A DNA stretch of 64,000 bases from Gammaproteobacteria bacterium (GTDB lineage Bacteria > Pseudomonadota > Gammaproteobacteria > GCA-001735895), in NCBI GenBank assembly GCA_050298595.1, contig JBNKUM010000118.1, positions 1 through 64,000 on the forward strand, read 5' to 3'. How positions within the stretch are numbered: the first letter of the stretch is position 1; every line of letters begins with the position of its first letter. A program made the position numbers and the translations under genes. Below the pieces are notes generated by a model. The model was given only the letters and a program-made list of their open reading frames with translations, was not told where the DNA came from and searched no databases. Positions 1-64,000 of this stretch are shown piece by piece.

Positions 1-31
1 GTGCCTGCCCCGACTTATTGAGAAGTTACCT
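1..31. repeat. Right end of a family-A MITE-like element, cut by the window edge
   Basis: GTGCCTGCCCCGACTTATTGAGAAGTTACC matches the right ends at 17411-17439 and 23561-23590. Confidence 0.75.
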
Positions 32-83
32 TTTCTGCTGCTAGCTTATTGATTTAACTTTGACAATATTCAGGTCTGTTAAA

Positions 84-2801
84 ATGAAAAAAAACAACCT
101 CCCCCGCAATGCGACGCTTAGAAACGTTCCACTTGGAATACTCAGTATTGCCATTAGCGCCTTGATACAGGCACAAGAGACCGTCAGTGAAACATATACC
201 GCGCCCGACGCTTCACGCATAGAAGAGGTCATTGCCATAGGTCGGTTAAGAACCACCGCCGATGAACTTATACTCGAACGTATGGAGCAGGAAGTGGCGA
301 CCGATGCCATTGGAGCCGACCAAATCGGTCGCATAGGCGACTCTACCGTCGCTGCTGCATTGCGTCGAGTTACAGGGGTAACACTTATCGACGATAAATT
401 TGTATATGTCCGGGGTTTGGGTGAACGCTACTCAAACACATTGTTGAACGGCGCTGTGGTACCTTCACCGGATTTGACACGCAGTGTGATTCCGCTGGAC
501 ATTTTCCCTACCTCGGTCGTCAAGTCGATCGTCGTGCAAAAAGATTATTCCGCCGATATGCCTGCCTCTTTCGCCGGTGGCGTAGTGGATATTCGCACCA
601 AAGGTATCCCCAATGACTTTGAACTGCTGTTAGAAGTAGGCAGCGGCTACAACAGCGAATCCAGCGGCGATTTTCTAAGCTATGGTGGTGCCAGCGACAA
701 CTTTTGGGGTGACGATGCCAGCTCCCTACCCTCCGAAATCAGCCAATCTTTGGTTACCTATAAAGGCAGCTTCGACAGGAACAACATTCTGGCGACTCTG
801 AACAAAGATGGTACCACACATACGCTTGCTGAAGCTGAAGCCATCAATAAAGAAATCGCAACGGCGCTGGACCGCGACATCAATATCAAAAAGGACTCCG
901 GTGACCTCGACTTCAACGGCAAAGTATCCATAGGCGATACGTTTTCGTTCAATCTGTTTTCTCTCAATAATATGGAGTTTGGCTACCTGGCAAGTATTTC
1001 TCGTGATGCCAAGTGGCGCAATTCCGAAAAAATTGAGCGCGAACTATCCTCTCCATCCGAGTTAGTCGACTTTGCGGATCAGTCCATCCACAGCATAGAT
1101 TCTACAGCGAATCTCAATGTTGGTTTGCTATTAAACGATGAACACTCAATCGAAACGACCAGTCTTTTTCTGCGTAACACAGATGAAAAGATATCGATCA
1201 CGGATAGTTTCGGCAGTAACCGACCACTGTCGAGTGGGGCCGGCGACCGAACTTATTCGATTCGTTATGAACAACGGGAACTCACCGTCAACCAGGTTAA
1301 AGGTGTGCACGAATTTGGCCTGGAAACTCGGGAATTGTTGGGATTGGAATCCCTGGCCAGGCTCGATGGGTTGAAATTCAACTGGTACTTCTCGGATAGT
1401 AAAGTTACTACCGATATCCCCAACGAAGTCAGCGTCGGTGCCGATGTTATTTTTGAACCCGGCACCCGAGAAGAACTTTCATCCTCTGTCGTGCGCACAA
1501 GTTCAGCAGGTGATTTCCGCTATACAGCGTTGGAAGACAATGTGGATAGCTACGGCTGGGAATTGGCCTTACCGCTCACTCTCGATCGGTTCGCTATGGC
1601 GCTTAGTGGCGGCTGGGACTATCACCGCAAAACCCGTACCTACAGACAGACGCAATTCAGCCTCGGAACCAATGAAAGCGATGCCGATTCCATTCTATCA
1701 GGTTCATTGGATACTGTTTTCAGCGATGAGATTATTTTAAATCCAGATTCAGGCTTTCGGCTTGGGATTATAAGCGGCAATGCTGAAAGCTATATAGCGG
1801 CCAACAAAGTTACCGCCATGTTTGGTAAATATGATGTAACCTGGAATGAGACTATTCGTGTTGCGCTTGGACTTCGTCAGGAAAATTATCAACAAGTCGC
1901 CGTGCCCTGGGCACCACTTAACTACACCGGCAGTCAAATCCCCACTGATGTCGAAGAGTTGCAAAGATCCGTGCTGAATGAAGAAGACACCTATCCCTCA
2001 CTGTCAGTTGTTTACATGGCACAGGATTTCTGGGCACAAGATTTCCAATTGCGTTTTAGTTACAGCGAAACAGCCGTGCGTCCCGATTTGCGGGAGATGT
2101 CCAGCGCCAGCTACCGCGATCCAATAACCGATTTTCTTGTTTTCGGTAATCCCGATGTTATTCCTTCCAGGATCGATAACTATAGCGTGCGCGGTGAATG
2201 GTACTTCGACAATGGTGACAATCTTACCCTAACCACTTTCTACAAAGATATAACCAGCCCCATCGAGTTAACCGAAACCGCCGCTGCGGATGAAAATCGG
2301 GCTGTAAAGATTATTAATGCCGAAAGCGCTGAAGTCATTGGTTTCGAGGTAGAATTTTTGAAAAATCTTGGCGATGTGGCTGACATTCTTAACCCGTTCT
2401 TCCTTCAGGGTAATGCTATCTGGCTGGATACCAATGTCGTGGTTGGCAATCTGGCCGATGGACCTACTAACTCAGAGCGTCCACTTCAGGGAGCCTCCGA
2501 TGCGCTCAACCTAATACTCGGATTCGATTCTCCCAACGGCCTTCATTCGGCCACATTGTCTTACAATACATTTGGTGAACGCCTTTATTTCGCAGGCCGT
2601 AACGAAGAGCCGGATGCTTATGAACAACCCGCAAACTCCCTGGATCTTACCTATTTCTTTTATCCCACAGATGAGTTAACCGTTAAACTGAAAATGAAAA
2701 ATCTGTTGAATGAGGATATTGTCATTGAACGAAACGGTGTTGAATCACTGACCAAAACCAGAGGCCAGACATTTAGCATTAGTGCTAAGTACAATTTCTG
2801 A
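84..2801 (+). CDS. TonB-dependent outer-membrane receptor
   Basis: Signal peptide, TonB-box-like IEEVIAIG, plug motif DSTVAAALRRVTGV...VRGLGERYS and C-terminal aromatic beta-signal ISAKYNF. ATG at 84 preferred over TTG at 60. Confidence 0.95.
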   Translation: MKKNNLPRNATLRNVPLGILSIAISALIQAQETVSETYTAPDASRIEEVIAIGRLRTTADELILERMEQEVATDAIGADQIGRIGDSTVAAALRRVTGVTLIDDKFVYVRGLGERYSNTLLNGAVVPSPDLTRSVIPLDIFPTSVVKSIVVQKDYSADMPASFAGGVVDIRTKGIPNDFELLLEVGSGYNSESSGDFLSYGGASDNFWGDDASSLPSEISQSLVTYKGSFDRNNILATLNKDGTTHTLAEAEAINKEIATALDRDINIKKDSGDLDFNGKVSIGDTFSFNLFSLNNMEFGYLASISRDAKWRNSEKIERELSSPSELVDFADQSIHSIDSTANLNVGLLLNDEHSIETTSLFLRNTDEKISITDSFGSNRPLSSGAGDRTYSIRYEQRELTVNQVKGVHEFGLETRELLGLESLARLDGLKFNWYFSDSKVTTDIPNEVSVGADVIFEPGTREELSSSVVRTSSAGDFRYTALEDNVDSYGWELALPLTLDRFAMALSGGWDYHRKTRTYRQTQFSLGTNESDADSILSGSLDTVFSDEIILNPDSGFRLGIISGNAESYIAANKVTAMFGKYDVTWNETIRVALGLRQENYQQVAVPWAPLNYTGSQIPTDVEELQRSVLNEEDTYPSLSVVYMAQDFWAQDFQLRFSYSETAVRPDLREMSSASYRDPITDFLVFGNPDVIPSRIDNYSVRGEWYFDNGDNLTLTTFYKDITSPIELTETAAADENRAVKIINAESAEVIGFEVEFLKNLGDVADILNPFFLQGNAIWLDTNVVVGNLADGPTNSERPLQGASDALNLILGFDSPNGLHSATLSYNTFGERLYFAGRNEEPDAYEQPANSLDLTYFFYPTDELTVKLKMKNLLNEDIVIERNGVESLTKTRGQTFSISAKYNF

Positions 2802-2817
2802 TATTTTATTCTTGAAT

Positions 2818-2998
2818 GTTACTTCTCAAACACACTGTCAGACGGTCGTTCTGAGATAGCAGACCCAAACTGTCGAGGCATGGATGCCGACGCCAAGCTT
2901 ACAGGGGTGAGGCAAGCCTTTTGCTAAGGACTGCTTTGCGGCGCCACCGAAAATCCGCCACCTGTGATTGCGGGCTGGACCCCGGATTTGAGAGTGAT
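2818..2998 (-). mobile_element. Longer, diverged family-A-related MITE-like element
   Basis: The reverse complement begins CTCTCAAATCCGGGGT and ends CTGACAGTGTGTTTGAGAAGTAAC, like family A. It has an internal hairpin GTCGAGGCATGGATGCCGAC and lies between convergent genes. Confidence 0.55.
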
Positions 2999-3003
2999 TT
3001 CAA

Positions 3004-3282
3004 CTACAAAGTTTTGCCAATGTGATGCTCTGTTTCTTTCGCCAGCATTTCCCCATCCACTCTTTCCCTAAAAAACCTCTCCAACTCCTGATTAATAATG
3101 GCGTGCAATTCTTCCTTTCCCACACTTATATTTTCGGCGCCATCACTTTGGCTCACCGCGACTTCTGCGCTCGTGTGCTTGTATTTAAGGTAATTCGCGC
3201 TTTCCCCAGGGGTAAACAAGTCCCCAATAATCAGGAGAAGTGAAATAGACTGAATTACGGTAAGCGTTGCCAGCACCTTCAT
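3004..3282 (-). CDS. Small hypothetical protein with N-terminal hydrophobic anchor (92 aa), possibly truncated
   Basis: ATG at 3282 (MKVLATLTVIQSISLLLIIG). The stop lies within a few bp of the repeat element. Confidence 0.5.
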   Translation of the reverse strand: MKVLATLTVIQSISLLLIIGDLFTPGESANYLKYKHTSAEVAVSQSDGAENISVGKEELHAIINQELERFFRERVDGEMLAKETEHHIGKTL

Positions 3283-3755
3283 ACCCATACCCTGGTTGTC
3301 ATGAAATTTGCGACAGGAAAAACCTAGCAAGCATATACACTTTAATGTCGGTCGCAAAACGAAGCGACTTTAGCATCGCCAGAAAAAGGGAGCAATATGG
3401 GATACGATGTTAAAAGCGCCATAACAATGAGTTAAACGCCTTAATTGTCTGGCACACCGGTTTTGAAAATTGTGACTTGCTATACAAAAAAAATGTGCCG
3501 CATTTCCTTTTTTGGAGTAACATTACAACCGATTGCATCATTTAATTAAAAAATTGCACCTCAATCCCCAATATGCCCTAGAGCAACAAGGTAACCTTAG
3601 GAAGGGTACCTCATTACCTTCACTAGTATACAGCTCGATCGAGTTGCGATTTTATTTCAGACTTATCCACAATAGCTATTTTTTATCACTACCATTAACG
3701 AATAGTTATTTGAGACACAAAAAAAATTCAGTAACCTGTGTCCAGAGATTCCACA

Positions 3756-4442
3756 ATGAATCAGCAGGTCACTCTCGTGAAAGACGCTTTTAAAACTCCA
3801 GATGTTAAACCCCTTGTTGCTAGAATGGTTAACAATGGCTCTATAACCGATCCGGACTGTGCCAAAGGCAAGCTGCTAAACTGCGCTGCTCATTTATTTA
3901 AAACCAAAGGTTTTACGCGCACAACAGTTCGTGATATTGCCCGCGATGTAGGTATACTTTCCGGCAGTATTTTTCACCATTTTCCCAACAAAGAGTCCAT
4001 CCTTTGCGGAGCGATACAAGAAGCGTTGTTAATCGCCACCGAAAAAATGAAAACCTCTCTAGAACTAGCTTCCACTCCCAAGGAACGACTGCTGGCCTTG
4101 ATCCAATGTGAATTAGAAGCCATCCACGGCCTCACGGGAGAAGGATTCTCTCTGATGGTGAACGAATGGCGCAGTCTTAGCAGCGAGAGTCAGGCAGAGT
4201 TGCTGACACTAAAGGACGAGTACGAAAAACTTTGGATGGATACTCTGATTGAAGCCCGAGAAGTGAATCTAATTGCAGTGGAGAGTTTTTTAGTGCGACG
4301 TTTTTTGATCGGCGCTCTGTCCTATACATACAATTGGTTTAATTTCGATTGCGGCATGACTTTGGAAAACCTAGCCACCGATACCTTTAAGATGATCACC
4401 CAAGACAGTTTATCTAACATGAACGGGGCGCAGCGGCAGTAA
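3756..4442 (+). CDS. TetR/AcrR family transcriptional regulator (KstR2-like C-terminus)
   Basis: HTH LFKTKGFTRTTVRDIARDVGILSGSIFHHFPNKESIL; C-terminal GALSYTYNWF. Confidence 0.93.
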   Translation: MNQQVTLVKDAFKTPDVKPLVARMVNNGSITDPDCAKGKLLNCAAHLFKTKGFTRTTVRDIARDVGILSGSIFHHFPNKESILCGAIQEALLIATEKMKTSLELASTPKERLLALIQCELEAIHGLTGEGFSLMVNEWRSLSSESQAELLTLKDEYEKLWMDTLIEAREVNLIAVESFLVRRFLIGALSYTYNWFNFDCGMTLENLATDTFKMITQDSLSNMNGAQRQ

Positions 4443-4523
4443 ACCCATCGTTGCATAAATTTTCGGCCCAGAGCCGCTTCGCTCCTTCTATAGCCACATT
4501 TTCAGGGTCGTGCACGAAAAATC
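4442..4523 (+). repeat. Truncated family-B MITE copy (left arm only)
   Basis: AACCCATCGTTGCATAAATTTTCGGCCCAG...TTTTCAGGGTCGTGC nearly matches 10094-10166. Confidence 0.85.
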
Positions 4524-4526
4524 AAT

Positions 4527-6134
4527 TCAAGCTATCGGAGCGAACGCCGTCATTTTATCCAGGTCGCTACCCAGACTGTGTGAAAACAGACTGCTAAATT
4601 CGCCCTGCCGGCCGTGCAGCGCCATGTAGTTGAGAATCACTGTATCCACCAGAGCGGTGACACTGTTGGCAGCGGGCGATGAGGATGTATTGACATTACC
4701 GTCGGCGGTAAAACGGCCCAGCTGCTGTTGACTTTCGCTGAGCAACTGGGGTTGCCCCGCTGGGTTGTAAACCAGGAAAAACGCAGCGGCGGTCTGTTGA
4801 TTGTCCCCTGTCCATACACCCTTGCCTCCCCCATCGATAGAATCATCCGTCATACCGTTGCTAAATACGGATCCGTCACTGAAGACGTAGAGCATTATTG
4901 GCGTTCCCAGATTGGCGGCGTATTGCAGACAGGCGCCGATACAGCGCCCGGCGCGTTCATCGCGCAACTCTCCGGTGGCGCGGTCTCCAGTGTGGTAATC
5001 GTAACCGCCCATGGTAATCGTGCCGGCCCCTGCGAGCCCGGAGCCCACCAACTTGAGAATAGAAGCTGTTTTGGCAAATTCCCTGTCGTCCATATCCGCC
5101 AGAGAAAAAGGCGCACTGGCATTATCATCACTGACCAGGAGCGAATCACCTCTCGGGTCAAGGGCATCCGAACTGCTGTACTTATTGGTCAGATAAGCGC
5201 TTTCAACATAACCGCAGCGCAGAAGGTCTTCACGAATCACCGCATCCTTGCTGCGGCCACTGTCCTTATACGGAGCTGTCAAACCCGTATCGACGGTACC
5301 GATGCGCGAGTGGGAAATTTTGGCAATTGCCTCCATCACCTTCACCCTATCGTTCTGTTGCGGAAAGAAAGTCGCCAGATCGCCCACATCCACCAACCCC
5401 GTAACATCGGAAATGCGATCAATTTTTGTCGGCCGCACTTCGTTGTTGATCATTGACATGGGCGCCATGGAATTCCCCCCCGAATCGCTGTTGCGAGAAC
5501 CGATCAACGCCATAAGTTCACCGTTGGCTCCGGCGATATTAATGCCGTACATGGGATTATGGGGATTGTTTCCGGTATCGTTTTCGGAGCGCGCCGGAAT
5601 CACGGCGCCGTTGATCAGGGCGCGGTTGGCGGCGCTGACTCGTTCCAGAATACCCCGCAGCATGGCGCTTTCGGAGTGAAAGGCCAACCCCAGTTCACGA
5701 TTAATAAAATCGTTGCTGGCTGAATTGGCATTGGCGAGTGGCGGAAGCATATCCCCCGGTACTCCCAGCTTGCTATAGCCGGCTGTGCTTAGAAAATCCA
5801 GCTGTCCATCCATCCCCACCAATACGTTGGAACCGGCGATATTGGCACCGCCGGCCAGGTCGAAGCAGATAAAGGGAATATTACCGGTGGCACCGCTGCC
5901 GATACCGCACCGGGTTACTTCATTTTTAATGGCGTCGGACAAATAGTCGTTCCCCTGAGCCCAGGCCCGGGACAGATAGGGATTGGCAAACAGACCCAGC
6001 AGCGAGCTGCCGAAAACCGACCCCATACCTGCTTTAAAACCCTGGGCAATAAATTCACGGCGGGTTCGCGGACGACGGTGATCCGGGTGCTTGAGCGGCT
6101 GGTCCGGATTAAACAAGTTGCGACGCTTTGCCAT
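4527..6134 (-). CDS. Tat-exported DUF1501-like protein of unknown function
   Basis: Twin-arginine motif TRREFI, hydrophobic stretch and AWA cleavage site. Motifs DLAGGAN, GGYDYH and VFSDG resemble DUF1501 LxGGxD, GGWDTH and SEFGR. Confidence 0.75.
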   Translation of the reverse strand: MAKRRNLFNPDQPLKHPDHRRPRTRREFIAQGFKAGMGSVFGSSLLGLFANPYLSRAWAQGNDYLSDAIKNEVTRCGIGSGATGNIPFICFDLAGGANIAGSNVLVGMDGQLDFLSTAGYSKLGVPGDMLPPLANANSASNDFINRELGLAFHSESAMLRGILERVSAANRALINGAVIPARSENDTGNNPHNPMYGINIAGANGELMALIGSRNSDSGGNSMAPMSMINNEVRPTKIDRISDVTGLVDVGDLATFFPQQNDRVKVMEAIAKISHSRIGTVDTGLTAPYKDSGRSKDAVIREDLLRCGYVESAYLTNKYSSSDALDPRGDSLLVSDDNASAPFSLADMDDREFAKTASILKLVGSGLAGAGTITMGGYDYHTGDRATGELRDERAGRCIGACLQYAANLGTPIMLYVFSDGSVFSNGMTDDSIDGGGKGVWTGDNQQTAAAFFLVYNPAGQPQLLSESQQQLGRFTADGNVNTSSSPAANSVTALVDTVILNYMALHGRQGEFSSLFSHSLGSDLDKMTAFAPIA

Positions 6135-6182
6135 ATTCATTCCTGTCTGTTAACTTTTTCAATTTTTTTCTGGCTCAGGATT

Positions 6183-8759
6183 TTATTGCAGCAGCATCAC
6201 GGCGCTGCTCAAAGCCGTACTGCAGGCGGCTTTAACGATTGTCTGAGTGCGGCTGGAATCGGTTCCACAGGTACTGCAATCCCTCAGCTGTACAATGAGG
6301 GAATCCAATTCACTTCGGGTAACGGCGGAGAGACTCTGGGGACCTGTCAATGTCGAGCCGGGGGGCAGGTCTGCGCCGGCGACGTCCGGCAGATAGTCGG
6401 TCAGCAGCCTCATCAGCAGAGGATCGATAATATAATCCCGCCCGGCCTGAGTACTAAACGCCATACTGACATCAGCACTGAAATTGAAATCCCGAAATAC
6501 CTGCGCCCGCAACGCACTGTCATCCACCAGTTCCCCGCAGTAACTGGCCGCCAGCTGCACAATCCCCATCTGGTGCGAGGAAAGGAAACCATCGACATTG
6601 GGTACCGAAGGCATCTGTTGCTTGACGGTTGCGAACACTTGCTGAACATTCGCGTTGGCGCGAGTAACCCCGGTAAGCTTGGCAAAGGTCGCATCGATTT
6701 CTTCAAATGTCCGCAGCCCAAGCCGCGACTGTTTGTCGAAATCCACGGGTTCGTTGGGTACAGGTGCGGCACTCGAGGGACGATTGTAGCTGCGGGTGCC
6801 GAACTGATCGAAGGTAAGGAAGAACTCGTCCTGCTCCGGCCCCTGTTCCACCGCCATCACCGCCCCCAGCCGGGACAGACGTTGGCGCTGCTCGGCGGCA
6901 TAGTCGGCGCTGTTGACTGTGACATCAATATTGGCAAATGCCTGTCCCACAGGCGCTTCGCGACCGTTGACACCGATGCGAATTCCGCGAATAGGGATAG
7001 TGCCCGGGTCGGCATCCGGGTCGAGAATCTGAAAAAAGGGCTCGCTAAACAAGTAGCTGGAGATATCGTAGACCTGCACCTGAAACACAACGTAGGCGTC
7101 GCTGATGCCGTCGAGCAGATGCGATACGCTGAACATCAAATAGAATTTTTCCCCAACCCCGGCTTCATAGTTGTCTTGGATCTGGTCGTCCGTCATTATC
7201 CGATTGTAAATCGCCAGCAGCCGCACCGTTCCTTCCCAAAGATCATCGTTGGACACTTCGCTGCCCAATACAAGAGCATAGCTGTCATCCCAGTCCGCCA
7301 GATTGCCGCCGCCGGCGACGTCCAAATCTCCTGTGAACTCACCGTTTACGTAAATACGCCGGCCATTGAGCGGATCGAATGTCGCCACCACATGCTGTAG
7401 CGTTGCCTGCAAAACTTCAGCATCGTCATCGGTTGAAAGCGCCGGCGTGCCGTTTCCATCGGTAGCAGAACTGCGATTGAGGAAATCGTAATTGTACATG
7501 CTTTGGCCGAGGGTGAAGTTGCGAATATCGTCGCCGCCGGAATAGGCAATGATCCGTGCCGGACCTTCCTGGGTAACGTTTCCAGGCACGACCCAGGCTT
7601 CGAGACTGTACTCCCCCGTAGCTGAAATCAGATCGTAAAGCTTGCGGCTGGCGGTTGTAGATGCCTGCGCCTTGCCACCGCTCAGCCGCAGGCCAAATGA
7701 CGACAGTTTCTCCACCTCGCCGCTGAGATTTAAATTTAGCGCCGGGTCGACACCGCTGGTATCGAATGCCGTCGTGCTCACCGCTTTATCCTTGAATTCA
7801 TACAATGCAATTGCATTGGTGTCGTTGCGCCCGCCACTGCTGGCCAACACGCCGTCTCCGGCCAAGTTTACCGCCTTGCTCACCACCAGTGTGTCTGTGT
7901 CGACAGCGGTGGTTTCAATGCTGTCGGCAAAGGTCTGAATCAGATTCTGAACCGTCGCCGCGTTAGTCGCACAGGTTTCTCCGATCGCGGCATTTTCCCA
8001 GCAATTGTGGAATTCATTTTTTAATCGGACGACAAAGCGCGAGTTCGCCGGGTTGTTCAAATCCATTTTGCTTTTGGCATTTTCATAGGCGGTGGCGATA
8101 TCGCTGCTGGAAAAATACGGCTGCTGCTGCATGCGCTCGCCGTCTTCGGCGTGACAGGCCAGGCAGTTGGCACGATCCGGGTCTCGAAACAGATTCCACA
8201 GCAGAGTAAAACCGGCGGCGCTGTCGGGAAAAAACTTGGTTTCCCCCGGGTCGCGAATTTGATCGTCAGCCAGCGGCTGAAGCACAATCACGTTGTTTGC
8301 GCCACCCGCCACATTAGCCCATGCTTCGATATAGTTAGTGATAATCTCGGCGCACACCGAGGCGCTGCTCTCCCAGCAATTGTGACCGCCGCCAACTTTT
8401 TCCACCATGCGGGAACTGGAGGGCACGGTTAAATCGACAATACTATTGGCCGCGACATAAGCCAGGTTGATATCGTCGTCGCGGACAAAGGCCGGTGCCT
8501 GCCCGCCGCTGCCATGGCAGCCGCCACAGCGGTTTTCCCCCGCCAGATTGTTCCAGACATTGATTTTAAAATTCTTGACGTCTTCGGTATCCTCCGCCGG
8601 TCCTTTGTACACGACACCGCCGGTGGCGGGTGGTTCGGTCAAATCCGGGTTGGACGCATTGTCCGAATTGCTGCCGGAGCTGCAACCGGTAAATCCGGAA
8701 GTCATGCTGACGGCAAGCGCAACAATGCATAGCAGTTTTATGGTTCGCACCCCCACCAT
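6183..8759 (-). CDS. Lipoprotein with two c-type heme domains and a LamG/concanavalin-like jellyroll
   Basis: Lipobox FTGC; CGGCH and CLACH; LamG signatures (YSLEAWV, LQHVVATFD, RIYVNG, WEGTVRLLAIYNR). Confidence 0.85.
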   Translation of the reverse strand: MVGVRTIKLLCIVALAVSMTSGFTGCSSGSNSDNASNPDLTEPPATGGVVYKGPAEDTEDVKNFKINVWNNLAGENRCGGCHGSGGQAPAFVRDDDINLAYVAANSIVDLTVPSSSRMVEKVGGGHNCWESSASVCAEIITNYIEAWANVAGGANNVIVLQPLADDQIRDPGETKFFPDSAAGFTLLWNLFRDPDRANCLACHAEDGERMQQQPYFSSSDIATAYENAKSKMDLNNPANSRFVVRLKNEFHNCWENAAIGETCATNAATVQNLIQTFADSIETTAVDTDTLVVSKAVNLAGDGVLASSGGRNDTNAIALYEFKDKAVSTTAFDTSGVDPALNLNLSGEVEKLSSFGLRLSGGKAQASTTASRKLYDLISATGEYSLEAWVVPGNVTQEGPARIIAYSGGDDIRNFTLGQSMYNYDFLNRSSATDGNGTPALSTDDDAEVLQATLQHVVATFDPLNGRRIYVNGEFTGDLDVAGGGNLADWDDSYALVLGSEVSNDDLWEGTVRLLAIYNRIMTDDQIQDNYEAGVGEKFYLMFSVSHLLDGISDAYVVFQVQVYDISSYLFSEPFFQILDPDADPGTIPIRGIRIGVNGREAPVGQAFANIDVTVNSADYAAEQRQRLSRLGAVMAVEQGPEQDEFFLTFDQFGTRSYNRPSSAAPVPNEPVDFDKQSRLGLRTFEEIDATFAKLTGVTRANANVQQVFATVKQQMPSVPNVDGFLSSHQMGIVQLAASYCGELVDDSALRAQVFRDFNFSADVSMAFSTQAGRDYIIDPLLMRLLTDYLPDVAGADLPPGSTLTGPQSLSAVTRSELDSLIVQLRDCSTCGTDSSRTQTIVKAACSTALSSAVMLLQ

Positions 8760-8760
8760 C

Positions 8761-10044
8761 TTATTCTCCCATGCAATAGTCGGCGGATTCGGCGAACACC
8801 CGCTTGAATTTGAAATTGTGACTTCGAAAGCTGGCGGTCATGGCCTCAATCTGGTCACGGTCGGCCTGGTCTTCCGGCTCCCGCAGGCACACAGCGCGAA
8901 ATGCTTTCGTCACCTGACATTGAGCGAAGGCTTCGCTGCCGGCCAGCTCGCGGCCCATGCTGGCGGCGCCGTTGCCGTAGCCCGGCAGGCCGTCGCCGCT
9001 CCAGTCCCAGCCCAGGAGCTGGTTGGGCCCCTGGCGCCAATAGTTATCCCAGCGATCGTTTTCAGTAATATAACCGTAGGGAAAATTCGCGGCGTTAATC
9101 AGGTATTTGGGCTGTACCTGCCCGGGAGTGTATTCGATGCTGCCATTATCGGTATCCGGGTCATCATCGGGGTCGATAAAATTGTAGTAGGCAAATGCCT
9201 GTGCCAGCGGATCCATGCCACTGTGGCAACCGATGCAGTTATTCAAAAAAACACTGGAATCGCCGCCGGGACTGCGACTGACGTCCTGGCGGATACGGTC
9301 GGGAATACGGCTGGTATCATGCACCTGTTCTAGGTCATTACACAGATGGTTGAGCATGGTAAAACGGAAATTAGCGCGGTTGGTTCCGGCGATAAAAAAA
9401 GCCCTGGCAGCGGCACGGGAGGTGAGCACGCCGGCGACCGCGCCCGCGGGCAGCCCTGTGACGGACGACTGGGTGCGGCTGACTAAGTCCGTTTTAAAGT
9501 CTTTCCCCTCGCTCTCAAATTGTTCGTAGTGAGTATTGTCGCTGTTGGAATAGGCCGGCAGACCAATGCCATCCCGGCCGACATAAACAACATCGCCGTA
9601 TAACACCGTACGAAAGTCCACTTCGTCGCGCACCAGCCCGATCACGGTCGCGGTATAGTCGTTGAGCGGTGCGAAAACGGTCTGATCGCGGTTGGTCCAG
9701 GGGGTGGCGAGATTTTTAAGCGTTACGCTGTAGAAATAATCATTGTCGGCAGCGTCGATCGCCATCAGCGCCGCGCTTACGCCATGACCATCACCGGCAT
9801 TGATATTGGGGTCGCCACCGTTGCTGGCTTGCATGGAGTCAACCATTTCATTGAGCGCCTCTTCACTTGGCAGAACGCCCGTCAGGCGGTCGTAAATACG
9901 CCTGGCCTGTTCGTTGATATCCGCCTGGGCACCGGGCGCGAAGGCAAGCACACCAACGACACAACAACCGATGGACAACAGGCGTTTTCGCCGTGGCTCG
10001 CCACACCCGCTGCCAGAGGTCTTAAGGGGATTAAATAACGTCAT
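8761..10044 (-). CDS. Exported monoheme c-type cytochrome-like protein (DUF1588/DUF1585-like)
   Basis: Signal peptide ending AQA; CIGCHSGMDPLA resembles the CxxCH...DP motif of planctomycete-type cytochrome modules. Confidence 0.75.
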   Translation of the reverse strand: MTLFNPLKTSGSGCGEPRRKRLLSIGCCVVGVLAFAPGAQADINEQARRIYDRLTGVLPSEEALNEMVDSMQASNGGDPNINAGDGHGVSAALMAIDAADNDYFYSVTLKNLATPWTNRDQTVFAPLNDYTATVIGLVRDEVDFRTVLYGDVVYVGRDGIGLPAYSNSDNTHYEQFESEGKDFKTDLVSRTQSSVTGLPAGAVAGVLTSRAAARAFFIAGTNRANFRFTMLNHLCNDLEQVHDTSRIPDRIRQDVSRSPGGDSSVFLNNCIGCHSGMDPLAQAFAYYNFIDPDDDPDTDNGSIEYTPGQVQPKYLINAANFPYGYITENDRWDNYWRQGPNQLLGWDWSGDGLPGYGNGAASMGRELAGSEAFAQCQVTKAFRAVCLREPEDQADRDQIEAMTASFRSHNFKFKRVFAESADYCMGE

Positions 10045-10093
10045 GACAATTACGACCGCTCCATATCGCCAGAGCCCGCAGCCGGATAATGCT

Positions 10094-10284
10094 AACCCTA
10101 TCGTTGCATAAATTTTCGGCCCAGTAGCGCTTCGCTCCTTCTATGGCCGCGTTTTCAGGGTCGTGCTCAATTTTTCTCATCCTCACATAGGGTTAAGCTA
10201 TGCTCCGGTTAGAAAAATCTGCACGCGCTCCTGAAAATACCGCTCTAAAAGGACCCGAGCTCGAAAATTTATGCAACGATAGGG
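10094..10284. mobile_element. Complete family-B MITE-like element
   Basis: Perfect 23-bp terminal inverted repeats CCCTATCGTTGCATAAATTTTCG (10096-10118) and CGAAAATTTATGCAACGATAGGG (10262-10284). Flanking direct repeat ATAATGCT at 10086-10093 and 10285-10292. No transposase inside. Confidence 0.88.
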
Positions 10285-10652
10285 ATAATGCTGTGGATCT
10301 CCTAGTTACTTTTATAAACTTTTCATTAGTTTCAAAATTTTTATTACCAATTTACCTTTTACTCATTTCACTCTTACAAAGGATTTGGACTTTCTTTTAA
10401 TAAATTTTTAATAAACCTTTAATGAGCTTTAGCGAATTACACCCCGGTTATCCGACATGTAATTGGCCGTTTAATTTTTTAACCGGCAGGTTCGCTTCTT
10501 TCTCTTTTTTCTCTTAGCTTTTCTTTAAATCAGGGCTTATTTTTTATTTAAGCCCATTTTTCCAAGGCGGTTTGAAAAATGCTCTGAGTTCACAGGTTAA
10601 AACGAGAAACAGGTCTCATTTTTCAAAACCCAAATCAAGTTAGCCGTATTGT

Positions 10653-10668
10653 TGTGATTTAGTTCACA
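10653..10668. promoter_or_regulatory. CRP-type binding site in the divergent control region
   Basis: TGTGA-TTTAGT-TCACA is an exact TGTGA-N6-TCACA consensus in an AT-rich intergenic region. Confidence 0.7.
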
Positions 10669-11004
10669 CTTTCAACCGATCTGACTTTAGTGTTGTTCGA
10701 GAAGATCTCTATAAAAGTATTTGCATGCATAGTACACAGTGCCACAATAAAATTGCGCTTCTTTTATCAGAAAAAAATAACCATTGGTCACATTAAATTG
10801 GCGACAATTCCCAATTTAGTAAGAATTGAGAGGGGGTTCTGTTTCTAATATCCTATTGAAATAATAGCGTAACAATATCAGCTGAAGTAATGGATTATTG
10901 TTTTCAGGCACTGAATATTAGTGTGTTAATAAAATCGACACCAGAAAGAACATAAATACGTATAACTGCCACAAATGGTTCCATCGGCTCCGGCTGCAAC
11001 TGTT

Positions 11005-11070
11005 GTTAGCCAAAAGCGTTTGCCAAAAGTGTTTGCCAAAAAGAGTTAGCAAGAAGCGTTAGCAAAAAGC
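11005..11070 (+). repeat. Five tandem imperfect 13-bp repeats
   Basis: GTTAGCCAAAAGC / GTTTGCCAAAAGT / GTTTGCCAAAAAGA / GTTAGCAAGAAGC / GTTAGCAAAAAGC. Confidence 0.9.
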
Positions 11071-11147
11071 ATTGCCTGGGCTCATTGGCCTGTATAGCAT
11101 GTACGCCTCGACTAGAAGCGTGTGCGCCCTGACAAGGTATTCGAGAT

Positions 11148-13826
11148 ATGCAAGTATCCAATCGCAAGCCCTGCATGAAATACGCCTTCTGTGGCATTTC
11201 CTCCGCTTTGGTAATGGCTTGTGGGGGCGGTTCCAGCGGTGATCAGGAGCCGGACCCGGTCGCGGTGGATCTGCCTATTGCCTATGTCAAACGCCCCTTG
11301 CCCAGTGACGACCAGGGCGCGCGCAGCGCCGATAACGTGCTCACCCCCGCCGTCTTCAACCCCGGCGCGGAGCTGATCCTCAGGGACAGGGCCTCCGCCG
11401 GCGCCGGTGCGGTGACGGTTACCGCCGGCGTTTTCGAGGCGGGAGAGCTTTACGATGTTAAAGATCTGGAAGCTTCCAGTGACGGCGATAAAATTTTGTT
11501 TGCCATGCGCGCCCCCGAAATTGAAGGCCTCGATGAGGATGAGCAACCGAAATGGAATATCTGGGAATATGAACTCAGCAGCGACACCCTGCGGCGGATT
11601 ATTGAATCCGATATTGTCGCCGAGGCCGGCCAAGACTTGGCCCCGCACTACCTTCCCGATGGCCGCATTGTATTTTCGTCAACCCGCCAGCGCCGAAGCC
11701 GCGCAATTCTATTGGACGAAGGCAAACCGCAATACTCCGGCCTGGATGAAAGCAGAAATACTGAAGCCTTTGTGCTCCACGTGATGGACGACGACGGCGG
11801 CAATATCGAACAGATTACCTACAACCAGAGCCACGACCTGGACCCCACCGTACTGCAAAGCGGAGAAGTGCTTTTTACCCGCTGGGACAATATCGCCAAC
11901 CGCAACAGCCTGAGTTTGTACAAAGTCGATCCCAATGGCCGCAATCTCAGTATTCACTACGGCTACCACTGCCAGGATACTGGCACCGACGCCAGCACCG
12001 CGGTTTTTTTACAACCGCGGGAAATGCCCGACGGTAAAATTCTGGCGTCCCTGCGGGCGACGTCCAGCCTCAACCTCGGCGGCGATATAGTGGCCATAGA
12101 CAGCGCCAATTACACCGAAATCGATCAGCCGGTGGTGTTTAATTCCGGCGCCACAGGGCCGGGCCAGGAACCCCTGTCCACAGATACCGTGGTTACCACC
12201 GACATCGCCCCTTCCCCACACGGCCATTTCAGTTCTGCGTACCCGCTCTACGACGGCACCAACCGGCTGCTGGTAAGCTGGAGCCAGTGCCGCCTCACAG
12301 ACCCGGACACTGAAGAGATAATCCCCTGCACTGAGGAAAACCTGGCTATTGAAAATGTACAACAGGCTGCGCCTTTCTACGGCATCTGGATTTACAACCT
12401 CGACGATGGGACTCAACGGCCGGTGATAACGGCCACCGAGGGTACCCTGTTTACCGATGCCATTACCCTGGAACCCAGAACAGCGCCGACGTATATCGCT
12501 CCCAAAGAAGCGGTTCCGCGCACCGCGCTCAACGACGGTAACAACGATGAAAACGAAGTGGACGAAGACCTAGTGGCCGAGGGGGTAGGGGTTATTCATA
12601 TCCGCAGTGTTTACGACTTCGATGGCACAGATACATCACCGAACGGCATCGCCGACACCGCCGACCCGGCGTTGACAAGCGCCGATGAACGCCCGGCGCG
12701 GTTTCTGCGCATCGTCAAGGCAGTGCCGATTCCCGACCGGGATGTGCGCAATTTCGACAACAGTGCCTTTGGTGTCAACGCCAGCCAGTCGATGCGGGAC
12801 ATTATCGGTTATGCGCCAATCGAACCGGACGGCTCGGTAAAAATCAAGGTGCCGGCAGACATTCCCTTTGCCATCTCGGTACTGGATGGGCAAGGCAAAC
12901 GTCTGCCGGGTTACGCCCGCCATCAGAACTGGCTGCAGCTGCGCCCCGGCGAAGTGCGCGAGTGTAACGGCTGTCACACGGCCGATAGTGAAATCCCCCA
13001 CGGGCGCCCCGGCGCCGGCCCCGCTTCAATCAACAGTGGCGCTGTCGCCGTCGGTGAGGCTTTCCCAAACACCAATCCCCGATATTTTGCCGGCGATCCA
13101 GGGGAAACAATGGCAGAGATTTACGCCCGGGTGGAGGGTATTCGCACCCCGAGTCTGGATATCGAATTTGTCGACGAATGGGTGGACCCGGACAATGCCG
13201 CCACACCCGCGGCCGACAGCTTCGCGCTTGCCTACAACGACCTCGACACCCCCAAACCCACCAGCGATCAATGTATCACCACCTGGACCCCCCTCTGCCG
13301 TACCACACTGCATTACCCGACTCATATTCAGCCATTATGGGAAAAGGACCGCGGCGACAACACCTGTATCAATTGCCACAGCGACCAGGATGCCATGGGG
13401 AATCTGCGCGAGCCGGCGGGACACCTCGATTTGAGCGGCGCCACCTCCAACGCCAACACCGCCTACCTTGTCTCCTACCTGGAGCTACTGCGCACCGATG
13501 TGGAGCGCGAAGAAGTGGGCGGCCAACTACAACCGCGCCTCGAACTGGTCACCGATGCCGACGGCAACCCGGTTTACGAAACCAACCCGGACGACAGTCT
13601 GGTGACCGACGCCGACGGTAACCCGGTGCAGGCGACAACGACGATTCCTGTGACCCCAGCAATGTCGGCGGCCGGCGCCGCCGCGAGCTCCAACTTTTTT
13701 TCACCCGTGTTTGAAACCGTTGATCATAACGGCTTTTTGGAGCCGGCCGAGGTTAAACTGATCTCAGAATGGCTCGACATCGGCGCCCAGTACTATAATA
13801 ATCCGTTCGATGCGCCTGAGAATTGA
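11148..13826 (+). CDS. Lipoprotein with TolB/PD40-like beta-propeller, hydrazine-synthase-alpha-like middle domain and two c-type hemes
   Basis: Lipobox VMAC; PHYLPDGRIVFSSTR and DPTVLQSGEVLFTRWD propeller blades; GYAPIEPDGSVKIKVPADIP...GEVRECNGCH; second heme motif CINCH. Confidence 0.85.
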   Translation: MQVSNRKPCMKYAFCGISSALVMACGGGSSGDQEPDPVAVDLPIAYVKRPLPSDDQGARSADNVLTPAVFNPGAELILRDRASAGAGAVTVTAGVFEAGELYDVKDLEASSDGDKILFAMRAPEIEGLDEDEQPKWNIWEYELSSDTLRRIIESDIVAEAGQDLAPHYLPDGRIVFSSTRQRRSRAILLDEGKPQYSGLDESRNTEAFVLHVMDDDGGNIEQITYNQSHDLDPTVLQSGEVLFTRWDNIANRNSLSLYKVDPNGRNLSIHYGYHCQDTGTDASTAVFLQPREMPDGKILASLRATSSLNLGGDIVAIDSANYTEIDQPVVFNSGATGPGQEPLSTDTVVTTDIAPSPHGHFSSAYPLYDGTNRLLVSWSQCRLTDPDTEEIIPCTEENLAIENVQQAAPFYGIWIYNLDDGTQRPVITATEGTLFTDAITLEPRTAPTYIAPKEAVPRTALNDGNNDENEVDEDLVAEGVGVIHIRSVYDFDGTDTSPNGIADTADPALTSADERPARFLRIVKAVPIPDRDVRNFDNSAFGVNASQSMRDIIGYAPIEPDGSVKIKVPADIPFAISVLDGQGKRLPGYARHQNWLQLRPGEVRECNGCHTADSEIPHGRPGAGPASINSGAVAVGEAFPNTNPRYFAGDPGETMAEIYARVEGIRTPSLDIEFVDEWVDPDNAATPAADSFALAYNDLDTPKPTSDQCITTWTPLCRTTLHYPTHIQPLWEKDRGDNTCINCHSDQDAMGNLREPAGHLDLSGATSNANTAYLVSYLELLRTDVEREEVGGQLQPRLELVTDADGNPVYETNPDDSLVTDADGNPVQATTTIPVTPAMSAAGAAASSNFFSPVFETVDHNGFLEPAEVKLISEWLDIGAQYYNNPFDAPEN

Positions 13827-14637
13827 CAAACCAGCCATACGGATGCCCATGATCGACACAAAACCGCAGTACCCGTGGGCATTGCCAGCCGCTTTGCTCT
13901 TAGTGTTACTGATTACCCTGCCGGTCCTTTGCGCCTGGGCCGATGAGACAGCTGAAAGTGGTGATGAGCTGTTTGTGGTCGTTATCGCCGACCCCTATAT
14001 TGAATTACACAGCGGCCCCGGGCGGGGTTATCCCATTGTCCATGTCAGCGAAAAAGGTGAAACGGTTACCATCCTCAAGCAGCGCACCGACTGGTTTAAA
14101 ATCATGACCGCGCGCGGCAAAACCGGTTGGGTGAAACGCGAGCAGATGCAGGGGACGCTGGGACTGGATGGCCAGAACGTTGAACTCGGCGACCCCACAC
14201 AGTTGGATTATGTCGATCGGCGCTGGGAGATGGGGGTGCTCTGGGGCGATTTTGACGGCGCCAACGCGCTGACAGCATACGGCAGTTACCGTTTTACGCC
14301 CAACCTTTCCGCCGAACTGAAACTGGAGCAGGCGACCGGCAGTGTTTCCAACAGTAAAATGGCTAATCTGAACCTTGTCCACCAACCCTTTCCAGAATGG
14401 CGCTTTTCCCCGTTTTTTACCCTCGGCGTTGGCGTCATAAACACCGACCCGAGCGCGACCCTGGTGGAAACAGAGGACCGCACCGACAATGCCTTGTTGG
14501 TCGGCCTCGGCGCTTACTACTATTTTACCAGCCACTTTATGCTGCGGCTGGAATACAGCAACCATTTAATTTTAACCAGCCGCAACGAAAACGAGGAAGT
14601 ACACGAATGGAAGGCCGGATTCAGCGTATTTTTCTAG
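13810..14637 (+). CDS. Bacterial SH3 domain fused to an outer-membrane beta-barrel
   Basis: SH3b motif ELHSGPGRGYPI...W...GWV, then amphipathic strands ending GFSVFF. The start may instead be 13843 or 13849. Confidence 0.85.
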   Translation: MRLRIDKPAIRMPMIDTKPQYPWALPAALLLVLLITLPVLCAWADETAESGDELFVVVIADPYIELHSGPGRGYPIVHVSEKGETVTILKQRTDWFKIMTARGKTGWVKREQMQGTLGLDGQNVELGDPTQLDYVDRRWEMGVLWGDFDGANALTAYGSYRFTPNLSAELKLEQATGSVSNSKMANLNLVHQPFPEWRFSPFFTLGVGVINTDPSATLVETEDRTDNALLVGLGAYYYFTSHFMLRLEYSNHLILTSRNENEEVHEWKAGFSVFF

Positions 14638-15344
14638 AGCTGGCGCTCACCGCAACCCTCGCCCTGTGCTTGCCGGCGTCGTTGCAAGCACAGCAAGTCG
14701 GGGAAGAACGCCCCCCCGACACTCAGTCCGACGGCGACTCCACGGCCCGATCTGATACTCAATCCCACAACGAGAGCAACTCGGTGCTGGATAAAATTAT
14801 CACCCCGGAGATGAAACGCCGGCGGGTGCGGGAAGAGAAAATCGACAGCGAAGATATCGAGGTGGGGATTTTCTACGGCATCATGAGTATCGAGGATTTC
14901 GGCAGCAACAGAGTCACCGGCCTGCGCTTTGCCTACCACGTATCGGAGGATTTCTTTTTTGAAGCCAATTACGGGGAAAGCACGGCCGAAGAATCCAGCT
15001 TTGAAGTACTGAGCGGTACCGCGCAATTGCTGACGGATGAAGAAAGGGAACTCAGCTACTACAATCTTACTATCGGCTATAACCTGTTGCCGGGCGAAGT
15101 GTTTATCGGCGAAAAGTGGGCCTTTAATTCCAATTTTTACCTGATCGCCGGCGCCGGTAATACGGACTTCGCCGGCGATGAAGTGTTTACCTATACCCTC
15201 GGCGGCGGCCTGCGTCTGTTCGCCACTGATTGGGTGGCACTGCATCTGGATATGCGCGACCATATCTTCGATCTGGATATTTTCGGCGAAGAAAAAACCA
15301 GTAACAATCTGGAAGCCCATATTGGGCTAACGTTTTTTTTCTAA
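14607..15344 (+). CDS. Outer-membrane beta-barrel protein
   Basis: GAGGA RBS before ATG 14607 (MEGRIQRIF), signal peptide ending LQA, amphipathic strands, C-terminal GLTFFF. Confidence 0.85.
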   Translation: MEGRIQRIFLELALTATLALCLPASLQAQQVGEERPPDTQSDGDSTARSDTQSHNESNSVLDKIITPEMKRRRVREEKIDSEDIEVGIFYGIMSIEDFGSNRVTGLRFAYHVSEDFFFEANYGESTAEESSFEVLSGTAQLLTDEERELSYYNLTIGYNLLPGEVFIGEKWAFNSNFYLIAGAGNTDFAGDEVFTYTLGGGLRLFATDWVALHLDMRDHIFDLDIFGEEKTSNNLEAHIGLTFFF

Positions 15345-15395
15345 GTCAAAGTCACTTCGGCATCGGTATCAGTACAGAGGGGAGAGAGCAGCAAG

Positions 15396-15887
15396 ATGAA
15401 AGTTTTTTTTGCGGTATTCTGCGCAGCGGCGCTGACATTTCAAGCGTTTGCTGAAACCAAAAAACTCAGCGGCGCCGCCCCGGATTTCACTCTGAAAAGC
15501 CGCGCCGGTAAAAACCTGCGCCTGAAGGAACTGCGCGGGCAAGTGGTGATGTTGAATTTCTGGGCTTCCTGGTGCGGCCCCTGTCGCCAGGAAATGCCGC
15601 TGCTGGATCAACTTTATCAGCGCTACAATCGCGCCGGCTTTACTATTCTCGGTGTCAACCTGGATGCAAGCCCGGCCGATGCCAATCGCTATCTGAAAAA
15701 AACCGATGTCAGTTTTCCCATTCTTTACGATATCGAGAGCAGCGTCGGCGAGACTTTCCATGTCAGCGCCATGCCGACAACGATTTTGATAGATCGCAAC
15801 GGCAATTTGCGTTATCAGCACAAAAGTTATAAATCCGGGGATGAGGAGAAATACCGCCAGTACATTCGGGAGTTGATTAGAGAATGA
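15396..15887 (+). CDS. TlpA/ResA-family periplasmic thiol-disulfide oxidoreductase
   Basis: APDFTL, NFWASWCGPCRQEMP, cis-Pro motif AMPTT, and a signal peptide. Confidence 0.95.
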   Translation: MKVFFAVFCAAALTFQAFAETKKLSGAAPDFTLKSRAGKNLRLKELRGQVVMLNFWASWCGPCRQEMPLLDQLYQRYNRAGFTILGVNLDASPADANRYLKKTDVSFPILYDIESSVGETFHVSAMPTTILIDRNGNLRYQHKSYKSGDEEKYRQYIRELIRE

Positions 15888-16156
15888 ATAAATACAAACG
15901 GGCTCTCAACTGTATTTTCAAGTACATTTTCAAGTACAGCGCGGCACTGTGTCTTATTCTGCTGGGTGGCTGCAGCTCCCTGCCCAGCGGCATAGAGCCC
16001 TGGGTCAAACCCTATGAAAGACAACACCTGGCCGATCCGATTATGAGTTTCGAGCGCGATGCCGTCGCCACCCGTTATATCAACCACGTCTATGAAGCAC
16101 GCGAAGCCGCCCGCGGCGCCGAAGGCAGCGCAGGAGGTGGTTGTGGCTGCAACTGA
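15884..16156 (+). CDS. DUF4266 family small lipoprotein
   Basis: Lipobox LGGC, WVKPYER..LADPIM, C-terminal GGGCGCN. Confidence 0.9.
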   Translation: MNKYKRALNCIFKYIFKYSAALCLILLGGCSSLPSGIEPWVKPYERQHLADPIMSFERDAVATRYINHVYEAREAARGAEGSAGGGCGCN

Positions 16157-17330
16157 GATAACGCCGGCGGCCTGGCTGCGGCTGGCGCTGGCTTTGGTCA
16201 TTGCCGCCGTGGTGGCACTGCTGGCAAAAATGAGCCTGGCCACGGTGCTGCCGGAGGATCGCCTGGATATTCTCTACCACAGCTTCGACGGCGGCGGCGT
16301 AACAATTGACGGCCCTTCGGTTTTAGTGCGCAAGGAGTTCGCCGACGCGGTATCTGTTTACGCCAACTACTACGCGGATTATGTCAGCAGTGCTTCGATC
16401 GATGTTGAGGTTTCCGGCGCCAGCCGTTATGCCGAAGAGCGCACGGAGTACTCCGTCGGCGCCGAATATCTGCACGACCGCACCATCATGAACGTCAGCT
16501 ACACCAACAGCAGTGAAAATGACTATGACGCCGAAACCTTTGCCGTGGGAGTCAGTCAGGATTTTTTCGGCGATCTAACCACACTATCCATGGGCTTTAG
16601 CCTGGGTCAGGATGACGTCGGAAACAATACCGATGAGGCATTTGCCGAGGAAGCCGAACACCGCCGTTACAGCATCGGCCTGTCCCAGGTGCTAACAAAA
16701 AACTGGATCGCCAGTATTGGTCTTGAAACCGTCGCCGACGAGGGTTTTTTACAAAATCCCTACCGTTTTGTGCGCTTTCTCGCCCCATTCAGTGCCACAC
16801 CTTTCGGCACCGAAGCGGAAAATTATCCCGAAACCCGCAACAGCGATGCCGTGGCGCTACGCACTATCTATTATTTACCCTATCGGGCCGCCCTGCGGGG
16901 GGAATATCGCAACTACAATGACAACTGGGGCATTGAAGCTGACAACTTCGAGATCCGCTACACGCATCCGCTGAAAAGCAACTGGATGCTGGAAGCCAAA
17001 CTGCGTTTCTATAAACAGACCAAGGCCGACTTTTACAGCGACCTGTTCGAGTTTCGTAACGCACAAGAATTCAGAGCCAGAGACAAAGAGCTGAGTACTT
17101 ACACCAACCGCACATTCGGCCTCGGTGTCACTTACCAACTGAAAGCGGACTTTTTATCTGCCTTCGAAAAAAGCACTGTCAATCTCTATTGGGATCATAT
17201 GCAGTTCGATTACGACGATTTCCGCGATGCCAGAGTCAGCCTCAATGATCCGACCGTAAACGCCGGCGAGGAACCTCTGTACAGCTTCGATGCTGATGTG
17301 ATTCGACTGTACTTTTCTTTTTGGTATTAG
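16143..17330 (+). CDS. DUF3570 family outer-membrane beta-barrel protein
   Basis: GTG at 16143 follows AGGAGG and overlaps DUF4266. Amphipathic strands, G.LQNPYR motif, C-terminal YFSFWY, canonical position after TlpA-DUF4266. Confidence 0.85.
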   Translation: MAATEITPAAWLRLALALVIAAVVALLAKMSLATVLPEDRLDILYHSFDGGGVTIDGPSVLVRKEFADAVSVYANYYADYVSSASIDVEVSGASRYAEERTEYSVGAEYLHDRTIMNVSYTNSSENDYDAETFAVGVSQDFFGDLTTLSMGFSLGQDDVGNNTDEAFAEEAEHRRYSIGLSQVLTKNWIASIGLETVADEGFLQNPYRFVRFLAPFSATPFGTEAENYPETRNSDAVALRTIYYLPYRAALRGEYRNYNDNWGIEADNFEIRYTHPLKSNWMLEAKLRFYKQTKADFYSDLFEFRNAQEFRARDKELSTYTNRTFGLGVTYQLKADFLSAFEKSTVNLYWDHMQFDYDDFRDARVSLNDPTVNAGEEPLYSFDADVIRLYFSFWY

Positions 17331-17349
17331 TGCTAACCCGGTCTCACAC

Positions 17350-17439
17350 GTAGCTTCTCAATAACCCGGGGTATTTGTGCTTTCTATCCGGCGGCCATCC
17401 GCCTGACACTGTGCCGCCCCCGGATTATTGAGAAGCTAC
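17350..17439. mobile_element. Family-A MITE-like element (90 bp)
   Basis: 22-bp terminal inverted repeats GTAGCTTCTCAATAACCCGGGG and CCCCGGATTATTGAGAAGCTAC (1 mismatch). The interior matches 23488-23590 apart from an internal deletion. Confidence 0.88.
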
Positions 17440-18036
17440 TTTCACACTACTACCCCTTAAAAAAATTTCACTGTAATGTTCTGCTACCATTTCAACATCA
17501 ATGTCTACATCCTGTTTTGAGCGATACCAGGAGGAAATTGAAGTCAGCAAACCAGTAAAAGCGCGCACCGAAATATAAACATCCAGATGTGGGTTCATCT
17601 CACCACGCTGTTGAGCCCGTGCAAATAACTGCTCCAGCCGCTTGTGGTAAAAATGAGATTGGCTGCGAATATTACCGCGCCGCTCAATGGGAATAAATTG
17701 GCGTTCGTCGTTGAACACTATCATATAGGCCGCACGATCTTGCAGGGATATCAGCGTGTGGTTAAAAATCGCCAGGATCCGATCGGCAAATGATTGGTCT
17801 GTTTCCAAAAGTGACTCCAGATACGCCGTCTGGTACTTGATCCCCTCCAGACACACCGCCTCCAGCGCCGCCTCTTTGGAAGGAAAATAATAATAAAGGC
17901 TACCCTGCTTGATATCGAGCCTATTAGCGATGTCAATAGTAGAGGCACCGTGATAGCCCTTGTCCGCAAACACAGCTGCAGCCGCGTCGACAGCCGCTAT
18001 ATAGCGCTTGTCATATTTGGATTTCTTATCCACCAC
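17425..18036 (-). CDS. TetR/AcrR family transcriptional regulator
   Basis: HTH VFADKGYHGASTIDIANRLDIKQGSLYYYFPSKE. Confidence 0.93.
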   Translation of the reverse strand: MVDKKSKYDKRYIAAVDAAAAVFADKGYHGASTIDIANRLDIKQGSLYYYFPSKEAALEAVCLEGIKYQTAYLESLLETDQSFADRILAIFNHTLISLQDRAAYMIVFNDERQFIPIERRGNIRSQSHFYHKRLEQLFARAQQRGEMNPHLDVYISVRAFTGLLTSISSWYRSKQDVDIDVEMVAEHYSEIFLRGSSVKVASQ

Positions 18037-18142
18037 AAAAAGCTCCCGCCTTCCGTATCATTTGAAAATTTTAAAGAAATCTGCGTCATCAAGGAAGCAG
18101 CATCTCGCAAGTTCTCGTTGCACCGAAAGCGACATAGCGAAA

Positions 18143-18217
18143 ATTTATAAATAGAGCTATAGAAAAACTTGCCATTCTATAAATTGACCTATAGAATTTC
18201 TATAAATTTATAGAAAT
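18143..18217. promoter_or_regulatory. Cluster of three operator-like palindromes between tetR and cysC
   Basis: TTTATA-AATAGAGC-TATAGA (18144-18163), ATTCTATA-AATTGACC-TATAGAAT (18174-18197), and a perfect 22-bp palindrome ATTTCTATAAATTTATAGAAAT (18196-18217). Confidence 0.75.
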
Positions 18218-18296
18218 ATGCCGATGCACACCCACTGTGGTTAGCCGCTAACAGGGCTGTAGAATATAGAGCAAAAAAACAAGAGGGGTATTTTTG

Positions 18297-18962
18297 ATGT
18301 CCCAAGAACCCGAGTTGATTTCCGACCAGGTGGTGCACCTGGATCGCGCCACCAATGTCCACTGGCATGCACTCGAAGTGGATAAAGCCGCCCGCTCAGC
18401 CGCCAAACAGCAAAAACCGGTGGTACTGTGGTTTACCGGCCTTTCCGGTTCCGGCAAGTCCACGATTGCCAACTTGGTTGAGAAGAGGCTGTTCGCGCGC
18501 GGCAACCACACTTACATCCTGGACGGCGACAATGTCCGCCACGGTCTCAATAAGGACCTCGGCTTTACTGAAGGCGACCGACAAGAGAATATTCGCCGTA
18601 TCAGTGAAGTCGCCAACCTGATGACCGATGCCGGCCTGATTGTCTTGAGCTGTTTTATCTCACCGTTCAAGCAGGATCGGGAACAGGCGCGCAAACTGTG
18701 TGGCGCCAACAATTTTATCGAGATCTTTATCGACACACCGTTTGAGGACTGCGAAGCACGCGACCCGAAGGGGCTGTATAAAAAAGCCCGACGCGGTGAA
18801 ATCAAACACTTCACCGGTTTGGATAGCCCTTACGAAGCCCCGGAAAACCCCCAGATCCATATCCAAACGTCTGAGCAATCGCCTGAAAAGATAGCCAGTG
18901 ATATTGTCGATTACCTGGATCGAGAGAGTTTTCTTACCACTCGGGATGTATCTACTCAATGA
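18297..18962 (+). CDS. cysC: Adenylyl-sulfate (APS) kinase
   Basis: WFTGLSGSGKST, LDGDNVRHGL, DRQENIRR, RDPKGLY, FTGLDSPYEAP. Confidence 0.96.
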   Translation: MSQEPELISDQVVHLDRATNVHWHALEVDKAARSAAKQQKPVVLWFTGLSGSGKSTIANLVEKRLFARGNHTYILDGDNVRHGLNKDLGFTEGDRQENIRRISEVANLMTDAGLIVLSCFISPFKQDREQARKLCGANNFIEIFIDTPFEDCEARDPKGLYKKARRGEIKHFTGLDSPYEAPENPQIHIQTSEQSPEKIASDIVDYLDRESFLTTRDVSTQ

Positions 18963-18964
18963 CC

Positions 18965-18995
18965 CGGGCACGGGACCCTGCAGGCCCCGGGCCCG
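18965..18995. terminator. GC-rich hairpin between convergent cysC and phoH
   Basis: CGGGCACGGGACC and GGCCCCGGGCCCG form a stem with 2 mismatches immediately after the cysC stop. Confidence 0.45.
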
Positions 18996-19033
18996 TTGTA
19001 TTTCTGCTTTCAATCCAGTTGCGACTATCAGAT

Positions 19034-20419
19034 CTAAAGGTTGTCTTCCGCAAACTCCGCCAGTCGACTGCGTTCAATACCGTTGACATGCATAATGCTG
19101 GCGTAAGAATAACTTTTCACTTTTTCAACCAGATAAGTCAAGCCTGAAGTCAACGGTGTAATGTATTTATTATCGATTTGTGCGAGGTTGCCCAGCACTA
19201 TAATCTTAGAATTTTTACCCACCCGCGTAATAATCGATTTCAGTTGAAATTGCGTCAATCCCTGGCTTTCATCAATAATGATATATGCATTATTGAACGA
19301 GCGGCCACGCATAAAGTTCAGCGATTTGAATTGAATATTGGCACGCTCTTTTACGTAATCAATACTACTGAAACTGTGTTCGTCACCGCCGTGCAGAATT
19401 TCGAGATTATCGTCAAAAGCCGCCAGCCAGGGAGTCATCTTTTCTTCTTCAGTACCCGGCAGAAAGCCGATATCTTCCGCGATAGACGGTGTATTACGTG
19501 CCACAATCAATTTGTTGTAACGCTTTTCCTCCATAATAACGTGCAGCCCGTAGGCTAGGGCCAGCAGGGTTTTTCCCGATCCCGCCGGGCCGGTCATCAC
19601 GGTCATATCGGAATCCTCGTACTGCAAAACGAAAAACGCCATCGCCTGCTCCAGATTGCGTGGTCGGATTCCCCAGAACTCCTGATGCATCAGGCTGGAG
19701 CGGTTTAAGTCGATCAGACGGATAAAGTGTTGGTCCACTTCGCTGACAAAGCCGATGAATTCGGAGTCATCCAAAATGAACATATGCGGATAGGCATTCG
19801 GCAAGGTTTCCCGGGCGATAGTATGGATGGTCTCCCGGCCACGGCTTATGGTTTTCACTTTTTCCACCCGTTGCCAGAAGATACCGGGGGTGTATTCATA
19901 ACCTCTTGCCAGCAGATCGATATCATCCAGTACCCGGTCCTTGCGGTATTCTTCCACATGTTCCAGCCCCGATCCCCGGGCTTTGAGACGCATATTGATA
20001 TCTTTTGTTACCAGACACACCAGAGCCTCGGGGCGGCTCGCCTGCAGACTCAAGGCCACGTTGATAATGCGGTTGTCGTTGGCCTGTAGCCGCGTGCCGT
20101 TTAAAAACGGAATATTGTCATCATTTTTAATCAATTGATCCGGAAAGATCGCCAGGGTCCCACTCGGCATGTTCAGGCCGGCACCGGGAAATTTTACGCC
20201 TTCCTGAATTTCCCGGGGTTTGGCATCACTGAGGATATTGTCTATTGACTGAATGGCGATGCGGGCTTCACGGCTTACATCCTTATCCGGCCGGTCTTTA
20301 ATTACATCCAACTCCTCCAGCACGGTCATCGGCAACACCACATGGTGATCGGCAAAAGCACTGATAGCGAGAGGATCGTGCAGCAAGACATTGGTATCAA
20401 GCACAAATATTTTTTCCAT
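19034..20419 (-). CDS. phoH: PIN-domain PhoH family ATPase
   Basis: N-terminal PIN (VLDTNVLLHDP, LEELD, NDNRII, VTKDINMR); P-loop GPAGSGKT; MRGRS; IIDESQ. Confidence 0.93.
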   Translation of the reverse strand: MEKIFVLDTNVLLHDPLAISAFADHHVVLPMTVLEELDVIKDRPDKDVSREARIAIQSIDNILSDAKPREIQEGVKFPGAGLNMPSGTLAIFPDQLIKNDDNIPFLNGTRLQANDNRIINVALSLQASRPEALVCLVTKDINMRLKARGSGLEHVEEYRKDRVLDDIDLLARGYEYTPGIFWQRVEKVKTISRGRETIHTIARETLPNAYPHMFILDDSEFIGFVSEVDQHFIRLIDLNRSSLMHQEFWGIRPRNLEQAMAFFVLQYEDSDMTVMTGPAGSGKTLLALAYGLHVIMEEKRYNKLIVARNTPSIAEDIGFLPGTEEEKMTPWLAAFDDNLEILHGGDEHSFSSIDYVKERANIQFKSLNFMRGRSFNNAYIIIDESQGLTQFQLKSIITRVGKNSKIIVLGNLAQIDNKYITPLTSGLTYLVEKVKSYSYASIMHVNGIERSRLAEFAEDNL

Positions 20420-21071
20420 AAAGACGTACACCTGCTAAAAGTAGACGAGCATTAAAAGCGGGAAGTATTCGCTGGACGCAGCGACAAATTAATAACTGCC
20501 TAAATACGCGATAGATTAAGGTCGAGGTGAAGGTTAGACGGGAAAGGTGTAAATATTTGTTTTGAAAATTACTGATTAAGGATATGCGTGAAATCTTTTC
20601 GGCCGCTTTTCCTGGTTCATGGCCCCGAATCCGCCTGATCGGGATTTGATATGAGACAGAAGTAGTAGCTGTTACTCCGGCCGCTGACATTGCAGCGGGA
20701 AAACGATCTAACAATGGATGTTTCAATACAAACAAGCCCCTAGAGGTTAGATACTCCTTGAATATCATACCAGTTTGAAATATGTCAACAGGGGAAGCCG
20801 CCCCTATTGTGACACACCTATCGCACACTGGCACCTTTCCCAGCGCTCCCCAAAACCGTGGATGCCGCGCCAGCCGCGGCTTACAGGCTTTTTTTAGAAC
20901 ACCATTGGCAGACGTGCCCGGATCTAATTACTGAAAATATAGCGTTATATCGCGACCACCAAGCCGCCCCAAAAACCATGATCAATCGATCTAACCAGTG
21001 TGACACAGTTGGCAGAATAGGAAATATCCAGTTGGCATACTGTCTCACGTAGGCAGTTAGAGACCCGCAAG

Positions 21072-21584
21072 ATGATTCCCACATCAGCAGTAAAGACATT
21101 ACACACGACAAACCTGGCGCAGGAATGTCGTCAAACGCTACAAAGGCAGCGCTATATCCGCTCCACAGTGTCAGCGGTTTTCGCCTTTGCCGCCCTGCCG
21201 TTGGCACAGGCTGGGAGTCTCTCCAAGTCAGCCTCGGACAACCCCCTGAGTGACGCTTTAATCCAAAACCGCTTAAACCACCAATCTATTCACTTTGCAG
21301 CGATTCAACGGCGCCCAGTTCAGAGTGGGAGCACAGTCATTTATTCGCCTTATTATGATGCCCATACGTCCCTCCCCAGTATGGGCGCTGAAAGTATATC
21401 TGGCGCGCAGGAAATATCCGCCGACAATCTGATTGAGGTTCTGGAAAAACGCTTCAATTCTCCAGTATTGATGCTGCTCAACGGCAAATACGAGGGAGGT
21501 GTGGATTCCTTTTCGAAAGGCGTCAGCTATAAAGCCAAATGGTCTAAAAAAGGCTTTCATTTCGAGCTTAAGTACCAATTTTGA
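21072..21584 (+). CDS. Hypothetical exported protein with C-terminal beta-strands
   Basis: Hydrophobic segment ending AQA; ends FHFELKYQF. Start uncertain. Confidence 0.55.
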   Translation: MIPTSAVKTLHTTNLAQECRQTLQRQRYIRSTVSAVFAFAALPLAQAGSLSKSASDNPLSDALIQNRLNHQSIHFAAIQRRPVQSGSTVIYSPYYDAHTSLPSMGAESISGAQEISADNLIEVLEKRFNSPVLMLLNGKYEGGVDSFSKGVSYKAKWSKKGFHFELKYQF

Positions 21585-21898
21585 GACAATTTTTAGACAC
21601 ATCAGGCTAAATCAGGACTGGGAACCAAAATCTGAAACGCTTGAGCGTATCGAATTAGATTTCTTTTTCCCGCCAACGACCCGGTAGACATCGCTAATTT
21701 GTCACGAAAACATCAAATTTCTCTAAACAATTTAATCTACCGGAACCCTCGGCGCAGATACCATTCATACTGTTTAGGGCCGTGCACGACCCACTACCCA
21801 TAAATTTTTACGCTGGCCCTTATCTACTGTAACGCAATTGATTTAATGTCCGTCAATTGATTTACTAGAACCCGCCAGCCACACTTGAGGAATCTGTA

Positions 21899-22864
21899 GT
21901 GCTGATCAAGACTAAAGCGCCGCACCAACTGACTGAAAATGATGTCACCGACCCCAAGCTTTACTGCAATCGTCGCCGGTTTTTAAAAACAGGTCTCTAC
22001 GGCGGCACGGCTCTTTCTCTGGCCAGTTACCTGCCCAATCTGGCTTGGGCTTCAATAGCGGAGTTCAGCGATAAAATCGCCAGCGCACCCAACACCGTAA
22101 AGGTTGATGAGAAATTGAACAACTTCGAGGATATCACCCATTACAACAACTTTTACGAACTGGGCACTGACAAGGGGGATCCGGTGGAGAATGCCGATGC
22201 GTTAGTCACCGCTCCCTGGTCTGTCACCGTGGAGGGGGAATGCGCCAAACCCGGCTCCTACACACTGGAGGACATTCTTAAACCCCACGATTTTGAGGAA
22301 CGCATATACCGATTTCGCTGTGTCGAAGCCTGGTCCATGGTTATTCCGTGGGTCGGCTTTCCACTGGCGGATCTACTGCAGCGTTTCCAACCCAACAATG
22401 ACGCTAAATTTGTCGCTTTCGAAACACTTTACGACCGCAAGAATCCACTGCCGGGGCAGCAGCGTAAGGTCCTGCGCTGGCCCTATCGCGAAGGCCTGCG
22501 CATGGATGAAGCCATGCACCCATTGACACTGGTGGCCGTTGGCTTATACGGCAAACCACTGCCCAACCAAAACGGCGCCCCGCTGCGACTTGTCGTACCC
22601 TGGAAATACGGTTTTAAAAGCATCAAATCGATTGTGAAGATTCGCTTCACCAGAGAGCAGCCCGATACCAGTTGGAATATGTCTGCGTCGTCCGAGTACG
22701 GGTTTTATTCCAACGTAAACCCCAAGGTGAGTCATCCCCGCTGGAGCCAGAGCCGAGAGCGGCGCATTGGCGAGTTGTTTAAACGCGACACCTTGATGTT
22801 TAACGGCTACGAGGAGCAGGTGGCCGGCATGTATCAAGGCATGGATCTGAAACGCTTTTACTAA
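21899..22864 (+). CDS. msrP: Periplasmic methionine sulfoxide reductase, molybdopterin catalytic subunit
   Basis: Tat [52 protein letters not shown]. Confidence 0.97.
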
Positions 22865-22882
22865 GGCATGAGTCGTTGACCG

Positions 22883-23503
22883 ATGCGAGTGACAACCAAA
22901 GTAATAAAAACCCGTATAAAACCTCTTGTGCACCTGTTTGCACTATTGCCGTTTTTGCTGCTGCTTTACAGGCTGCTGAACCAGTCGCTGGGAGCAAACC
23001 CAATTGAAAGCCTCACCCACAGCACCGGACAATGGGGACTGAGATTTTTGTTGCTGACACTTGGTGTCAGTCCCCTGGTAAAAATCACCGGACTCAAATG
23101 GCTTATGCAACTGCGTCGCATGCTGGGACTATACAGTGCGTTTTATGTTTTGTTGCATTTCCTTATCTACCTGGTGTTTGACCAGTCGTTGTCACTGGAC
23201 TATGTTTTAGAAGATATTGGGGAGCGCCCCTACATTACCGCCGGTTTTTTTGGCTTCTTGCTGTTAATACCTCTTGCCGCCACATCGCCTCTGGCCGTGC
23301 GACGGCGTATGGGCCGCCGTTGGAACCAGCTCCACCGACTGACCTACGCCGTGGGAGTGCTGGGTATTATTCACCTGTTGTGGCTTACAAAAGCGGATTT
23401 CGGTCAGGTTTGGATTTACAGTATTATTTTTTTAATCCTTATGCTTTTCCGCCTGCCTATAAGAGCGGGGAAACGATTTTTAAATGCGGTATCTTCTCAA
23501 TAA
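22883..23503 (+). CDS. msrQ: MsrPQ heme-binding membrane subunit
   Basis: GANPIE, RRMLGL, RPYITAG, RWNQLHRLTY; directly follows msrP. Confidence 0.95.
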   Translation: MRVTTKVIKTRIKPLVHLFALLPFLLLLYRLLNQSLGANPIESLTHSTGQWGLRFLLLTLGVSPLVKITGLKWLMQLRRMLGLYSAFYVLLHFLIYLVFDQSLSLDYVLEDIGERPYITAGFFGFLLLIPLAATSPLAVRRRMGRRWNQLHRLTYAVGVLGIIHLLWLTKADFGQVWIYSIIFLILMLFRLPIRAGKRFLNAVSSQ

Positions 23504-23590
23504 CCCGGGGTATTTGTGCCTTCGATCCGGCGGCCATCCGGAGGTAGTTGGCCTGACACTGTGCTTACCCCGGGTTATTGAGAAGTTACC
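23488..23590. mobile_element. Family-A MITE-like element (103 bp)
   Basis: 25-bp terminal inverted repeats GGTATCTTCTCAATAACCCGGGGTA and TACCCCGGGTTATTGAGAAGTTACC (1 mismatch). Confidence 0.88.
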
Positions 23591-23627
23591 TAAATGCGCA
23601 GTTAAACGGCTGAAAACCAAATAAAAA

Positions 23628-24425
23628 ATGAGCCAATTGATCTCCAATAAATACCTGCCAATTTTTTTTCTGATCCTGGCCGGCGTTTGCGCTTCACATA
23701 CCACTCGGAGCGGGGCGCTGAAAATCTACACGGAAGTAACACCCGTTCTCTCTTTTTTAAACAGTGACGGTGAGCTTGTCGGTTCGTCCGTAGAAATTGT
23801 AAGGGCTATCCAGAAAATGGTCGGCAATAACGACCCTATAGAAATAGTTCCCTGGGCCAGGGGCTATAGCTACATTACGCAACCGGAAAAAAGTAATATT
23901 GTTTTGTTTTCCGGCGCCTATACCGAACAGCGGCACAACCTGTTCAAATGGGTCGGTCCGATTGCCAGTGTAAGCTGGGATTTTTTTGCCACAGACGATT
24001 CCGACTTGGAGATCAACTCTCTGGAAGATGCCAAGGCGGTCGCAAAAATTGGCGTAGTCATAAAGGATGTACGGGTCAGAATTTTACAGCAACAGGGGTT
24101 TACCAATCTGGTCGGGGTATCCAATAACGACCAGAATATTAAAATGCTGCTTCGAAAGCGTATTGATTTATGGTTTGGTGATGCCATATCGATTCGTGGT
24201 TACTCAAAACAACAGGGAATAAACCCAATTCGTTTTAAATCCGTATATCACTATGCCGATCAGGGTTTGTTTATTATGTTTCACCACAACACCCCCGATG
24301 CAATCGTCGAGCAATGGCAGCGTGCCTACTGGCAATTGGTAACAAACGGCACCATCGGGAAAATTGCAAAAAAATGGGGCATCACCGTACCGGGTTACCA
24401 TGCTTCGACGAATTCGACCCGTTAA
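23628..24425 (+). CDS. Orphan family-3 periplasmic substrate-binding protein
   Basis: GELVGSSVEIV, VPWARG, FKWVGPI, KMLLRKRIDLW. No permease or ATPase is adjacent. Confidence 0.85.
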   Translation: MSQLISNKYLPIFFLILAGVCASHTTRSGALKIYTEVTPVLSFLNSDGELVGSSVEIVRAIQKMVGNNDPIEIVPWARGYSYITQPEKSNIVLFSGAYTEQRHNLFKWVGPIASVSWDFFATDDSDLEINSLEDAKAVAKIGVVIKDVRVRILQQQGFTNLVGVSNNDQNIKMLLRKRIDLWFGDAISIRGYSKQQGINPIRFKSVYHYADQGLFIMFHHNTPDAIVEQWQRAYWQLVTNGTIGKIAKKWGITVPGYHASTNSTR

Positions 24426-24447
24426 GGAACGGGCACGGAATAACTTC
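24423..24447 (+). repeat. Solo terminal arm of a family-C element
   Basis: TAAGGAACGGGCACGGAATAACTTC compared with TAGGGACGTGCACGAAATAACTTC at 25301. Confidence 0.55.
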
Positions 24448-24455
24448 AAGCTCCG

Positions 24456-25214
24456 CTATATGTCGATACTTATATACTCAAACGCCGCCCCTATTGCCTC
24501 CAACTGAGATGCCATATCTGCCATTGCCGCCGTCACTTGTTGTAAGCCCCCCTTCACGCCCAGTTCCACACGGGGTTTTTCTTCGCTGATGACAGGTAAA
24601 CTAAACACTTTGATGCCGGGATAGGTGACCAGCACACTTTCCATGATGGGTATCATGGCGCTTTCGTACTGTCCGTATACCATTATCGCCCGCTCGGTGT
24701 ATTGATCATCGGCAAGGTGTGCATATCGATTGTCCAGTACCCACTCGATCATCGGTGCCGCCATTTCCGGAAAACCGGGAACAAAGTGGTGATCGCGAAT
24801 GGAAAATCCAGGAATGCGGTTGACCGGGTTGGGAATCAACTCACTGCCCCGAGGGAATTCTATCATGCGATAATGCACCGGTTTCAGTTCACGGTTGCGC
24901 TCGCGGGCAAAGTCCTTGAGGATTTCCAGACCCTGCGGGTGGCGCTCGGTGTGGGAGTTCAGTGCCCGGGCGGCAGCTTCGCGGGTAAGATCATCGGGAG
25001 TGCCACCGATGCCACCGGTGCTAAACACCAGATCCCCACTGGCGAAACTGTCGCGTAAAGTTGCTTCCAGGAGTTCGTTGTCGTCTCCTACAATCCGGCA
25101 CCAGTTCAACGCCAGGCCACGCTGTTTGAGCATTTCCACTACGGCGGGCAGATGTTTATCCACCCTTCGCCCGCTGAGTATTTCGTCGCCGACTATGGTT
25201 AATCCAATACGCAT
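24456..25214 (-). CDS. CinA N-terminal-like molybdopterin-binding domain protein
   Basis: IVGDEILSG, GGIGGTPDDLTR, IPNPVNRIPGF, VPGFPEMA; GAGGAGG RBS before ATG 25214. Confidence 0.9.
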   Translation of the reverse strand: MRIGLTIVGDEILSGRRVDKHLPAVVEMLKQRGLALNWCRIVGDDNELLEATLRDSFASGDLVFSTGGIGGTPDDLTREAAARALNSHTERHPQGLEILKDFARERNRELKPVHYRMIEFPRGSELIPNPVNRIPGFSIRDHHFVPGFPEMAAPMIEWVLDNRYAHLADDQYTERAIMVYGQYESAMIPIMESVLVTYPGIKVFSLPVISEEKPRVELGVKGGLQQVTAAMADMASQLEAIGAAFEYISIDI

Positions 25215-25300
25215 GTAACCTCCTCTCAATAAAATTCCGATTGTAGCGAAAATTTCAGAGCCAGTCCGCTGCATCCCGACTGAAACCTAAAGGCGTTGCG

Positions 25301-25462
25301 TAGGGACGTGCACGAAATAACTTCCGGTTTTCGGTTTCGAGGCGCCCATCTGGTGTCGTTGCGAAAACGCCGGCATAGTGGACCTACGTCAAGTTTTCGC
25401 AACGGCGCCAGGCGGGATGGATCGGAGGCGAAAACCGGGAGTTATTTCGTGCACGTTCCGTA
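25301..25462. mobile_element. Family-C MITE-like palindromic element
   Basis: About 30-bp terminal inverted repeats GGGACGTGCACGAAATAACTTCCGGTTTTCG and CGAAAACCGGGAGTTATTTCGTGCACGTTCC. Inner stem GTTGCGAAAAC/GTTTTCGCAAC. TA at both ends. Confidence 0.85.
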
Positions 25463-25488
25463 TATACCCAAAGCGTTTGAGAATTAAA

Positions 25489-26559
25489 TCATTCGGTTAG
25501 GCAGTTGGGATCGAATCTGTACTTCCCATTCAACCAATCATATATTTCCCGGGCACAGGGGTTGTGAAGGTAGTTTTTATATTTTTCAATCAGGTGGTTA
25601 AGCTCGCCATCGCGCTCCAGGTTGTCCAGACCCTTTACTTGAAAAGGAGCCAGGTCCTGGCTAATAAGACTGGCCAGTTGTTCGCCGCACAAGGTTCTGC
25701 ACACCCTATCAAACAGCGTGTCAGTGCCCTGTTGATCGATATCGGCGCGAGTACTCTCCGTCAGTGATTTCAACGCTATCTGAGATAAGTGGGCCTGATT
25801 CATGGGGTTGATAGCCAGACCTGAAATATGTTCATTGACGACCCGCGCTCTTTCTGAGAATCCGTTGAGGTGAAGGAACAGCGAGCTTTTGGCTCCGTCA
25901 TTGGCCAGCCCATTATCCCAGAGAAAGGGCGGGCGCTGGAGAATGTCGGCAACCTCGCTAATATGTTGACTCGAATAGCTGTCGGAAATCACTTTTGAAC
26001 CGGTCCAGAAGATGTCGATATCAGAATCGAGCCGCGACCCGAGTGTAGTGAGATAGTCCTGCGGCCGTTGACCAAAAACTTTATCCAGTATCGGATCAAA
26101 AGAATAATAGGTGGGGCAGACGATCAGCTTTTTCGCGGTCGTTGTGTCCGCGATTTTGTTGACAATATTTATCTGCAGTTCAGCCAAATTGGCAATGGCT
26201 CCATACATATCATCGAACAAAATGCAGAGAATATCGCAACCCAGCGCATTGAGCTCCCTGACTTTACTCGACAGTTGCGCGGAGACTGTCACTTGGTCTC
26301 CAAGATACGCTTCGAAGGGACTCCAGCCAATTCCGAATTGCAGATTGCGAGTGTGAAACTCAGCCTGTAGATTAACGAGGTGTTCGGCGGTTTCCCGAGG
26401 CCAGGAACACTGCCATTTTTTACGCAGACAGGAATCCGCCTTGGGGGCGTAAATGTAAAAATGATAGCCGTTGTCTTTGAGAAATTCCGCGTAGGCCGCC
26501 CTGACCTGCCAACTCCAGGGAGTACCAAAAAAACCTTCTATTATGCCGCAATTTTTCAT
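25489..26559 (-). CDS. GH84 beta-N-acetylglucosaminidase (O-GlcNAcase/hyaluronidase-like) catalytic domain
   Basis: GIIEGFFGTPWS, YIYAPK, catalytic LFDD, CPTYY, FWTG, WDN..AND. No signal peptide. Confidence 0.88.
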   Translation of the reverse strand: MKNCGIIEGFFGTPWSWQVRAAYAEFLKDNGYHFYIYAPKADSCLRKKWQCSWPRETAEHLVNLQAEFHTRNLQFGIGWSPFEAYLGDQVTVSAQLSSKVRELNALGCDILCILFDDMYGAIANLAELQINIVNKIADTTTAKKLIVCPTYYSFDPILDKVFGQRPQDYLTTLGSRLDSDIDIFWTGSKVISDSYSSQHISEVADILQRPPFLWDNGLANDGAKSSLFLHLNGFSERARVVNEHISGLAINPMNQAHLSQIALKSLTESTRADIDQQGTDTLFDRVCRTLCGEQLASLISQDLAPFQVKGLDNLERDGELNHLIEKYKNYLHNPCAREIYDWLNGKYRFDPNCLTE

Positions 26560-26592
26560 TGGTGACGCAGCTCCTTGAACACTTTGAGGTTC

Positions 26593-29430
26593 CTAAGTTG
26601 AAAGCGCTTCGATCTCGCGGGAAACAGCAACTTCCGTCAGGGGTACCGGCTTGCTGATACCATAGCCCTGAATAAAATCAACCCCGATTTCAACGAGTTT
26701 TTTCAGTGTTTTTTCATTCTCGACAAATTCTGCCACAGTTTTCAGTTGCATGGCGTGGCCGATTTCGTTAATTGACCGCACAAAGGTACAGTCGAGGGGC
26801 TGATCGACAATATTGCGAACAAAACTGCCGTCTATTTTCAATATGTCGATAGGCATATTTTTTAAATAGTTAAAAGAAGACATGCCAACGCCAAAGTCGT
26901 CCAAGGCAAAGCTGCAACCTTTATCGCGCATCTCGGTTATAAAATCGATGGCCCGGTTCAGGTTAAGCACCGCCGCAGTTTCCGTGACTTCAAAGCAGAT
27001 TTGCTTATAGGGTACGCTGTAATACTCAAACCGGTCCAGCAGATACAACAGCATTTTGGTGTCACCCAGTGAATGACCGGATAAGTTGATGGAAAATCGG
27101 GTGTATTTGCGAATCTGTTCACATTGCTCCGTCAGCCAATGAAAAAAATGATTGACCACCCATTTGTCAATCTGGCCAATCAACCCATATCTTTCCGCCG
27201 CCTGCAAAAACATCCCGGGGGCAATCAACTCACCGCCCCGGGACTGCATGCGCAGTAAAATTTCATAGTAGCTATCGGAACTGGCCGCCCTCCCCTCAGT
27301 TGATCCCAGGGGACGGACTTCCTGGGCATAAAGTATGAATCGGTCCTGATCCAGCGCCGCGGCAATTTCTGTGGCCCAGTGCACCTCACCTTTGTATCGC
27401 GCCAGCCGCTGGTCCTCAGGTTGATAAATATGTACCCGATTGCGCCCTTCATATTTGGCGATATAACAGGCCGAATCCCCCAGATGCAGAGGGTTATCGG
27501 ACTCCGGCACCTGGTGCAGGTCGACCAGACCAATGGACGCTCCCACAGTGTATCCCTTGTCCTCCCACTGAAAACGATAATCCTGAATGCGCCGGCGGAT
27601 TTTTTCGGCGATCATATACGCCGGCCCCAACGGACAGTGCTTTAACAGCAAACCAAATTCATCACCACCCAGCCGACCCAGAATATCGTCGCCGCGAATT
27701 TGCAATTGCATTTGCTTGGCGAGTTGCTGCAAAAGCTGATCACCGGCGGTGTGACCGCAGAAATCATTGACTACTTTAAACCGATCCAGGTCGATATACA
27801 GCAACGCGTGTTCAGCGTGCTCCTTTCTTCCCGACTCCATCAGCGATTGTAAACGCCGTTCGAATTCCGCCCGGTTGAGCAGGTTGGTTAAAGAATCGTG
27901 AGCCGCCTGATAGAGCAGACGCTCGTTCATCGCCCGCTTGGCGGTGATGTCCCGAAACACCAGCACCGAGCCAAGACAGGCACCCTCGCGCTTCAACAGC
28001 GGTGTCGCCACCTTTTCGATATACAATTCTTCGCCGCGGCGGTTGGTGAGAATAAAATAGCTGGTTTCGCGTATGACTTTTAATTTATCCAGGCAGAGTT
28101 CAACGATATTTCTTTCAGGCCGGTTTCCCATTTCATCCCGGGTCTGAAAAACTTCAACCAGATTTCTACCTTTGCAGTCCCCCCGGTTCCAACCGGTAAT
28201 CCTCTCTCCCGCGGGGTTGATATACTCTATCCGCCCTTCACAGTCGGTGCTAATAACACCGTCGTGTATAGAAGACAGGGTAGTGGCGGCCCTGTCTCTC
28301 TGCAGTTGTAAGTCGGCGCGGGATTCGGCTAAAGCCGCCAGCATTGCATTAAAGGATTCCGCGAAATAGCCCAGTTCATCATCTCCATCGACACTGGCGC
28401 GCATTTCCAAGTCCCTTTTTTTGCGGATTGCATGCACATCTTCATTCAGCCGTGACAGGCGTTTCAACACCATATAGTCAAGGAATAACAATATCAGACC
28501 CGTGGATACCATTGCCAGAACCGCCAGCGCCACAACCAACGAATCGCTGGTATGCTCTGCCTGCTCCATAATTTCGCGCCCGGTGCCAAGACGCAGAATC
28601 TCTATCGGCTTCCTGTTTATATCGCGGATATAACTGTAGGACTCAATTCGTTCGCTATCGAGGGGCTGAATTACCGTTTTGCGCCCTTGTTTTAGTAATT
28701 CCAAAACAGTGCCGTCGAACCCGTGCCGTGCCGTGGCAGCCTGTCCGGACAATGGCAACACATCAAGTTCCAGCAGCAACTTTTCCGACAGCGTTGCCAA
28801 CGCAGTGGGTGTAAGCTTCCGGGCCATAATCAATGTGCCATTGACCGGACCTTCGCCGCTGCTGGTTAGTATCGGTTGCGACGAAAGCAGCCACGGCTCG
28901 CGCCCCACCTGCAGAAATCCGTTCACCCGCCCCGCCACCTCGGTTTGCAACAGTGTTTTGCGCCTGGCTGAAAAAGTACTCACTAACAAAGCGGGCAGAG
29001 GTGCCAGTTGCCCCTGCTCTTTATCCGCACCAGTGCCATAGACCAGTTCGCCAGCATTGTTATAGAAGGCGATAGCGTCGAGAGGAATATTGTGAAATAT
29101 ATCAAAGGTGATATTGGAATCGATATAAGACTGATGTTTTAGTCGCACAAAATCATGGGATTGATTCCACGCCGCCCAGTCTCTCACCAGCCCGCTGAGC
29201 GCGTCGATTTCCTGTTGCAGCGCATTGTGAGCCCGGGCCGTGTCTTTCTGTAAGGCTTTTTCCTCCAGCGCCAGATAGCCGTTTTGGATCCTGGACTCGA
29301 TGACCCAGTAAAGCCCCACAATCAATAACGCCTGGGAGACAGCCAGTAGCAGCAATACTTTGCGGCGCAGGCTATGCCCCTTGTCGATGGCATCTGACCG
29401 GGAAATAGCAATTTTAGTGGATTCAGCCAT
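26593..29430 (-). CDS. CHASE4-HAMP-PAS-GGDEF-EAL membrane c-di-GMP enzyme
   Basis: Two TM helices around DWAAW CHASE4; HAMP DELGYFAESFNAM; PAS; intact GGDEF; EILLR and DDFG. Confidence 0.93.
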   Translation of the reverse strand: MAESTKIAISRSDAIDKGHSLRRKVLLLLAVSQALLIVGLYWVIESRIQNGYLALEEKALQKDTARAHNALQQEIDALSGLVRDWAAWNQSHDFVRLKHQSYIDSNITFDIFHNIPLDAIAFYNNAGELVYGTGADKEQGQLAPLPALLVSTFSARRKTLLQTEVAGRVNGFLQVGREPWLLSSQPILTSSGEGPVNGTLIMARKLTPTALATLSEKLLLELDVLPLSGQAATARHGFDGTVLELLKQGRKTVIQPLDSERIESYSYIRDINRKPIEILRLGTGREIMEQAEHTSDSLVVALAVLAMVSTGLILLFLDYMVLKRLSRLNEDVHAIRKKRDLEMRASVDGDDELGYFAESFNAMLAALAESRADLQLQRDRAATTLSSIHDGVISTDCEGRIEYINPAGERITGWNRGDCKGRNLVEVFQTRDEMGNRPERNIVELCLDKLKVIRETSYFILTNRRGEELYIEKVATPLLKREGACLGSVLVFRDITAKRAMNERLLYQAAHDSLTNLLNRAEFERRLQSLMESGRKEHAEHALLYIDLDRFKVVNDFCGHTAGDQLLQQLAKQMQLQIRGDDILGRLGGDEFGLLLKHCPLGPAYMIAEKIRRRIQDYRFQWEDKGYTVGASIGLVDLHQVPESDNPLHLGDSACYIAKYEGRNRVHIYQPEDQRLARYKGEVHWATEIAAALDQDRFILYAQEVRPLGSTEGRAASSDSYYEILLRMQSRGGELIAPGMFLQAAERYGLIGQIDKWVVNHFFHWLTEQCEQIRKYTRFSINLSGHSLGDTKMLLYLLDRFEYYSVPYKQICFEVTETAAVLNLNRAIDFITEMRDKGCSFALDDFGVGMSSFNYLKNMPIDILKIDGSFVRNIVDQPLDCTFVRSINEIGHAMQLKTVAEFVENEKTLKKLVEIGVDFIQGYGISKPVPLTEVAVSREIEALST

Positions 29431-29488
29431 AATTACTTCTGCAGCGAAAATATGCCCTATTAATACAATTTAGTTAAAATTTTCACAT

Positions 29489-32400
29489 TCAGCCGAGTAA
29501 GCAACGATTACGGCCCTGATTTTTGGCCTCGTAAAGCTTTTCGTCGGCACGGGCAAAAACATTTTCGATGGTCTCTTCGCCGGAAAACACCGCCAGTCCC
29601 ACGGAAATGGTGACCTGCACAGGCTTATTCTTAAAGCGAAAAGGGGTGATGGCGATGGTTTCGCGAATTTTATCGAGGATTTGCAGAGAAACTTCCCCAT
29701 TGGTTTCCGGCAACAGCAGCACAAACTCCTCACCACCGTAACGGGCGATAAAGTCCACTTTGCGCAAGCGCCGAAAAATAGCACGGCTGAGCACGATGAG
29801 CACTCGATCACCGGCCTGGTGGCCATAACTGTCATTGATCTTTTTGAAAAAGTCGATATCGCAAATCGCCAGGGTTAGCGGGTGCCGGTAGCGCTTCCAG
29901 CGCTGGTATTCCATAAACACCCGCTCACTATAGGCTTGCCGGTTCGGCAATTGGGTCAACGGGTCCTGCAACGCCTTGCGTCTTTGCTTTTCTATATCGA
30001 TTTTGTGCTGTTGCGCCTGAGCCTCCATGCATTCAACTCGGCTGACCAAAGCCTGTAACTGTTGTTCCAGTGGCGCGTCAGTGGAATTTTGACTCAGTTG
30101 AAAACGCTCCAACGCGGTTTGAATGGAATCTATGTGCGTATTTACCTGGCTTTTCAGGCTTTCAATGTCTGTGGCAGTGGTGAGCGATGTCTGCAGTGTC
30201 TGCATCTGTCCGCCCAGACTGGCTTGAAGATTTTCCGTTGCCCGGCGCATATCCGCCTCGGCGTTTATAGTTCCCCCCAACCGCTGACAGACAGTTTCCA
30301 GTTCCGTGTTGACCGTGGCGAGATATTCTTCAAACTTACGGTCGGAGGTTAAATGGGCTTGTATAACCAGATCGCGAATATCCTCCAGCGCCGGTACCAG
30401 TTCATACCAATTGAGTCCCCGGCCAATCCGCTGCCTGGTATCGGTCGCTTTTTCTTCCACACAGGCGACCGGTTCGACATTCTCCAGCAATTCCATCAAT
30501 ACCTGGGTTACCTTAGCGGATATATTGGAAAAGGCCGGTTCTCCAGCTTCTTGAAAGTCGCATTGCGCTTCACCGTCGGTTTCACTCCCACAGATTGCTG
30601 GTTCTGGTTCTGGTTCTGGCTCTGGTTCAGTTTTAGTCTCAGTAACTTCACTATCTGCAGTAACTTTCTGGATGCTTTCCGGCTGACTATCTGGCTTTTT
30701 CTGCGTGCTTACTTTGACAGTGGCAGTGGCTTTATCTTCAGATTTTCGGCTGAGTAAGCGGATCAGACTTTTGCTTAAGTCAACAATAAAGTCACGCAGA
30801 GCAAACAGCATGGCAAGGACAAAAATCCACACAAAATTAAACGTGGCAGCAATATAGTCCAGCAAGCCTTTTTCAGCATCTTCATCGAGTTCACAGTCAA
30901 TTTCACCACCATCAAGCACTGGATCGTAGGGTAAATCGCCATATATAGTGGTCCCGCTAGCATCAATGGTTTTTTCTGCAAAAGCCTTACGTACACTTAT
31001 CGTGCCTAATGGAATAACCACCAGAGTCAATACCGTAGAAACCAGCACACCAAAAGCCAGGGATATCGCCATGCCTTTAAAAATAGGATCAAAAATAATG
31101 ACGCCAGATCCTCCGACCAGGGCTAACGCAGTAACGACTATGGGACGTGTTCTGGCTTTACAGGCACCTAATACCGAATCACAAACAGGCTTACCCGCTT
31201 CTATTTCATGCTTGGTAAAATCGACCAGTAAGATAGAGTTTCGTACGATAATACCGGCCAGAGCGATAAAGCCGATCATTGATGTAGCGGTAAATTCTGC
31301 ACCAAACAACCAGTGGCCGGGGATAATCCCAACCAGCGTTAAGGGTATAGGTGCCATAATGACCGCGGGCAGACTAAAATTGCCAAACTCCATCACCACC
31401 AGCATATAAATCAGAATAATCGCCGCACCAAAAGCCATACCCATGTCACGGAATGTTTCGTAGGTTACCGTCCATTCACCCGCCCATTCAAAACCAGAAA
31501 CCTGATCTGTATCTGGAGGGCCTGTCCAGGTACCTTTAAGTTCAACCCCATCTGGAGTGGTATAGTCTTCCAGTGAGTCTATAACATCAAACATGCCATA
31601 GATTGGCGCACCCAGTTTACCCTGAGTTTCACCAGTCACGAATTCGACAGGCCTCAAGTCTTTGTGATAGATCACCTGGTCCTGCACAGTTTGAGTGAAG
31701 TCACCAAGCTCACCCAATGGCACACTGCCACCAAATTGGCTCGAAACAGGCATCTCTTTGAGGCGAGCCAGGTCTGCTCGAACATCGAAAGGCACCTGAA
31801 TTACAATGAAGGTTGGCTCAAGTTTATAACCATCTTTGACATCACCTAACACGTATTCACCCAGCGACATCTGTAATGTTCGGTTGATGGTATCCACTGA
31901 GATTCCACGTCTTACCGCTTTTTCCGTATCCACTTCAAAGCGCCAGACTTTATAGGGCTCTGCAATCAAGGTATCAACATCGGTAATGTTTTCCGACGCA
32001 TTAAATCTCTTTTCCAGGTCATGCGCCACCTGTCGACGGATGTCTTCGTCAGGGCCATAAACCTCAGCAACTACCGATTGTAGAACGGGTGGACCTGGAG
32101 GCATTTCAACAACCTGAATCTTCACATTATCGTTATCACCAATCACCTCATGTAGACGAGCACGCACGTCTTCGGCTATTTCATGACTGCTACGATCACG
32201 GTGTTTCTTATCCAGTAACTGCACCTGAATATCAGCCTCCCAGGGCTGGGTTCTCAGATAATAGTGGCGCACCAATCCATTAAAATTGAAAGGCGACGAT
32301 GCCCCAACATAGGTCTGCAGTGCAGTAACTTCTTCGACAGTCAGGATTTTCTCGGCCAACTCATTCACCTGATTGGCGGTGAGAGGTAAAGCAGAACCTT

Positions 32401-34210
32401 CCTTCATATTAACCACAACATTGAATTCGGGCTTGTTATCCAGGGGCAACATCTTGACCGGTACAGCCTTGGTATAAAACATGGATGCACACAAAAAGAA
32501 TACGATAAACAGGCTGGCGAGGAAGATGCGTCCCTTAGTTTTGTTGGTAATTAAAGGAATGAGTATTTTACGAAACAGATTGCCCAGCAATTCATTCTGA
32601 GAATGTTCAGACTCTTCCATCTCCTTGAGCTTTTCCATTGATGGCTTAATACGCATGGCCAGCCAGGGGGTAAACATAAAGGCTGCAAATACTGAAAACA
32701 GCATAGCAAAAGAACCCAGTGATGGAATCGGTTCCATATAAGGCCCCATCATCCCACGCACAAACCCCATGGGTAATAACGCAGCGATTACGGTCAGTGT
32801 TGCCAGGATAGTCGGGTTACCCACCTCTCTCACCGCATCGATAGCAATATCAGTTTCGGTACTTTCAGCCATCAACCAGCGCCGGTAGATATTCTCTACT
32901 ACGACGATGGCATCATCCACCAGAATCCCTATAGAAAATATCAATGCAAACAGACTCACCCTGTCGATGGTATAACCCGTTATCAGCGCATAAAATACCG
33001 TCACCAGTATGACCACAGGAATGACGATCATAACAACCAGAGCTGGCTCCCAACGAAAGTTAAGCGCAGCCCAGATTAAAACCACCACTATGCCTGTTGC
33101 TATGAATAACTTAAGAATCAGGCCATTGACCTTTTGCTCTGCTGATTTACCATAGTTTCGGGTCACAGCCACATGAATATTGTCGGGAATGACATTCCCC
33201 TTCATGGCTTCCACCTTAGCCAGGATATCTTCAGCTACTTCAACGCCATTCGAGCCTTTCTTTTTTGCTATCGCAACAGTAACCGCCGAGGCAGCGTAGG
33301 CTGCTTCAGCATTCTCTTCAAGGTGCTGGGCTGAGGTGTAATAATTGACTATCGATTTTGCATCGGCAGGTGCCGCAGTCACTCGTGCAATATCACGCAC
33401 ATAAACTGGAGAGCCATCATTGATCGCAACCACCAGACTTTCAATATCACTGACAGTTTTAAGAAAAGCTCCGGAATAAACCTTTGCGCTTTTATCATTG
33501 GATTCAATGTCACCCAGGCCGATTTCACTATTCGCTGTACGAATGGTATTAGCAATTTGATCCAGTGAAATATCATAACCGGAGAGCCTTTCGGGTAATA
33601 TTTCAATCTTAAGCTCATCTGAGCGGCCACCCACAACAAAGCCCTGGGCGGCATTTTCAACCGTACTGATAGATTGTAGAACATCCAGAGCGACTAATCT
33701 AAGAATGGAATCATCGTGTTCATTCGACCATAGCGTAAGAGTCACAACAGGAACATCATCAACCCCCTTTGGCTTTACCAGAGGTTGATCAACACCGGGT
33801 GGTATCTTGTCCATATTGGAAGAGAGTTTGTCGTACACCTTGACCAGTGATTTCTCCAGATCCTCACCAACCTCAAACTGTACGGTGACCATGCCCTGGT
33901 CACGAGTCGCAGCTGAATACACATGATCGACACCAGAAATCTCATTCAGCATTCGCTCCAGTGGATCGGTCGCCAGCCTGGATACCTGTTGCGCGGAGGC
34001 ACCTTTATAGCTGATAAAGATATCCACCATGGGGACTGATATCTGAGGGTCCTCCTGACGTGGTGTTAAAAACACGCCAAGAACACCTAGCGCGAAGCAG
34101 GCAATAAGTAGCAACGGGGTAAGTGGAGAATGAATAAAGGCCTTAGCCAGGTTACCGGCAATACCCAACGATTTATTTTTATGGTTTTTTGTATTATTTT
34201 GCTGTGTCAT
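29489..34210 (-). CDS. AcrB/CzcA-superfamily RND permease fused in frame to a coiled-coil GGDEF diguanylate cyclase (fusion may be artefactual)
   Basis: RND motifs PRQEDPQI, GILVDDAIVVVENI, RNSILLVDF, RTRPI. After an (EP)5 linker comes DPLTQLPNR...RKVD..ARYGGEEF. Confidence 0.8.
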   Translation of the reverse strand: MTQQNNTKNHKNKSLGIAGNLAKAFIHSPLTPLLLIACFALGVLGVFLTPRQEDPQISVPMVDIFISYKGASAQQVSRLATDPLERMLNEISGVDHVYSAATRDQGMVTVQFEVGEDLEKSLVKVYDKLSSNMDKIPPGVDQPLVKPKGVDDVPVVTLTLWSNEHDDSILRLVALDVLQSISTVENAAQGFVVGGRSDELKIEILPERLSGYDISLDQIANTIRTANSEIGLGDIESNDKSAKVYSGAFLKTVSDIESLVVAINDGSPVYVRDIARVTAAPADAKSIVNYYTSAQHLEENAEAAYAASAVTVAIAKKKGSNGVEVAEDILAKVEAMKGNVIPDNIHVAVTRNYGKSAEQKVNGLILKLFIATGIVVVLIWAALNFRWEPALVVMIVIPVVILVTVFYALITGYTIDRVSLFALIFSIGILVDDAIVVVENIYRRWLMAESTETDIAIDAVREVGNPTILATLTVIAALLPMGFVRGMMGPYMEPIPSLGSFAMLFSVFAAFMFTPWLAMRIKPSMEKLKEMEESEHSQNELLGNLFRKILIPLITNKTKGRIFLASLFIVFFLCASMFYTKAVPVKMLPLDNKPEFNVVVNMKEGSALPLTANQVNELAEKILTVEEVTALQTYVGASSPFNFNGLVRHYYLRTQPWEADIQVQLLDKKHRDRSSHEIAEDVRARLHEVIGDNDNVKIQVVEMPPGPPVLQSVVAEVYGPDEDIRRQVAHDLEKRFNASENITDVDTLIAEPYKVWRFEVDTEKAVRRGISVDTINRTLQMSLGEYVLGDVKDGYKLEPTFIVIQVPFDVRADLARLKEMPVSSQFGGSVPLGELGDFTQTVQDQVIYHKDLRPVEFVTGETQGKLGAPIYGMFDVIDSLEDYTTPDGVELKGTWTGPPDTDQVSGFEWAGEWTVTYETFRDMGMAFGAAIILIYMLVVMEFGNFSLPAVIMAPIPLTLVGIIPGHWLFGAEFTATSMIGFIALAGIIVRNSILLVDFTKHEIEAGKPVCDSVLGACKARTRPIVVTALALVGGSGVIIFDPIFKGMAISLAFGVLVSTVLTLVVIPLGTISVRKAFAEKTIDASGTTIYGDLPYDPVLDGGEIDCELDEDAEKGLLDYIAATFNFVWIFVLAMLFALRDFIVDLSKSLIRLLSRKSEDKATATVKVSTQKKPDSQPESIQKVTADSEVTETKTEPEPEPEPEPAICGSETDGEAQCDFQEAGEPAFSNISAKVTQVLMELLENVEPVACVEEKATDTRQRIGRGLNWYELVPALEDIRDLVIQAHLTSDRKFEEYLATVNTELETVCQRLGGTINAEADMRRATENLQASLGGQMQTLQTSLTTATDIESLKSQVNTHIDSIQTALERFQLSQNSTDAPLEQQLQALVSRVECMEAQAQQHKIDIEKQRRKALQDPLTQLPNRQAYSERVFMEYQRWKRYRHPLTLAICDIDFFKKINDSYGHQAGDRVLIVLSRAIFRRLRKVDFIARYGGEEFVLLLPETNGEVSLQILDKIRETIAITPFRFKNKPVQVTISVGLAVFSGEETIENVFARADEKLYEAKNQGRNRCLLG
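30599..30628 (-). repeat. (GARCCA)5 hexamer repeat encoding EPEPEPEPEP
   Basis: TGGTTC TGGTTC TGGTTC TGGCTC TGGTTC on the + strand. Confidence 0.95.
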
Positions 34211-34265
34211 TGTCGGATATCAGGATTTTATACGTGAGTGAAATAGCCTCTTGTTGATAGAGAGG

Positions 34266-35444
34266 TTACTGACTGTCGCTATCGCTGTTACTTGTTTTGC
34301 TTTCTACATCCGGCTTCCACCCAGATTTGATCGTTTTTGGTGGCGCACTAATGATTTTATCTCCAGACTTGATGCCTGATAGCACGGTAACTCTAGTCGC
34401 ATCATAGTCAGAGCCCAGCCTTACAATCCTCATCTTCGCCTGGTTTTCTTCATCCAGGATATAAACACTGGGCAGGCTGCCACGATAGATCACTGCATCT
34501 TTAGGAATAACAGGAACAAGTCTTCTATCTGCAGTAGTATCATTAATCGTCACCTCAGCATACAACCCTGGTCCACCTGGTGTGCCCTCTGGCAGATCAA
34601 ACTTTACGGTTACGGTATGTTTTTGTTTATCAGCAACTGGATATATTTGAGCGACCTTGGCTTTGGTGAAACTATTGTTTATATCCAGTTTGACATCAAC
34701 CAGGCTTCCTTTAGTCAAACCAAAAATCAGTCTTGCGGGGACTTCGGCCTGAATTCTAAGGTATTGGGTGTGAGCAAATTTCAGCAAGGGTGTGCCTGGT
34801 TGAACCGTATCGCCCTCTTCAACCATCTTGCGTACCAGCTTCCCATCAAATGGCGCAATCGCTCGAGCATCACGTAATTTGGCATCCAGTTCTTCCAGTC
34901 CAGAACGCGCCTTCATGACCATAGACTCTGCATTTTGCACCTGCGCTCCAGATGAATATAAGTCTCCATAGCGTTCGATATCCGGGTTACCAACGCCCAT
35001 CATGTTACCCATATTTTTGGTAAACATATTGTCGAACAAAGTTGGCATACCAAGCCCCGGCATACCGCTCAGGCTTTCTGCACGGGGAGAAATTAATTCG
35101 CGAGAATATTGAACCCTGGCATTGCGTAAACCGGATTCCGCATTTGAAAGTTGGGCTAACGCAGCTCTGCGCTGGGCGACCAGATCATCATCATCAATCG
35201 AGAGTAGTAAATTATTTTTCTGGAAGAAGTCACCCTCTGATCCGGCAATATATTGAACCCGGCCAGGAACCTGAGCTGAAAGCGTCACCTCTTTATAGGG
35301 AATAACCGTTCCACCAATTTTTATTTTATTTCCGAATTCAGCAGACTCAACAGTCATCAACTGCCATGCATGAGTACTACTCGATAAAACAGTAAGTATT
35401 GTAGCTATTGCCAGAGATGATTTTTTGAGATGGTTTGATTTCAT
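34266..35444 (-). CDS. RND efflux periplasmic adaptor (membrane fusion protein)
   Basis: Lipoyl halves AQVPGRV..I.GSEGD and APFDG..V...VEEGDTVQPG; directly upstream of the RND permease. Confidence 0.92.
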   Translation of the reverse strand: MKSNHLKKSSLAIATILTVLSSSTHAWQLMTVESAEFGNKIKIGGTVIPYKEVTLSAQVPGRVQYIAGSEGDFFQKNNLLLSIDDDDLVAQRRAALAQLSNAESGLRNARVQYSRELISPRAESLSGMPGLGMPTLFDNMFTKNMGNMMGVGNPDIERYGDLYSSGAQVQNAESMVMKARSGLEELDAKLRDARAIAPFDGKLVRKMVEEGDTVQPGTPLLKFAHTQYLRIQAEVPARLIFGLTKGSLVDVKLDINNSFTKAKVAQIYPVADKQKHTVTVKFDLPEGTPGGPGLYAEVTINDTTADRRLVPVIPKDAVIYRGSLPSVYILDEENQAKMRIVRLGSDYDATRVTVLSGIKSGDKIISAPPKTIKSGWKPDVESKTSNSDSDSQ

Positions 35445-35871
35445 TTTTATATTACCAATATCGCTTGATCAGGCCGCTTTATTTATAGTTAAAGGCTGGA
35501 CCTGAAACTTAATCCAGATCTAAAACCTTCTTTATTTTTAGTAACTACATCTGCTAATCAATTTTGAATTTGATGGATTAAGCTACTTATTACCCAATGT
35601 ACTCTTTGAACCATGAGGTATAAAACCCGTGAAGTCTAGCAAGAATTCACTTATGGCGCATACATTAGACTTTTTGTTTTTCTTTTATCTCAAACTGGTG
35701 CCAACTTGATACGGGAGTATATTAGCAAGCATTAATATAGATATCAATGTAAGAATTATCTGCCTCTCCCAAAAAATCAAACAGTAATGATTTCTGACTC
35801 ATCCGAACTACACTGAACTATCGACTATATATCGTAGAGCATTTAAACCTGTTCACATTGATTAAATCTGA

Positions 35872-36582
35872 TTACCTGTTTAGTCCCATATCAAGGAAGA
35901 CCTGAGCTAATCGAAGGTCTTCAGGGTGAGTTATTTTTATATTTCTACCATCTCCCTGCACCAGTCGAGGATGATAGCCGCTCAACTCCATAGCAGAGGC
36001 ATCATCTGTAACTAATAAATTCTGGGTTAGAATCGACTCTAGCGCCGTATAGATTTTACTAAGATAGAATGCCTGTGGAGTCAACGCCCGCCACAGGTGT
36101 TCACGAGGCTGTGTACTCAACACAGTAAGATCAGTATTCGCCTTTTTTAATGTATCCGCCAATGGTGTTGCCAACAGTGCGCCATCTTCACATCCCCTGG
36201 CAACCTGTAATAAGAGGTCAAGATCCTGATGCAGGACAAATGGCCTTACTGCATCGTGGATCATCACTATACAGTCTGCAGTGAGTTGAGATTTCAATGA
36301 GCTGAGCCCATTGAAAACAGAGTGATGCCTCTGCGCACCACCGATACAGGTTAACAGTGGTTTATTGGAATGATATTTAAGTAGTGGCCAGTGATCATCG
36401 CTTTCACTCAATATCAACATAACGCCATCGATTGCGTGAAAACTAAACAGGTTATCTAGCGTATGCTCTAACACTGTTTTATCACCCAAAGACAGATATT
36501 GCTTAGGCCGGTCAGCACCTATGCGTGACCCTACACCCGTTGCAGGAATTACGGCCCAACATTGAGGATTAGTAGAAGACAT
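35872..36582 (-). CDS. ispD: 2-C-methyl-D-erythritol 4-phosphate cytidylyltransferase
   Basis: PATGVGSR..PKQY, HDAVRP, TDDASA, NIKITHPEDL. Confidence 0.96.
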   Translation of the reverse strand: MSSTNPQCWAVIPATGVGSRIGADRPKQYLSLGDKTVLEHTLDNLFSFHAIDGVMLILSESDDHWPLLKYHSNKPLLTCIGGAQRHHSVFNGLSSLKSQLTADCIVMIHDAVRPFVLHQDLDLLLQVARGCEDGALLATPLADTLKKANTDLTVLSTQPREHLWRALTPQAFYLSKIYTALESILTQNLLVTDDASAMELSGYHPRLVQGDGRNIKITHPEDLRLAQVFLDMGLNR

Positions 36583-36875
36583 CAGGGCTCACCTGCCGCC
36601 TGCTGCGGGTTGACTAATTGATAAAAGGTTTCGCCTTTTTTAATCATCCCCAGGTCATTACGTGCTTTTTCTTCGTAAGCATCAAATCCGTTTTGTAGAT
36701 CTAAAACCTGAGCTTCCAGTTTGCGATTGCGCTCTTCCAGTAGCTTCAGCTTCTGCTTTTGAATTTCCAGCTCTGCAGATAGTTGCACGACTTCTGACAG
36801 GCTTCCATCACCAAACCAGAGTCGATACTGTAATACCAGAAAAGCAACGATTAATGCTGCAATCAACAGGCGCAT
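36582..36875 (-). CDS. ftsB: Cell division protein FtsB
   Basis: LQYRLWFGDGS, EEKARNDLGMIK; eno-ftsB-ispD synteny. Confidence 0.96.
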   Translation of the reverse strand: MRLLIAALIVAFLVLQYRLWFGDGSLSEVVQLSAELEIQKQKLKLLEERNRKLEAQVLDLQNGFDAYEEKARNDLGMIKKGETFYQLVNPQQAAGEP

Positions 36876-36917
36876 CCCTTCACCTGTTCTATAATGTCAA
36901 AACATAAAAATCGCAAT

Positions 36918-38210
<1,293 letters not shown>

Positions 38211-38298
38211 TTAGATATTTGATTTACCTTTCAGCTTATCCGCTTCAGGTAACAGTTGTATAAACAGGATGCCTGAGAACCAGACTCTTCCCGTAATA

Positions 38299-40835
<2,537 letters not shown>

Positions 40836-40869
40836 TTAACTCAATCGATATAGCAGATAACTAAGCGCT

Positions 40870-41826
40870 CTATTTAGTAGCAAGAATAACCGCGCGCAAA
40901 GGGGCCGGATAACCCTCCACCGTTTTATTTCGGTCATGGGGATCCAGACACTCAGGCAGTGATTCAAAAGGCATCCACTCAGTACTTCTCTGCTCCTCAA
41001 TCGTAGTTTGATTAACATCTACAACCCTTATGTCGCTGAATCCACAGCGGCTAAGCCAGTGAGACAGTTCATCGGTAGTCGGTAAAAACCAGACATTATT
41101 CATACGCGCATATCGAGAACCCGGAACCAGAACCTGACCGCTACCACCTTCAATCACCAGCGTTTCCAGACAAAGCTCACCTCCAGGCTTGAGCAGTGAC
41201 TTTAATTGCAGTAAATGATCAATTGGCGACTTTCTGTGATACAAAACCCCCATTGAAAAAACCGTATCAAACCATTGCATGTTTACAGGCATATGCTGTA
41301 TGCCGACCGGCAGCATATGAATACGCCCATCCTGGATATAATGTTGTAACGCGCGAAACTGCAAATTGAACAGCAAGGAGGGGTCTATACCCAGTACCAG
41401 ATCGGGCTCATGAGCCAGCATACGCCAGCAGTGATAACCATTTCCACAACCCACATCCAGTATACGTCGCTGTTTGAGTGGAGACAGATGTCGATAAATT
41501 CGATCCCATTTAAAATCGCTATGCCATTCAGTATCTATATACACATCTGCCAGCTGGAACGGCCCCTTTCGCCAGGGCTTTAAGCCCTGCAAGGCCTGCA
41601 ATAGCAACTCACCCTGCTCACAGCCTCCACTAACCGTCACAGCTGAGCGATTTAACTGGATTTGAGCTTCATCAATGGGAGGAAGGGAATTTAAAGCCTG
41701 ATTCCAGCGTTCGAAATCTCCATGATGCGCGGCACTGAACCAGTGCGGATCCGAAGTTCGCAATGTTTCAACCCAGCCCTGAAAACCAGATTGCTCAAGT
41801 TGTTGATAGAGTACTTCACGAAACAT
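40870..41826 (-). CDS. cmoB: tRNA U34 carboxymethyltransferase
   Basis: PWRKGPF, IDTEWHSDFKW, LDVGCGNGYH, SMGVLYHR, TVEGYPAP. Confidence 0.95.
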   Translation of the reverse strand: MFREVLYQQLEQSGFQGWVETLRTSDPHWFSAAHHGDFERWNQALNSLPPIDEAQIQLNRSAVTVSGGCEQGELLLQALQGLKPWRKGPFQLADVYIDTEWHSDFKWDRIYRHLSPLKQRRILDVGCGNGYHCWRMLAHEPDLVLGIDPSLLFNLQFRALQHYIQDGRIHMLPVGIQHMPVNMQWFDTVFSMGVLYHRKSPIDHLLQLKSLLKPGGELCLETLVIEGGSGQVLVPGSRYARMNNVWFLPTTDELSHWLSRCGFSDIRVVDVNQTTIEEQRSTEWMPFESLPECLDPHDRNKTVEGYPAPLRAVILATK

Positions 41827-42551
41827 TATTTAATTGCCAGAAAAGAAACAAAATTAAAACAGTGAAAACTTTCAATCACTTCACTAAAGCCACATTCCTT
41901 AAGCCTTGTCAGGTGAAGTGATTTCTTATCCGGAATTAGCACTTTCTCCAGAGCTGTACGTTTCTGAGCGATTTCAAGATCGCTATAGCCCTGTAATTTT
42001 TTAAACGCCTGATACAGCTCTGTCATATTGACCTGAGTCTCAGCATCATCGTACTCAACCTTTTCACTCAGCACCAGCGCACCACCAGGACACATCCCTT
42101 GGTGGATTTTTGTTAATAGCGCTAAACGTTGTTCGGGGTTGATAAACTGCAAGGTCAGGTTCAACACAACCAGAGAAGCATTTTCAATAGCAAGCGATTC
42201 AAGATCATCACAAATCCAGTCAATGTCCTGGTCAGAATTTTTTTCTCGACATTTACTGATCATAGAGGGTGAGTTATCCACTGCTAAAATTGAACAGTTT
42301 CTTTCCTCAACCTGTTGGGCAATCACTCGAGACACAACACCTGTCGAACACCCCAGATCATAGACATTGCTATTTTCGGTAACAAAAATATCTGCATACA
42401 GAGCGATCAGACGCACCAGTAATTCATACCCTGGCACCGAACGACCAATCATGTCATCAAAAACCCTGGTCACCTGCTCATCAAACTCAAATGCCTTGAC
42501 TGAGGTTAGAGGCCTGGAAAAAACTTTGTCTTTTGCTGTGATATCGGTCAT
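41826..42551 (-). CDS. cmoA: Carboxy-SAM synthase
   Basis: FEFDEQV..VFDDMI.RSVPGY, DLGCSTG, YSDLEIAQKRTALE. Confidence 0.95.
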   Translation of the reverse strand: MTDITAKDKVFSRPLTSVKAFEFDEQVTRVFDDMIGRSVPGYELLVRLIALYADIFVTENSNVYDLGCSTGVVSRVIAQQVEERNCSILAVDNSPSMISKCREKNSDQDIDWICDDLESLAIENASLVVLNLTLQFINPEQRLALLTKIHQGMCPGGALVLSEKVEYDDAETQVNMTELYQAFKKLQGYSDLEIAQKRTALEKVLIPDKKSLHLTRLKECGFSEVIESFHCFNFVSFLAIK

Positions 42552-42607
42552 GTTTCGTGGGTGGCTAGATGCTACAATCAAATTTTTGCTAATTATCGCA
42601 CATCATT

Positions 42608-43438
42608 ATGTTAAAGAAATGTCTTTACCCAGTAGCCGGTTATGGAACCCGTTTTCTTCCCGCAACCAAATCCATGGCAAAGGAAATGTTGCCCATTGTC
42701 GATAAACCTCTGATTCAGTATGCCGTAGAAGAAGCCATGAGCGCTGGTCTTGTGCAACAGGCATTTGTCACCGGCCGAACCAAACGATCAATAGAGGATC
42801 ATTTCGATATCAGCTATGAACTGGAGAACGAAATAAGGGGCAGCGCTAAAGAAGATCAACTGAAAGAGATTAGAGATATACGTGACAATTGCGTATTTAC
42901 CTACACGCGCCAGAAAGCGATGAATGGATTAGGCAAGGCCATTCTGACTGGAGAACCGATGATAGGCGATGAAGCATTCGGCGTGATCCTGGCTGACGAC
43001 TTATGTATTACCGAAGGAGATTCGGTGATGCAACAGATGGCCGGCCTGTATAAACAATTTCGCTGTAGTATCGTAGCCATTGAAGAAGTCCCGGCAGAAG
43101 AAACCTATAAATATGGTGTGATTGCCGGCGAACAGTTTCAGGATAATATTTTCAAGGTCACCGACATGGTTGAAAAACCAGCCCCGGAAGATGCCCCTAG
43201 CAATATGGCAATCATTGGTCGCTATATACTCACTCCGGACATTTTTGATTATATCCGGGAAACCAAGCCGGGTTCGAATGGTGAGGTTCAAATCACTGAT
43301 GCATTGCTTGCGCAGGCTAAAAGCGGTTGTGTACTGGCGTATCGATTCAAGGGCAAGCGTTTTGATTGCGGCAGTCTACATGGATACGTTGAAGCCACCA
43401 ATTATTGCTACAACAAATTCCACGACCCTTCAGAGTAG
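42608..43438 (+). CDS. galU: UTP-glucose-1-phosphate uridylyltransferase
   Basis: PVAGYGTRFLPATK, KEMLPIVDKP, VEKP, QITDAL, RFDCGS. Confidence 0.96.
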   Translation: MLKKCLYPVAGYGTRFLPATKSMAKEMLPIVDKPLIQYAVEEAMSAGLVQQAFVTGRTKRSIEDHFDISYELENEIRGSAKEDQLKEIRDIRDNCVFTYTRQKAMNGLGKAILTGEPMIGDEAFGVILADDLCITEGDSVMQQMAGLYKQFRCSIVAIEEVPAEETYKYGVIAGEQFQDNIFKVTDMVEKPAPEDAPSNMAIIGRYILTPDIFDYIRETKPGSNGEVQITDALLAQAKSGCVLAYRFKGKRFDCGSLHGYVEATNYCYNKFHDPSE

Positions 43439-44668
43439 TAGCAGGTCAGTTAATTTACCGTCTACATATATTTGTGGCGTAGTAGTACGTAACCAGGGCG
43501 GGACACGATACTTTTGAAAAAGACGTTTCAGGCGATGACTGCTTGAAGCGTCCGTCGAAGCGTGCTCAGTTCGAAAATGCAAAGCCAGTGTCTGCCCCTC
43601 CTCGGTCATCTTGAGTTTAGCTAGCAGCTGCTGCCGACTGATTAAGATATTCAGCGCTTTAATCTCTAAAGATGTATCTTCTGGCACATCGTAAGCCGGC
43701 AATAAATCTGGCTCCAGATAATCATCCACCATAAACAGCAAACCATCATAACAGCGCAGACTATAACCCTGGGCCTTAATCAGCGGCATTGCATCTGAGG
43801 CTGCCGAAACCTGTTTAAGAACCTGTTGTAGCTTTTTGAATCCAGGTTGCTGTTGATGTCTGGTATTTATCCAGAAACGTATAAGGTTCTTCTGGCGTTC
43901 AGCGGAAAGACGGGTTAAGGCGAATATATCCAGACAGGGGGAGGTTGAAAATAAATGATCCCGTGTACAGGTCTGTAAATCAATCTGTGCCAAATCCTCT
44001 AGCAGTTGATGCTGTTCCCTTTGCCATTCGCTAACCCGGTGTAATAGTGGAATCACAGCAGGCCAGCGCTGTTTAATTCGCGGCAGAATCTGGTGGCGCA
44101 GATAATTCCGGTCATATTTAAATGAGTCGTTACTTGGATCTTCTACCCACTGCAAATTATGTTGAGCTGCATATTGTTCAATCGCTTCGCGCTGAAAATT
44201 GAGTAGCGGTCGAAACAGCCAGCCCTGCCCTAAACGGGTTAAATCAGCGATGGCTCTCAAACCCGCCGAGCCAGATCCACGCATCAGATTCAACATCAGC
44301 GTTTCCGCCTGATCATTCATATGATGAGCTGTTAGCAGTGCATCTTGCGCAGTTAGCGCCTGAGAGAATAAATCATAGCGAGCCTGACGGGCTACCGCTT
44401 CGAGATTAGCGCTATCAGGATTGAGATTCAGATGATCAACCCGAATCTCCAGATTGTATTTTTCTGCCAGATCATAGGCCATCTGCTGCATCTGTAGCGC
44501 ATTAGCTTGTAGACCGTGATTAATATGCCAAAGTACCAGCGAGTAACTATGCTGCTGCTGGAGCAGCCTGTGCAGCAACACACAGGAATCGATTCCTGCA
44601 CTGAAAGCCAAATACAGTCGATTTACGCTTTCAGGTAATTTTTCCAGCGAGAGATGCAGGGAAGACAT
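43430..44668 (-). CDS. tilS: tRNA(Ile)-lysidine synthase
   Basis: PP-loop FSAGIDS, HINHGL, TAHHMNDQAET, EDPSN, RNYLRH. Confidence 0.93.
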   Translation of the reverse strand: MSSLHLSLEKLPESVNRLYLAFSAGIDSCVLLHRLLQQQHSYSLVLWHINHGLQANALQMQQMAYDLAEKYNLEIRVDHLNLNPDSANLEAVARQARYDLFSQALTAQDALLTAHHMNDQAETLMLNLMRGSGSAGLRAIADLTRLGQGWLFRPLLNFQREAIEQYAAQHNLQWVEDPSNDSFKYDRNYLRHQILPRIKQRWPAVIPLLHRVSEWQREQHQLLEDLAQIDLQTCTRDHLFSTSPCLDIFALTRLSAERQKNLIRFWINTRHQQQPGFKKLQQVLKQVSAASDAMPLIKAQGYSLRCYDGLLFMVDDYLEPDLLPAYDVPEDTSLEIKALNILISRQQLLAKLKMTEEGQTLALHFRTEHASTDASSSHRLKRLFQKYRVPPWLRTTTPQIYVDGKLTDLLLL

Positions 44669-44672
44669 TGCA

Positions 44673-45632
44673 TCAAGTTTCTATAAAGGCACCAAATCCC
44701 ATTAATCGGTTATAGCGTTGATCCAGTAGCTTATCGATACCGATTGCATCCAGTATCTCAATATTTTCAGATAGATTTTCACGCAAGCTATGAGCCATCT
44801 GATCATAATCCCTGTGAGCTCCACCCAAAGGCTCTCCGATAACCTGATCGATGAGTTTGAGCTCCAGTAATCGATTTGCAGTAATGCCCATGGCATCTGC
44901 AGCCTGAGCGGCCTTATCTGAACTTTTCCATAGAATAGAGGCACAGCCTTCCGGTGAAATGACAGAATAGGTTGCATACTGAAGCATATTAACCCGGTCA
45001 CCCACGGCTATAGCCAGAGCACCGCCTGAACCTCCTTCTCCGATGACAGTACAGATAATAGGCGTTTTAAGATCAGCCATCACATATAGATTTCGTGCAA
45101 TCGCTTCACTCTGCCCACGCTCTTCTGCACCGATACCAGGATAGGCCCCCGGGGTGTCTACCAGTGTGATCAATGGCATTTTAAATTTCTCAGCCATCTT
45201 CATTAATCGCATAGCCTTTCTGTAACCTTCTGGTCGAGGCATACCAAAATTACGTTTTATTTTTTCTCGGGTATCACGACCTTTTTGCTGGCCTAATACC
45301 ATCACAGGCTTTCCATTCAAGCGTCCGATTCCGCCTACCATTGGGCTATCATCAGCATATACTCGATCTCCATGTAGATACTCAAAATCCACAAACATCC
45401 GCTCGATGTAATCTACCGCATAAGGACGATTCGGATGACGAGCAATTTGTGAAATCTGCCAGGAGCTTAATTTGGAAAAAATTGAGTTGGTCAGACTTTC
45501 TGCCTTTTTTTCCAGAGTGCCAATTTCTTCTGTGATATTGATATCAGAGTCATCGGTTACATAACGTAGTTCTTCGATCTTGGCCTGAAGTTCAGCAATT
45601 GGTTGTTCAAAGTCTAGAAAATTTGGATCCAT
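44673..45632 (-). CDS. accA: Acetyl-CoA carboxylase carboxyltransferase alpha subunit
   Basis: [30 protein letters not shown]. Confidence 0.98.
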
Positions 45633-45822
45633 AGCGCTATAAGCCTGCCTTTATATTCGGTGTATTTATAGAAAACATTATTGTGTTATTGTTTGCGCAT
45701 AATGAGTGATCACTGATCTTATACAAGGAATAAATTAAAATGATTCACTACGGGTTAGAAACAGGAATTGTATCGATTTAAGCTTAAACTGTCAGTAATA
45801 ACCGATAATTTAACGCCAACAA

Positions 45823-46527
45823 TTATTCACATAAAGACTGGTTGATACGTTCTAGCTGTGCCACCGGGTCGATATGTGCGGTAATGGGTCGACCAATCAC
45901 CAGATAGCTGGAACCTGCGGCAATGGCCTGCTGAGGTGTCATGATACGCTGCTGATCATTACTATCTGAGCCTTCAGGCCGAATACCTGGTGTCACCAGT
46001 AAAGGCTTAGTGCCAAATTGATTTCGAATAGCTTCAGACTCTAGTGCAGAACAGACCATACCATCCAGCCCACATTCCAGGCTTAAAGCGGTCAAATCCA
46101 TAACAGCCTGACCAGGTGTTTTTTGAATGCCTATTTGGTCCAGACCCTGCTGATCGGTACTGGTTAGAATAGAAACCGCAATCAAATACGGAGCCTGACC
46201 ATCAAAATCATCGACTGCCTGTTTGGCCGCCAACATCATATTTCGACCACCAAGCGCATGAACATTAACCATCCATATACCTAGTCTGGCTGCAGCAGTG
46301 ATCGCCTTATTAACCGTATTGGGAATATCATGAAATTTCAAATCAAGAAACACATCATAACCTCGAGAGACTATGGCTTTGACAAGCTCGGGCCCTGCAG
46401 CTGTAAAAAGTTCCTTTCCAATTTTAACCCTGCACAGGGATGGGGAGATTTGATCAATAAATTGTAGAGCATTTTTCGCATCGGCATAATCCAGCGCGAC
46501 AATAATCTTTGAATCTGTTTTTTGCAT
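45823..46527 (-). CDS. pyrF: Orotidine-5'-phosphate decarboxylase
   Basis: IVALD, FLDLKFHDIPNT, VTPGIRP, VIGRPI. Confidence 0.97.
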   Translation of the reverse strand: MQKTDSKIIVALDYADAKNALQFIDQISPSLCRVKIGKELFTAAGPELVKAIVSRGYDVFLDLKFHDIPNTVNKAITAAARLGIWMVNVHALGGRNMMLAAKQAVDDFDGQAPYLIAVSILTSTDQQGLDQIGIQKTPGQAVMDLTALSLECGLDGMVCSALESEAIRNQFGTKPLLVTPGIRPEGSDSNDQQRIMTPQQAIAAGSSYLVIGRPITAHIDPVAQLERINQSLCE

Positions 46528-46541
46528 ATAAGTACTCAGAA

Positions 46542-47699
46542 TTAGTGAACCGGCTTCAGGCTTGACCAGGATTTGCAGCTGGGACAATTCCAGAACATGC
46601 TTTGACTGCCATAGCCACAGATATTACAGGTGTATGCTACACGTTTATTTTTGATTTCCTTAAACTGACTAGTCAGATCGGGCCAGGTATCATCCAGATG
46701 TTGAGGGTAAGCCTTAAAATAGCGCATCGCAAATTCAAAAACGTCTAGTGCAGCTGACTGCTTGAGCGCCTGTTTGATAAATTCCAGCAACTGTTTGTGC
46801 TGATCTCCAGCCAGATAACTTTCAAGCAGTTCTACCGCCAGAGGGCTAACCGGCATTTTTTCATACTGCCTGTAAAGAAACTCCTGAAATCGCTGAGTAG
46901 AACCACGATTAAGTAATATTTCACGAGCAGCAGGAATCAATAGCTCGATCTGGTGAGAATTTGGTTCAAGTATCTGATCGAACAACCTGGTTGCTTTGCT
47001 TATCTCATTATTTTTCAAATGGACGTCGATCAATAACAGGGAGGCTCGCGTGCATTTACTATCGGTTTGCAGTGCCATATCAAGCTGCTCTCGTGCCTGT
47101 CTCAAATTACCTCTTGCCAGTGATTGCTGAGCCAGTTCGCAATAACAATGACTCAAAATCAGACGCGCATCGGGTTCATTCATATCAAGTAAGATTTTTG
47201 CTTCGTCTCTGGCTTCAAGCCATGACTTTTCCATACTATACAGTTGCAACAACTGGCGGTGAGCATGGGCATGTTGTGGATTTATTTGAACCAGTTCTTT
47301 ATACAGATTTTCTGCACGATCCAGCAGACCTGCTTTTTGATAATCCTCAGCCAGCTCAGACAATGCCATAACTCTTTGGCCCTGTTCAAGATTGGGTCTG
47401 GCTATCAGGTTTTGATGAATTTTAATGGCTCGATCTACTTCGCCTTTACTGCGGAAGAGATTACCTAAAGCGAGATGGGTTTCTATGGTGTCTTTATCAA
47501 CCTTGACCAGCTCTACAAATAACTCGATAGCTTTATCTGAGTTATTGGCCAACAGGTAATTCAAGCCCTGTATATAATATTCGGAACAGTTAGCAAAATC
47601 GCTCTGTGTTGATTTTGATGGCTTAGGCTTAGAAAAACGACCAACTAGCCATCCGCTAAATAAAGCCAGAAAAATAATGACTGGTAACCAGATATCCAT
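46542..47699 (-). CDS. lapB: LPS assembly protein B (TPR repeats plus rubredoxin-like domain)
   Basis: GLNYLL, ALGNLFRSKGEVDRAIKIHQNL, C-terminal CNICG...CPSC. Confidence 0.95.
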   Translation of the reverse strand: MDIWLPVIIFLALFSGWLVGRFSKPKPSKSTQSDFANCSEYYIQGLNYLLANNSDKAIELFVELVKVDKDTIETHLALGNLFRSKGEVDRAIKIHQNLIARPNLEQGQRVMALSELAEDYQKAGLLDRAENLYKELVQINPQHAHAHRQLLQLYSMEKSWLEARDEAKILLDMNEPDARLILSHCYCELAQQSLARGNLRQAREQLDMALQTDSKCTRASLLLIDVHLKNNEISKATRLFDQILEPNSHQIELLIPAAREILLNRGSTQRFQEFLYRQYEKMPVSPLAVELLESYLAGDQHKQLLEFIKQALKQSAALDVFEFAMRYFKAYPQHLDDTWPDLTSQFKEIKNKRVAYTCNICGYGSQSMFWNCPSCKSWSSLKPVH

Positions 47700-47759
47700 A
47701 CGAGGGATGGTAGTCTACCTGGATTAAAGCATCAATGATTTGAATCGGGAGTAAAGCTT

Positions 47760-48071
47760 TTACTTCTGATTATTTGCGCGATCACGCAACTCCTTACCCG
47801 GCTTGAAATGCGGTACATATTTACCCGGCAATTCAACCTTATCACCTGATTTTGGGTTCCGGCCCACACGAGGAGGACGAAAATGCAGGCTAAAGCTTCC
47901 AAAGCCACGTATCTCTATTCTTTCACCCATAGATAACGCGTTGCTCATCATCTCGATTAAGCTTTTCACTGCCAACTCGACATCTTTATACGCAAGATGA
48001 CTTTGACTACGAGAAAGGTTATCGATCAAATCAGATTTTGTTAATGAAGGTATATATTCTTGTTCTTTCAT
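47760..48071 (-). CDS. ihfB: Integration host factor beta subunit
   Basis: [34 protein letters not shown]. Confidence 0.97.
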
Positions 48072-48091
48072 AACAACGCCCCTTATTGAAT

Positions 48092-48118
48092 AAAAGGGCG
48101 GGTAATTAACCCGCCCTT
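48092..48118 (-). terminator. Intrinsic terminator hairpin after rpsA
   Basis: AAGGGCGGGT-loop-ACCCGCCCTT with a short U-tract on the minus strand. Confidence 0.7.
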
Positions 48119-48123
48119 CAATT

Positions 48124-49803
48124 TTACTCGTCTGAACCTAGCTTCTCTTTCAGCAGGTCACCCAGACTGGTAGTTGCTGCACTGCTATCACTGCTGGCAG
48201 CATAATCCTGTAAAGCTTCCTGTTCTTCATCAGCATCTTTGGCTTTGATTGACAGAAAAACACTACGGTTTTTACGATCCATACCGGTTAGTTTGGCTTC
48301 AACTTCATCACCTTCGCTAATGAAAGCTCTGGCATCTTCAACGCGATCTTTGGCCATTTCGGATGCACGCAGAATACCTTCCAGTCCATCACCCAGATCA
48401 ATGATAGCTGCTTTAGCATCTACCGATATGACCTTGCCTGTCACGATGCTACCCTTGGGGTAAGTACCGATGAAGTTAGCAAATGGGTCTTTATCCAGTT
48501 GTTTGATACCCAACGAGATACGCTCACGCTCAGGATCAATAGACAGAACCATGGCTTCAACTTCCTGGCCTTTCTGGTAATCGCGAACCGCTTCATCACC
48601 AGTTTTATGCCAGGATAGATCTGTCAGATGAATCAGACCATCAATATTGCCATCCAGGCCAATGAAGATACCAAAATCTGTAATTGACTTGATTTTACCA
48701 CTGATCAGATCGCCCTTGTTATGAGTTGCTGAGAACTCATCCCATGGATTAGCCTGACACTGCTTCATGCCCAGAGAAATACGACGACGTTCTTCATCGA
48801 TCTCAAGGATCATAACTTCAGTCTCATCACCCAGGTTTACAACCTTGTTTGGATTGACGTTCTTGTTAGTCCAATCCATTTCTGAAACGTGAACCAGGCC
48901 TTCAACACCATCTTCAATTTCAACAAAACAGCCGTAATCGGTGATATTGCTGACCTTACCGAACAGACGTGAACCTTCTGGATAGCGACGCATGATGTTA
49001 ACCCACGGATCATCACCCATCTGTTTCAGGCCAAGAGATACACGATTCTTATCACGGTCGAACTTCAGCACCACAACTTCGATTTCCTGTCCGATCTCAA
49101 CAACCTCTGAAGGATGCTTAACACGCTTCCAGGCCATATCGGTGATATGCAGCAGACCATCGATACCACCCAGGTCCAGGAACGCACCGTAATCGGTCAG
49201 GTTCTTGACAATAGCGGTAACCTTTTCGCCTTCTTTCAGTGATTCCAGCATTTTTTCGCGTTCTTCACTGAATTCCTGCTCAACCACTGCGCGACGAGAT
49301 ACCACAACATTGTTGCGCTTCTGGTCTAACTTGATGATTTTGAATTCTAAATCTTTTTCTTCGAGATATGCAGTATCTCTAACGGGTCTTACATCTACCA
49401 GTGAACCTGGCAGGAATGCACGAATTTCACCGATATCAACAGTAAATCCGCCTTTGACCTTTCCGGTAAAGCGACCGGTAACGATTTCGTCGGCTTCAAG
49501 CGCCTGCTCAAGACGTTTCCAGGCACGAGCACGTTTTGCTTTTTCGCGAGACAGTCTGGTTTCACCATAACCATCTTCAAATGAATCTAGTGCAACTTCA
49601 ACCTGATCACCGATCTCGACGCTGAGTTCACCTTTTTCATTGTAAAACTGTTCTACTGGTATAACACCTTCAGATTTGAGTCCGGCATTTACGATAACAA
49701 CATCGCGGTTGATACCAACAACCTCACCGGTAATTATTTCACCTACGTTCATATTTGTCTGAGCAATACTTGCCTCAAACATTTCTGCGAAACTTTCTGA
49801 CAT
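48124..49803 (-). CDS. rpsA: 30S ribosomal protein S1
   Basis: [19 protein letters not shown], repeated S1 domains (TDYGAF, TDYGCF, TDFGIF). Confidence 0.98.
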
Positions 49804-49923
49804 GGAATTTCCTAAAGAATAAAATAAGTAATCAGGCTAAGGAGAGCCCAGATTACAGTCTAGTTAAACAACATGGTGGCAGAGTGCCTGACACCACACC
49901 TAAAATTACTGACGCATAAGTGA

Positions 49924-50610
49924 CTACACTTCAGTATTTGAATCGTTGATCGTTCGTATATGTTCCATCACCAGTTCAAATACCTGCTCCAGGTCCATCA
50001 TACTTGAATCAACAACTACTGCATCGGTAGCTGGAATCAACGGAGAAACAGGGCGATTCTGGTCGCGCTCGTCTCTGATTTCAATTTCTTTTTGCAGGTC
50101 GGCGATGTTAGCGGATAATCCCATATCAATCAACTGCTTATAACGCCTTTTTGCCCTTTGCTCGGCACTTGCGTGCAAATAAAGCTTAATTTTGGCATCT
50201 GGGAACACCACGGTACCCATATCACGACCATCAGCCACCAGCCCCGGAGGCTGAAAAAAATCTCGCTGTAACTGCAACAATTGTTCGCGAATGCTGGGAT
50301 ATGCAGCAATAACGGAGGCAGATGCGGCCGTTTTTTCTTCACGAATCTGGCTGGATACATCGACTCCATCCAGATAAGGGATAGTCAATTCGTCACCGGT
50401 TTTAAAACTGATCTGCATTGAGCTTATAGCGCCCAGTACTGCAGATTCATCTGTCAGATCGACGCCTTTTTTTAATGCCTGTAATGCCGCCAGACGATAA
50501 ATAGCCCCACTGTCCAGAATTTGAAACCCAAGTTCGCGTGCAACACGTAAAGCTAAACTCCCCTTACCTGAGCCACTGGGGCCATCGATTGTGATGACAT
50601 ATGCGGTCAT
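49924..50610 (-). CDS. cmk: Cytidylate kinase
   Basis: IDGPSGSGKG, LDSGAIYR, DGRDMGTVVFP. Confidence 0.97.
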   Translation of the reverse strand: MTAYVITIDGPSGSGKGSLALRVARELGFQILDSGAIYRLAALQALKKGVDLTDESAVLGAISSMQISFKTGDELTIPYLDGVDVSSQIREEKTAASASVIAAYPSIREQLLQLQRDFFQPPGLVADGRDMGTVVFPDAKIKLYLHASAEQRAKRRYKQLIDMGLSANIADLQKEIEIRDERDQNRPVSPLIPATDAVVVDSSMMDLEQVFELVMEHIRTINDSNTEV

Positions 50611-51917
50611 GGCTTCTCCTCTACCCTGATATCGAAACCAGCATGTTTAGCCAGGTCACTAAAGCCTGGAAACGAGGTATTGACATTATCACAGTCATTA
50701 ATCGTGATGGTTCCCTTAGCTCGCAGTGATGCAACGGCAAAAGCCATCGCAATACGATGGTCGCCATGTGATTCAACAGTACCTGATCCAATTTGACCAC
50801 CCTGAATCACAATACCATCGGGCGTAGCCTCAGCAGAAATTCCCAGAGTGTTCAGGCCATCTGCCATTACCTGAATACGGTCACTCTCTTTTACTCTTAA
50901 TTCTTCTGCACCTGTAAGAATGGTAGTGCCTGTGGCGCAGCTCGCTGCAACGAACAGTACCGGAAATTCATCTATAGCTAAAGGGACCAGGTGTTCAGGG
51001 ATTTGAATGCCTTTTAACTGGGCACTGTGCACAACAATATCAGCCACTGGTTCTCCACCCACTTCACGCTCATTGATTAAAGTAATATCAGCCCCCATCA
51101 ATTGAAGGATATCTATGACACCTGTACGGGTTGGGTTGACACCCACATGAGTGAGCGTGAGTTCGCTATCAGGGGTAATACTAGCAGCAACCATAAAAAA
51201 AGCTGAGGATGATATATCAGCAGGAACTTCTATGTTGCAGGCTGTTAATTGCTGTCCGCCCTTCAGACTGATGTGATTGTCTTCAGTAATCACTTCACAA
51301 CCAAACCCACGTAGCATTCTTTCGCTATGGTCGCGTGTCGGGGCAGGCTCAATCACCTCCGTCACACCGTCAGCATATAGTCCTGCCAGCAGCACACAGG
51401 ATTTAATCTGAGCAGAGGCAACCGGTAAGGGATAACGAATTGATCGTAATGGATTATTCCGGGCATGAATTGTTAAGGGTGCTGTGCCCCCAGCCTGGCT
51501 ATCGACCCTGGCACCCATCAATTCAACCGGGTCTATTACCCGTTTCATTGGTCGTGATGATAGAGAAGCATCACCAATTAATACCGAATCAAATGCCTGG
51601 CCGCTTAACAAACCCACCAGTAAACGCATAGCTGTGCCTGAATTACCCATATCAAGTGCGGCAGCAGGTTTACACAGGCCATTCAAACCAACACCCTGAA
51701 CGATAATTTCAGATTTAGTTTGCTGAATATCTACCCCCATAGCCTGAAAAGCTTTCAATGTATTCAGGCTATCTTCACCATGTAAAAAACCGGTGATTTC
51801 GGTAGTACCATTGGCAATTGAAGCCAACATGATAGAACGGTGTGACATCGATTTGTCACCTGGCACCCGGACATAGCCGTAAACAGGACCAGCAGGATTG
51901 CAGATATAAGTTGTCAT
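50607..51917 (-). CDS. aroA: EPSP synthase
   Basis: PGDKSMSHR, GNSGTAMRL, SAQIKS, ELRVKESDRI, DHRIAMAF. Confidence 0.98.
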   Translation of the reverse strand: MTTYICNPAGPVYGYVRVPGDKSMSHRSIMLASIANGTTEITGFLHGEDSLNTLKAFQAMGVDIQQTKSEIIVQGVGLNGLCKPAAALDMGNSGTAMRLLVGLLSGQAFDSVLIGDASLSSRPMKRVIDPVELMGARVDSQAGGTAPLTIHARNNPLRSIRYPLPVASAQIKSCVLLAGLYADGVTEVIEPAPTRDHSERMLRGFGCEVITEDNHISLKGGQQLTACNIEVPADISSSAFFMVAASITPDSELTLTHVGVNPTRTGVIDILQLMGADITLINEREVGGEPVADIVVHSAQLKGIQIPEHLVPLAIDEFPVLFVAASCATGTTILTGAEELRVKESDRIQVMADGLNTLGISAEATPDGIVIQGGQIGSGTVESHGDHRIAMAFAVASLRAKGTITINDCDNVNTSFPGFSDLAKHAGFDIRVEEKP

Positions 51918-52019
51918 TACTTAAGTAAGTTAGGGTAAATTGAGAAAGCGAATTGTACCTTATGTTATAGAAGGAAATTACAAAAGGTTAATTAATAACT
52001 ATCAGAGCTGCCATACATA

Positions 52020-52880
52020 TTAAAGTTTGCGTAACTGATCTCGCGTATGCTTCGCATCTTTGAAAGAATCGTGTAGCGCTTCAGCATCATGCTCCCTGAT
52101 GGCTTTTGAGATCGAATCCAGTTCGCGCTGATAGCCTTCGATCAATTCCAGCAAAGCCTCGCTATTGGCCAGGCAGATATCACGCCACATCACCGGGTCG
52201 CTGGATGCAATACGGGTAAAGTCTCGAAAACCACCCGCAGCATAACTAAAGATCTCATCCTGATCACTCATCTTGGATAAATGTGATACCAGTGAAAAAG
52301 CCAACATATGTGGTAAATGTGAAGTAGCCGCAAGCACCCGGTCATGATGCTGCACATCCATGGATTCAACCTCTGCTGAACAGGCTAGCCACATATTACG
52401 CACGGTTTCCAGCGCATCGGCAGATGTCTCAGCTATGGGTGTTAGAATTATTTTCCGATTTTGATACAGGGTAGCAAAGCCCGCTTCAACACCACTGCGT
52501 TCAGTACCCGCGATAGGATGACCCGGTACAAAGCGTGCTACATTTTTGCCCAGGCGTGCTCTAGCACAATCAATGACGCTTGCTTTAGCACTTCCAACAT
52601 CGGTAATCACAGCAGTTTCTGAAATCGCATCTGCCAGTTCAGCAAACACAGCATCCATTGCTCCTAAAGGCACTGCAACCACAACCACATCAGCATCTTT
52701 AACCGCATCGGCGATCGTTGTTTGATAGTTATCCAGAACACCGAGTTGCACACCCAGCTTTAGATTTTCGACATTACGGCCATAACCGGTTACTTTTTTT
52801 ACATACCCAGCCTGTTTGAGAGCCAAAGCAAGCGAGCTGCCGATCAAACCAACACCGATTATGCTTAAATGATCAATCAT
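52020..52880 (-). CDS. tyrA: Prephenate/arogenate dehydrogenase
   Basis: GVGLIGSS, TDVGSAK, GHPIAGTE, SHLPH, GFRDFTRIA. Confidence 0.93.
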   Translation of the reverse strand: MIDHLSIIGVGLIGSSLALALKQAGYVKKVTGYGRNVENLKLGVQLGVLDNYQTTIADAVKDADVVVVAVPLGAMDAVFAELADAISETAVITDVGSAKASVIDCARARLGKNVARFVPGHPIAGTERSGVEAGFATLYQNRKIILTPIAETSADALETVRNMWLACSAEVESMDVQHHDRVLAATSHLPHMLAFSLVSHLSKMSDQDEIFSYAAGGFRDFTRIASSDPVMWRDICLANSEALLELIEGYQRELDSISKAIREHDAEALHDSFKDAKHTRDQLRKL

Positions 52881-52924
52881 TGGTTTTACATTCCAAATAG
52901 CTTAAAGATTCCTTCGCCCGCATG

Positions 52925-54031
52925 TTAAAGCGCAATTTTTGGATAAGAGCCGAGAATTTTGAATAGTGCCGCCTGCTTCTGCAAGCCTTCCAGAGCAATA
53001 GCCACATGCTCATCGTTTTGATGGCCATCAATATCGATAAAAAACACATAATCCCACAAACGATCTGGCGAGGGACGTGATTCAATCTTATTCATACTTA
53101 TTTTATTTTCCGCCAGAGGCGACAGCAGTGAGAGTAATGAACCCGGCTGGTTGCGCGTGGATAATAACAATGAAGTCTTATCGTGTCCGCTGGGTGCTAC
53201 TTCCATATCGCCTATCACCATGAAACGAGTAGTATTATTTACCATATCCTCAACATTTTTTGCACAAACCTTAAGCCCGACTATTTCAACAGCCTGAATA
53301 CCGCAAATTGCAGCTGCTGTTTTATCTTCGCTGGCCAGATGAGCAGCTTCAGAATTACTGTTTACAGGAATACGCTCTATGCCCGGATAATTCTGGTCAA
53401 GCCAGTTTCGACATTGGGCAAAAGATTGCTGGTGCGAGTATATCTTTTTTATATCAGCAGGATTCTGGCTAAGATTTGCTAATTGATGGTGAATACGGAT
53501 TTCAACTTCTCCACACACTTTAAGATCACTATGTAAAAACATATCCAGAGTATGGCTGATTACACCTTCAGTAGAGTTCTCCACTGGTACCAGCCCGAAG
53601 TCTGCATGCCCGGCTTCGACCGCATTAAAAACATCAGGAATACAACTTAAAGCCACTGTATCGACCGAGTGACCAAAGTGTTTTAACGCAGCAGCCTGAG
53701 TGAAAGTTCCCTCAGGTCCCAGATAGGCGATACGCAAAGGTTGTTCAAGAGCAAGGCAGGCTGACATCACTTCGCGTATCAGGCGCCCAGCCTCTTTATC
53801 GCTAAGCGGTCCCTGATTCAATTGTTTCAGGCGATTGATCACCTGAACTTCACGATCAGGGCGAAAAAAATCCAGAGCCTCACCGTCCTTCAGCTCGGCT
53901 TTTTTTGCTTCAGCCACCTGGATAGCGTACTGCGCGCGTTGGTTAAATAACTTTAATAATTGCTCATCGATTTCATCGATGCGCTGTCGTAAGCTGAGTA
54001 AATCAGGAGTTGAATCGGTTTTTTGGGACAT
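52925..54031 (-). CDS. pheA: Chorismate mutase / prephenate dehydratase
   Basis: LRQRIDEID, YLGPEGTF, PVENSTEG, NTTRF, IESRPS. Confidence 0.97.
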   Translation of the reverse strand: MSQKTDSTPDLLSLRQRIDEIDEQLLKLFNQRAQYAIQVAEAKKAELKDGEALDFFRPDREVQVINRLKQLNQGPLSDKEAGRLIREVMSACLALEQPLRIAYLGPEGTFTQAAALKHFGHSVDTVALSCIPDVFNAVEAGHADFGLVPVENSTEGVISHTLDMFLHSDLKVCGEVEIRIHHQLANLSQNPADIKKIYSHQQSFAQCRNWLDQNYPGIERIPVNSNSEAAHLASEDKTAAAICGIQAVEIVGLKVCAKNVEDMVNNTTRFMVIGDMEVAPSGHDKTSLLLSTRNQPGSLLSLLSPLAENKISMNKIESRPSPDRLWDYVFFIDIDGHQNDEHVAIALEGLQKQAALFKILGSYPKIAL

Positions 54032-55194
54032 CAGATAATACGTACTGCCAGTACACCTTTGATTTGTTTTATTTGTTCAGCCACTGAAGCATCAATGGTT
54101 TTATCCAGATCCATCACAGTATATGCAATATCCTTACGTGACTCATTCACCATATGGTGGATGTTAATATTGTTCGCACCGAGAATATGTGAAATCTGCC
54201 CAACCATATCCGGCATATTCTGATTTACAACGGTAAGACGAAAATCGGTAGCCCTTGCCAACTGAACCTCGGGAAAATTTACCGAATTAGTAACATTCCC
54301 ATTTTCCAGATAATCACGTATCTGATCAGCCACCATAATCGCACAATTCTGTTCGGCTTCATGGGTTGAGGCACCCAGATGCGGTAGCATAATCACACCC
54401 TTTTTCCCTTTTAGCAGGTTTGAAGGAAAGTCAGAGACATAGGCCTGCAAATGATCCGATGCCAGTGAATCCAGTACCGCCTGATCATCGACGATACCAT
54501 CTCGAGAAAAATTTAAAATCACGCCACCCTTTTTCATCATCGCAAGACGTTCAGCATTGATAATATTTTTTGTTGCCGGGATTAACGGCACATGCAAGGA
54601 GATAAAATCCACCTTGGTCATCATACTATCAACGCTACTGGTTGCTTTTACATCAGCGGACAGGTTCCAGGCGCTTTTTACGCTAATACCAGGATCATAA
54701 CCAATTACCTTCATACCCAGAGATCGAGCCACATTTGCTACCTTGACCCCTATCGCACCCAGACCAATAACACCTAATGTACGACCTGGTAATTCGTAGC
54801 CTACGTATTTTTTCTTTCCTTCTTCAACCTGTTTCGATATCGCTACATCATCGCCTTTCAACTGACTGGTATATTCCCAGGCCTGGCATAGATTACGACA
54901 GGCAAGCAACATACCTGCAACCACTAGCTCCTTTACTGCATTGGCATTCGCGCCGGGTGCATTGAATACAGCCACCCCGCGTTCGCTCATTTTTTCCAGT
55001 GGAATATTATTAACCCCGGCACCAGCTCGACCTACTGCTACGAGTGAAGACGGGATTTCCATATCATGCATCTTGAAAGATCGCAGTAAGATTGCATCAG
55101 GCTCAGAACATTCAGATGAAACCTCGTAGTCTCCGCGAGGTAAACGTTCCAGACCCTGAGCCGAGATATTATTCAGAGTTAATATTTTTTTCAT
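54031..55194 (-). CDS. serA: D-3-phosphoglycerate dehydrogenase with C-terminal ACT domain
   Basis: RAGAGVNNI, GLGAIG, PHLGAST; lies next to serC. Confidence 0.9.
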   Translation of the reverse strand: MKKILTLNNISAQGLERLPRGDYEVSSECSEPDAILLRSFKMHDMEIPSSLVAVGRAGAGVNNIPLEKMSERGVAVFNAPGANANAVKELVVAGMLLACRNLCQAWEYTSQLKGDDVAISKQVEEGKKKYVGYELPGRTLGVIGLGAIGVKVANVARSLGMKVIGYDPGISVKSAWNLSADVKATSSVDSMMTKVDFISLHVPLIPATKNIINAERLAMMKKGGVILNFSRDGIVDDQAVLDSLASDHLQAYVSDFPSNLLKGKKGVIMLPHLGASTHEAEQNCAIMVADQIRDYLENGNVTNSVNFPEVQLARATDFRLTVVNQNMPDMVGQISHILGANNINIHHMVNESRKDIAYTVMDLDKTIDASVAEQIKQIKGVLAVRII

Positions 55195-55205
55195 TGGACT
55201 AATCC

Positions 55206-56288
55206 TTATCCATTGCGATTGGAGAAATCTTTCATGAACTCAATCAGAGTATCCACACCCTCTTCTGGCATTGCATTATAGATACTGGCTCGCATGCCAC
55301 CCACTGAACGATGTCCTTTTAGAGTCACCAGACCCGCTTCCTTCGCTTCAGACAGGAAGGCAGCGTCCAGTTCTGAATTTTTCAGCACGAAAGGTACATT
55401 CATCCAGGAACGATTTTCCACCCTGACAGGGTTGGAGTAAAAATCATTTCCATCAATAGCAGCATATAACTTTTGTGCCTTACGCTGATTTACTTCACCC
55501 ATTGCGCTTAATCCACCATTCTTTTTCAACCACTGAAATACCAGACCGGAAAGATACCAGGCATAGGTGGGAGGTGTGTTGTACATCGATTCGTTTTCAG
55601 CATAGGTCGCATAATTCAGCATAGCCGGGCAGCTATCAGTGGCAGAACCTATCAGATCATCACGAACAATGGCTATGGTTAAACCGGCAGGTCCGATATT
55701 CTTCTGTGCTCCCGCATAAATAATACCGTATTTGGTGACATCTACTGGACGCGAAAGAATAGTAGATGACATATCTGCAACAATCGGTACATCACCTGTA
55801 TCAGGTAATCCATCAAACTCTACACCGCCGATAGTTTCGTTTGGCGTGATATGGACATAGGCGGCATCACTGGATAAGGTCCAGTCAGCATAATCGGGCA
55901 CAGAATTAAAACCATCCGCTTCAGAGCTTGCACAGATATTGACTTCTCCATAACGCTTACCTTCAGAGATCGCCTTCCTGGACCAGGCCCCAGTGTTACT
56001 ATAATCCGCTTTACCAGTGCGCCCCATCAAATTTAACGGTACCATAGCAAATTGAGTGCTTGCTCCACCTTGCAGAAACAGCACTTTATAGTTATCAGGA
56101 ATAGACATTAACTCTCGTAAATCCTTTTCAGCAGTGCTGGCAATGCCCATAAACTCCTTGCCACGATGACTCATTTCCATCACCGACATACCACATCCCT
56201 GCCAGTCAATCAGTTCCTCTTGTGCCTGTTGCAATACTTCAGCCGGCAACACAGCCGGACCTGCACTGAAATTAAACACTTTTGCCAT
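55206..56288 (-). CDS. serC: Phosphoserine aminotransferase
   Basis: [39 protein letters not shown]. Confidence 0.98.
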
Positions 56289-56388
56289 TCTCTTTTCCCA
56301 TTGAGTTAAAAAGTTTAAAGTTTCCCTCTGCTACCAGTTGAGTAAAAAATAAAACTCAGCGCTATTCGAAAAGGGTGTATTAGTGAAT

Positions 56389-58953
56389 CTATTCTTCGCC
56401 AGCATCTCCGTTCTCTTCATCGTCGGTGGCAACAGGCTCAATTTGAACCAGTTTTTCATCTTTGCTAAGACGTATCAGGGTGACACCCTGAGTATTACGC
56501 GACATGACTGAAATATCTGAAACTGGGGTACGCACCAGAGTACCGGCATTACTGATCAACATGACTTCATCTTCATCACTGGCAAGAATAGCGCCAACTA
56601 CCTTTCCGTTTCTATCGCTAGTCTGGATTGAAATCACGCCCTGGCCACCACGCCCCTGACGGGAGAAATCTGACACTATGGTACGTTTTCCAAAACCGTT
56701 TTCAGTAGCAAACAGTATGGTATTTTCTACTTCAGGTTGAACTGCGATCAATGAGATCACCTGATCGTCAGGTTTAATCCGAATACCGCGTACACCCGCT
56801 GCAGTACGGCCCATGGCGCGTACACCCTGTTCGGGGAAGCGTATACCCTTACCAGAAGCGGTAAACATCATCAGGTCTTTTTCACCGTGAGTGAGTTGTA
56901 CACCCACCAGACTATCATCATCGCGCAGGTCAATCGCAATAATGCCATTTGTTCTGGGGCGGGAGAAACTGGAAAGTGGCGTACGTTTTACCGTACCGCT
57001 AGTAGTAGCGAAAAAGATAAAATCACTTTCTGGATAATCACGTACCGGCAGTATAGCGGTAATGCGTTCATTTTCTTCCAGCGGTAACAGGTTAACCATA
57101 GGACGACCACGTGCCGTTCTGGAACCAATAGGTAACTGATAAACCTTTAGCCAGTAAACCTTGCCAAGTGTGGAGAAACATAACAGCGTATCGTGAGTAG
57201 AAGCGATAAACATCTTTTCGATAAAATCTTCATCCTTAACCTTAGTGGCTGCTTTGCCGCGCCCACCTCTTTTTTGGGCCGTATAGGCCTCTAAAGGCTG
57301 CGCCTTTGCGTAGCCAGCATGACTTAAGGTCACCACGACTTCTTCATCATTGATTAAATCTTCAACCGTCAAATCCTGCTGATCAATAACGATTTCTGTA
57401 CGTCGTGGATCGGCAAACTGTTCTTTGGCTGAGAGTAATTCAATACGGATTTCGGACATCAGGCGCTCTTCGCGATTCAGGATATCCAGTAAGTCTTCAA
57501 TCTTTTCCAGGATTTCGCGGTACTCGCTGATAATTTTTTCCTGCTCTAAACCAGTCAGCTTGTGCAGCCTTAAATCCAGAATCGACTGAGCCTGTTTTTC
57601 AGTCAGGTGGTAGGCATTGTCATTCAGACCGAATTCAGTCCCCAGCCCATCTGGGCGTGATGCTGCAGAACCGGCACGCAATAACATGTCATTGACCAGT
57701 CCAGGCGCCCAGGCACGTTCCAGTAAGGATGCCTTTGCAACCGCAGGACTAGGAGATTTTTTGATCAATTCGATAATTTCATCGATATTGGACAGGGCAA
57801 CCGCCAGACCTTCTAACAGATGCGCACGTTCACGCGCCTTACGTAAATCATAAATGGTTCTACGGGTAACGATTTCACGACGATGACGGATAAAGGCATG
57901 CAGGATCTGACTCAGATTCAACAAACGCGGCTGGCCATCGACCAAAGCCACCATATTGATACCAAATACATTTTGTAATTGAGTTTGCTGGTACAGGTTA
58001 TTCAGAATCACATCGGCGATTTCACCTCGACGTAATTCGATTACCATGCGCATACCGTCCTTATCAGACTCATCACGTAGGCCGGTGATTCCTTCTATTT
58101 TCTTTTCTTTAACAAGCTCAGCAATCTTTTCCAGCAAACGCGCCTTGTTCACCTGATAAGGTAACTCATGCACGATAATACTTAGCTTACCGGACTTCTC
58201 ATCTTCTTCTATCTCAGTACGAGCTCGCAGGTAAATTCTGCCACGGCCTGTTCGATAGGCCTCACGTATGCCACGCGCACCGTTGATGAAGGCAGCAGTT
58301 GGGAAATCGGGCCCAGGAATACATTCCATTAACTGTTCAACGGTTGCATCGGGTTGATCAACCAGCAATACACAGGCATCAATCACTTCACCCAGATTAT
58401 GCGGTGGGATATTAGTCGCCATACCCACGGCGATACCGGATGAACCATTCACCAGTAGATTAGGAATTTTGGTTGGCAGAACTGAGGGTTCTGACTCTGA
58501 TTCATCATAGTTAGGAATGAAATCAACGGTTTCCTTTTCCAGGTCGGCCAGCAACTCGTGCGCAATCTTGGACATACGGACTTCTGTATATCGCATTGCA
58601 GCAGGCGAATCACCATCCACCGAACCAAAGTTACCCTGACCATCAATCAGCATATGACGTAAGGAAAATGGCTGTGCCATACGTACTATCGTATCGTACA
58701 CTGCAGTATCACCATGCGGGTGATATTTACCGATTACATCACCCACAACACGGGCAGATTTCTTGTAAGGTTTATTCCAGTCATTGCCCAGTTCGCTCAT
58801 CGCGAACAGCACTCTTCGATGCACCGGTTTCAAGCCATCGCGTACATCAGGAAGAGCACGACCAACGATGACACTCATGGCGTATTCAAGATACGACTGG
58901 CGCATCTCATCTTCAAGGTTTACGGGAAAGATTTCCTTTGCTATATCAGCCAT
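56389..58953 (-). CDS. gyrA: DNA gyrase subunit A
   Basis: [21 protein letters not shown], GyrA-box QKRGGRG. Confidence 0.98.
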
Positions 58954-59231
58954 TCAAACAGTTTCTCATGTGGGGTTACAGCCTAAGCCAGATTGCAGTC
59001 TGAGCGATACATCAACCCGATAATCGGGTCGTGCTTGGCATCAAATTGGGATGATTTGATGAAATAAAAATGATTGGAATTGATAATATTTATTGCTAAT
59101 TCGCCAGACGTTAAACTGTGCTAGCGGCTCCATATTTTTGATTTGAGCGATTTTAACACACACCCTGACAAAACCACTAGTCCAATAAACGCCGCTTACA
59201 GCCCATTTAGGGGTGATTTATCCAAAATTTG

Positions 59232-60251
59232 TTAAAATAAGTCCTTCATTTTGTTTTTGTCAGGCTGCATAACGATACCCTTCTCTGTGACGATGGCTGT
59301 CACCAGACTTGCCGGGGTCACATCGAACACTGGATTCCAGGCATCTACCCTGCTCTGATCGGTATAATACTGACCCAGAATCTCATCCTGGCCGCGCTGT
59401 TCTATCTCGACCTGATCACCACTTTCGGTCACCATATCGACTGTAGTAATAGGGGCAACCACCATCATGGAAACCCCGTAATGCTGTGCCATCACAGCCA
59501 GGTTATTGGTGCCGACCTTATTAATAACATCTCCGTTGGCACAGATTCGATCTGCGCCGACTATGACCCAGTCGATTTTCATCTGTGCAAATAAAGAAGA
59601 AGCCGCGCCTTCAATGATGACCGAAACAGGGATATCATCTTCAGCCAGCTCCCAGGCTGTTAATCGAAGGCCCTGTAACCAGGGCCGGGTTTCTGATGCA
59701 AACACTCGATCCAGACGCTTTTCATACCAGGCACTTCTAATAACGCCCAGAGCGGTGCCATAACCCGCTGTAGCCAGAGCTCCCGCATTACAATGTGTTA
59801 GCACCCTGCTTCCCGGTTTGATAAGGCTTGCACCTAGCTGGCCCATGGCCAGATTATCATCCAGATCCTGCTGATGTATGCGTCTCGCATTATCCAGCAA
59901 TGCCTGTTGCATATTCTCGCACTGGTTGTCGAGTACCTGGCGCTGCTGCTGTACCGCCCAGCTTAGATTAACAGCTGTGGGTCGTGCATCATTTAATAAC
60001 ACCAATGCCTGTTCAAAATCATAACTCGAGTCCCGCAACCACTGACGATATCCCAGACAGACCGCATACGCGGCAGTAATGCCTATAGCAGGTGCGCCTC
60101 GAACCACCAGATCTTTAATCGCCTGCGCCGCTTGCTCCAGCGTGTTACACACAAGATTCTCCATCTGCTGGGGAAGCTTACGCTGATCGATTAGTATAAG
60201 ACTGTCATTCGACCAGCTGATCGGTGAGATTTTGGATGGATGTGTAGACAT
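59232..60251 (-). CDS. mtnA: Methylthioribose-1-phosphate isomerase
   Basis: VRGAPAIG, RPTAVNL, THCNAG, ETRP, NPVFDVTP. Confidence 0.96.
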   Translation of the reverse strand: MSTHPSKISPISWSNDSLILIDQRKLPQQMENLVCNTLEQAAQAIKDLVVRGAPAIGITAAYAVCLGYRQWLRDSSYDFEQALVLLNDARPTAVNLSWAVQQQRQVLDNQCENMQQALLDNARRIHQQDLDDNLAMGQLGASLIKPGSRVLTHCNAGALATAGYGTALGVIRSAWYEKRLDRVFASETRPWLQGLRLTAWELAEDDIPVSVIIEGAASSLFAQMKIDWVIVGADRICANGDVINKVGTNNLAVMAQHYGVSMMVVAPITTVDMVTESGDQVEIEQRGQDEILGQYYTDQSRVDAWNPVFDVTPASLVTAIVTEKGIVMQPDKNKMKDLF

Positions 60252-60338
60252 GATTTAACCGGGCTAAAAATCGCGTATTATACGTTTAAAATGTCCCGTG
60301 ACATTGCACAATATTCATTTTCGTCATAAGGTTCGCGC

Positions 60339-61658
60339 ATGAAAACCCTAACCATCATAAAAGCCCGCTGGATTTTGACCGTTAACCCGCAGTTTGAACT
60401 ACTGGAGCATGCTGCGCTGGTGATAGATGGTGATGAGATTCAACGCATTCTACCTGCAGACGAGCTCCAGCCTCAGGAGCTGGATCAGGCTGAAGTGTTT
60501 GAACTGGAAAACCACGTACTAATGCCGGGCCTGGTCAATACTCATACTCATGCAGCGATGAGCCTGATGCGCGGTATCGCCGATGACCTACCTTTAATGG
60601 AATGGTTGAATGATCATATCTGGCCGGTTGAAAGGCGTTGGGTGGACCGAGAGTTTATTGAGGATGGTATTAAGCTAGCCGTTGCAGAAATGGTGCGCGG
60701 TGGCACGACCTGTTTTAACGATATGTATTTCTTCCCCGATGTAATGGCCAAAACCTGTCAACAGATGGGCATGCGTGCCACAGCAGGTCTGATCGTACTG
60801 GATTTCCCAACCATGTGGGCGCAATCTGCCGATGAATATCTGAGCAAGGCATTGACGGTACTCGACGAGATACACGAATTTCCATTAATCTCTTCAGCAC
60901 TTGCCCCACATGCGCCCTATACCGTTTCTGATGAACCCTTAAAGAAAATAGCCATGTACAGCAACGAACTCGACTTACCCGTTCACATACATGTACACGA
61001 AACCCAGTTCGAGATCGACGAAGCGGTAAAAAATAGCGGCATGCGGCCACTAGAAAGGCTGGATCAGCTAGGCCTGCTCACCCCCAACCTGATGGCTGTC
61101 CACATGACCAGCATTAATGAAATGGAGCTGGAACGCCTGGCCGAAACCGGGGTAAATATCGTGCATTGCCCAGAATCTAACCTGAAACTGGCAAGCGGCT
61201 TCTGCCCGGTTAGCAAGTTGCAACAGCAAAACAGCAATGTCTGCCTGGGTACCGATGGCGCTGCCAGCAATAATGATCTGGATATGTTTGGCGAAATGCG
61301 TAGCGCTGCACTTTTGGCCAAAGGCATATCCGGTGATGCTAGTAGCTGTAACGCTGAGCAGAGCGTACGTATGGCAACCATTAATGGGGCCAAAGCACTG
61401 GGGTTGAATAAAAAAATCGGCTCACTTGAAGTCGGCAAGAAAGCCGACATGATAGCGGTCGACTTTTCACAGATAAACAGTCAACCCATCTACGACCCGG
61501 TCGCCCAACTGGTGTATTCCTGCAACAGCCTGCAGGTTTCGCATGTATGGATAAACGGTATCAACAAACTCAACAACTATCAACTTACCGATATAGATGC
61601 GGTAGAAATCATTTCAAAAGCCCAACAGTGGCAGCAAAAAATCTCAGATAATTCATGA
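60339..61658 (+). CDS. mtaD: TRZ/ATZ-family amidohydrolase (MTA/SAH deaminase-like)
   Basis: PGLVNTHTH, PHAPY, HVHET, HCPESNLKLASG, GTDGAASNN; mtnA/ubiG context. Confidence 0.85.
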   Translation: MKTLTIIKARWILTVNPQFELLEHAALVIDGDEIQRILPADELQPQELDQAEVFELENHVLMPGLVNTHTHAAMSLMRGIADDLPLMEWLNDHIWPVERRWVDREFIEDGIKLAVAEMVRGGTTCFNDMYFFPDVMAKTCQQMGMRATAGLIVLDFPTMWAQSADEYLSKALTVLDEIHEFPLISSALAPHAPYTVSDEPLKKIAMYSNELDLPVHIHVHETQFEIDEAVKNSGMRPLERLDQLGLLTPNLMAVHMTSINEMELERLAETGVNIVHCPESNLKLASGFCPVSKLQQQNSNVCLGTDGAASNNDLDMFGEMRSAALLAKGISGDASSCNAEQSVRMATINGAKALGLNKKIGSLEVGKKADMIAVDFSQINSQPIYDPVAQLVYSCNSLQVSHVWINGINKLNNYQLTDIDAVEIISKAQQWQQKISDNS

Positions 61659-62359
61659 ATACACAAAATGTCGATCACGCTGAAGTTGAAAAATTTCAGT
61701 CTATAGCCAGTCGCTGGTGGGATACCGAAAGCGAATTCAAAACCCTGCATGATATCAATCCCCTGCGCATCAATTATATTGAACAGCAATGCGGCGGACT
61801 GGAAGGCAAAAAGGTCCTGGACATAGGCTGCGGTGGCGGCATTCTATCAGAAGCCATGGCAGCAAAAGGCGCCATAGTAACAGGAATAGATATGGCGGAA
61901 TTGTCGCTTGATGTTGCGCGTATGCATTTAATGGAATCTGGCCTTAAGGTGGACTATCAGAAAATCACAGCTGAAGAATTCTGTGCTCTTCATACTCATC
62001 AATTCGATGTGGTTACCTGCATGGAATTACTTGAGCATGTACCTCAGCCATTATCCATAATCAATGCAGCCGCTCACTCACTAAAGCCAGAAGGCAGTAT
62101 GGTTTTATCCACGCTAAATAGAAATCCTAAATCCTATCTGCTGGCTATAGTCGGTGCCGAATACATCATGAAGATGCTGCCCAAAGGCACCCACGATTAC
62201 AATAAATTCATCAAGCCCTCAGAGCTTGCGCGAGCAGTTCGAGAATCGGGTATGGAAGTACAGGATGTCAGCGGCATGAGCTACCACCCCATTACCCGAC
62301 AATACAGTCTGAGTCGTGATGTAGATGTCAACTACCTGATGTCCTGTCGCCACAGATAA
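61655..62359 (+). CDS. ubiG: Ubiquinone biosynthesis O-methyltransferase
   Basis: WWD, LHDINPLR, LDIGCGGGILSE, GTHDYNKFIKP. Confidence 0.97.
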   Translation: MNTQNVDHAEVEKFQSIASRWWDTESEFKTLHDINPLRINYIEQQCGGLEGKKVLDIGCGGGILSEAMAAKGAIVTGIDMAELSLDVARMHLMESGLKVDYQKITAEEFCALHTHQFDVVTCMELLEHVPQPLSIINAAAHSLKPEGSMVLSTLNRNPKSYLLAIVGAEYIMKMLPKGTHDYNKFIKPSELARAVRESGMEVQDVSGMSYHPITRQYSLSRDVDVNYLMSCRHR

Positions 62360-62365
62360 CTCCCT

Positions 62366-63016
62366 ATGACGATTCAGGCTATTTTATTCGACCTGGACGG
62401 CACCCTGGTCGATACAGCTCCCGATTTAGCGGTTGCACTAAATCACGTCGTGGCTGAAGAAGGGCTAGCCACCCTGCCGCTAGAAGAAATACGCCCGCAT
62501 GTTTCACGCGGCGGGCTGGCACTCATCCAGCTGGCATTCCAGCAACATCGTCAGGAACATGAACTTGAGCCCCTGCGCTTGCGTCTGCTGAACTATTATC
62601 TGGAGCATATCGCGGATCACTCGCGCCTGTTTGATGGTTTTGAATCGGTACTTGAAACTCTGGAAAACAATTCGATCCCCTGGGGCATAGTCACCAATAA
62701 ACCGGGCTGGCTCACCCAACCTTTATTAGTAGCATTAAAACTCGACCAACGCTCCGCTGTTACGATCTCTGCCGACACCACAGCACAAAAGAAACCGCAT
62801 CCTTTGCCGCTGACCACCGCAGCTGAGTTAATCAATGTTGATTGCAAAAACTGCCTGTATATTGGTGACGACCCACGCGATATTACTGCAGGTAACGCGG
62901 CTGAAATGATTACAGTCATCGCAAAATACGGCTATATAAGTGAGAATGCAGATCTGGACCAATGGCAGGCGCAACACCACATCGATTCTCCACAGCAAAT
63001 TCTTGAACTGATCTAA
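62366..63016 (+). CDS. HAD phosphatase (phosphoglycolate phosphatase / MupP-like)
   Basis: FDLDGTLVDTAPD, IVTNKP, KPHP, YIGDD. Confidence 0.9.
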   Translation: MTIQAILFDLDGTLVDTAPDLAVALNHVVAEEGLATLPLEEIRPHVSRGGLALIQLAFQQHRQEHELEPLRLRLLNYYLEHIADHSRLFDGFESVLETLENNSIPWGIVTNKPGWLTQPLLVALKLDQRSAVTISADTTAQKKPHPLPLTTAAELINVDCKNCLYIGDDPRDITAGNAAEMITVIAKYGYISENADLDQWQAQHHIDSPQQILELI

Positions 63017-63048
63017 AGCTTAATAAATTTTACACATCTAAAAACACT

Positions 63049-63792
63049 ATGAACACAGCAACCATACCCAAAGACTATCAACCCACAGATAACTGCCTGA
63101 AAGATAAGGTCATCCTGATTACCGGTGCCACTGGAGCGTATGGCAAAGCCATGTCATTGTCTTACGCCAGTCACGGAGCCACTGTGATCCTGCTCGGCAA
63201 AAATGTACGCCTGCTTGAAAACCTGTACGATGAAATCGAACAGGCAGGCTACCCCATGCCCGCCATCTACCCACTCAATCTTGAAGGGGCTACTGAAAAA
63301 GATTACTACGATATGGCGCAGAATATAGACAATGAATTCGGACGACTGGATGGACTGGTACATGCTGCTGGTATTCTGGGTGACCCTACCCCGTTCCAGC
63401 ATAGCGAAACAGAAGGCTGGTACAAGGTTATGCAGGTTAATCTGAATGGCCCGTATATGATGACCAAACATCTGATCGATTTATTCAAAAAGTCCGACCA
63501 TGCCTCACTAGTTTTTATGACCGATGTAAAAACAGGGGCTTACTGGGATGCCTATACGGTGAGTAAAAAGGCAGTCGATGGCCTGATGCAGAATCTTGCA
63601 GCGGAATACGAAGGTTCCAGTCTTTTCGTTAACAGCTTTAATCCTGGTCCATCAAAAACTGCACTGCATATTCGTGCCTTTCCTGCTTCAATGGAGAATG
63701 ATTCACTGCCTGAACCGAAACAGCATAAAGACCTGATGCTTTATCTGATGAGTGATGAGTTAGATCAATGTGGTGTTTGTTTTACGCCTTAA
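63049..63792 (+). CDS. YciK-like short-chain dehydrogenase
   Basis: ITGATGAYG, YTVSK; follows ubiG and the HAD gene as in many Gammaproteobacteria. Confidence 0.88.
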   Translation: MNTATIPKDYQPTDNCLKDKVILITGATGAYGKAMSLSYASHGATVILLGKNVRLLENLYDEIEQAGYPMPAIYPLNLEGATEKDYYDMAQNIDNEFGRLDGLVHAAGILGDPTPFQHSETEGWYKVMQVNLNGPYMMTKHLIDLFKKSDHASLVFMTDVKTGAYWDAYTVSKKAVDGLMQNLAAEYEGSSLFVNSFNPGPSKTALHIRAFPASMENDSLPEPKQHKDLMLYLMSDELDQCGVCFTP

Positions 63793-63886
63793 ACTAAGGG
63801 CATTAAAAAACCAAAGATATCCTGGTGTCGGAGTCTGTGATTATTTAAGGCTCAATGCTAAATCCTCATCTGCATTTTCAAGCACC

Positions 63887-64000
63887 TCAGTCCTCAATCT
63901 TTAAACGCTGGTGCCATTCCGCAAGTGACTCTTGCGGGTACTCCTCAAACATTTTGTCTGTTGGCCCGGCATGGACTTCAACCCATGAAGCCTTTGAGCC
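63887..64000 (-). CDS. C-terminal fragment of a probable GFA-family protein, running off the window
   Basis: Hand translation GSKASWVEVHAGPTDKMFEEYPQESLAEWHQRLKIED*. Confidence 0.6.
   Translation of the reverse strand, partial: GSKASWVEVHAGPTDKMFEEYPQESLAEWHQRLKIED

Follow-up and report, generated by a model that had tools for sequence, protein, structure and literature searches.

The window, a 64,000-nucleotide (64-kb) stretch of gammaproteobacterial DNA, carries nine open reading frames in two divergent operons between positions 4527 and 17330. The left operon, on the minus strand, consists of g1 (8761-10044), g2 (6183-8759) and g3 (4527-6140); the right operon, on the plus strand, consists of g4 (11148-13826), g5 (13810-14637), g6 (14607-15344), g7 (15396-15887), g8 (15884-16156) and g9 (16143-17330). 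A preliminary description of nine exported genes diverging from a control region of about 1.1 kb is borne out by these coordinates and by a spacer of 1103 bp, with the export signals assigned by eye; in three of the proteins the lipobox cysteine either never varies or is conserved to at least 95%. The nine proteins contain exactly five CxxCH motifs, as that description counted, whereas six-frame translation of the entire window yields 15, and all five are conserved in every homolog compared (62 of 62 for the single motif of g1, 56 of 56 for each of the two in g2, and 75 of 75 for each of the two in g4). Four of the five junctions in the right operon overlap, again as described, when the preferred starts are used (by 17, 31, 4 and 14 nt), and the fifth is a 51-nt gap; if ATG 13843 or 13849 were the real start of g5, the first overlap, of 17 nt, would be gone.

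The control region (10045..11147, 38% G+C) is atypical in length, the longest of 73 intergenic regions compared, for which the median is near 290 bp. It includes a palindromic repeat element of 195 bp (10093-10287) and a 13-nt tandem repeat in five copies (11005-11070). A scan of the region for promoter-like sites returned three, not above shuffled sequence (mean 3.0), an Rfam scan of it gave no family at its threshold, and no conserved regulatory motif was found across the compared intergenic regions.

Gene content and synteny were compared across the closest 80 of 585 related loci, all from Gammaproteobacteria and all found through the g4 protein, a sample whose scope does not extend to distant relatives or to the converse dependence. 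All three genes of the left operon stand divergent to the right operon in 58 of 60 evaluable loci from many gammaproteobacterial orders, and the full nine-gene set occurs in 49 of 57, upholding the earlier proposal that the two operons form one system. In 58 of 67 evaluable loci the right operon has all five of its genes downstream of g4, a g5 homolog occurs in every one of the 67 loci whose sequence extends far enough downstream, and g7 is missing from 9 of the 67, with the other genes retained. Because none of the 80 loci shares the flanking TetR, APS kinase and PhoH genes, the conserved unit is the nine genes. The similar clusters mentioned earlier for other marine Gammaproteobacteria are found among these related loci.

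The first gene of the right operon encodes a diheme outer-membrane-type lipoprotein of 892 amino acids, g4, described earlier as a beta-propeller protein. The propeller is present, but the protein also carries the HZS_alpha middle domain of Pfam (PF18582; E-value 7.4e-16, 58.9 bits against a cut-off of 26.6). A profile built from 24 homologs has a sole match in PDB, 5c2v_A (E-value 1.7e-13), which is the alpha subunit of hydrazine synthase, with matches that are collinear in the propeller, the middle domain and the C-terminus. The first CxxCH lies in the HZS_alpha domain and the second heme site is C-terminal; both motifs and the lipobox cysteine C25 are invariant, and the family is large, with 5771 proteins at E<=1e-3 among 8000 candidates scored. 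From these matches g4 is identified, for the first time here, as a relative of the hydrazine synthase alpha subunit. It differs from that subunit in being a lipoprotein, in coming from a host group of aerobic Gammaproteobacteria, in the absence of beta and gamma subunit homologs from the cluster, and in having Ser614 at position +4 from the heme histidine, where hydrazine synthase has a tyrosine ligand (PMC12758564, as far as its text was available). The same portion of that source reports no HzsA homolog of confirmed function outside anammox bacteria, and states that the hydrazine synthase heme homologous to that of g4 handles hydroxylamine and ammonia.

Because those two compounds are handled by the homologous heme of the one g4 relative with a solved structure, the cluster might serve detoxification or repair in the envelope, with the HzsA-like heme as the catalyst, reductant supplied by thiol and flavin, and a nitrogen oxide, hydroxylamine, a peroxide or an oxidized envelope component as the target. 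The input resembles DsbD/thioredoxin supply, the carriers are mostly aerobes or sulfur-oxidizing symbionts at oxic-anoxic interfaces, and msrPQ lies 4.5 kb from the cluster in the window. However, msrPQ is absent among recurrent neighbors, its neighborhood not being conserved, no oxidative or nitrosative stress regulator is linked to the cluster, and the simple form of this explanation leaves the LamG protein, the SH3 domain, the small barrels and the Tat enzyme unaccounted for; we consider it unlikely.

Three beta-barrels had been proposed in the right operon, and each stands, g5 and g6 through Pfam and NCBIfam matches and g9 through an AF2 model and Foldseek. The g5 product, whose C-terminus is ...FSVFF, matches SH3_3 (1e-9) and OMP_b-brl (1e-10) in Pfam, which identifies it as a probable exported fusion of a periplasmic SH3 domain to a small outer-membrane beta-barrel. 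The g6 product, with a signal-peptide-like N-terminus when translated from 14607 and a C-terminus of ...LTFFF, is assigned as a small outer-membrane beta-barrel of the OMP_myx_plus type by NCBIfam model TIGR04565 (7.2e-52, 175.6 bits against a cut-off of 60). The next gene, g7, encodes a putative periplasmic TlpA/ResA-type thiol-disulfide oxidoreductase with active site WCGPC (Pfam AhpC-TSA, 2.9e-29; Redoxin, 1e-28).

The last two genes encode a DUF4266 lipoprotein, g8 (Pfam, 1.4e-22), and a DUF3570 protein, g9 (Pfam, 4.5e-42). Cysteines C30, C87 and C89 of g8 are invariant in 37 sequences. Its C-terminal GGGCGC(N) is invariant too, the protein here ending in GGGCGCN. The preferred GTG start of g9 at 16143 is preceded, 6 nt ahead, by the ribosome-binding site AGGAGG, and the protein ends in ...FSFWY. 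On a loop after strand 3 lie tandem ApbE-type flavinylation motifs, D81-Y-V-S-S-A-S87 and D89-V-E-V-S-G-A-S97 (residue numbers count from the GTG at 16137, and S97 aligns to column S96 of alignment A3). Of the two serines, S87 is invariant and that of the second motif is at least 90% conserved.

ApbE-dependent flavinylation of a Chlorobium DUF3570 protein at two [S/T]GA[S/T] sites has been shown biochemically, and clusters that combine ApbE, DUF3570, a thioredoxin-like protein and DUF4266 have been described (Méheust et al., eLife 2021, PMC8238504, in the portion available). Judged by sequence, the TlpA-DUF4266-DUF3570 genes are the ApbE flavinylation-associated module of that study: like the ApbE/DUF3570/DUF4266/thioredoxin-like (DsbD-type) clusters, they comprise the three families in the same order, with a DUF4266 ending in CxC and two tandem serine motifs. 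The thiol-redox module noticed earlier is therefore real, but it belongs to a system already described as flavinylation-associated, and its flavin cofactor had been overlooked. Likewise, the statement that no function had been demonstrated holds for the nine-gene cluster, for which we found no literature data on expression, fitness or biochemistry, and is only partly true in general because the Chlorobium DUF3570 protein has been shown to be flavinylated. Compared with the published clusters, as far as the available text of PMC8238504 describes them, the thioredoxin here is of the Redoxin/AhpC-TSA type rather than PF13899, the first DUF3570 motif reads SSAS rather than SGA[ST], and the module is part of a unit of nine genes that also includes cytochromes with five hemes in all and two further barrels. 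Word searches of that text found no mention of a nine-gene unit, a barrel fold or a plug, the word "barrel" occurring 0 times.

Also unlike the published clusters, the 64-kb window has no gene for ApbE or DsbD/CcdA, so flavinylation in the present organism is assumed. Among the 80 loci, 26 have ApbE (PF02424, 2e-81) within 10 kb, located no more than 200 bp from DUF3570 in seven loci and no more than 200 bp from the last gene of the left operon in twelve, an arrangement that ties the two operons together. Alternatively, two or three modules that are independent of each other may simply be neighbors at this locus, namely the DUF3570 module, the HzsA-like protein plus its barrels, and the PSCyt-like left operon. 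In favor of this, locus L031 has the right operon and no left operon within 10 kb, and free-standing DUF3570/DUF4266/thioredoxin/ApbE clusters do occur in other phyla (PMC8238504, in the portion available; a Hymenobacter plasmid). We find this very improbable, given how regularly the left operon accompanies the right across orders while all other flanking genes vary, and given the twelve loci in which ApbE ends the left operon with its substrate encoded in the right.

The AF2 model of g9 (pLDDT 87.8, pTM 0.80) has 449 Foldseek matches in PDB at E<=1e-3, all of those listed being outer-membrane barrels, with the PelB porin (9h80) at the top (3.5e-9). DUF3570 is accordingly predicted, for the first time here, to form an outer-membrane beta-barrel of about 16 strands. 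Modeling of barrel and lipoprotein together, a check proposed in the preliminary description, places DUF4266 inside DUF3570 with a score of 0.80 (0.80, 0.83 and 0.80 in separate runs), against 0.03 for the best of three controls. Among solved complexes, 116 of 157 score that high, as do 2 of 215 mismatched pairs; both counts are only a rough guide because our own alignments were used for the complex model. At least 87% of contacts agree between runs, with partner pLDDT of at least 67, and the contacts fall on alternate residues of 12 of the 16 strands, in the less hydrophobic set (38% versus 60% hydrophobic). The least certain parts of the models are the g8 tail, residues 82-90, and the g9 flavin loop, where pLDDT drops below 50 at 91-96. 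Searches of PDB sequences with both families returned 0 matches at E<=1, so no like complex has been solved. That the CxC lipoprotein sits in the lumen of the DUF3570 barrel is thus a new prediction.

LptD and LptE form a plug-and-barrel lipoprotein pair, and MtrCAB, PioAB and Pcc are porin-cytochrome conduits, in which a deca-heme cytochrome lies within the barrel and lipoprotein cytochromes lie alongside. The predicted pair resembles LptD/LptE and PelB/PelC in matching an outer-membrane barrel with a lipoprotein, and the DUF3570 model is closest to polysaccharide-export, FadL and OmpG-type barrels; relative to those two systems, however, sequence relation is absent, TM-scores are only about 0.4-0.5, and neither system is redox-active. 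In general features rather than by sequence comparison, a redox protein housed in an outer-membrane barrel and flanked by lipoprotein cytochromes resembles MtrCAB, PioAB and Pcc, but the inserted protein here would be a 60-residue CxC lipoprotein instead of a deca-heme cytochrome, and the barrel, of about 16 strands, would itself carry flavin. The system is also unlike Mtr and Pcc, as had been pointed out, because each cytochrome here carries only one or two hemes. The electron transfer through porins proposed earlier would find a setting in the modeled lipoprotein-filled barrel, although DUF4266 has only its terminal CxC, so that no obvious chain of redox centers crosses the barrel in the model.

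TlpA, and perhaps the DUF4266 cysteines, could instead serve biogenesis only, as ResA, CcmG and TlpA do elsewhere: the thioredoxin would keep the heme-site CxxCH motifs or the DUF4266 CxC reduced in an oxidizing periplasm, leaving the electron path to hemes and flavin. The best NCBIfam matches of g7 are to maturation reductases (ResA, 2.6e-36; TlpA, 3.5e-22; then DsbE/CcmG), but it scores below the cut-off for every one of these families, the equivalog cut-offs of ResA and TlpA included. Five CxxCH sites are encoded alongside it, its loss in nine loci fits a replaceable helper, and the complex model puts the CxC at the barrel end away from the periplasm, where a periplasmic thioredoxin could not reach it after assembly. 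Against this, thioredoxin-like genes join DUF4266, DUF3570 and ApbE in hundreds of clusters for which the available text of PMC8238504 does not mention cytochromes. We rate a purely biogenic role as somewhat unlikely.

The left operon looks like the planctomycete PSCyt cytochrome genes, a likeness newly noted here. Its first gene, g1, encodes an exported monoheme c-type cytochrome of 427 amino acids with heme motif CIGCHSGMDP, for which a PDB sequence search found no relative. PSD2 (DUF1585) matches 35 of 37 members of its family (best E-value 2.8e-6) and PSCyt3 (DUF1588) matches 14 of 37 (best 0.0062), which makes g1 a probable sub-threshold relative of both planctomycete domains. The second, g2, encodes a diheme lipoprotein of 858 amino acids with Laminin_G_3 (Pfam, 4.7e-19), a lipobox C26 that is at least 95% conserved, and two repeated CxxCH...HxCW...C cytochrome modules (C78/H82/H126/C128 and C199/H203/H251/C253); apart from its own cluster, the closest Atlas clusters that carry a name are those of PSCyt1/PSD3-5/Laminin_G_3 proteins (0.88-0.89), a lead only.

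The third gene, g3, encodes a Tat-exported protein of 537 amino acids with an N-terminal TRREF twin-arginine motif. DUF1501 and DUF1552 are linked to the alkaline-phosphatase clan. The earlier reading of g3 as DUF1501-like receives no support from HMMs, as neither DUF1501 nor DUF1552 matches any of 37 family members or of 50 distant representatives (50 of the 150 listed). No other real family matches any member of either set, and g3 itself has nothing at E<=1 in Pfam or NCBIfam; its Atlas score to DUF1501, 0.92 with 159 shared features, is a lead only, and the automatic name "GspF family" in some sources is a misnomer. The family is large (1541 representatives at E<=1e-3) and lacks a Pfam model, with the twin-arginine pair R27, R28 invariant in 37 of 37 sequences and D94, N187-D188-T189, H194 and D381-Y382-H383 likewise invariant. 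The AF2 model (pLDDT 77, pTM 0.79) has 0 Foldseek matches in PDB at E<=1e-3; the weak matches listed are all alkaline-phosphatase-superfamily enzymes, sulfatases included (best E-value 0.011), and the core is possibly alkaline-phosphatase-like.

As in planctomycete PSCyt/PSD loci, a Tat-type partner gene comes after genes for CxxCH proteins that have PSD2/PSCyt3-like regions and a Laminin_G_3 module. The cytochrome here is split over two genes, unlike in Planctomycetes, all Pfam matches are sub-threshold or near threshold, and the partner differs from the DUF1501 or DUF1552 genes found there (PMC5615132, in the portion available). Surface polymer or glycan processing or uptake, as suggested for PSCyt genes, would have LamG bind carbohydrate, the Tat protein act as a sulfatase- or phosphatase-like hydrolase, and the cytochromes oxidize the substrate. 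The Laminin_G_3 domain, the fold matches of g3 and a TonB-dependent receptor upstream in the window are consistent with such a role, but those fold matches are not significant, glycoside hydrolases and sugar transporters are not among the genes that recur in the 80 neighborhoods, and only one of the 80 loci has a match to the TonB receptor. This role strikes us as quite improbable.

We lean, by a modest degree of belief, toward the nine genes forming one co-inherited, outer-membrane-centered heme-flavin-thiol electron relay of the gammaproteobacterial envelope. Of the trans-outer-membrane redox machine first envisaged, co-inheritance, hemes and barrels stand, while the flavin was overlooked, the DUF1501 assignment is unsupported, and the topology, the direction and path of the electrons, and the substrate are ones that we infer. 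Redox centers would be of three kinds: five c-type hemes, covalently bound flavin and cysteine pairs. ApbE, presumably encoded elsewhere in the genome, would load FMN onto two serines of the DUF3570 loop after strand 3. DUF4266 would thread the lumen, with its lipid anchor facing the periplasm and its glycine-rich CxC tail sharing a barrel end with the flavin loop; loops are placed inside or outside the cell by the canonical topology rule for outer-membrane proteins. The small barrels g5 and g6 would anchor the assembly, one with a periplasmic SH3 domain, and g1 and g2 would be a split PSCyt-type set, soluble monoheme protein plus diheme LamG lipoprotein, with g3 as Tat-exported partner enzyme from a family without a name. 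With its propeller, catalytic-type heme domain and electron-transfer heme, g4 is the probable substrate-facing enzyme. Periplasmic input could come by thiol exchange, from DsbD/CcdA through TlpA to the DUF4266 CxC, and by heme, via the monoheme cytochrome; the thiol input would be dispensable or replaceable, since some loci lack TlpA. Reducing equivalents would pass via FMN and heme to, or from, an extracytoplasmic substrate held at the outer membrane by the propeller and LamG proteins. The nine genes represent a widely conserved, uncharacterized redox system in the outer cell envelope.

Nine long open reading frames (ORFs) lie at 4527-17330 in two sets that diverge from a spacer of 1103 bp with 38% G+C; a preliminary description, made from the sequence alone, had correctly placed nine genes in two divergent operons about 1.1 kb apart. 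The left operon, on the minus strand, is transcribed from g1 (8761-10044; 427 aa, one CxxCH motif) through g2 (6183-8759; 858 aa, a lipobox, two CxxCH motifs and Laminin_G_3, 4.7e-19) to g3 (4527-6140; 537 aa, an N-terminal TRREF twin-arginine sequence and no Pfam or NCBIfam match at E<=1). The right operon, on the plus strand, begins with g4 (11148-13826; 892 aa, a lipobox, two CxxCH motifs and the Pfam HZS_alpha middle domain, 7.4e-16) and continues with g5 (13810-14637; an SH3 domain and an OMP_b-brl barrel), g6 (14607-15344; a TIGR04565 barrel, 7e-52), g7 (15396-15887; a TlpA/ResA-type redoxin with WCGPC), g8 (15884-16156; DUF4266, with the C-terminus GGGCGCN) and g9 (16143-17330; DUF3570). 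CxxCH occurs exactly five times in the nine proteins, and genes overlap at four of the five right-operon junctions when preferred start codons are used, both as described previously. All three barrel candidates have aromatic C-terminal residues. Export signals were assigned by eye for the nine proteins; alignments show the three lipobox cysteines and the arginine pair to be kept within their families.

Related loci were collected with a profile of 24 g4 homologues, one genome per species, and the nine proteins were compared by tblastn with the best 80 of 585 relatives, so that the synteny sample consists of the closest relatives, every locus recovered through g4. All 80 belong to Gammaproteobacteria. 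Carriers include Microbulbifer, Marinobacter, Alteromonas, Paraglaciecola, Colwellia, Thalassotalea and Shewanella electrodiphila, as well as Thiodiazotropha and tubeworm symbionts, Steroidobacteraceae and Woeseiaceae. The preliminary description had proposed a nine-gene envelope redox machine, and both the co-occurrence of its two operons and the conservation of its heme motifs hold among these best 80 of 585 loci. Of the 60 loci with at least 6.5 kb upstream, 58 have the entire left operon in divergent orientation, the exceptions being L062, where g1 is displaced by 8.7 kb at a contig end, and L031, where no left-operon gene is present. All five genes downstream of g4 occur in 58 of the 67 loci with at least 4.8 kb downstream, and TlpA alone is missing (E<=1e-5) from each of the other nine. 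The complete nine-gene set is found in 49 of the 57 loci evaluable on both sides. Among aligned homologues, CxxCH is retained in 62/62 for g1, in 56/56 for each motif of g2 and in 75/75 for each motif of g4. The flanks vary: the two TetR genes, the APS kinase and PhoH found beside the cluster are matched by tblastn in none of the 80 loci, and the TonB receptor in one. The conserved unit is therefore the nine genes themselves.

Counting two shorter loci, L027 and L034, the loci with no TlpA at E<=1e-5 are L008, L010, L014, L024, L025, L027, L028, L029, L034, L050 and L057. They retain DUF4266 and DUF3570, and in them g6 runs almost straight into DUF4266. Many related loci also show a second conserved module directly after DUF3570 or the left operon, often with a gene for ApbE between (for example L032:15954-22248, L009:16029-22543 and L005:548-3175). 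Its members are a 193-aa protein of no family and a 654-aa TPR protein (37/80 loci each), a TPR protein whose repeats resemble YbgF/BamD (about 1000 aa; 24/80), a 227-aa TPR lipoprotein (17/80) and a 101-aa protein (8/80). None carries CxxCH, and the module is absent from the window. It is retained downstream in L031 (Glaciecola sp. UBA2563), the sole fully evaluable locus with a right operon and no left-operon gene within 10 kb upstream.

The flanking TetR genes, 3738-4442 (+) and 17425-18036 (-), both have a TetR_C_24 C-terminal domain; we rejected them as a dedicated pair of regulators on their 30% identity over 70 residues and their lack of a match in any of the 80 loci. A 195-bp palindromic element resembling a MITE or REP sequence, with 26-nt arms that are 96% complementary, occupies 10093-10287, about 50 bp upstream of g1, and it helps account for the length of this intergenic region, the greatest in a comparison of 73. 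A second, partial copy (about 78 nt) has the same orientation and lies at 4440-4517, between the stop codons of the left TetR gene and g3, so that the left operon is bracketed by copies; the 64-kb window contains no others. At 11005-11070, some 80 nt ahead of the start codon of g4, five tandem copies of the 13-nt unit GTTAGCCAAAAGC (81% matches) could serve as binding sites for a regulator. The 73 divergent intergenic regions yielded no shared regulatory motif, with the best 8-mer in 11 sequences versus 10 in shuffles; 10-mers found in up to 8 of the 73 probably reflect close relatives. No Rfam family scored above threshold in the control region, where promoter-like sites are no commoner than in shuffles. 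Farther out, msrP and msrQ, for periplasmic methionine sulfoxide reductase, are encoded at 21899-23503 (+), 4.5 kb downstream of the cluster, a neighborhood that does not recur among the best 80 of 585 related loci. An unusual fusion protein of 1573 aa, encoded at 29489-34210 (-) next to an RND adaptor gene (34266-35444), has an RND efflux permease at residues 24-1067 and a GGDEF diguanylate cyclase at its C-terminus (1356-1570).

Searched against PDB, the g4 family profile matches hydrazine synthase (HZS) alpha alone (5c2v_A, E 1.7e-13), with collinearity in the propeller, the CxxCH-bearing middle domain and the C-terminus. Like HZS alpha, which has heme alpha-I in the middle domain and heme alpha-II at the C-terminus, g4 has a CxxCH in each, both invariant, and it scores 58.9 bits to PF18582, where the cut-off is 26.6. 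Heme alpha-I of HZS has an unusual ligation that goes with a Zn site; its Tyr ligand is spaced four residues past the motif His, according to the available text of PMC12758564, whereas the +4 position in g4, compared by sequence, is a nearly invariant Ser614, after which comes an invariant His618. This lack of the Tyr ligand, a score of 51.5 bits to NCBIfam hydrazine_alpha against an equivalog cut-off of 800, and the lack of any domain matching HZS beta or gamma among the other eight proteins (Pfam, NCBIfam) led us to reject hydrazine synthesis or anammox chemistry for g4. The same source, in its available text, states that no HzsA homolog from outside the anammox bacteria has a confirmed function.

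The left operon may resemble another group of cytochromes. By profile comparison, g1 is a sub-threshold relative of PSCyt3 (E 0.25) and PSD2 (19.9 bits, cut-off 25.8); within its family, PSD2 is matched by 35 of 37 members and PSCyt3 by 14 of 37. The g2 protein has two repeated CxxCH...HxCW...C modules, and its nearest named look-alikes are PSCyt1/PSD/Laminin_G_3 proteins, with scores of 0.88-0.89 in the Atlas, a similarity resource used for leads only. PSCyt/PSD proteins are paired elsewhere with DUF1501 or DUF1552 proteins, and the preliminary description had called the Tat protein g3 DUF1501-like, a lead that the Atlas also offers (0.92). That assignment is not supported, nor is DUF1552: neither model matches any of 37 family members or 50 more distant representatives, no PDB relative was found by sequence, and the fold matches are not significant. 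The adjacent partner here is thus not detectably a member of either partner family. Its own family has 1541 representatives at E<=1e-3 and no Pfam model. The g3 structure model (pLDDT 77) has no significant match in PDB; the weak matches listed are all enzymes of the alkaline phosphatase superfamily, and the invariant residues D94, N187-D188-T189, H194 and D381-x-H383 would fit a metal site of that superfamily.

The last three genes of the right operon, which the preliminary description had noted as a thiol-redox module without recognizing their identity, correspond to a DUF3570 flavinylation module described in 2021 (PMC8238504). The available text of that paper, by Méheust et al., reports clusters of ApbE, DUF3570, a thioredoxin-like protein and DUF4266, with or without DsbD, leaves their function uncertain, and shows that ApbE flavinylates the Chlorobium luteolum DUF3570 protein at two [S/T]GA[S/T] sites, the only DUF3570 for which covalent FMN is demonstrated there (PMC8238504). 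Likewise g9 is a DUF3570 protein (Pfam, 4.5e-42) with two tandem ApbE-type motifs, DYVSSAS and DVEVSGAS. Across 37 sequences the family form is D-x-x-S-[S/G/A]-A-S followed by D-V-x-x-[T/S]-A-S, with the serine of the first motif invariant and that of the second at least 90% conserved. The first g9 motif has S in place of the consensus G of the known system; eight relatives have SGAS. As in the known system, g8 is a small secreted DUF4266 protein (1.4e-22) with a C-terminal CxC, its GGGCGC being invariant in 37 sequences. The thioredoxin-like member is g7, a Redoxin/AhpC-TSA protein with CGPC, which differs in Pfam family from the PF13899 named for the known system (PMC8238504, available text). 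Occurrences of SGAT in g3 (82) and g4 (333, 763) are not part of the family consensus and were treated as chance rather than as extra flavinylation sites. A plasmid search with DUF3570 returned only three distant Bacteroidota copies.

The 64-kb window encodes no ApbE detectable by Pfam or NCBIfam searches of its ORFs, or by tblastn with the ApbE of a relative, and DsbD was likewise not found in it. Clustering of ORFs from the best 80 of 585 loci places ApbE (PF02424, 2e-81) within 10 kb in 26/80; among the 52 loci with about 10 kb of sequence on each side, the number is 20. It lies no more than 200 bp from DUF3570 in seven loci and equally close to the final left-operon gene in twelve. The gene for an enzyme that acts on a right-operon product is thus often found at the end of the left operon, which is independent evidence that the two operons form one system; that the modules are merely adjacent seems to us very improbable.

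The AF2 model of DUF3570 (pLDDT 87.8, pTM 0.80) has a signal-peptide helix and then beta strands at residues 42 to 396, and Foldseek returned 449 PDB matches at E<=1e-3; all those listed are outer-membrane barrels, including the PelB porin, FadL, OmpG, AlgE, PgaA and TonB-dependent receptor barrels. Connections between strands alternate between short ones of 2-4 residues (one of 9) and long ones of 12, 29, 27 and 17. Outer-membrane proteins canonically have their long loops at the extracellular end, and by this rule those of the DUF3570 model, including the flavinylation loop at 86-97, would be extracellular. Multimer modeling of barrel-lipoprotein pairs had been proposed in the preliminary description; for mature DUF3570 with mature DUF4266 the prediction scores 0.80 (runs of 0.80, 0.83 and 0.80), against 0.03 for the best of three controls, and so supports binding of DUF4266 to DUF3570. 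Scores at this mark were obtained for 116 of 157 solved complexes and for 2 of 215 mismatched pairs, counts that are only rough here, with our own alignments used. Contact agreement among runs is at least 87%, and partner pLDDT at least 67. Neither DUF3570 nor DUF4266 has a solved sequence relative (0 PDB matches at E<=1), so the score is unlikely to reflect memorization of a similar complex by the predictor.

In the predicted arrangement DUF4266 plugs the barrel. Contacting DUF3570 residues occupy alternate positions on 12 of 16 strands and are 38% hydrophobic versus 60%; as the less hydrophobic set, they would face the lumen. Residues 44 to 50 of strand 1 contact DUF4266 residues 61 to 69, and residues 388 to 392 of the last strand contact 69 to 61, an order in which DUF4266 runs from residues near 53-61, on the periplasmic side, to 69-81, on the side of the loops. 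By this order the CxC tail, rich in glycine, would come out close to the flavin loop, tail and loop both having low-confidence placement in the models.

On balance we favor the general picture in which the nine genes encode one outer-membrane-centered redox system, whose topology, direction of electron flow and substrate we infer as follows. Reducing power would enter through thiols, from DsbD/CcdA to TlpA to the CxC of DUF4266, and by a second entry through the soluble monoheme protein g1. From there it would be handed on by DUF3570-bound FMN and by g2 and g4, the lipoprotein cytochromes, to a substrate held by the propeller and LamG domains, with g3 as an accessory catalytic partner and g5 and g6 as anchors. 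The main rival explanation gives TlpA a role in maturation alone, acting on either the five heme sites or the CxC. Consistent with it, the best match of g7 is ResA-like, TlpA is missing from 9 of 67 evaluable loci, and the CxC is far from the periplasm in the model; we nevertheless consider it unlikely. Less well supported are a detoxification system, which we judge decidedly unlikely, and glycan processing, which appears more improbable still.

A bolder version of the redox system, which we offer tentatively and with more doubt than confidence, makes the plugged barrel a new trans-outer-membrane redox device. The DUF3570 barrel would carry two covalent flavins on a loop at its mouth, within reach of the flexible CxC tail of DUF4266, and this heme-free flavin/thiol site on the cell surface would be wired to the HzsA-like and PSCyt-like lipoprotein cytochromes. 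Mtr/Pcc conduits combine a large barrel with a periplasmic cytochrome of eight or more hemes. Here g1 has one heme site, g2 and g4 have two each and the other proteins have none, so a conduit of that type is ruled out on heme number, as the preliminary description had recognized. If the bolder version is true, the system would be a counterpart of Mtr-type porin-cytochrome conduits with different chemistry, present in hundreds of marine gammaproteobacterial species.

All components belong to groups already described. Literature searches found no functional study of the cluster or its parts. Full-text searches, the supplementary tables of PMC8238504 excepted, yielded no description of the nine-gene unit or of a linkage between the DUF3570 module and HzsA-like and PSCyt-like cytochromes. 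Nor did full-text searches find DUF3570 described as a lipoprotein-plugged outer-membrane barrel; the word "barrel" is absent from the available text of PMC8238504, and a later preprint of the same field does not mention DUF3570.

The unit joins three orphan groups, namely the HzsA relatives, the PSCyt-type cytochromes with their partner enzyme, and the DUF3570 module. Each is abundant in genomes and functionally orphan, so that finding a phenotype for any one of them would serve to annotate the whole set, and cultured, genetically tractable carriers exist in Marinobacter, Microbulbifer, Alteromonas and Shewanella electrodiphila. What is known of electron transfer outside the cytoplasm of Gram-negative bacteria comes, to our knowledge, almost entirely from multiheme porin-cytochrome conduits, and this cluster may add a second design. 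Because its carriers include abundant marine heterotrophs and chemosynthetic symbionts, its substrate may matter for marine redox cycling.

Follow-up and report, generated by a model that had tools for sequence, protein, structure and literature searches.

A 1573-codon RND permease–diguanylate cyclase frame in a gammaproteobacterial MAG is very probably an interspecies chimeric contig joined within a Glu-Pro coding repeat

Textbook RND pumps (AcrB, AcrD and AcrF, PF00873) carry a full-length ACR_tran domain and have a HlyD-type adaptor gene directly upstream, and cyclases of the DGCcoil-GGDEF type (PF20975 and PF00990) combine a coil with a complete GGDEF domain, a GGEEF motif and an RxxD I-site. 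Efflux pumps (MdtB/C, AcrB/D-like and CusA) have been linked to the c-di-GMP enzymes BifA and RbdA in Pseudomonas fluorescens, where, in the accessible part of the report, the contacts are those of separate interacting proteins and involve no fusion (10.64898/2026.05.12.724550). Interspecies chimeric contigs have been described in MEGAHIT MAGs; the accessible part of that work presents MAGs of apparently good marker quality in which a single contig includes foreign DNA, and genes on the foreign part that disagree with the relatives of the MAG (10.64898/2026.10.15.759294). The stretch of DNA analysed here (64,000 nucleotides, hereafter the window) is contig C118, positions 1-64000, of the source assembly G000, a MAG of 119 contigs which is 98.6% complete and 1.84% contaminated by marker statistics. 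It resembles the chimeras just described in both respects, and differs from what the accessible part of the same report presents in that the join lies inside two coding repeats, keeps the reading frame and mimics a new domain architecture (10.64898/2026.10.15.759294). We conclude that the RND-cyclase “fusion” encoded in the window is very probably an interspecies chimeric contig from metagenome assembly, and a gene of no cell.

According to the ORF listing and translation, a single frame of 1573 codons occupies positions 29489..34210 on the minus strand. Its residues 1-1194 (30629..34210, minus strand) are those of an RND permease, with ACR_tran at residues 23-1068 (31007-34144; profile 3-1015 of 1021, E 8.9e-138). 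This full-length match to PF00873 places the frame among the RND permeases, and its score is below the NCBIfam cut-offs of the named RND subfamilies (425.8 vs 1250). As in the textbook pumps, a gene for a HlyD-type membrane-fusion adaptor, the upstream partner of the permease, lies directly upstream (34266..35444, minus strand; Pfam HlyD_D23 and HlyD_3). The permease domain is followed by a 13th hydrophobic helix, YIAATFNFVWIFVLAMLFAL, of 20 residues (residues 1119-1138, 30797..30856, minus strand), whose mean Kyte-Doolittle hydropathy of 2.32 is on a level with the other membrane helices of the pump; if membrane-spanning, this helix would place the cyclase outside the cytoplasm. A polar stretch separates it from the repeat EPEPEPEPEP (residues 1195-1204, 30599..30628, minus strand), encoded by GAACCA GAGCCA GAACCA GAACCA GAACCA. 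The C-terminal 369 residues and the stop codon (29489..30598, minus strand) belong to a DGCcoil-GGDEF cyclase that lacks its own N-terminal ~190 residues. DGCcoil (PF20975) is found at residues 1226-1393, where only profile positions 188-357 of 359 are matched, so that the second half of the coil is present and positions 1-187 are missing; LNWYELVP lies within it at residues 1266-1273. The GGDEF domain is complete (residues 1413-1569, profile 1-161 of 161), with a TIGR00254 score of 162.1 against a cut-off of 37.4 confirming its assignment, and GGEEF (1492-1496) is preceded five residues ahead by RKVD (1483-1486), which is the spacing of an I-site. The permease, extra helix, (EP)5, coiled-coil GGEEF cyclase and RxxD motif are thus all present in one frame where the preliminary description had placed them. 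Its reading of the cyclase as the C-terminal half of a PA5487-type enzyme, a name which we take to denote the DGCcoil-GGDEF cyclases, is borne out by comparison with a native homolog, P0122, which matches profile positions 9-357 of 359. Downstream of the cyclase lies a CHASE4-PAS-GGDEF-EAL gene (26593..29430, minus strand; Pfam).

A search for further RND and GGDEF architectures, as the preliminary description had recommended, showed none among the matches listed. Residues 1040-1573 gave 437 matches, and among the best 120 of these, 35 have ACR_tran, 85 have GGDEF and none has both; likewise, no cyclase is attached to the RND genes of 13 genus mates. The exact 1573-aa protein is recorded on one contig only, that of the window itself, among the ~15 billion proteins searched, and its five cluster mates are 1307-1328 aa long. 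A literature search, judged by titles and abstract openings, yielded no RND-GGDEF fusion.

The pump side of the window belongs to the genome's own genus. The DNA at 30603..64000 is 79-91% identical to that of relatives, and a near-full-length orthologue of the RND gene is found in 11 of the 13 genus mates (79-96% identity, open frames of 1169-1376 codons), the remaining two carrying RND pieces. The named relatives of the pump are unclassified Gammaproteobacteria MAGs, followed by MAGs labelled as Thiotrichales and Chromatiales. None of the genus-mate matches extends past residue 1257 of the frame. At the DNA level, homology ends at window positions 30598-30603 in two of four loci from relatives and at 30731-30734 in the other two, and below these endpoints the DNA of the four loci aligns to nothing in the window. 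The pumps of this clade also differ from the textbook ones by a C-terminal extension of ~230-250 aa. In the relatives P0002, P0003, P0004, P0007 and P0126, it begins with LPYDP, an acidic patch, a hydrophobic helix and RDFxVDL, and continues through a variable acidic stretch and a Lys/Ala-rich stretch to an invariant end, RRGIRLKSDIDDE; the helix is also kept in P0123. The frame in the window follows this pattern as far as (EP)5 and then departs from it. The native pump of the clade is therefore a protein of ~1300 aa in which a 13th helix is followed by an acidic EP tail, a Lys-rich stretch and the conserved RRGIRLKSDIDDE end. Since the relatives all carry the same C-terminal extension, the 13th helix and the disordered tail are conserved native features of this RND clade; the preliminary description was right that both are present, and neither is a by-product of the join.

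The relatives also show what normally follows the pump, which bears on whether a deletion could have joined two neighbouring genes of one genome. Such an event would account for an intact frame and for a cyclase without its N-terminus. It is nonetheless practically negligible as an explanation, as in all three relatives with enough flank (L028, L029 and L030) the pump is followed by a region that corresponds to contigs C48 and C53 of the assembly, and not by a cyclase, and as nothing in the 13 genus mates closely matches the cyclase side. The neighbour-gene deletion was accordingly rejected, the gene after the pump in relatives not being a cyclase.

The cyclase side of the window has a different origin. 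Over 1..30598, no close match is found in the 13 genus mates (at best 66-72% identity over a few hundred bases), where the cyclase half itself has only paralogues of 30-34% identity. This segment, which reaches the end of the contig, is instead 98% identical to G041, the genome of an Exilibacterium sp. MAG (family Cellvibrionaceae in the NCBI taxonomy), of which L041 is a record. Positions 23671-30625 are 98.49% identical to L041 and colinear with it to the end of its contig, the CHASE4-PAS-GGDEF-EAL gene corresponding to L041 7169-10006, and positions 91-20000 are found in G041 at 95-99% (mostly 98%). On the other side of the repeat, G041 shares only four conserved pieces with positions 30629-50000, at 65-71%. 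Contig C118 thus matches different organisms on its two sides (98% to G041 on the left, 79-91% to genus mates on the right), and the repeat at 30599..30628 is the border between their DNA. The taxa of the two halves, which the preliminary description had proposed to compare, are discordant: Exilibacterium for the cyclase side, the genus of the genome itself for the RND side. A tblastn search of G000 for the N-terminal half of the cyclase, with residues 1-200 of P0122 as the query, gave no match at E <= 1e-3. Inversion or reciprocal exchange within one genome was considered and rejected as well, the partner segments being 98-99% identical to another MAG and none of them having a close match in the 13 genus mates.

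Base composition changes at the same place. The shift noticed at the repeat from hand counts reappears in 300-nt windows, with a GC content of 0.50-0.54 at 29600-30500 vs 0.42-0.45 at 30650-31100. At the 10-kb scale, the left part of the window has 49.9-51.9% GC vs 45.0 +/- 2.6% in 474 bulk windows of the genome. Four 10-kb windows lie wholly inside foreign pieces, on C118 and on C48 (see below); they have 49.9-54.4% GC and rank 1, 3, 5 and 11 of 480 in tetranucleotide deviation. On a composition discriminant, a native Exilibacterium stretch scores 0.77, the 99.5th percentile of the bulk being 0.74; the discriminant was trained on the foreign segments themselves, and only the score of this independent stretch carries weight.

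Intact versions of both genes exist, which supports the view, favoured in the preliminary description, that two genes from two genomes were joined through a low-complexity repeat. For the cyclase, L041:5407-7110 encodes the complete P0122, 561 aa from its ATG, and reads NSAPGPNPDTAQEPEP-AICGSE at the position of interest. Its 90% cluster contains two further proteins of 567 aa each, and P0122, P0128, P0129 and P0130 are all ordinary DGCcoil-GGDEF members of 561-567 aa, in contrast to the frame in the window with its truncated coil. P0129 (567 aa, on a contig of 213,728 nt) reads NPDTAP-EPEPEPEPEP-AICGSE and is identical to residues 1195-1573 of the window's frame at 379 of 379 positions, from the first EP to the end. 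As P0129 both carries the repeat and shows this identity, (EP)5 is native to the P0129-type allele of the cyclase. For the pump, an uninterrupted end is found in L129 (a contig of 1702 nt, from a named MAG record), which reads SEVTETKT-(EP)17-QVAPQSLVSE...KKVASK. The (EP)17 opens with the same five units as the repeat in the window and includes nine perfect GAACCA units (54 nt). At the protein level, an EP repeat is present in each of the two native genes, as (EP)5 in P0129 and (EP)17 in L129. The (EP)5 allele is known as protein only, so the shared DNA word at the junction is one that we infer. The L041 cyclase has only GAGCCA GAGCCA ahead of the cyclase half and shares few bases with the repeat of the pump, which is too little for a collision in an assembly graph and counts against a chimera.

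The missing end of the pump is found elsewhere in the same assembly. The DNA downstream of the pump in relatives maps to positions 100538-107868 of C48 and then to C53. On C48, an open frame at 107501-109414 encodes a lipoprotein-type signal, three CHRD domains, a CxxCH motif, (EP)11 and a pump tail ending in HRRGIRLKSDIDDE; this tail is 98.7% identical to that of L129 at the DNA level. C48:107869-127700 matches G041 at 93-99%, mostly 98-99%, and the native CHRD gene in G041 passes through (EP)13 into TATLSQ before its contig ends. The foreign DNA on C118 and that on C48 are hence from one and the same other organism. G000 hence holds two odd joins, both within EP repeats, one between the 5′ part of the pump and the cyclase and the other between the CHRD gene and the tail of the pump.

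This pair of joins raises the question of whether a real insertion took place, in which a block of Exilibacterium DNA of 50 kb or more recombined very recently into the (EP)17 of the pump. The insert would be bounded by the (EP)5 of the cyclase and the (EP)13 of the CHRD gene, the pump would be split, and an RND-cyclase and a CHRD-tail fusion would result. We regard the event as improbable, and its details as just as improbable. Both junctions do lie within EP repeats, with orientations that fit one insert with direct repeats, and both foreign pieces come from the same type of donor. Two other outlier regions, C56:20000-39900 and C40:10000-29900, are not Exilibacterium-like, one having a single 72% match in G041 and the other none, which counts in favour of an insertion. 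Were the join real, efflux would be tied directly to c-di-GMP signalling, the pump tail would have been replaced by a half-coil diguanylate cyclase, and coding low-complexity repeats would be landing sites for gene transfer between orders. On the other hand, the insertion requires that the cyclase and the CHRD gene be suitably ordered and oriented in the donor, and its product is a pump without its conserved tail attached to a cyclase without half its coil. The fusion protein is moreover found on one contig among ~15 billion proteins. The pump flank separated by 12-42 nt from the cyclase flank, searched as a pattern, likewise gave no match in metagenome_contigs or genome_contigs, which speaks against an insertion with little weight, the window's own record possibly being excluded; the cyclase flank alone also gave no match in metagenome_contigs, a collection from which that record may be missing.

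Contigs from public runs bear on the junction more directly. Part of the stretch occurs in eleven runs, four of which contain at least half of the sampled words. Four runs, from two studies, were examined as k = 31 contigs, which are not raw reads of the source sample. With a bridging threshold of 31 letters, none of the 30 pieces listed from these runs, which have 58 more, crosses the junction. On the cyclase side, a contig of 7430 nt in X2 and one of 553 nt in X6 leave the cyclase half for a sequence unlike the window, and this continuation maps to L041:5951, the part of the native gene that immediately precedes the cyclase half. On the pump side, a contig in X2 (2 differences in 590 nt) goes on with 17 further repeat letters and not with the cyclase, and one in X1, the run with the largest part of the stretch, breaks off exactly at 30599 after 1904 nt with 0 differences. 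The insertion fits poorly with X2, where additional repeat follows the RND sequence and the sole contig with the cyclase leads to the latter's own N-terminus. The donor-type allele is identical at 379 of 379 positions, and on the RND side the contigs of X1 and X2 show few or no differences; given this near-identity of both parents, a real insertion would have to be extremely recent. One X1 contig contains the cyclase flank and, past the repeat, 22 letters that match the end of the CHRD gene (C48:107861-107882) exactly. This cyclase-CHRD contig is what an excised circle would give, and would fit an insert that could perhaps excise via its flanking repeats; its 22 letters are below the threshold of 31. 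In X5 (4 differences in ~2.5 kb over six pieces) and X6, only the cyclase side is covered by contigs; the missing cover was not counted as evidence. Nor were the summed contig depths, which differ between the two sides in X1 (~20 vs 7-8) and less so in X2.

Some observations weigh against a chimera and are given here on their own. The two junctions are oriented as one insertion flanked by direct EP repeats would be, the repeat on C48 is not the simple reciprocal product of the join in the window, and the stop of the X1 contig at 30599 may be a branch that includes the window's form. Foreign DNA was also found at either end of the split pump gene and nowhere else, which counts in the same direction. 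This last distribution is explained equally well by a chimera, as binning follows the larger part of a contig.

The contig ends of G000 carry the traces of a particular assembler. Overlaps of exactly 141 nt are found between contig ends in 36 pairs. The default largest k of MEGAHIT is 141, and such overlaps are its signature. MEGAHIT starts at k = 21 and hands its contigs on to the next k, so that wrong paths made at a small k can persist. The repeat in the window is 30 nt long, which is far below 141 and counts against a chimera; the wrong path would therefore have to date from a round with k of 21 or 29 and to have been kept in the later ones.

As to the exact step in the graph, we infer a collision between repeats of two co-occurring gammaproteobacteria, each with genes that would contain a hexanucleotide repeat, GAR-CCA, coding for Glu-Pro. 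The organism of the genome itself has an RND permease ending in TETKT-(EP)n-QVAPQS, a Lys-rich stretch and RRGIRLKSDIDDE, and the Exilibacterium-like organism has a cyclase reading NPDTAP-(EP)5-AICGSE as well as a secreted protein with CHRD domains and a haem motif that ends in SAS-(EP)13. A small-k de Bruijn graph could merge these repeats into common nodes, which the assembler would then leave by a wrong edge, the nine perfect GAACCA units of the native pump repeat being untraversable for such graphs. The 5′ part of the pump would thereby lead into the 3′ part of the cyclase (the window) and the CHRD gene into the 3′ tail of the pump (C48), with the (EP)5 cyclase allele and the (EP)13 CHRD gene offering other ways out of that node. 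The reading frame survives the join only because the repeat unit spans two codons, so that any exit keeps it, and the open frame is therefore no sign of selection.

The same 54-nt tract of GAACCA units, which short-k graphs cannot traverse, leaves some room for a junction formed in the tube, by template switching at the EP repeat during library amplification, which the assembler then followed. With the true path blocked, a rare chimeric link could be the sole unbranched exit, and, to judge from the alternative join in X1, data of this kind contain several EP-mediated joins. We consider this less likely still than a real insertion, as chimeric molecules are rare and usually pruned by assemblers, and as the shared (EP)5 word already offers a simpler explanation in the graph.

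If the window is an assembly chimera, as we hold very probable, its value is one of caution and not of discovery. In a MAG whose marker statistics are good, at least two contigs pass from one organism to another within a coding repeat, and with a two-codon repeat unit each switch yields a clean open frame that resembles a new domain architecture. The 1573-aa frame has already entered a public protein collection, and the mining of MAG proteomes for c-di-GMP or efflux architectures would pick it up. G000 holds five EP repeats, and two of its contigs, C15 and C47, simply end inside one, overlapping by 139 nt.

In the RND clade to which the pump belongs, the C-terminus is extended by about 230–250 amino acids. 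This conserved extension is found in the relatives P0002, P0003, P0004, P0007 and P0126, and to our knowledge no function has been described for it. It is made up of an LPYDP motif, a patch of acidic residues, a 13th hydrophobic helix, an RDFxVDL motif, an acidic (EP/ET) stretch that varies, a stretch rich in Lys and Ala that resembles histone H1 (PF07382 in some of the proteins) and the invariant end RRGIRLKSDIDDE. The basic residues come after the 13th helix, a point which bears on the topology. The pump carries one part of this extension (window positions 30629–31006, pump residues 1069–1194), and the tail part is located on another contig of the same assembly, at C48:107501–107800. The latter belongs to a second chimeric ORF, outside the window (C48:107501–109414), in which a lipoprotein signal is followed by three CHRD domains, a CxxCH motif, (EP)11 and the RND tail. 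Above position 107868, the DNA of C48 is 93–99% (mostly 98–99%) identical to that of the Exilibacterium MAG (G041).

Within the window, the Exilibacterium-like segment includes the gene located immediately downstream of the cyclase (26593–29430, minus strand), which codes for a CHASE4-PAS-GGDEF-EAL protein of 945 amino acids; the gene order matches that of L041, the G041 contig carrying the intact cyclase. The end points of both chimeric contigs are probably accounted for by short repeat elements (150–190 nt) of the foreign side. One of these (window positions 10095–10284) has more than 30 copies with 77–94% identity across the G041 contigs, while the other (25310–25462), also present in numerous copies in G041, is 95% identical to the final 153 nt of C48 (127690–127842). 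A longer element of about 350 nt, at positions 9296–9642 of the locus L030 from a genus mate, matches at least 14 places, spread over many contigs of the assembly under study, with 68–85% identity, and seems to form a family of dispersed repeats in this genus.

Other EP repeats of this assembly lie outside the window. Contigs C15 (39378–39515) and C47 (3–254) both terminate within a long EP repeat of the form (GAGCCT/GAACCT)n. Their ends overlap by 139 nt, and a single gene with (EP)23 or more is divided between the two. On C85, (EP)17 (197127–197228) is found inside a frame of 2039 codons whose product, on visual inspection, resembles a multi-Hpt kinase of the ChpA/CheA type that includes a receiver domain. 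Also outside the window, the start of contig C102 (positions 1–232) shares 94% identity with the copy of the pump's RND gene in another strain and 84% with the window's own copy, with no change in the 77 residues encoded. Beyond these first 232 nt, C102 codes for a paralogous RND protein with just 47% identity overall, and the contig start may represent either a further chimeric contig end or a gene conversion.
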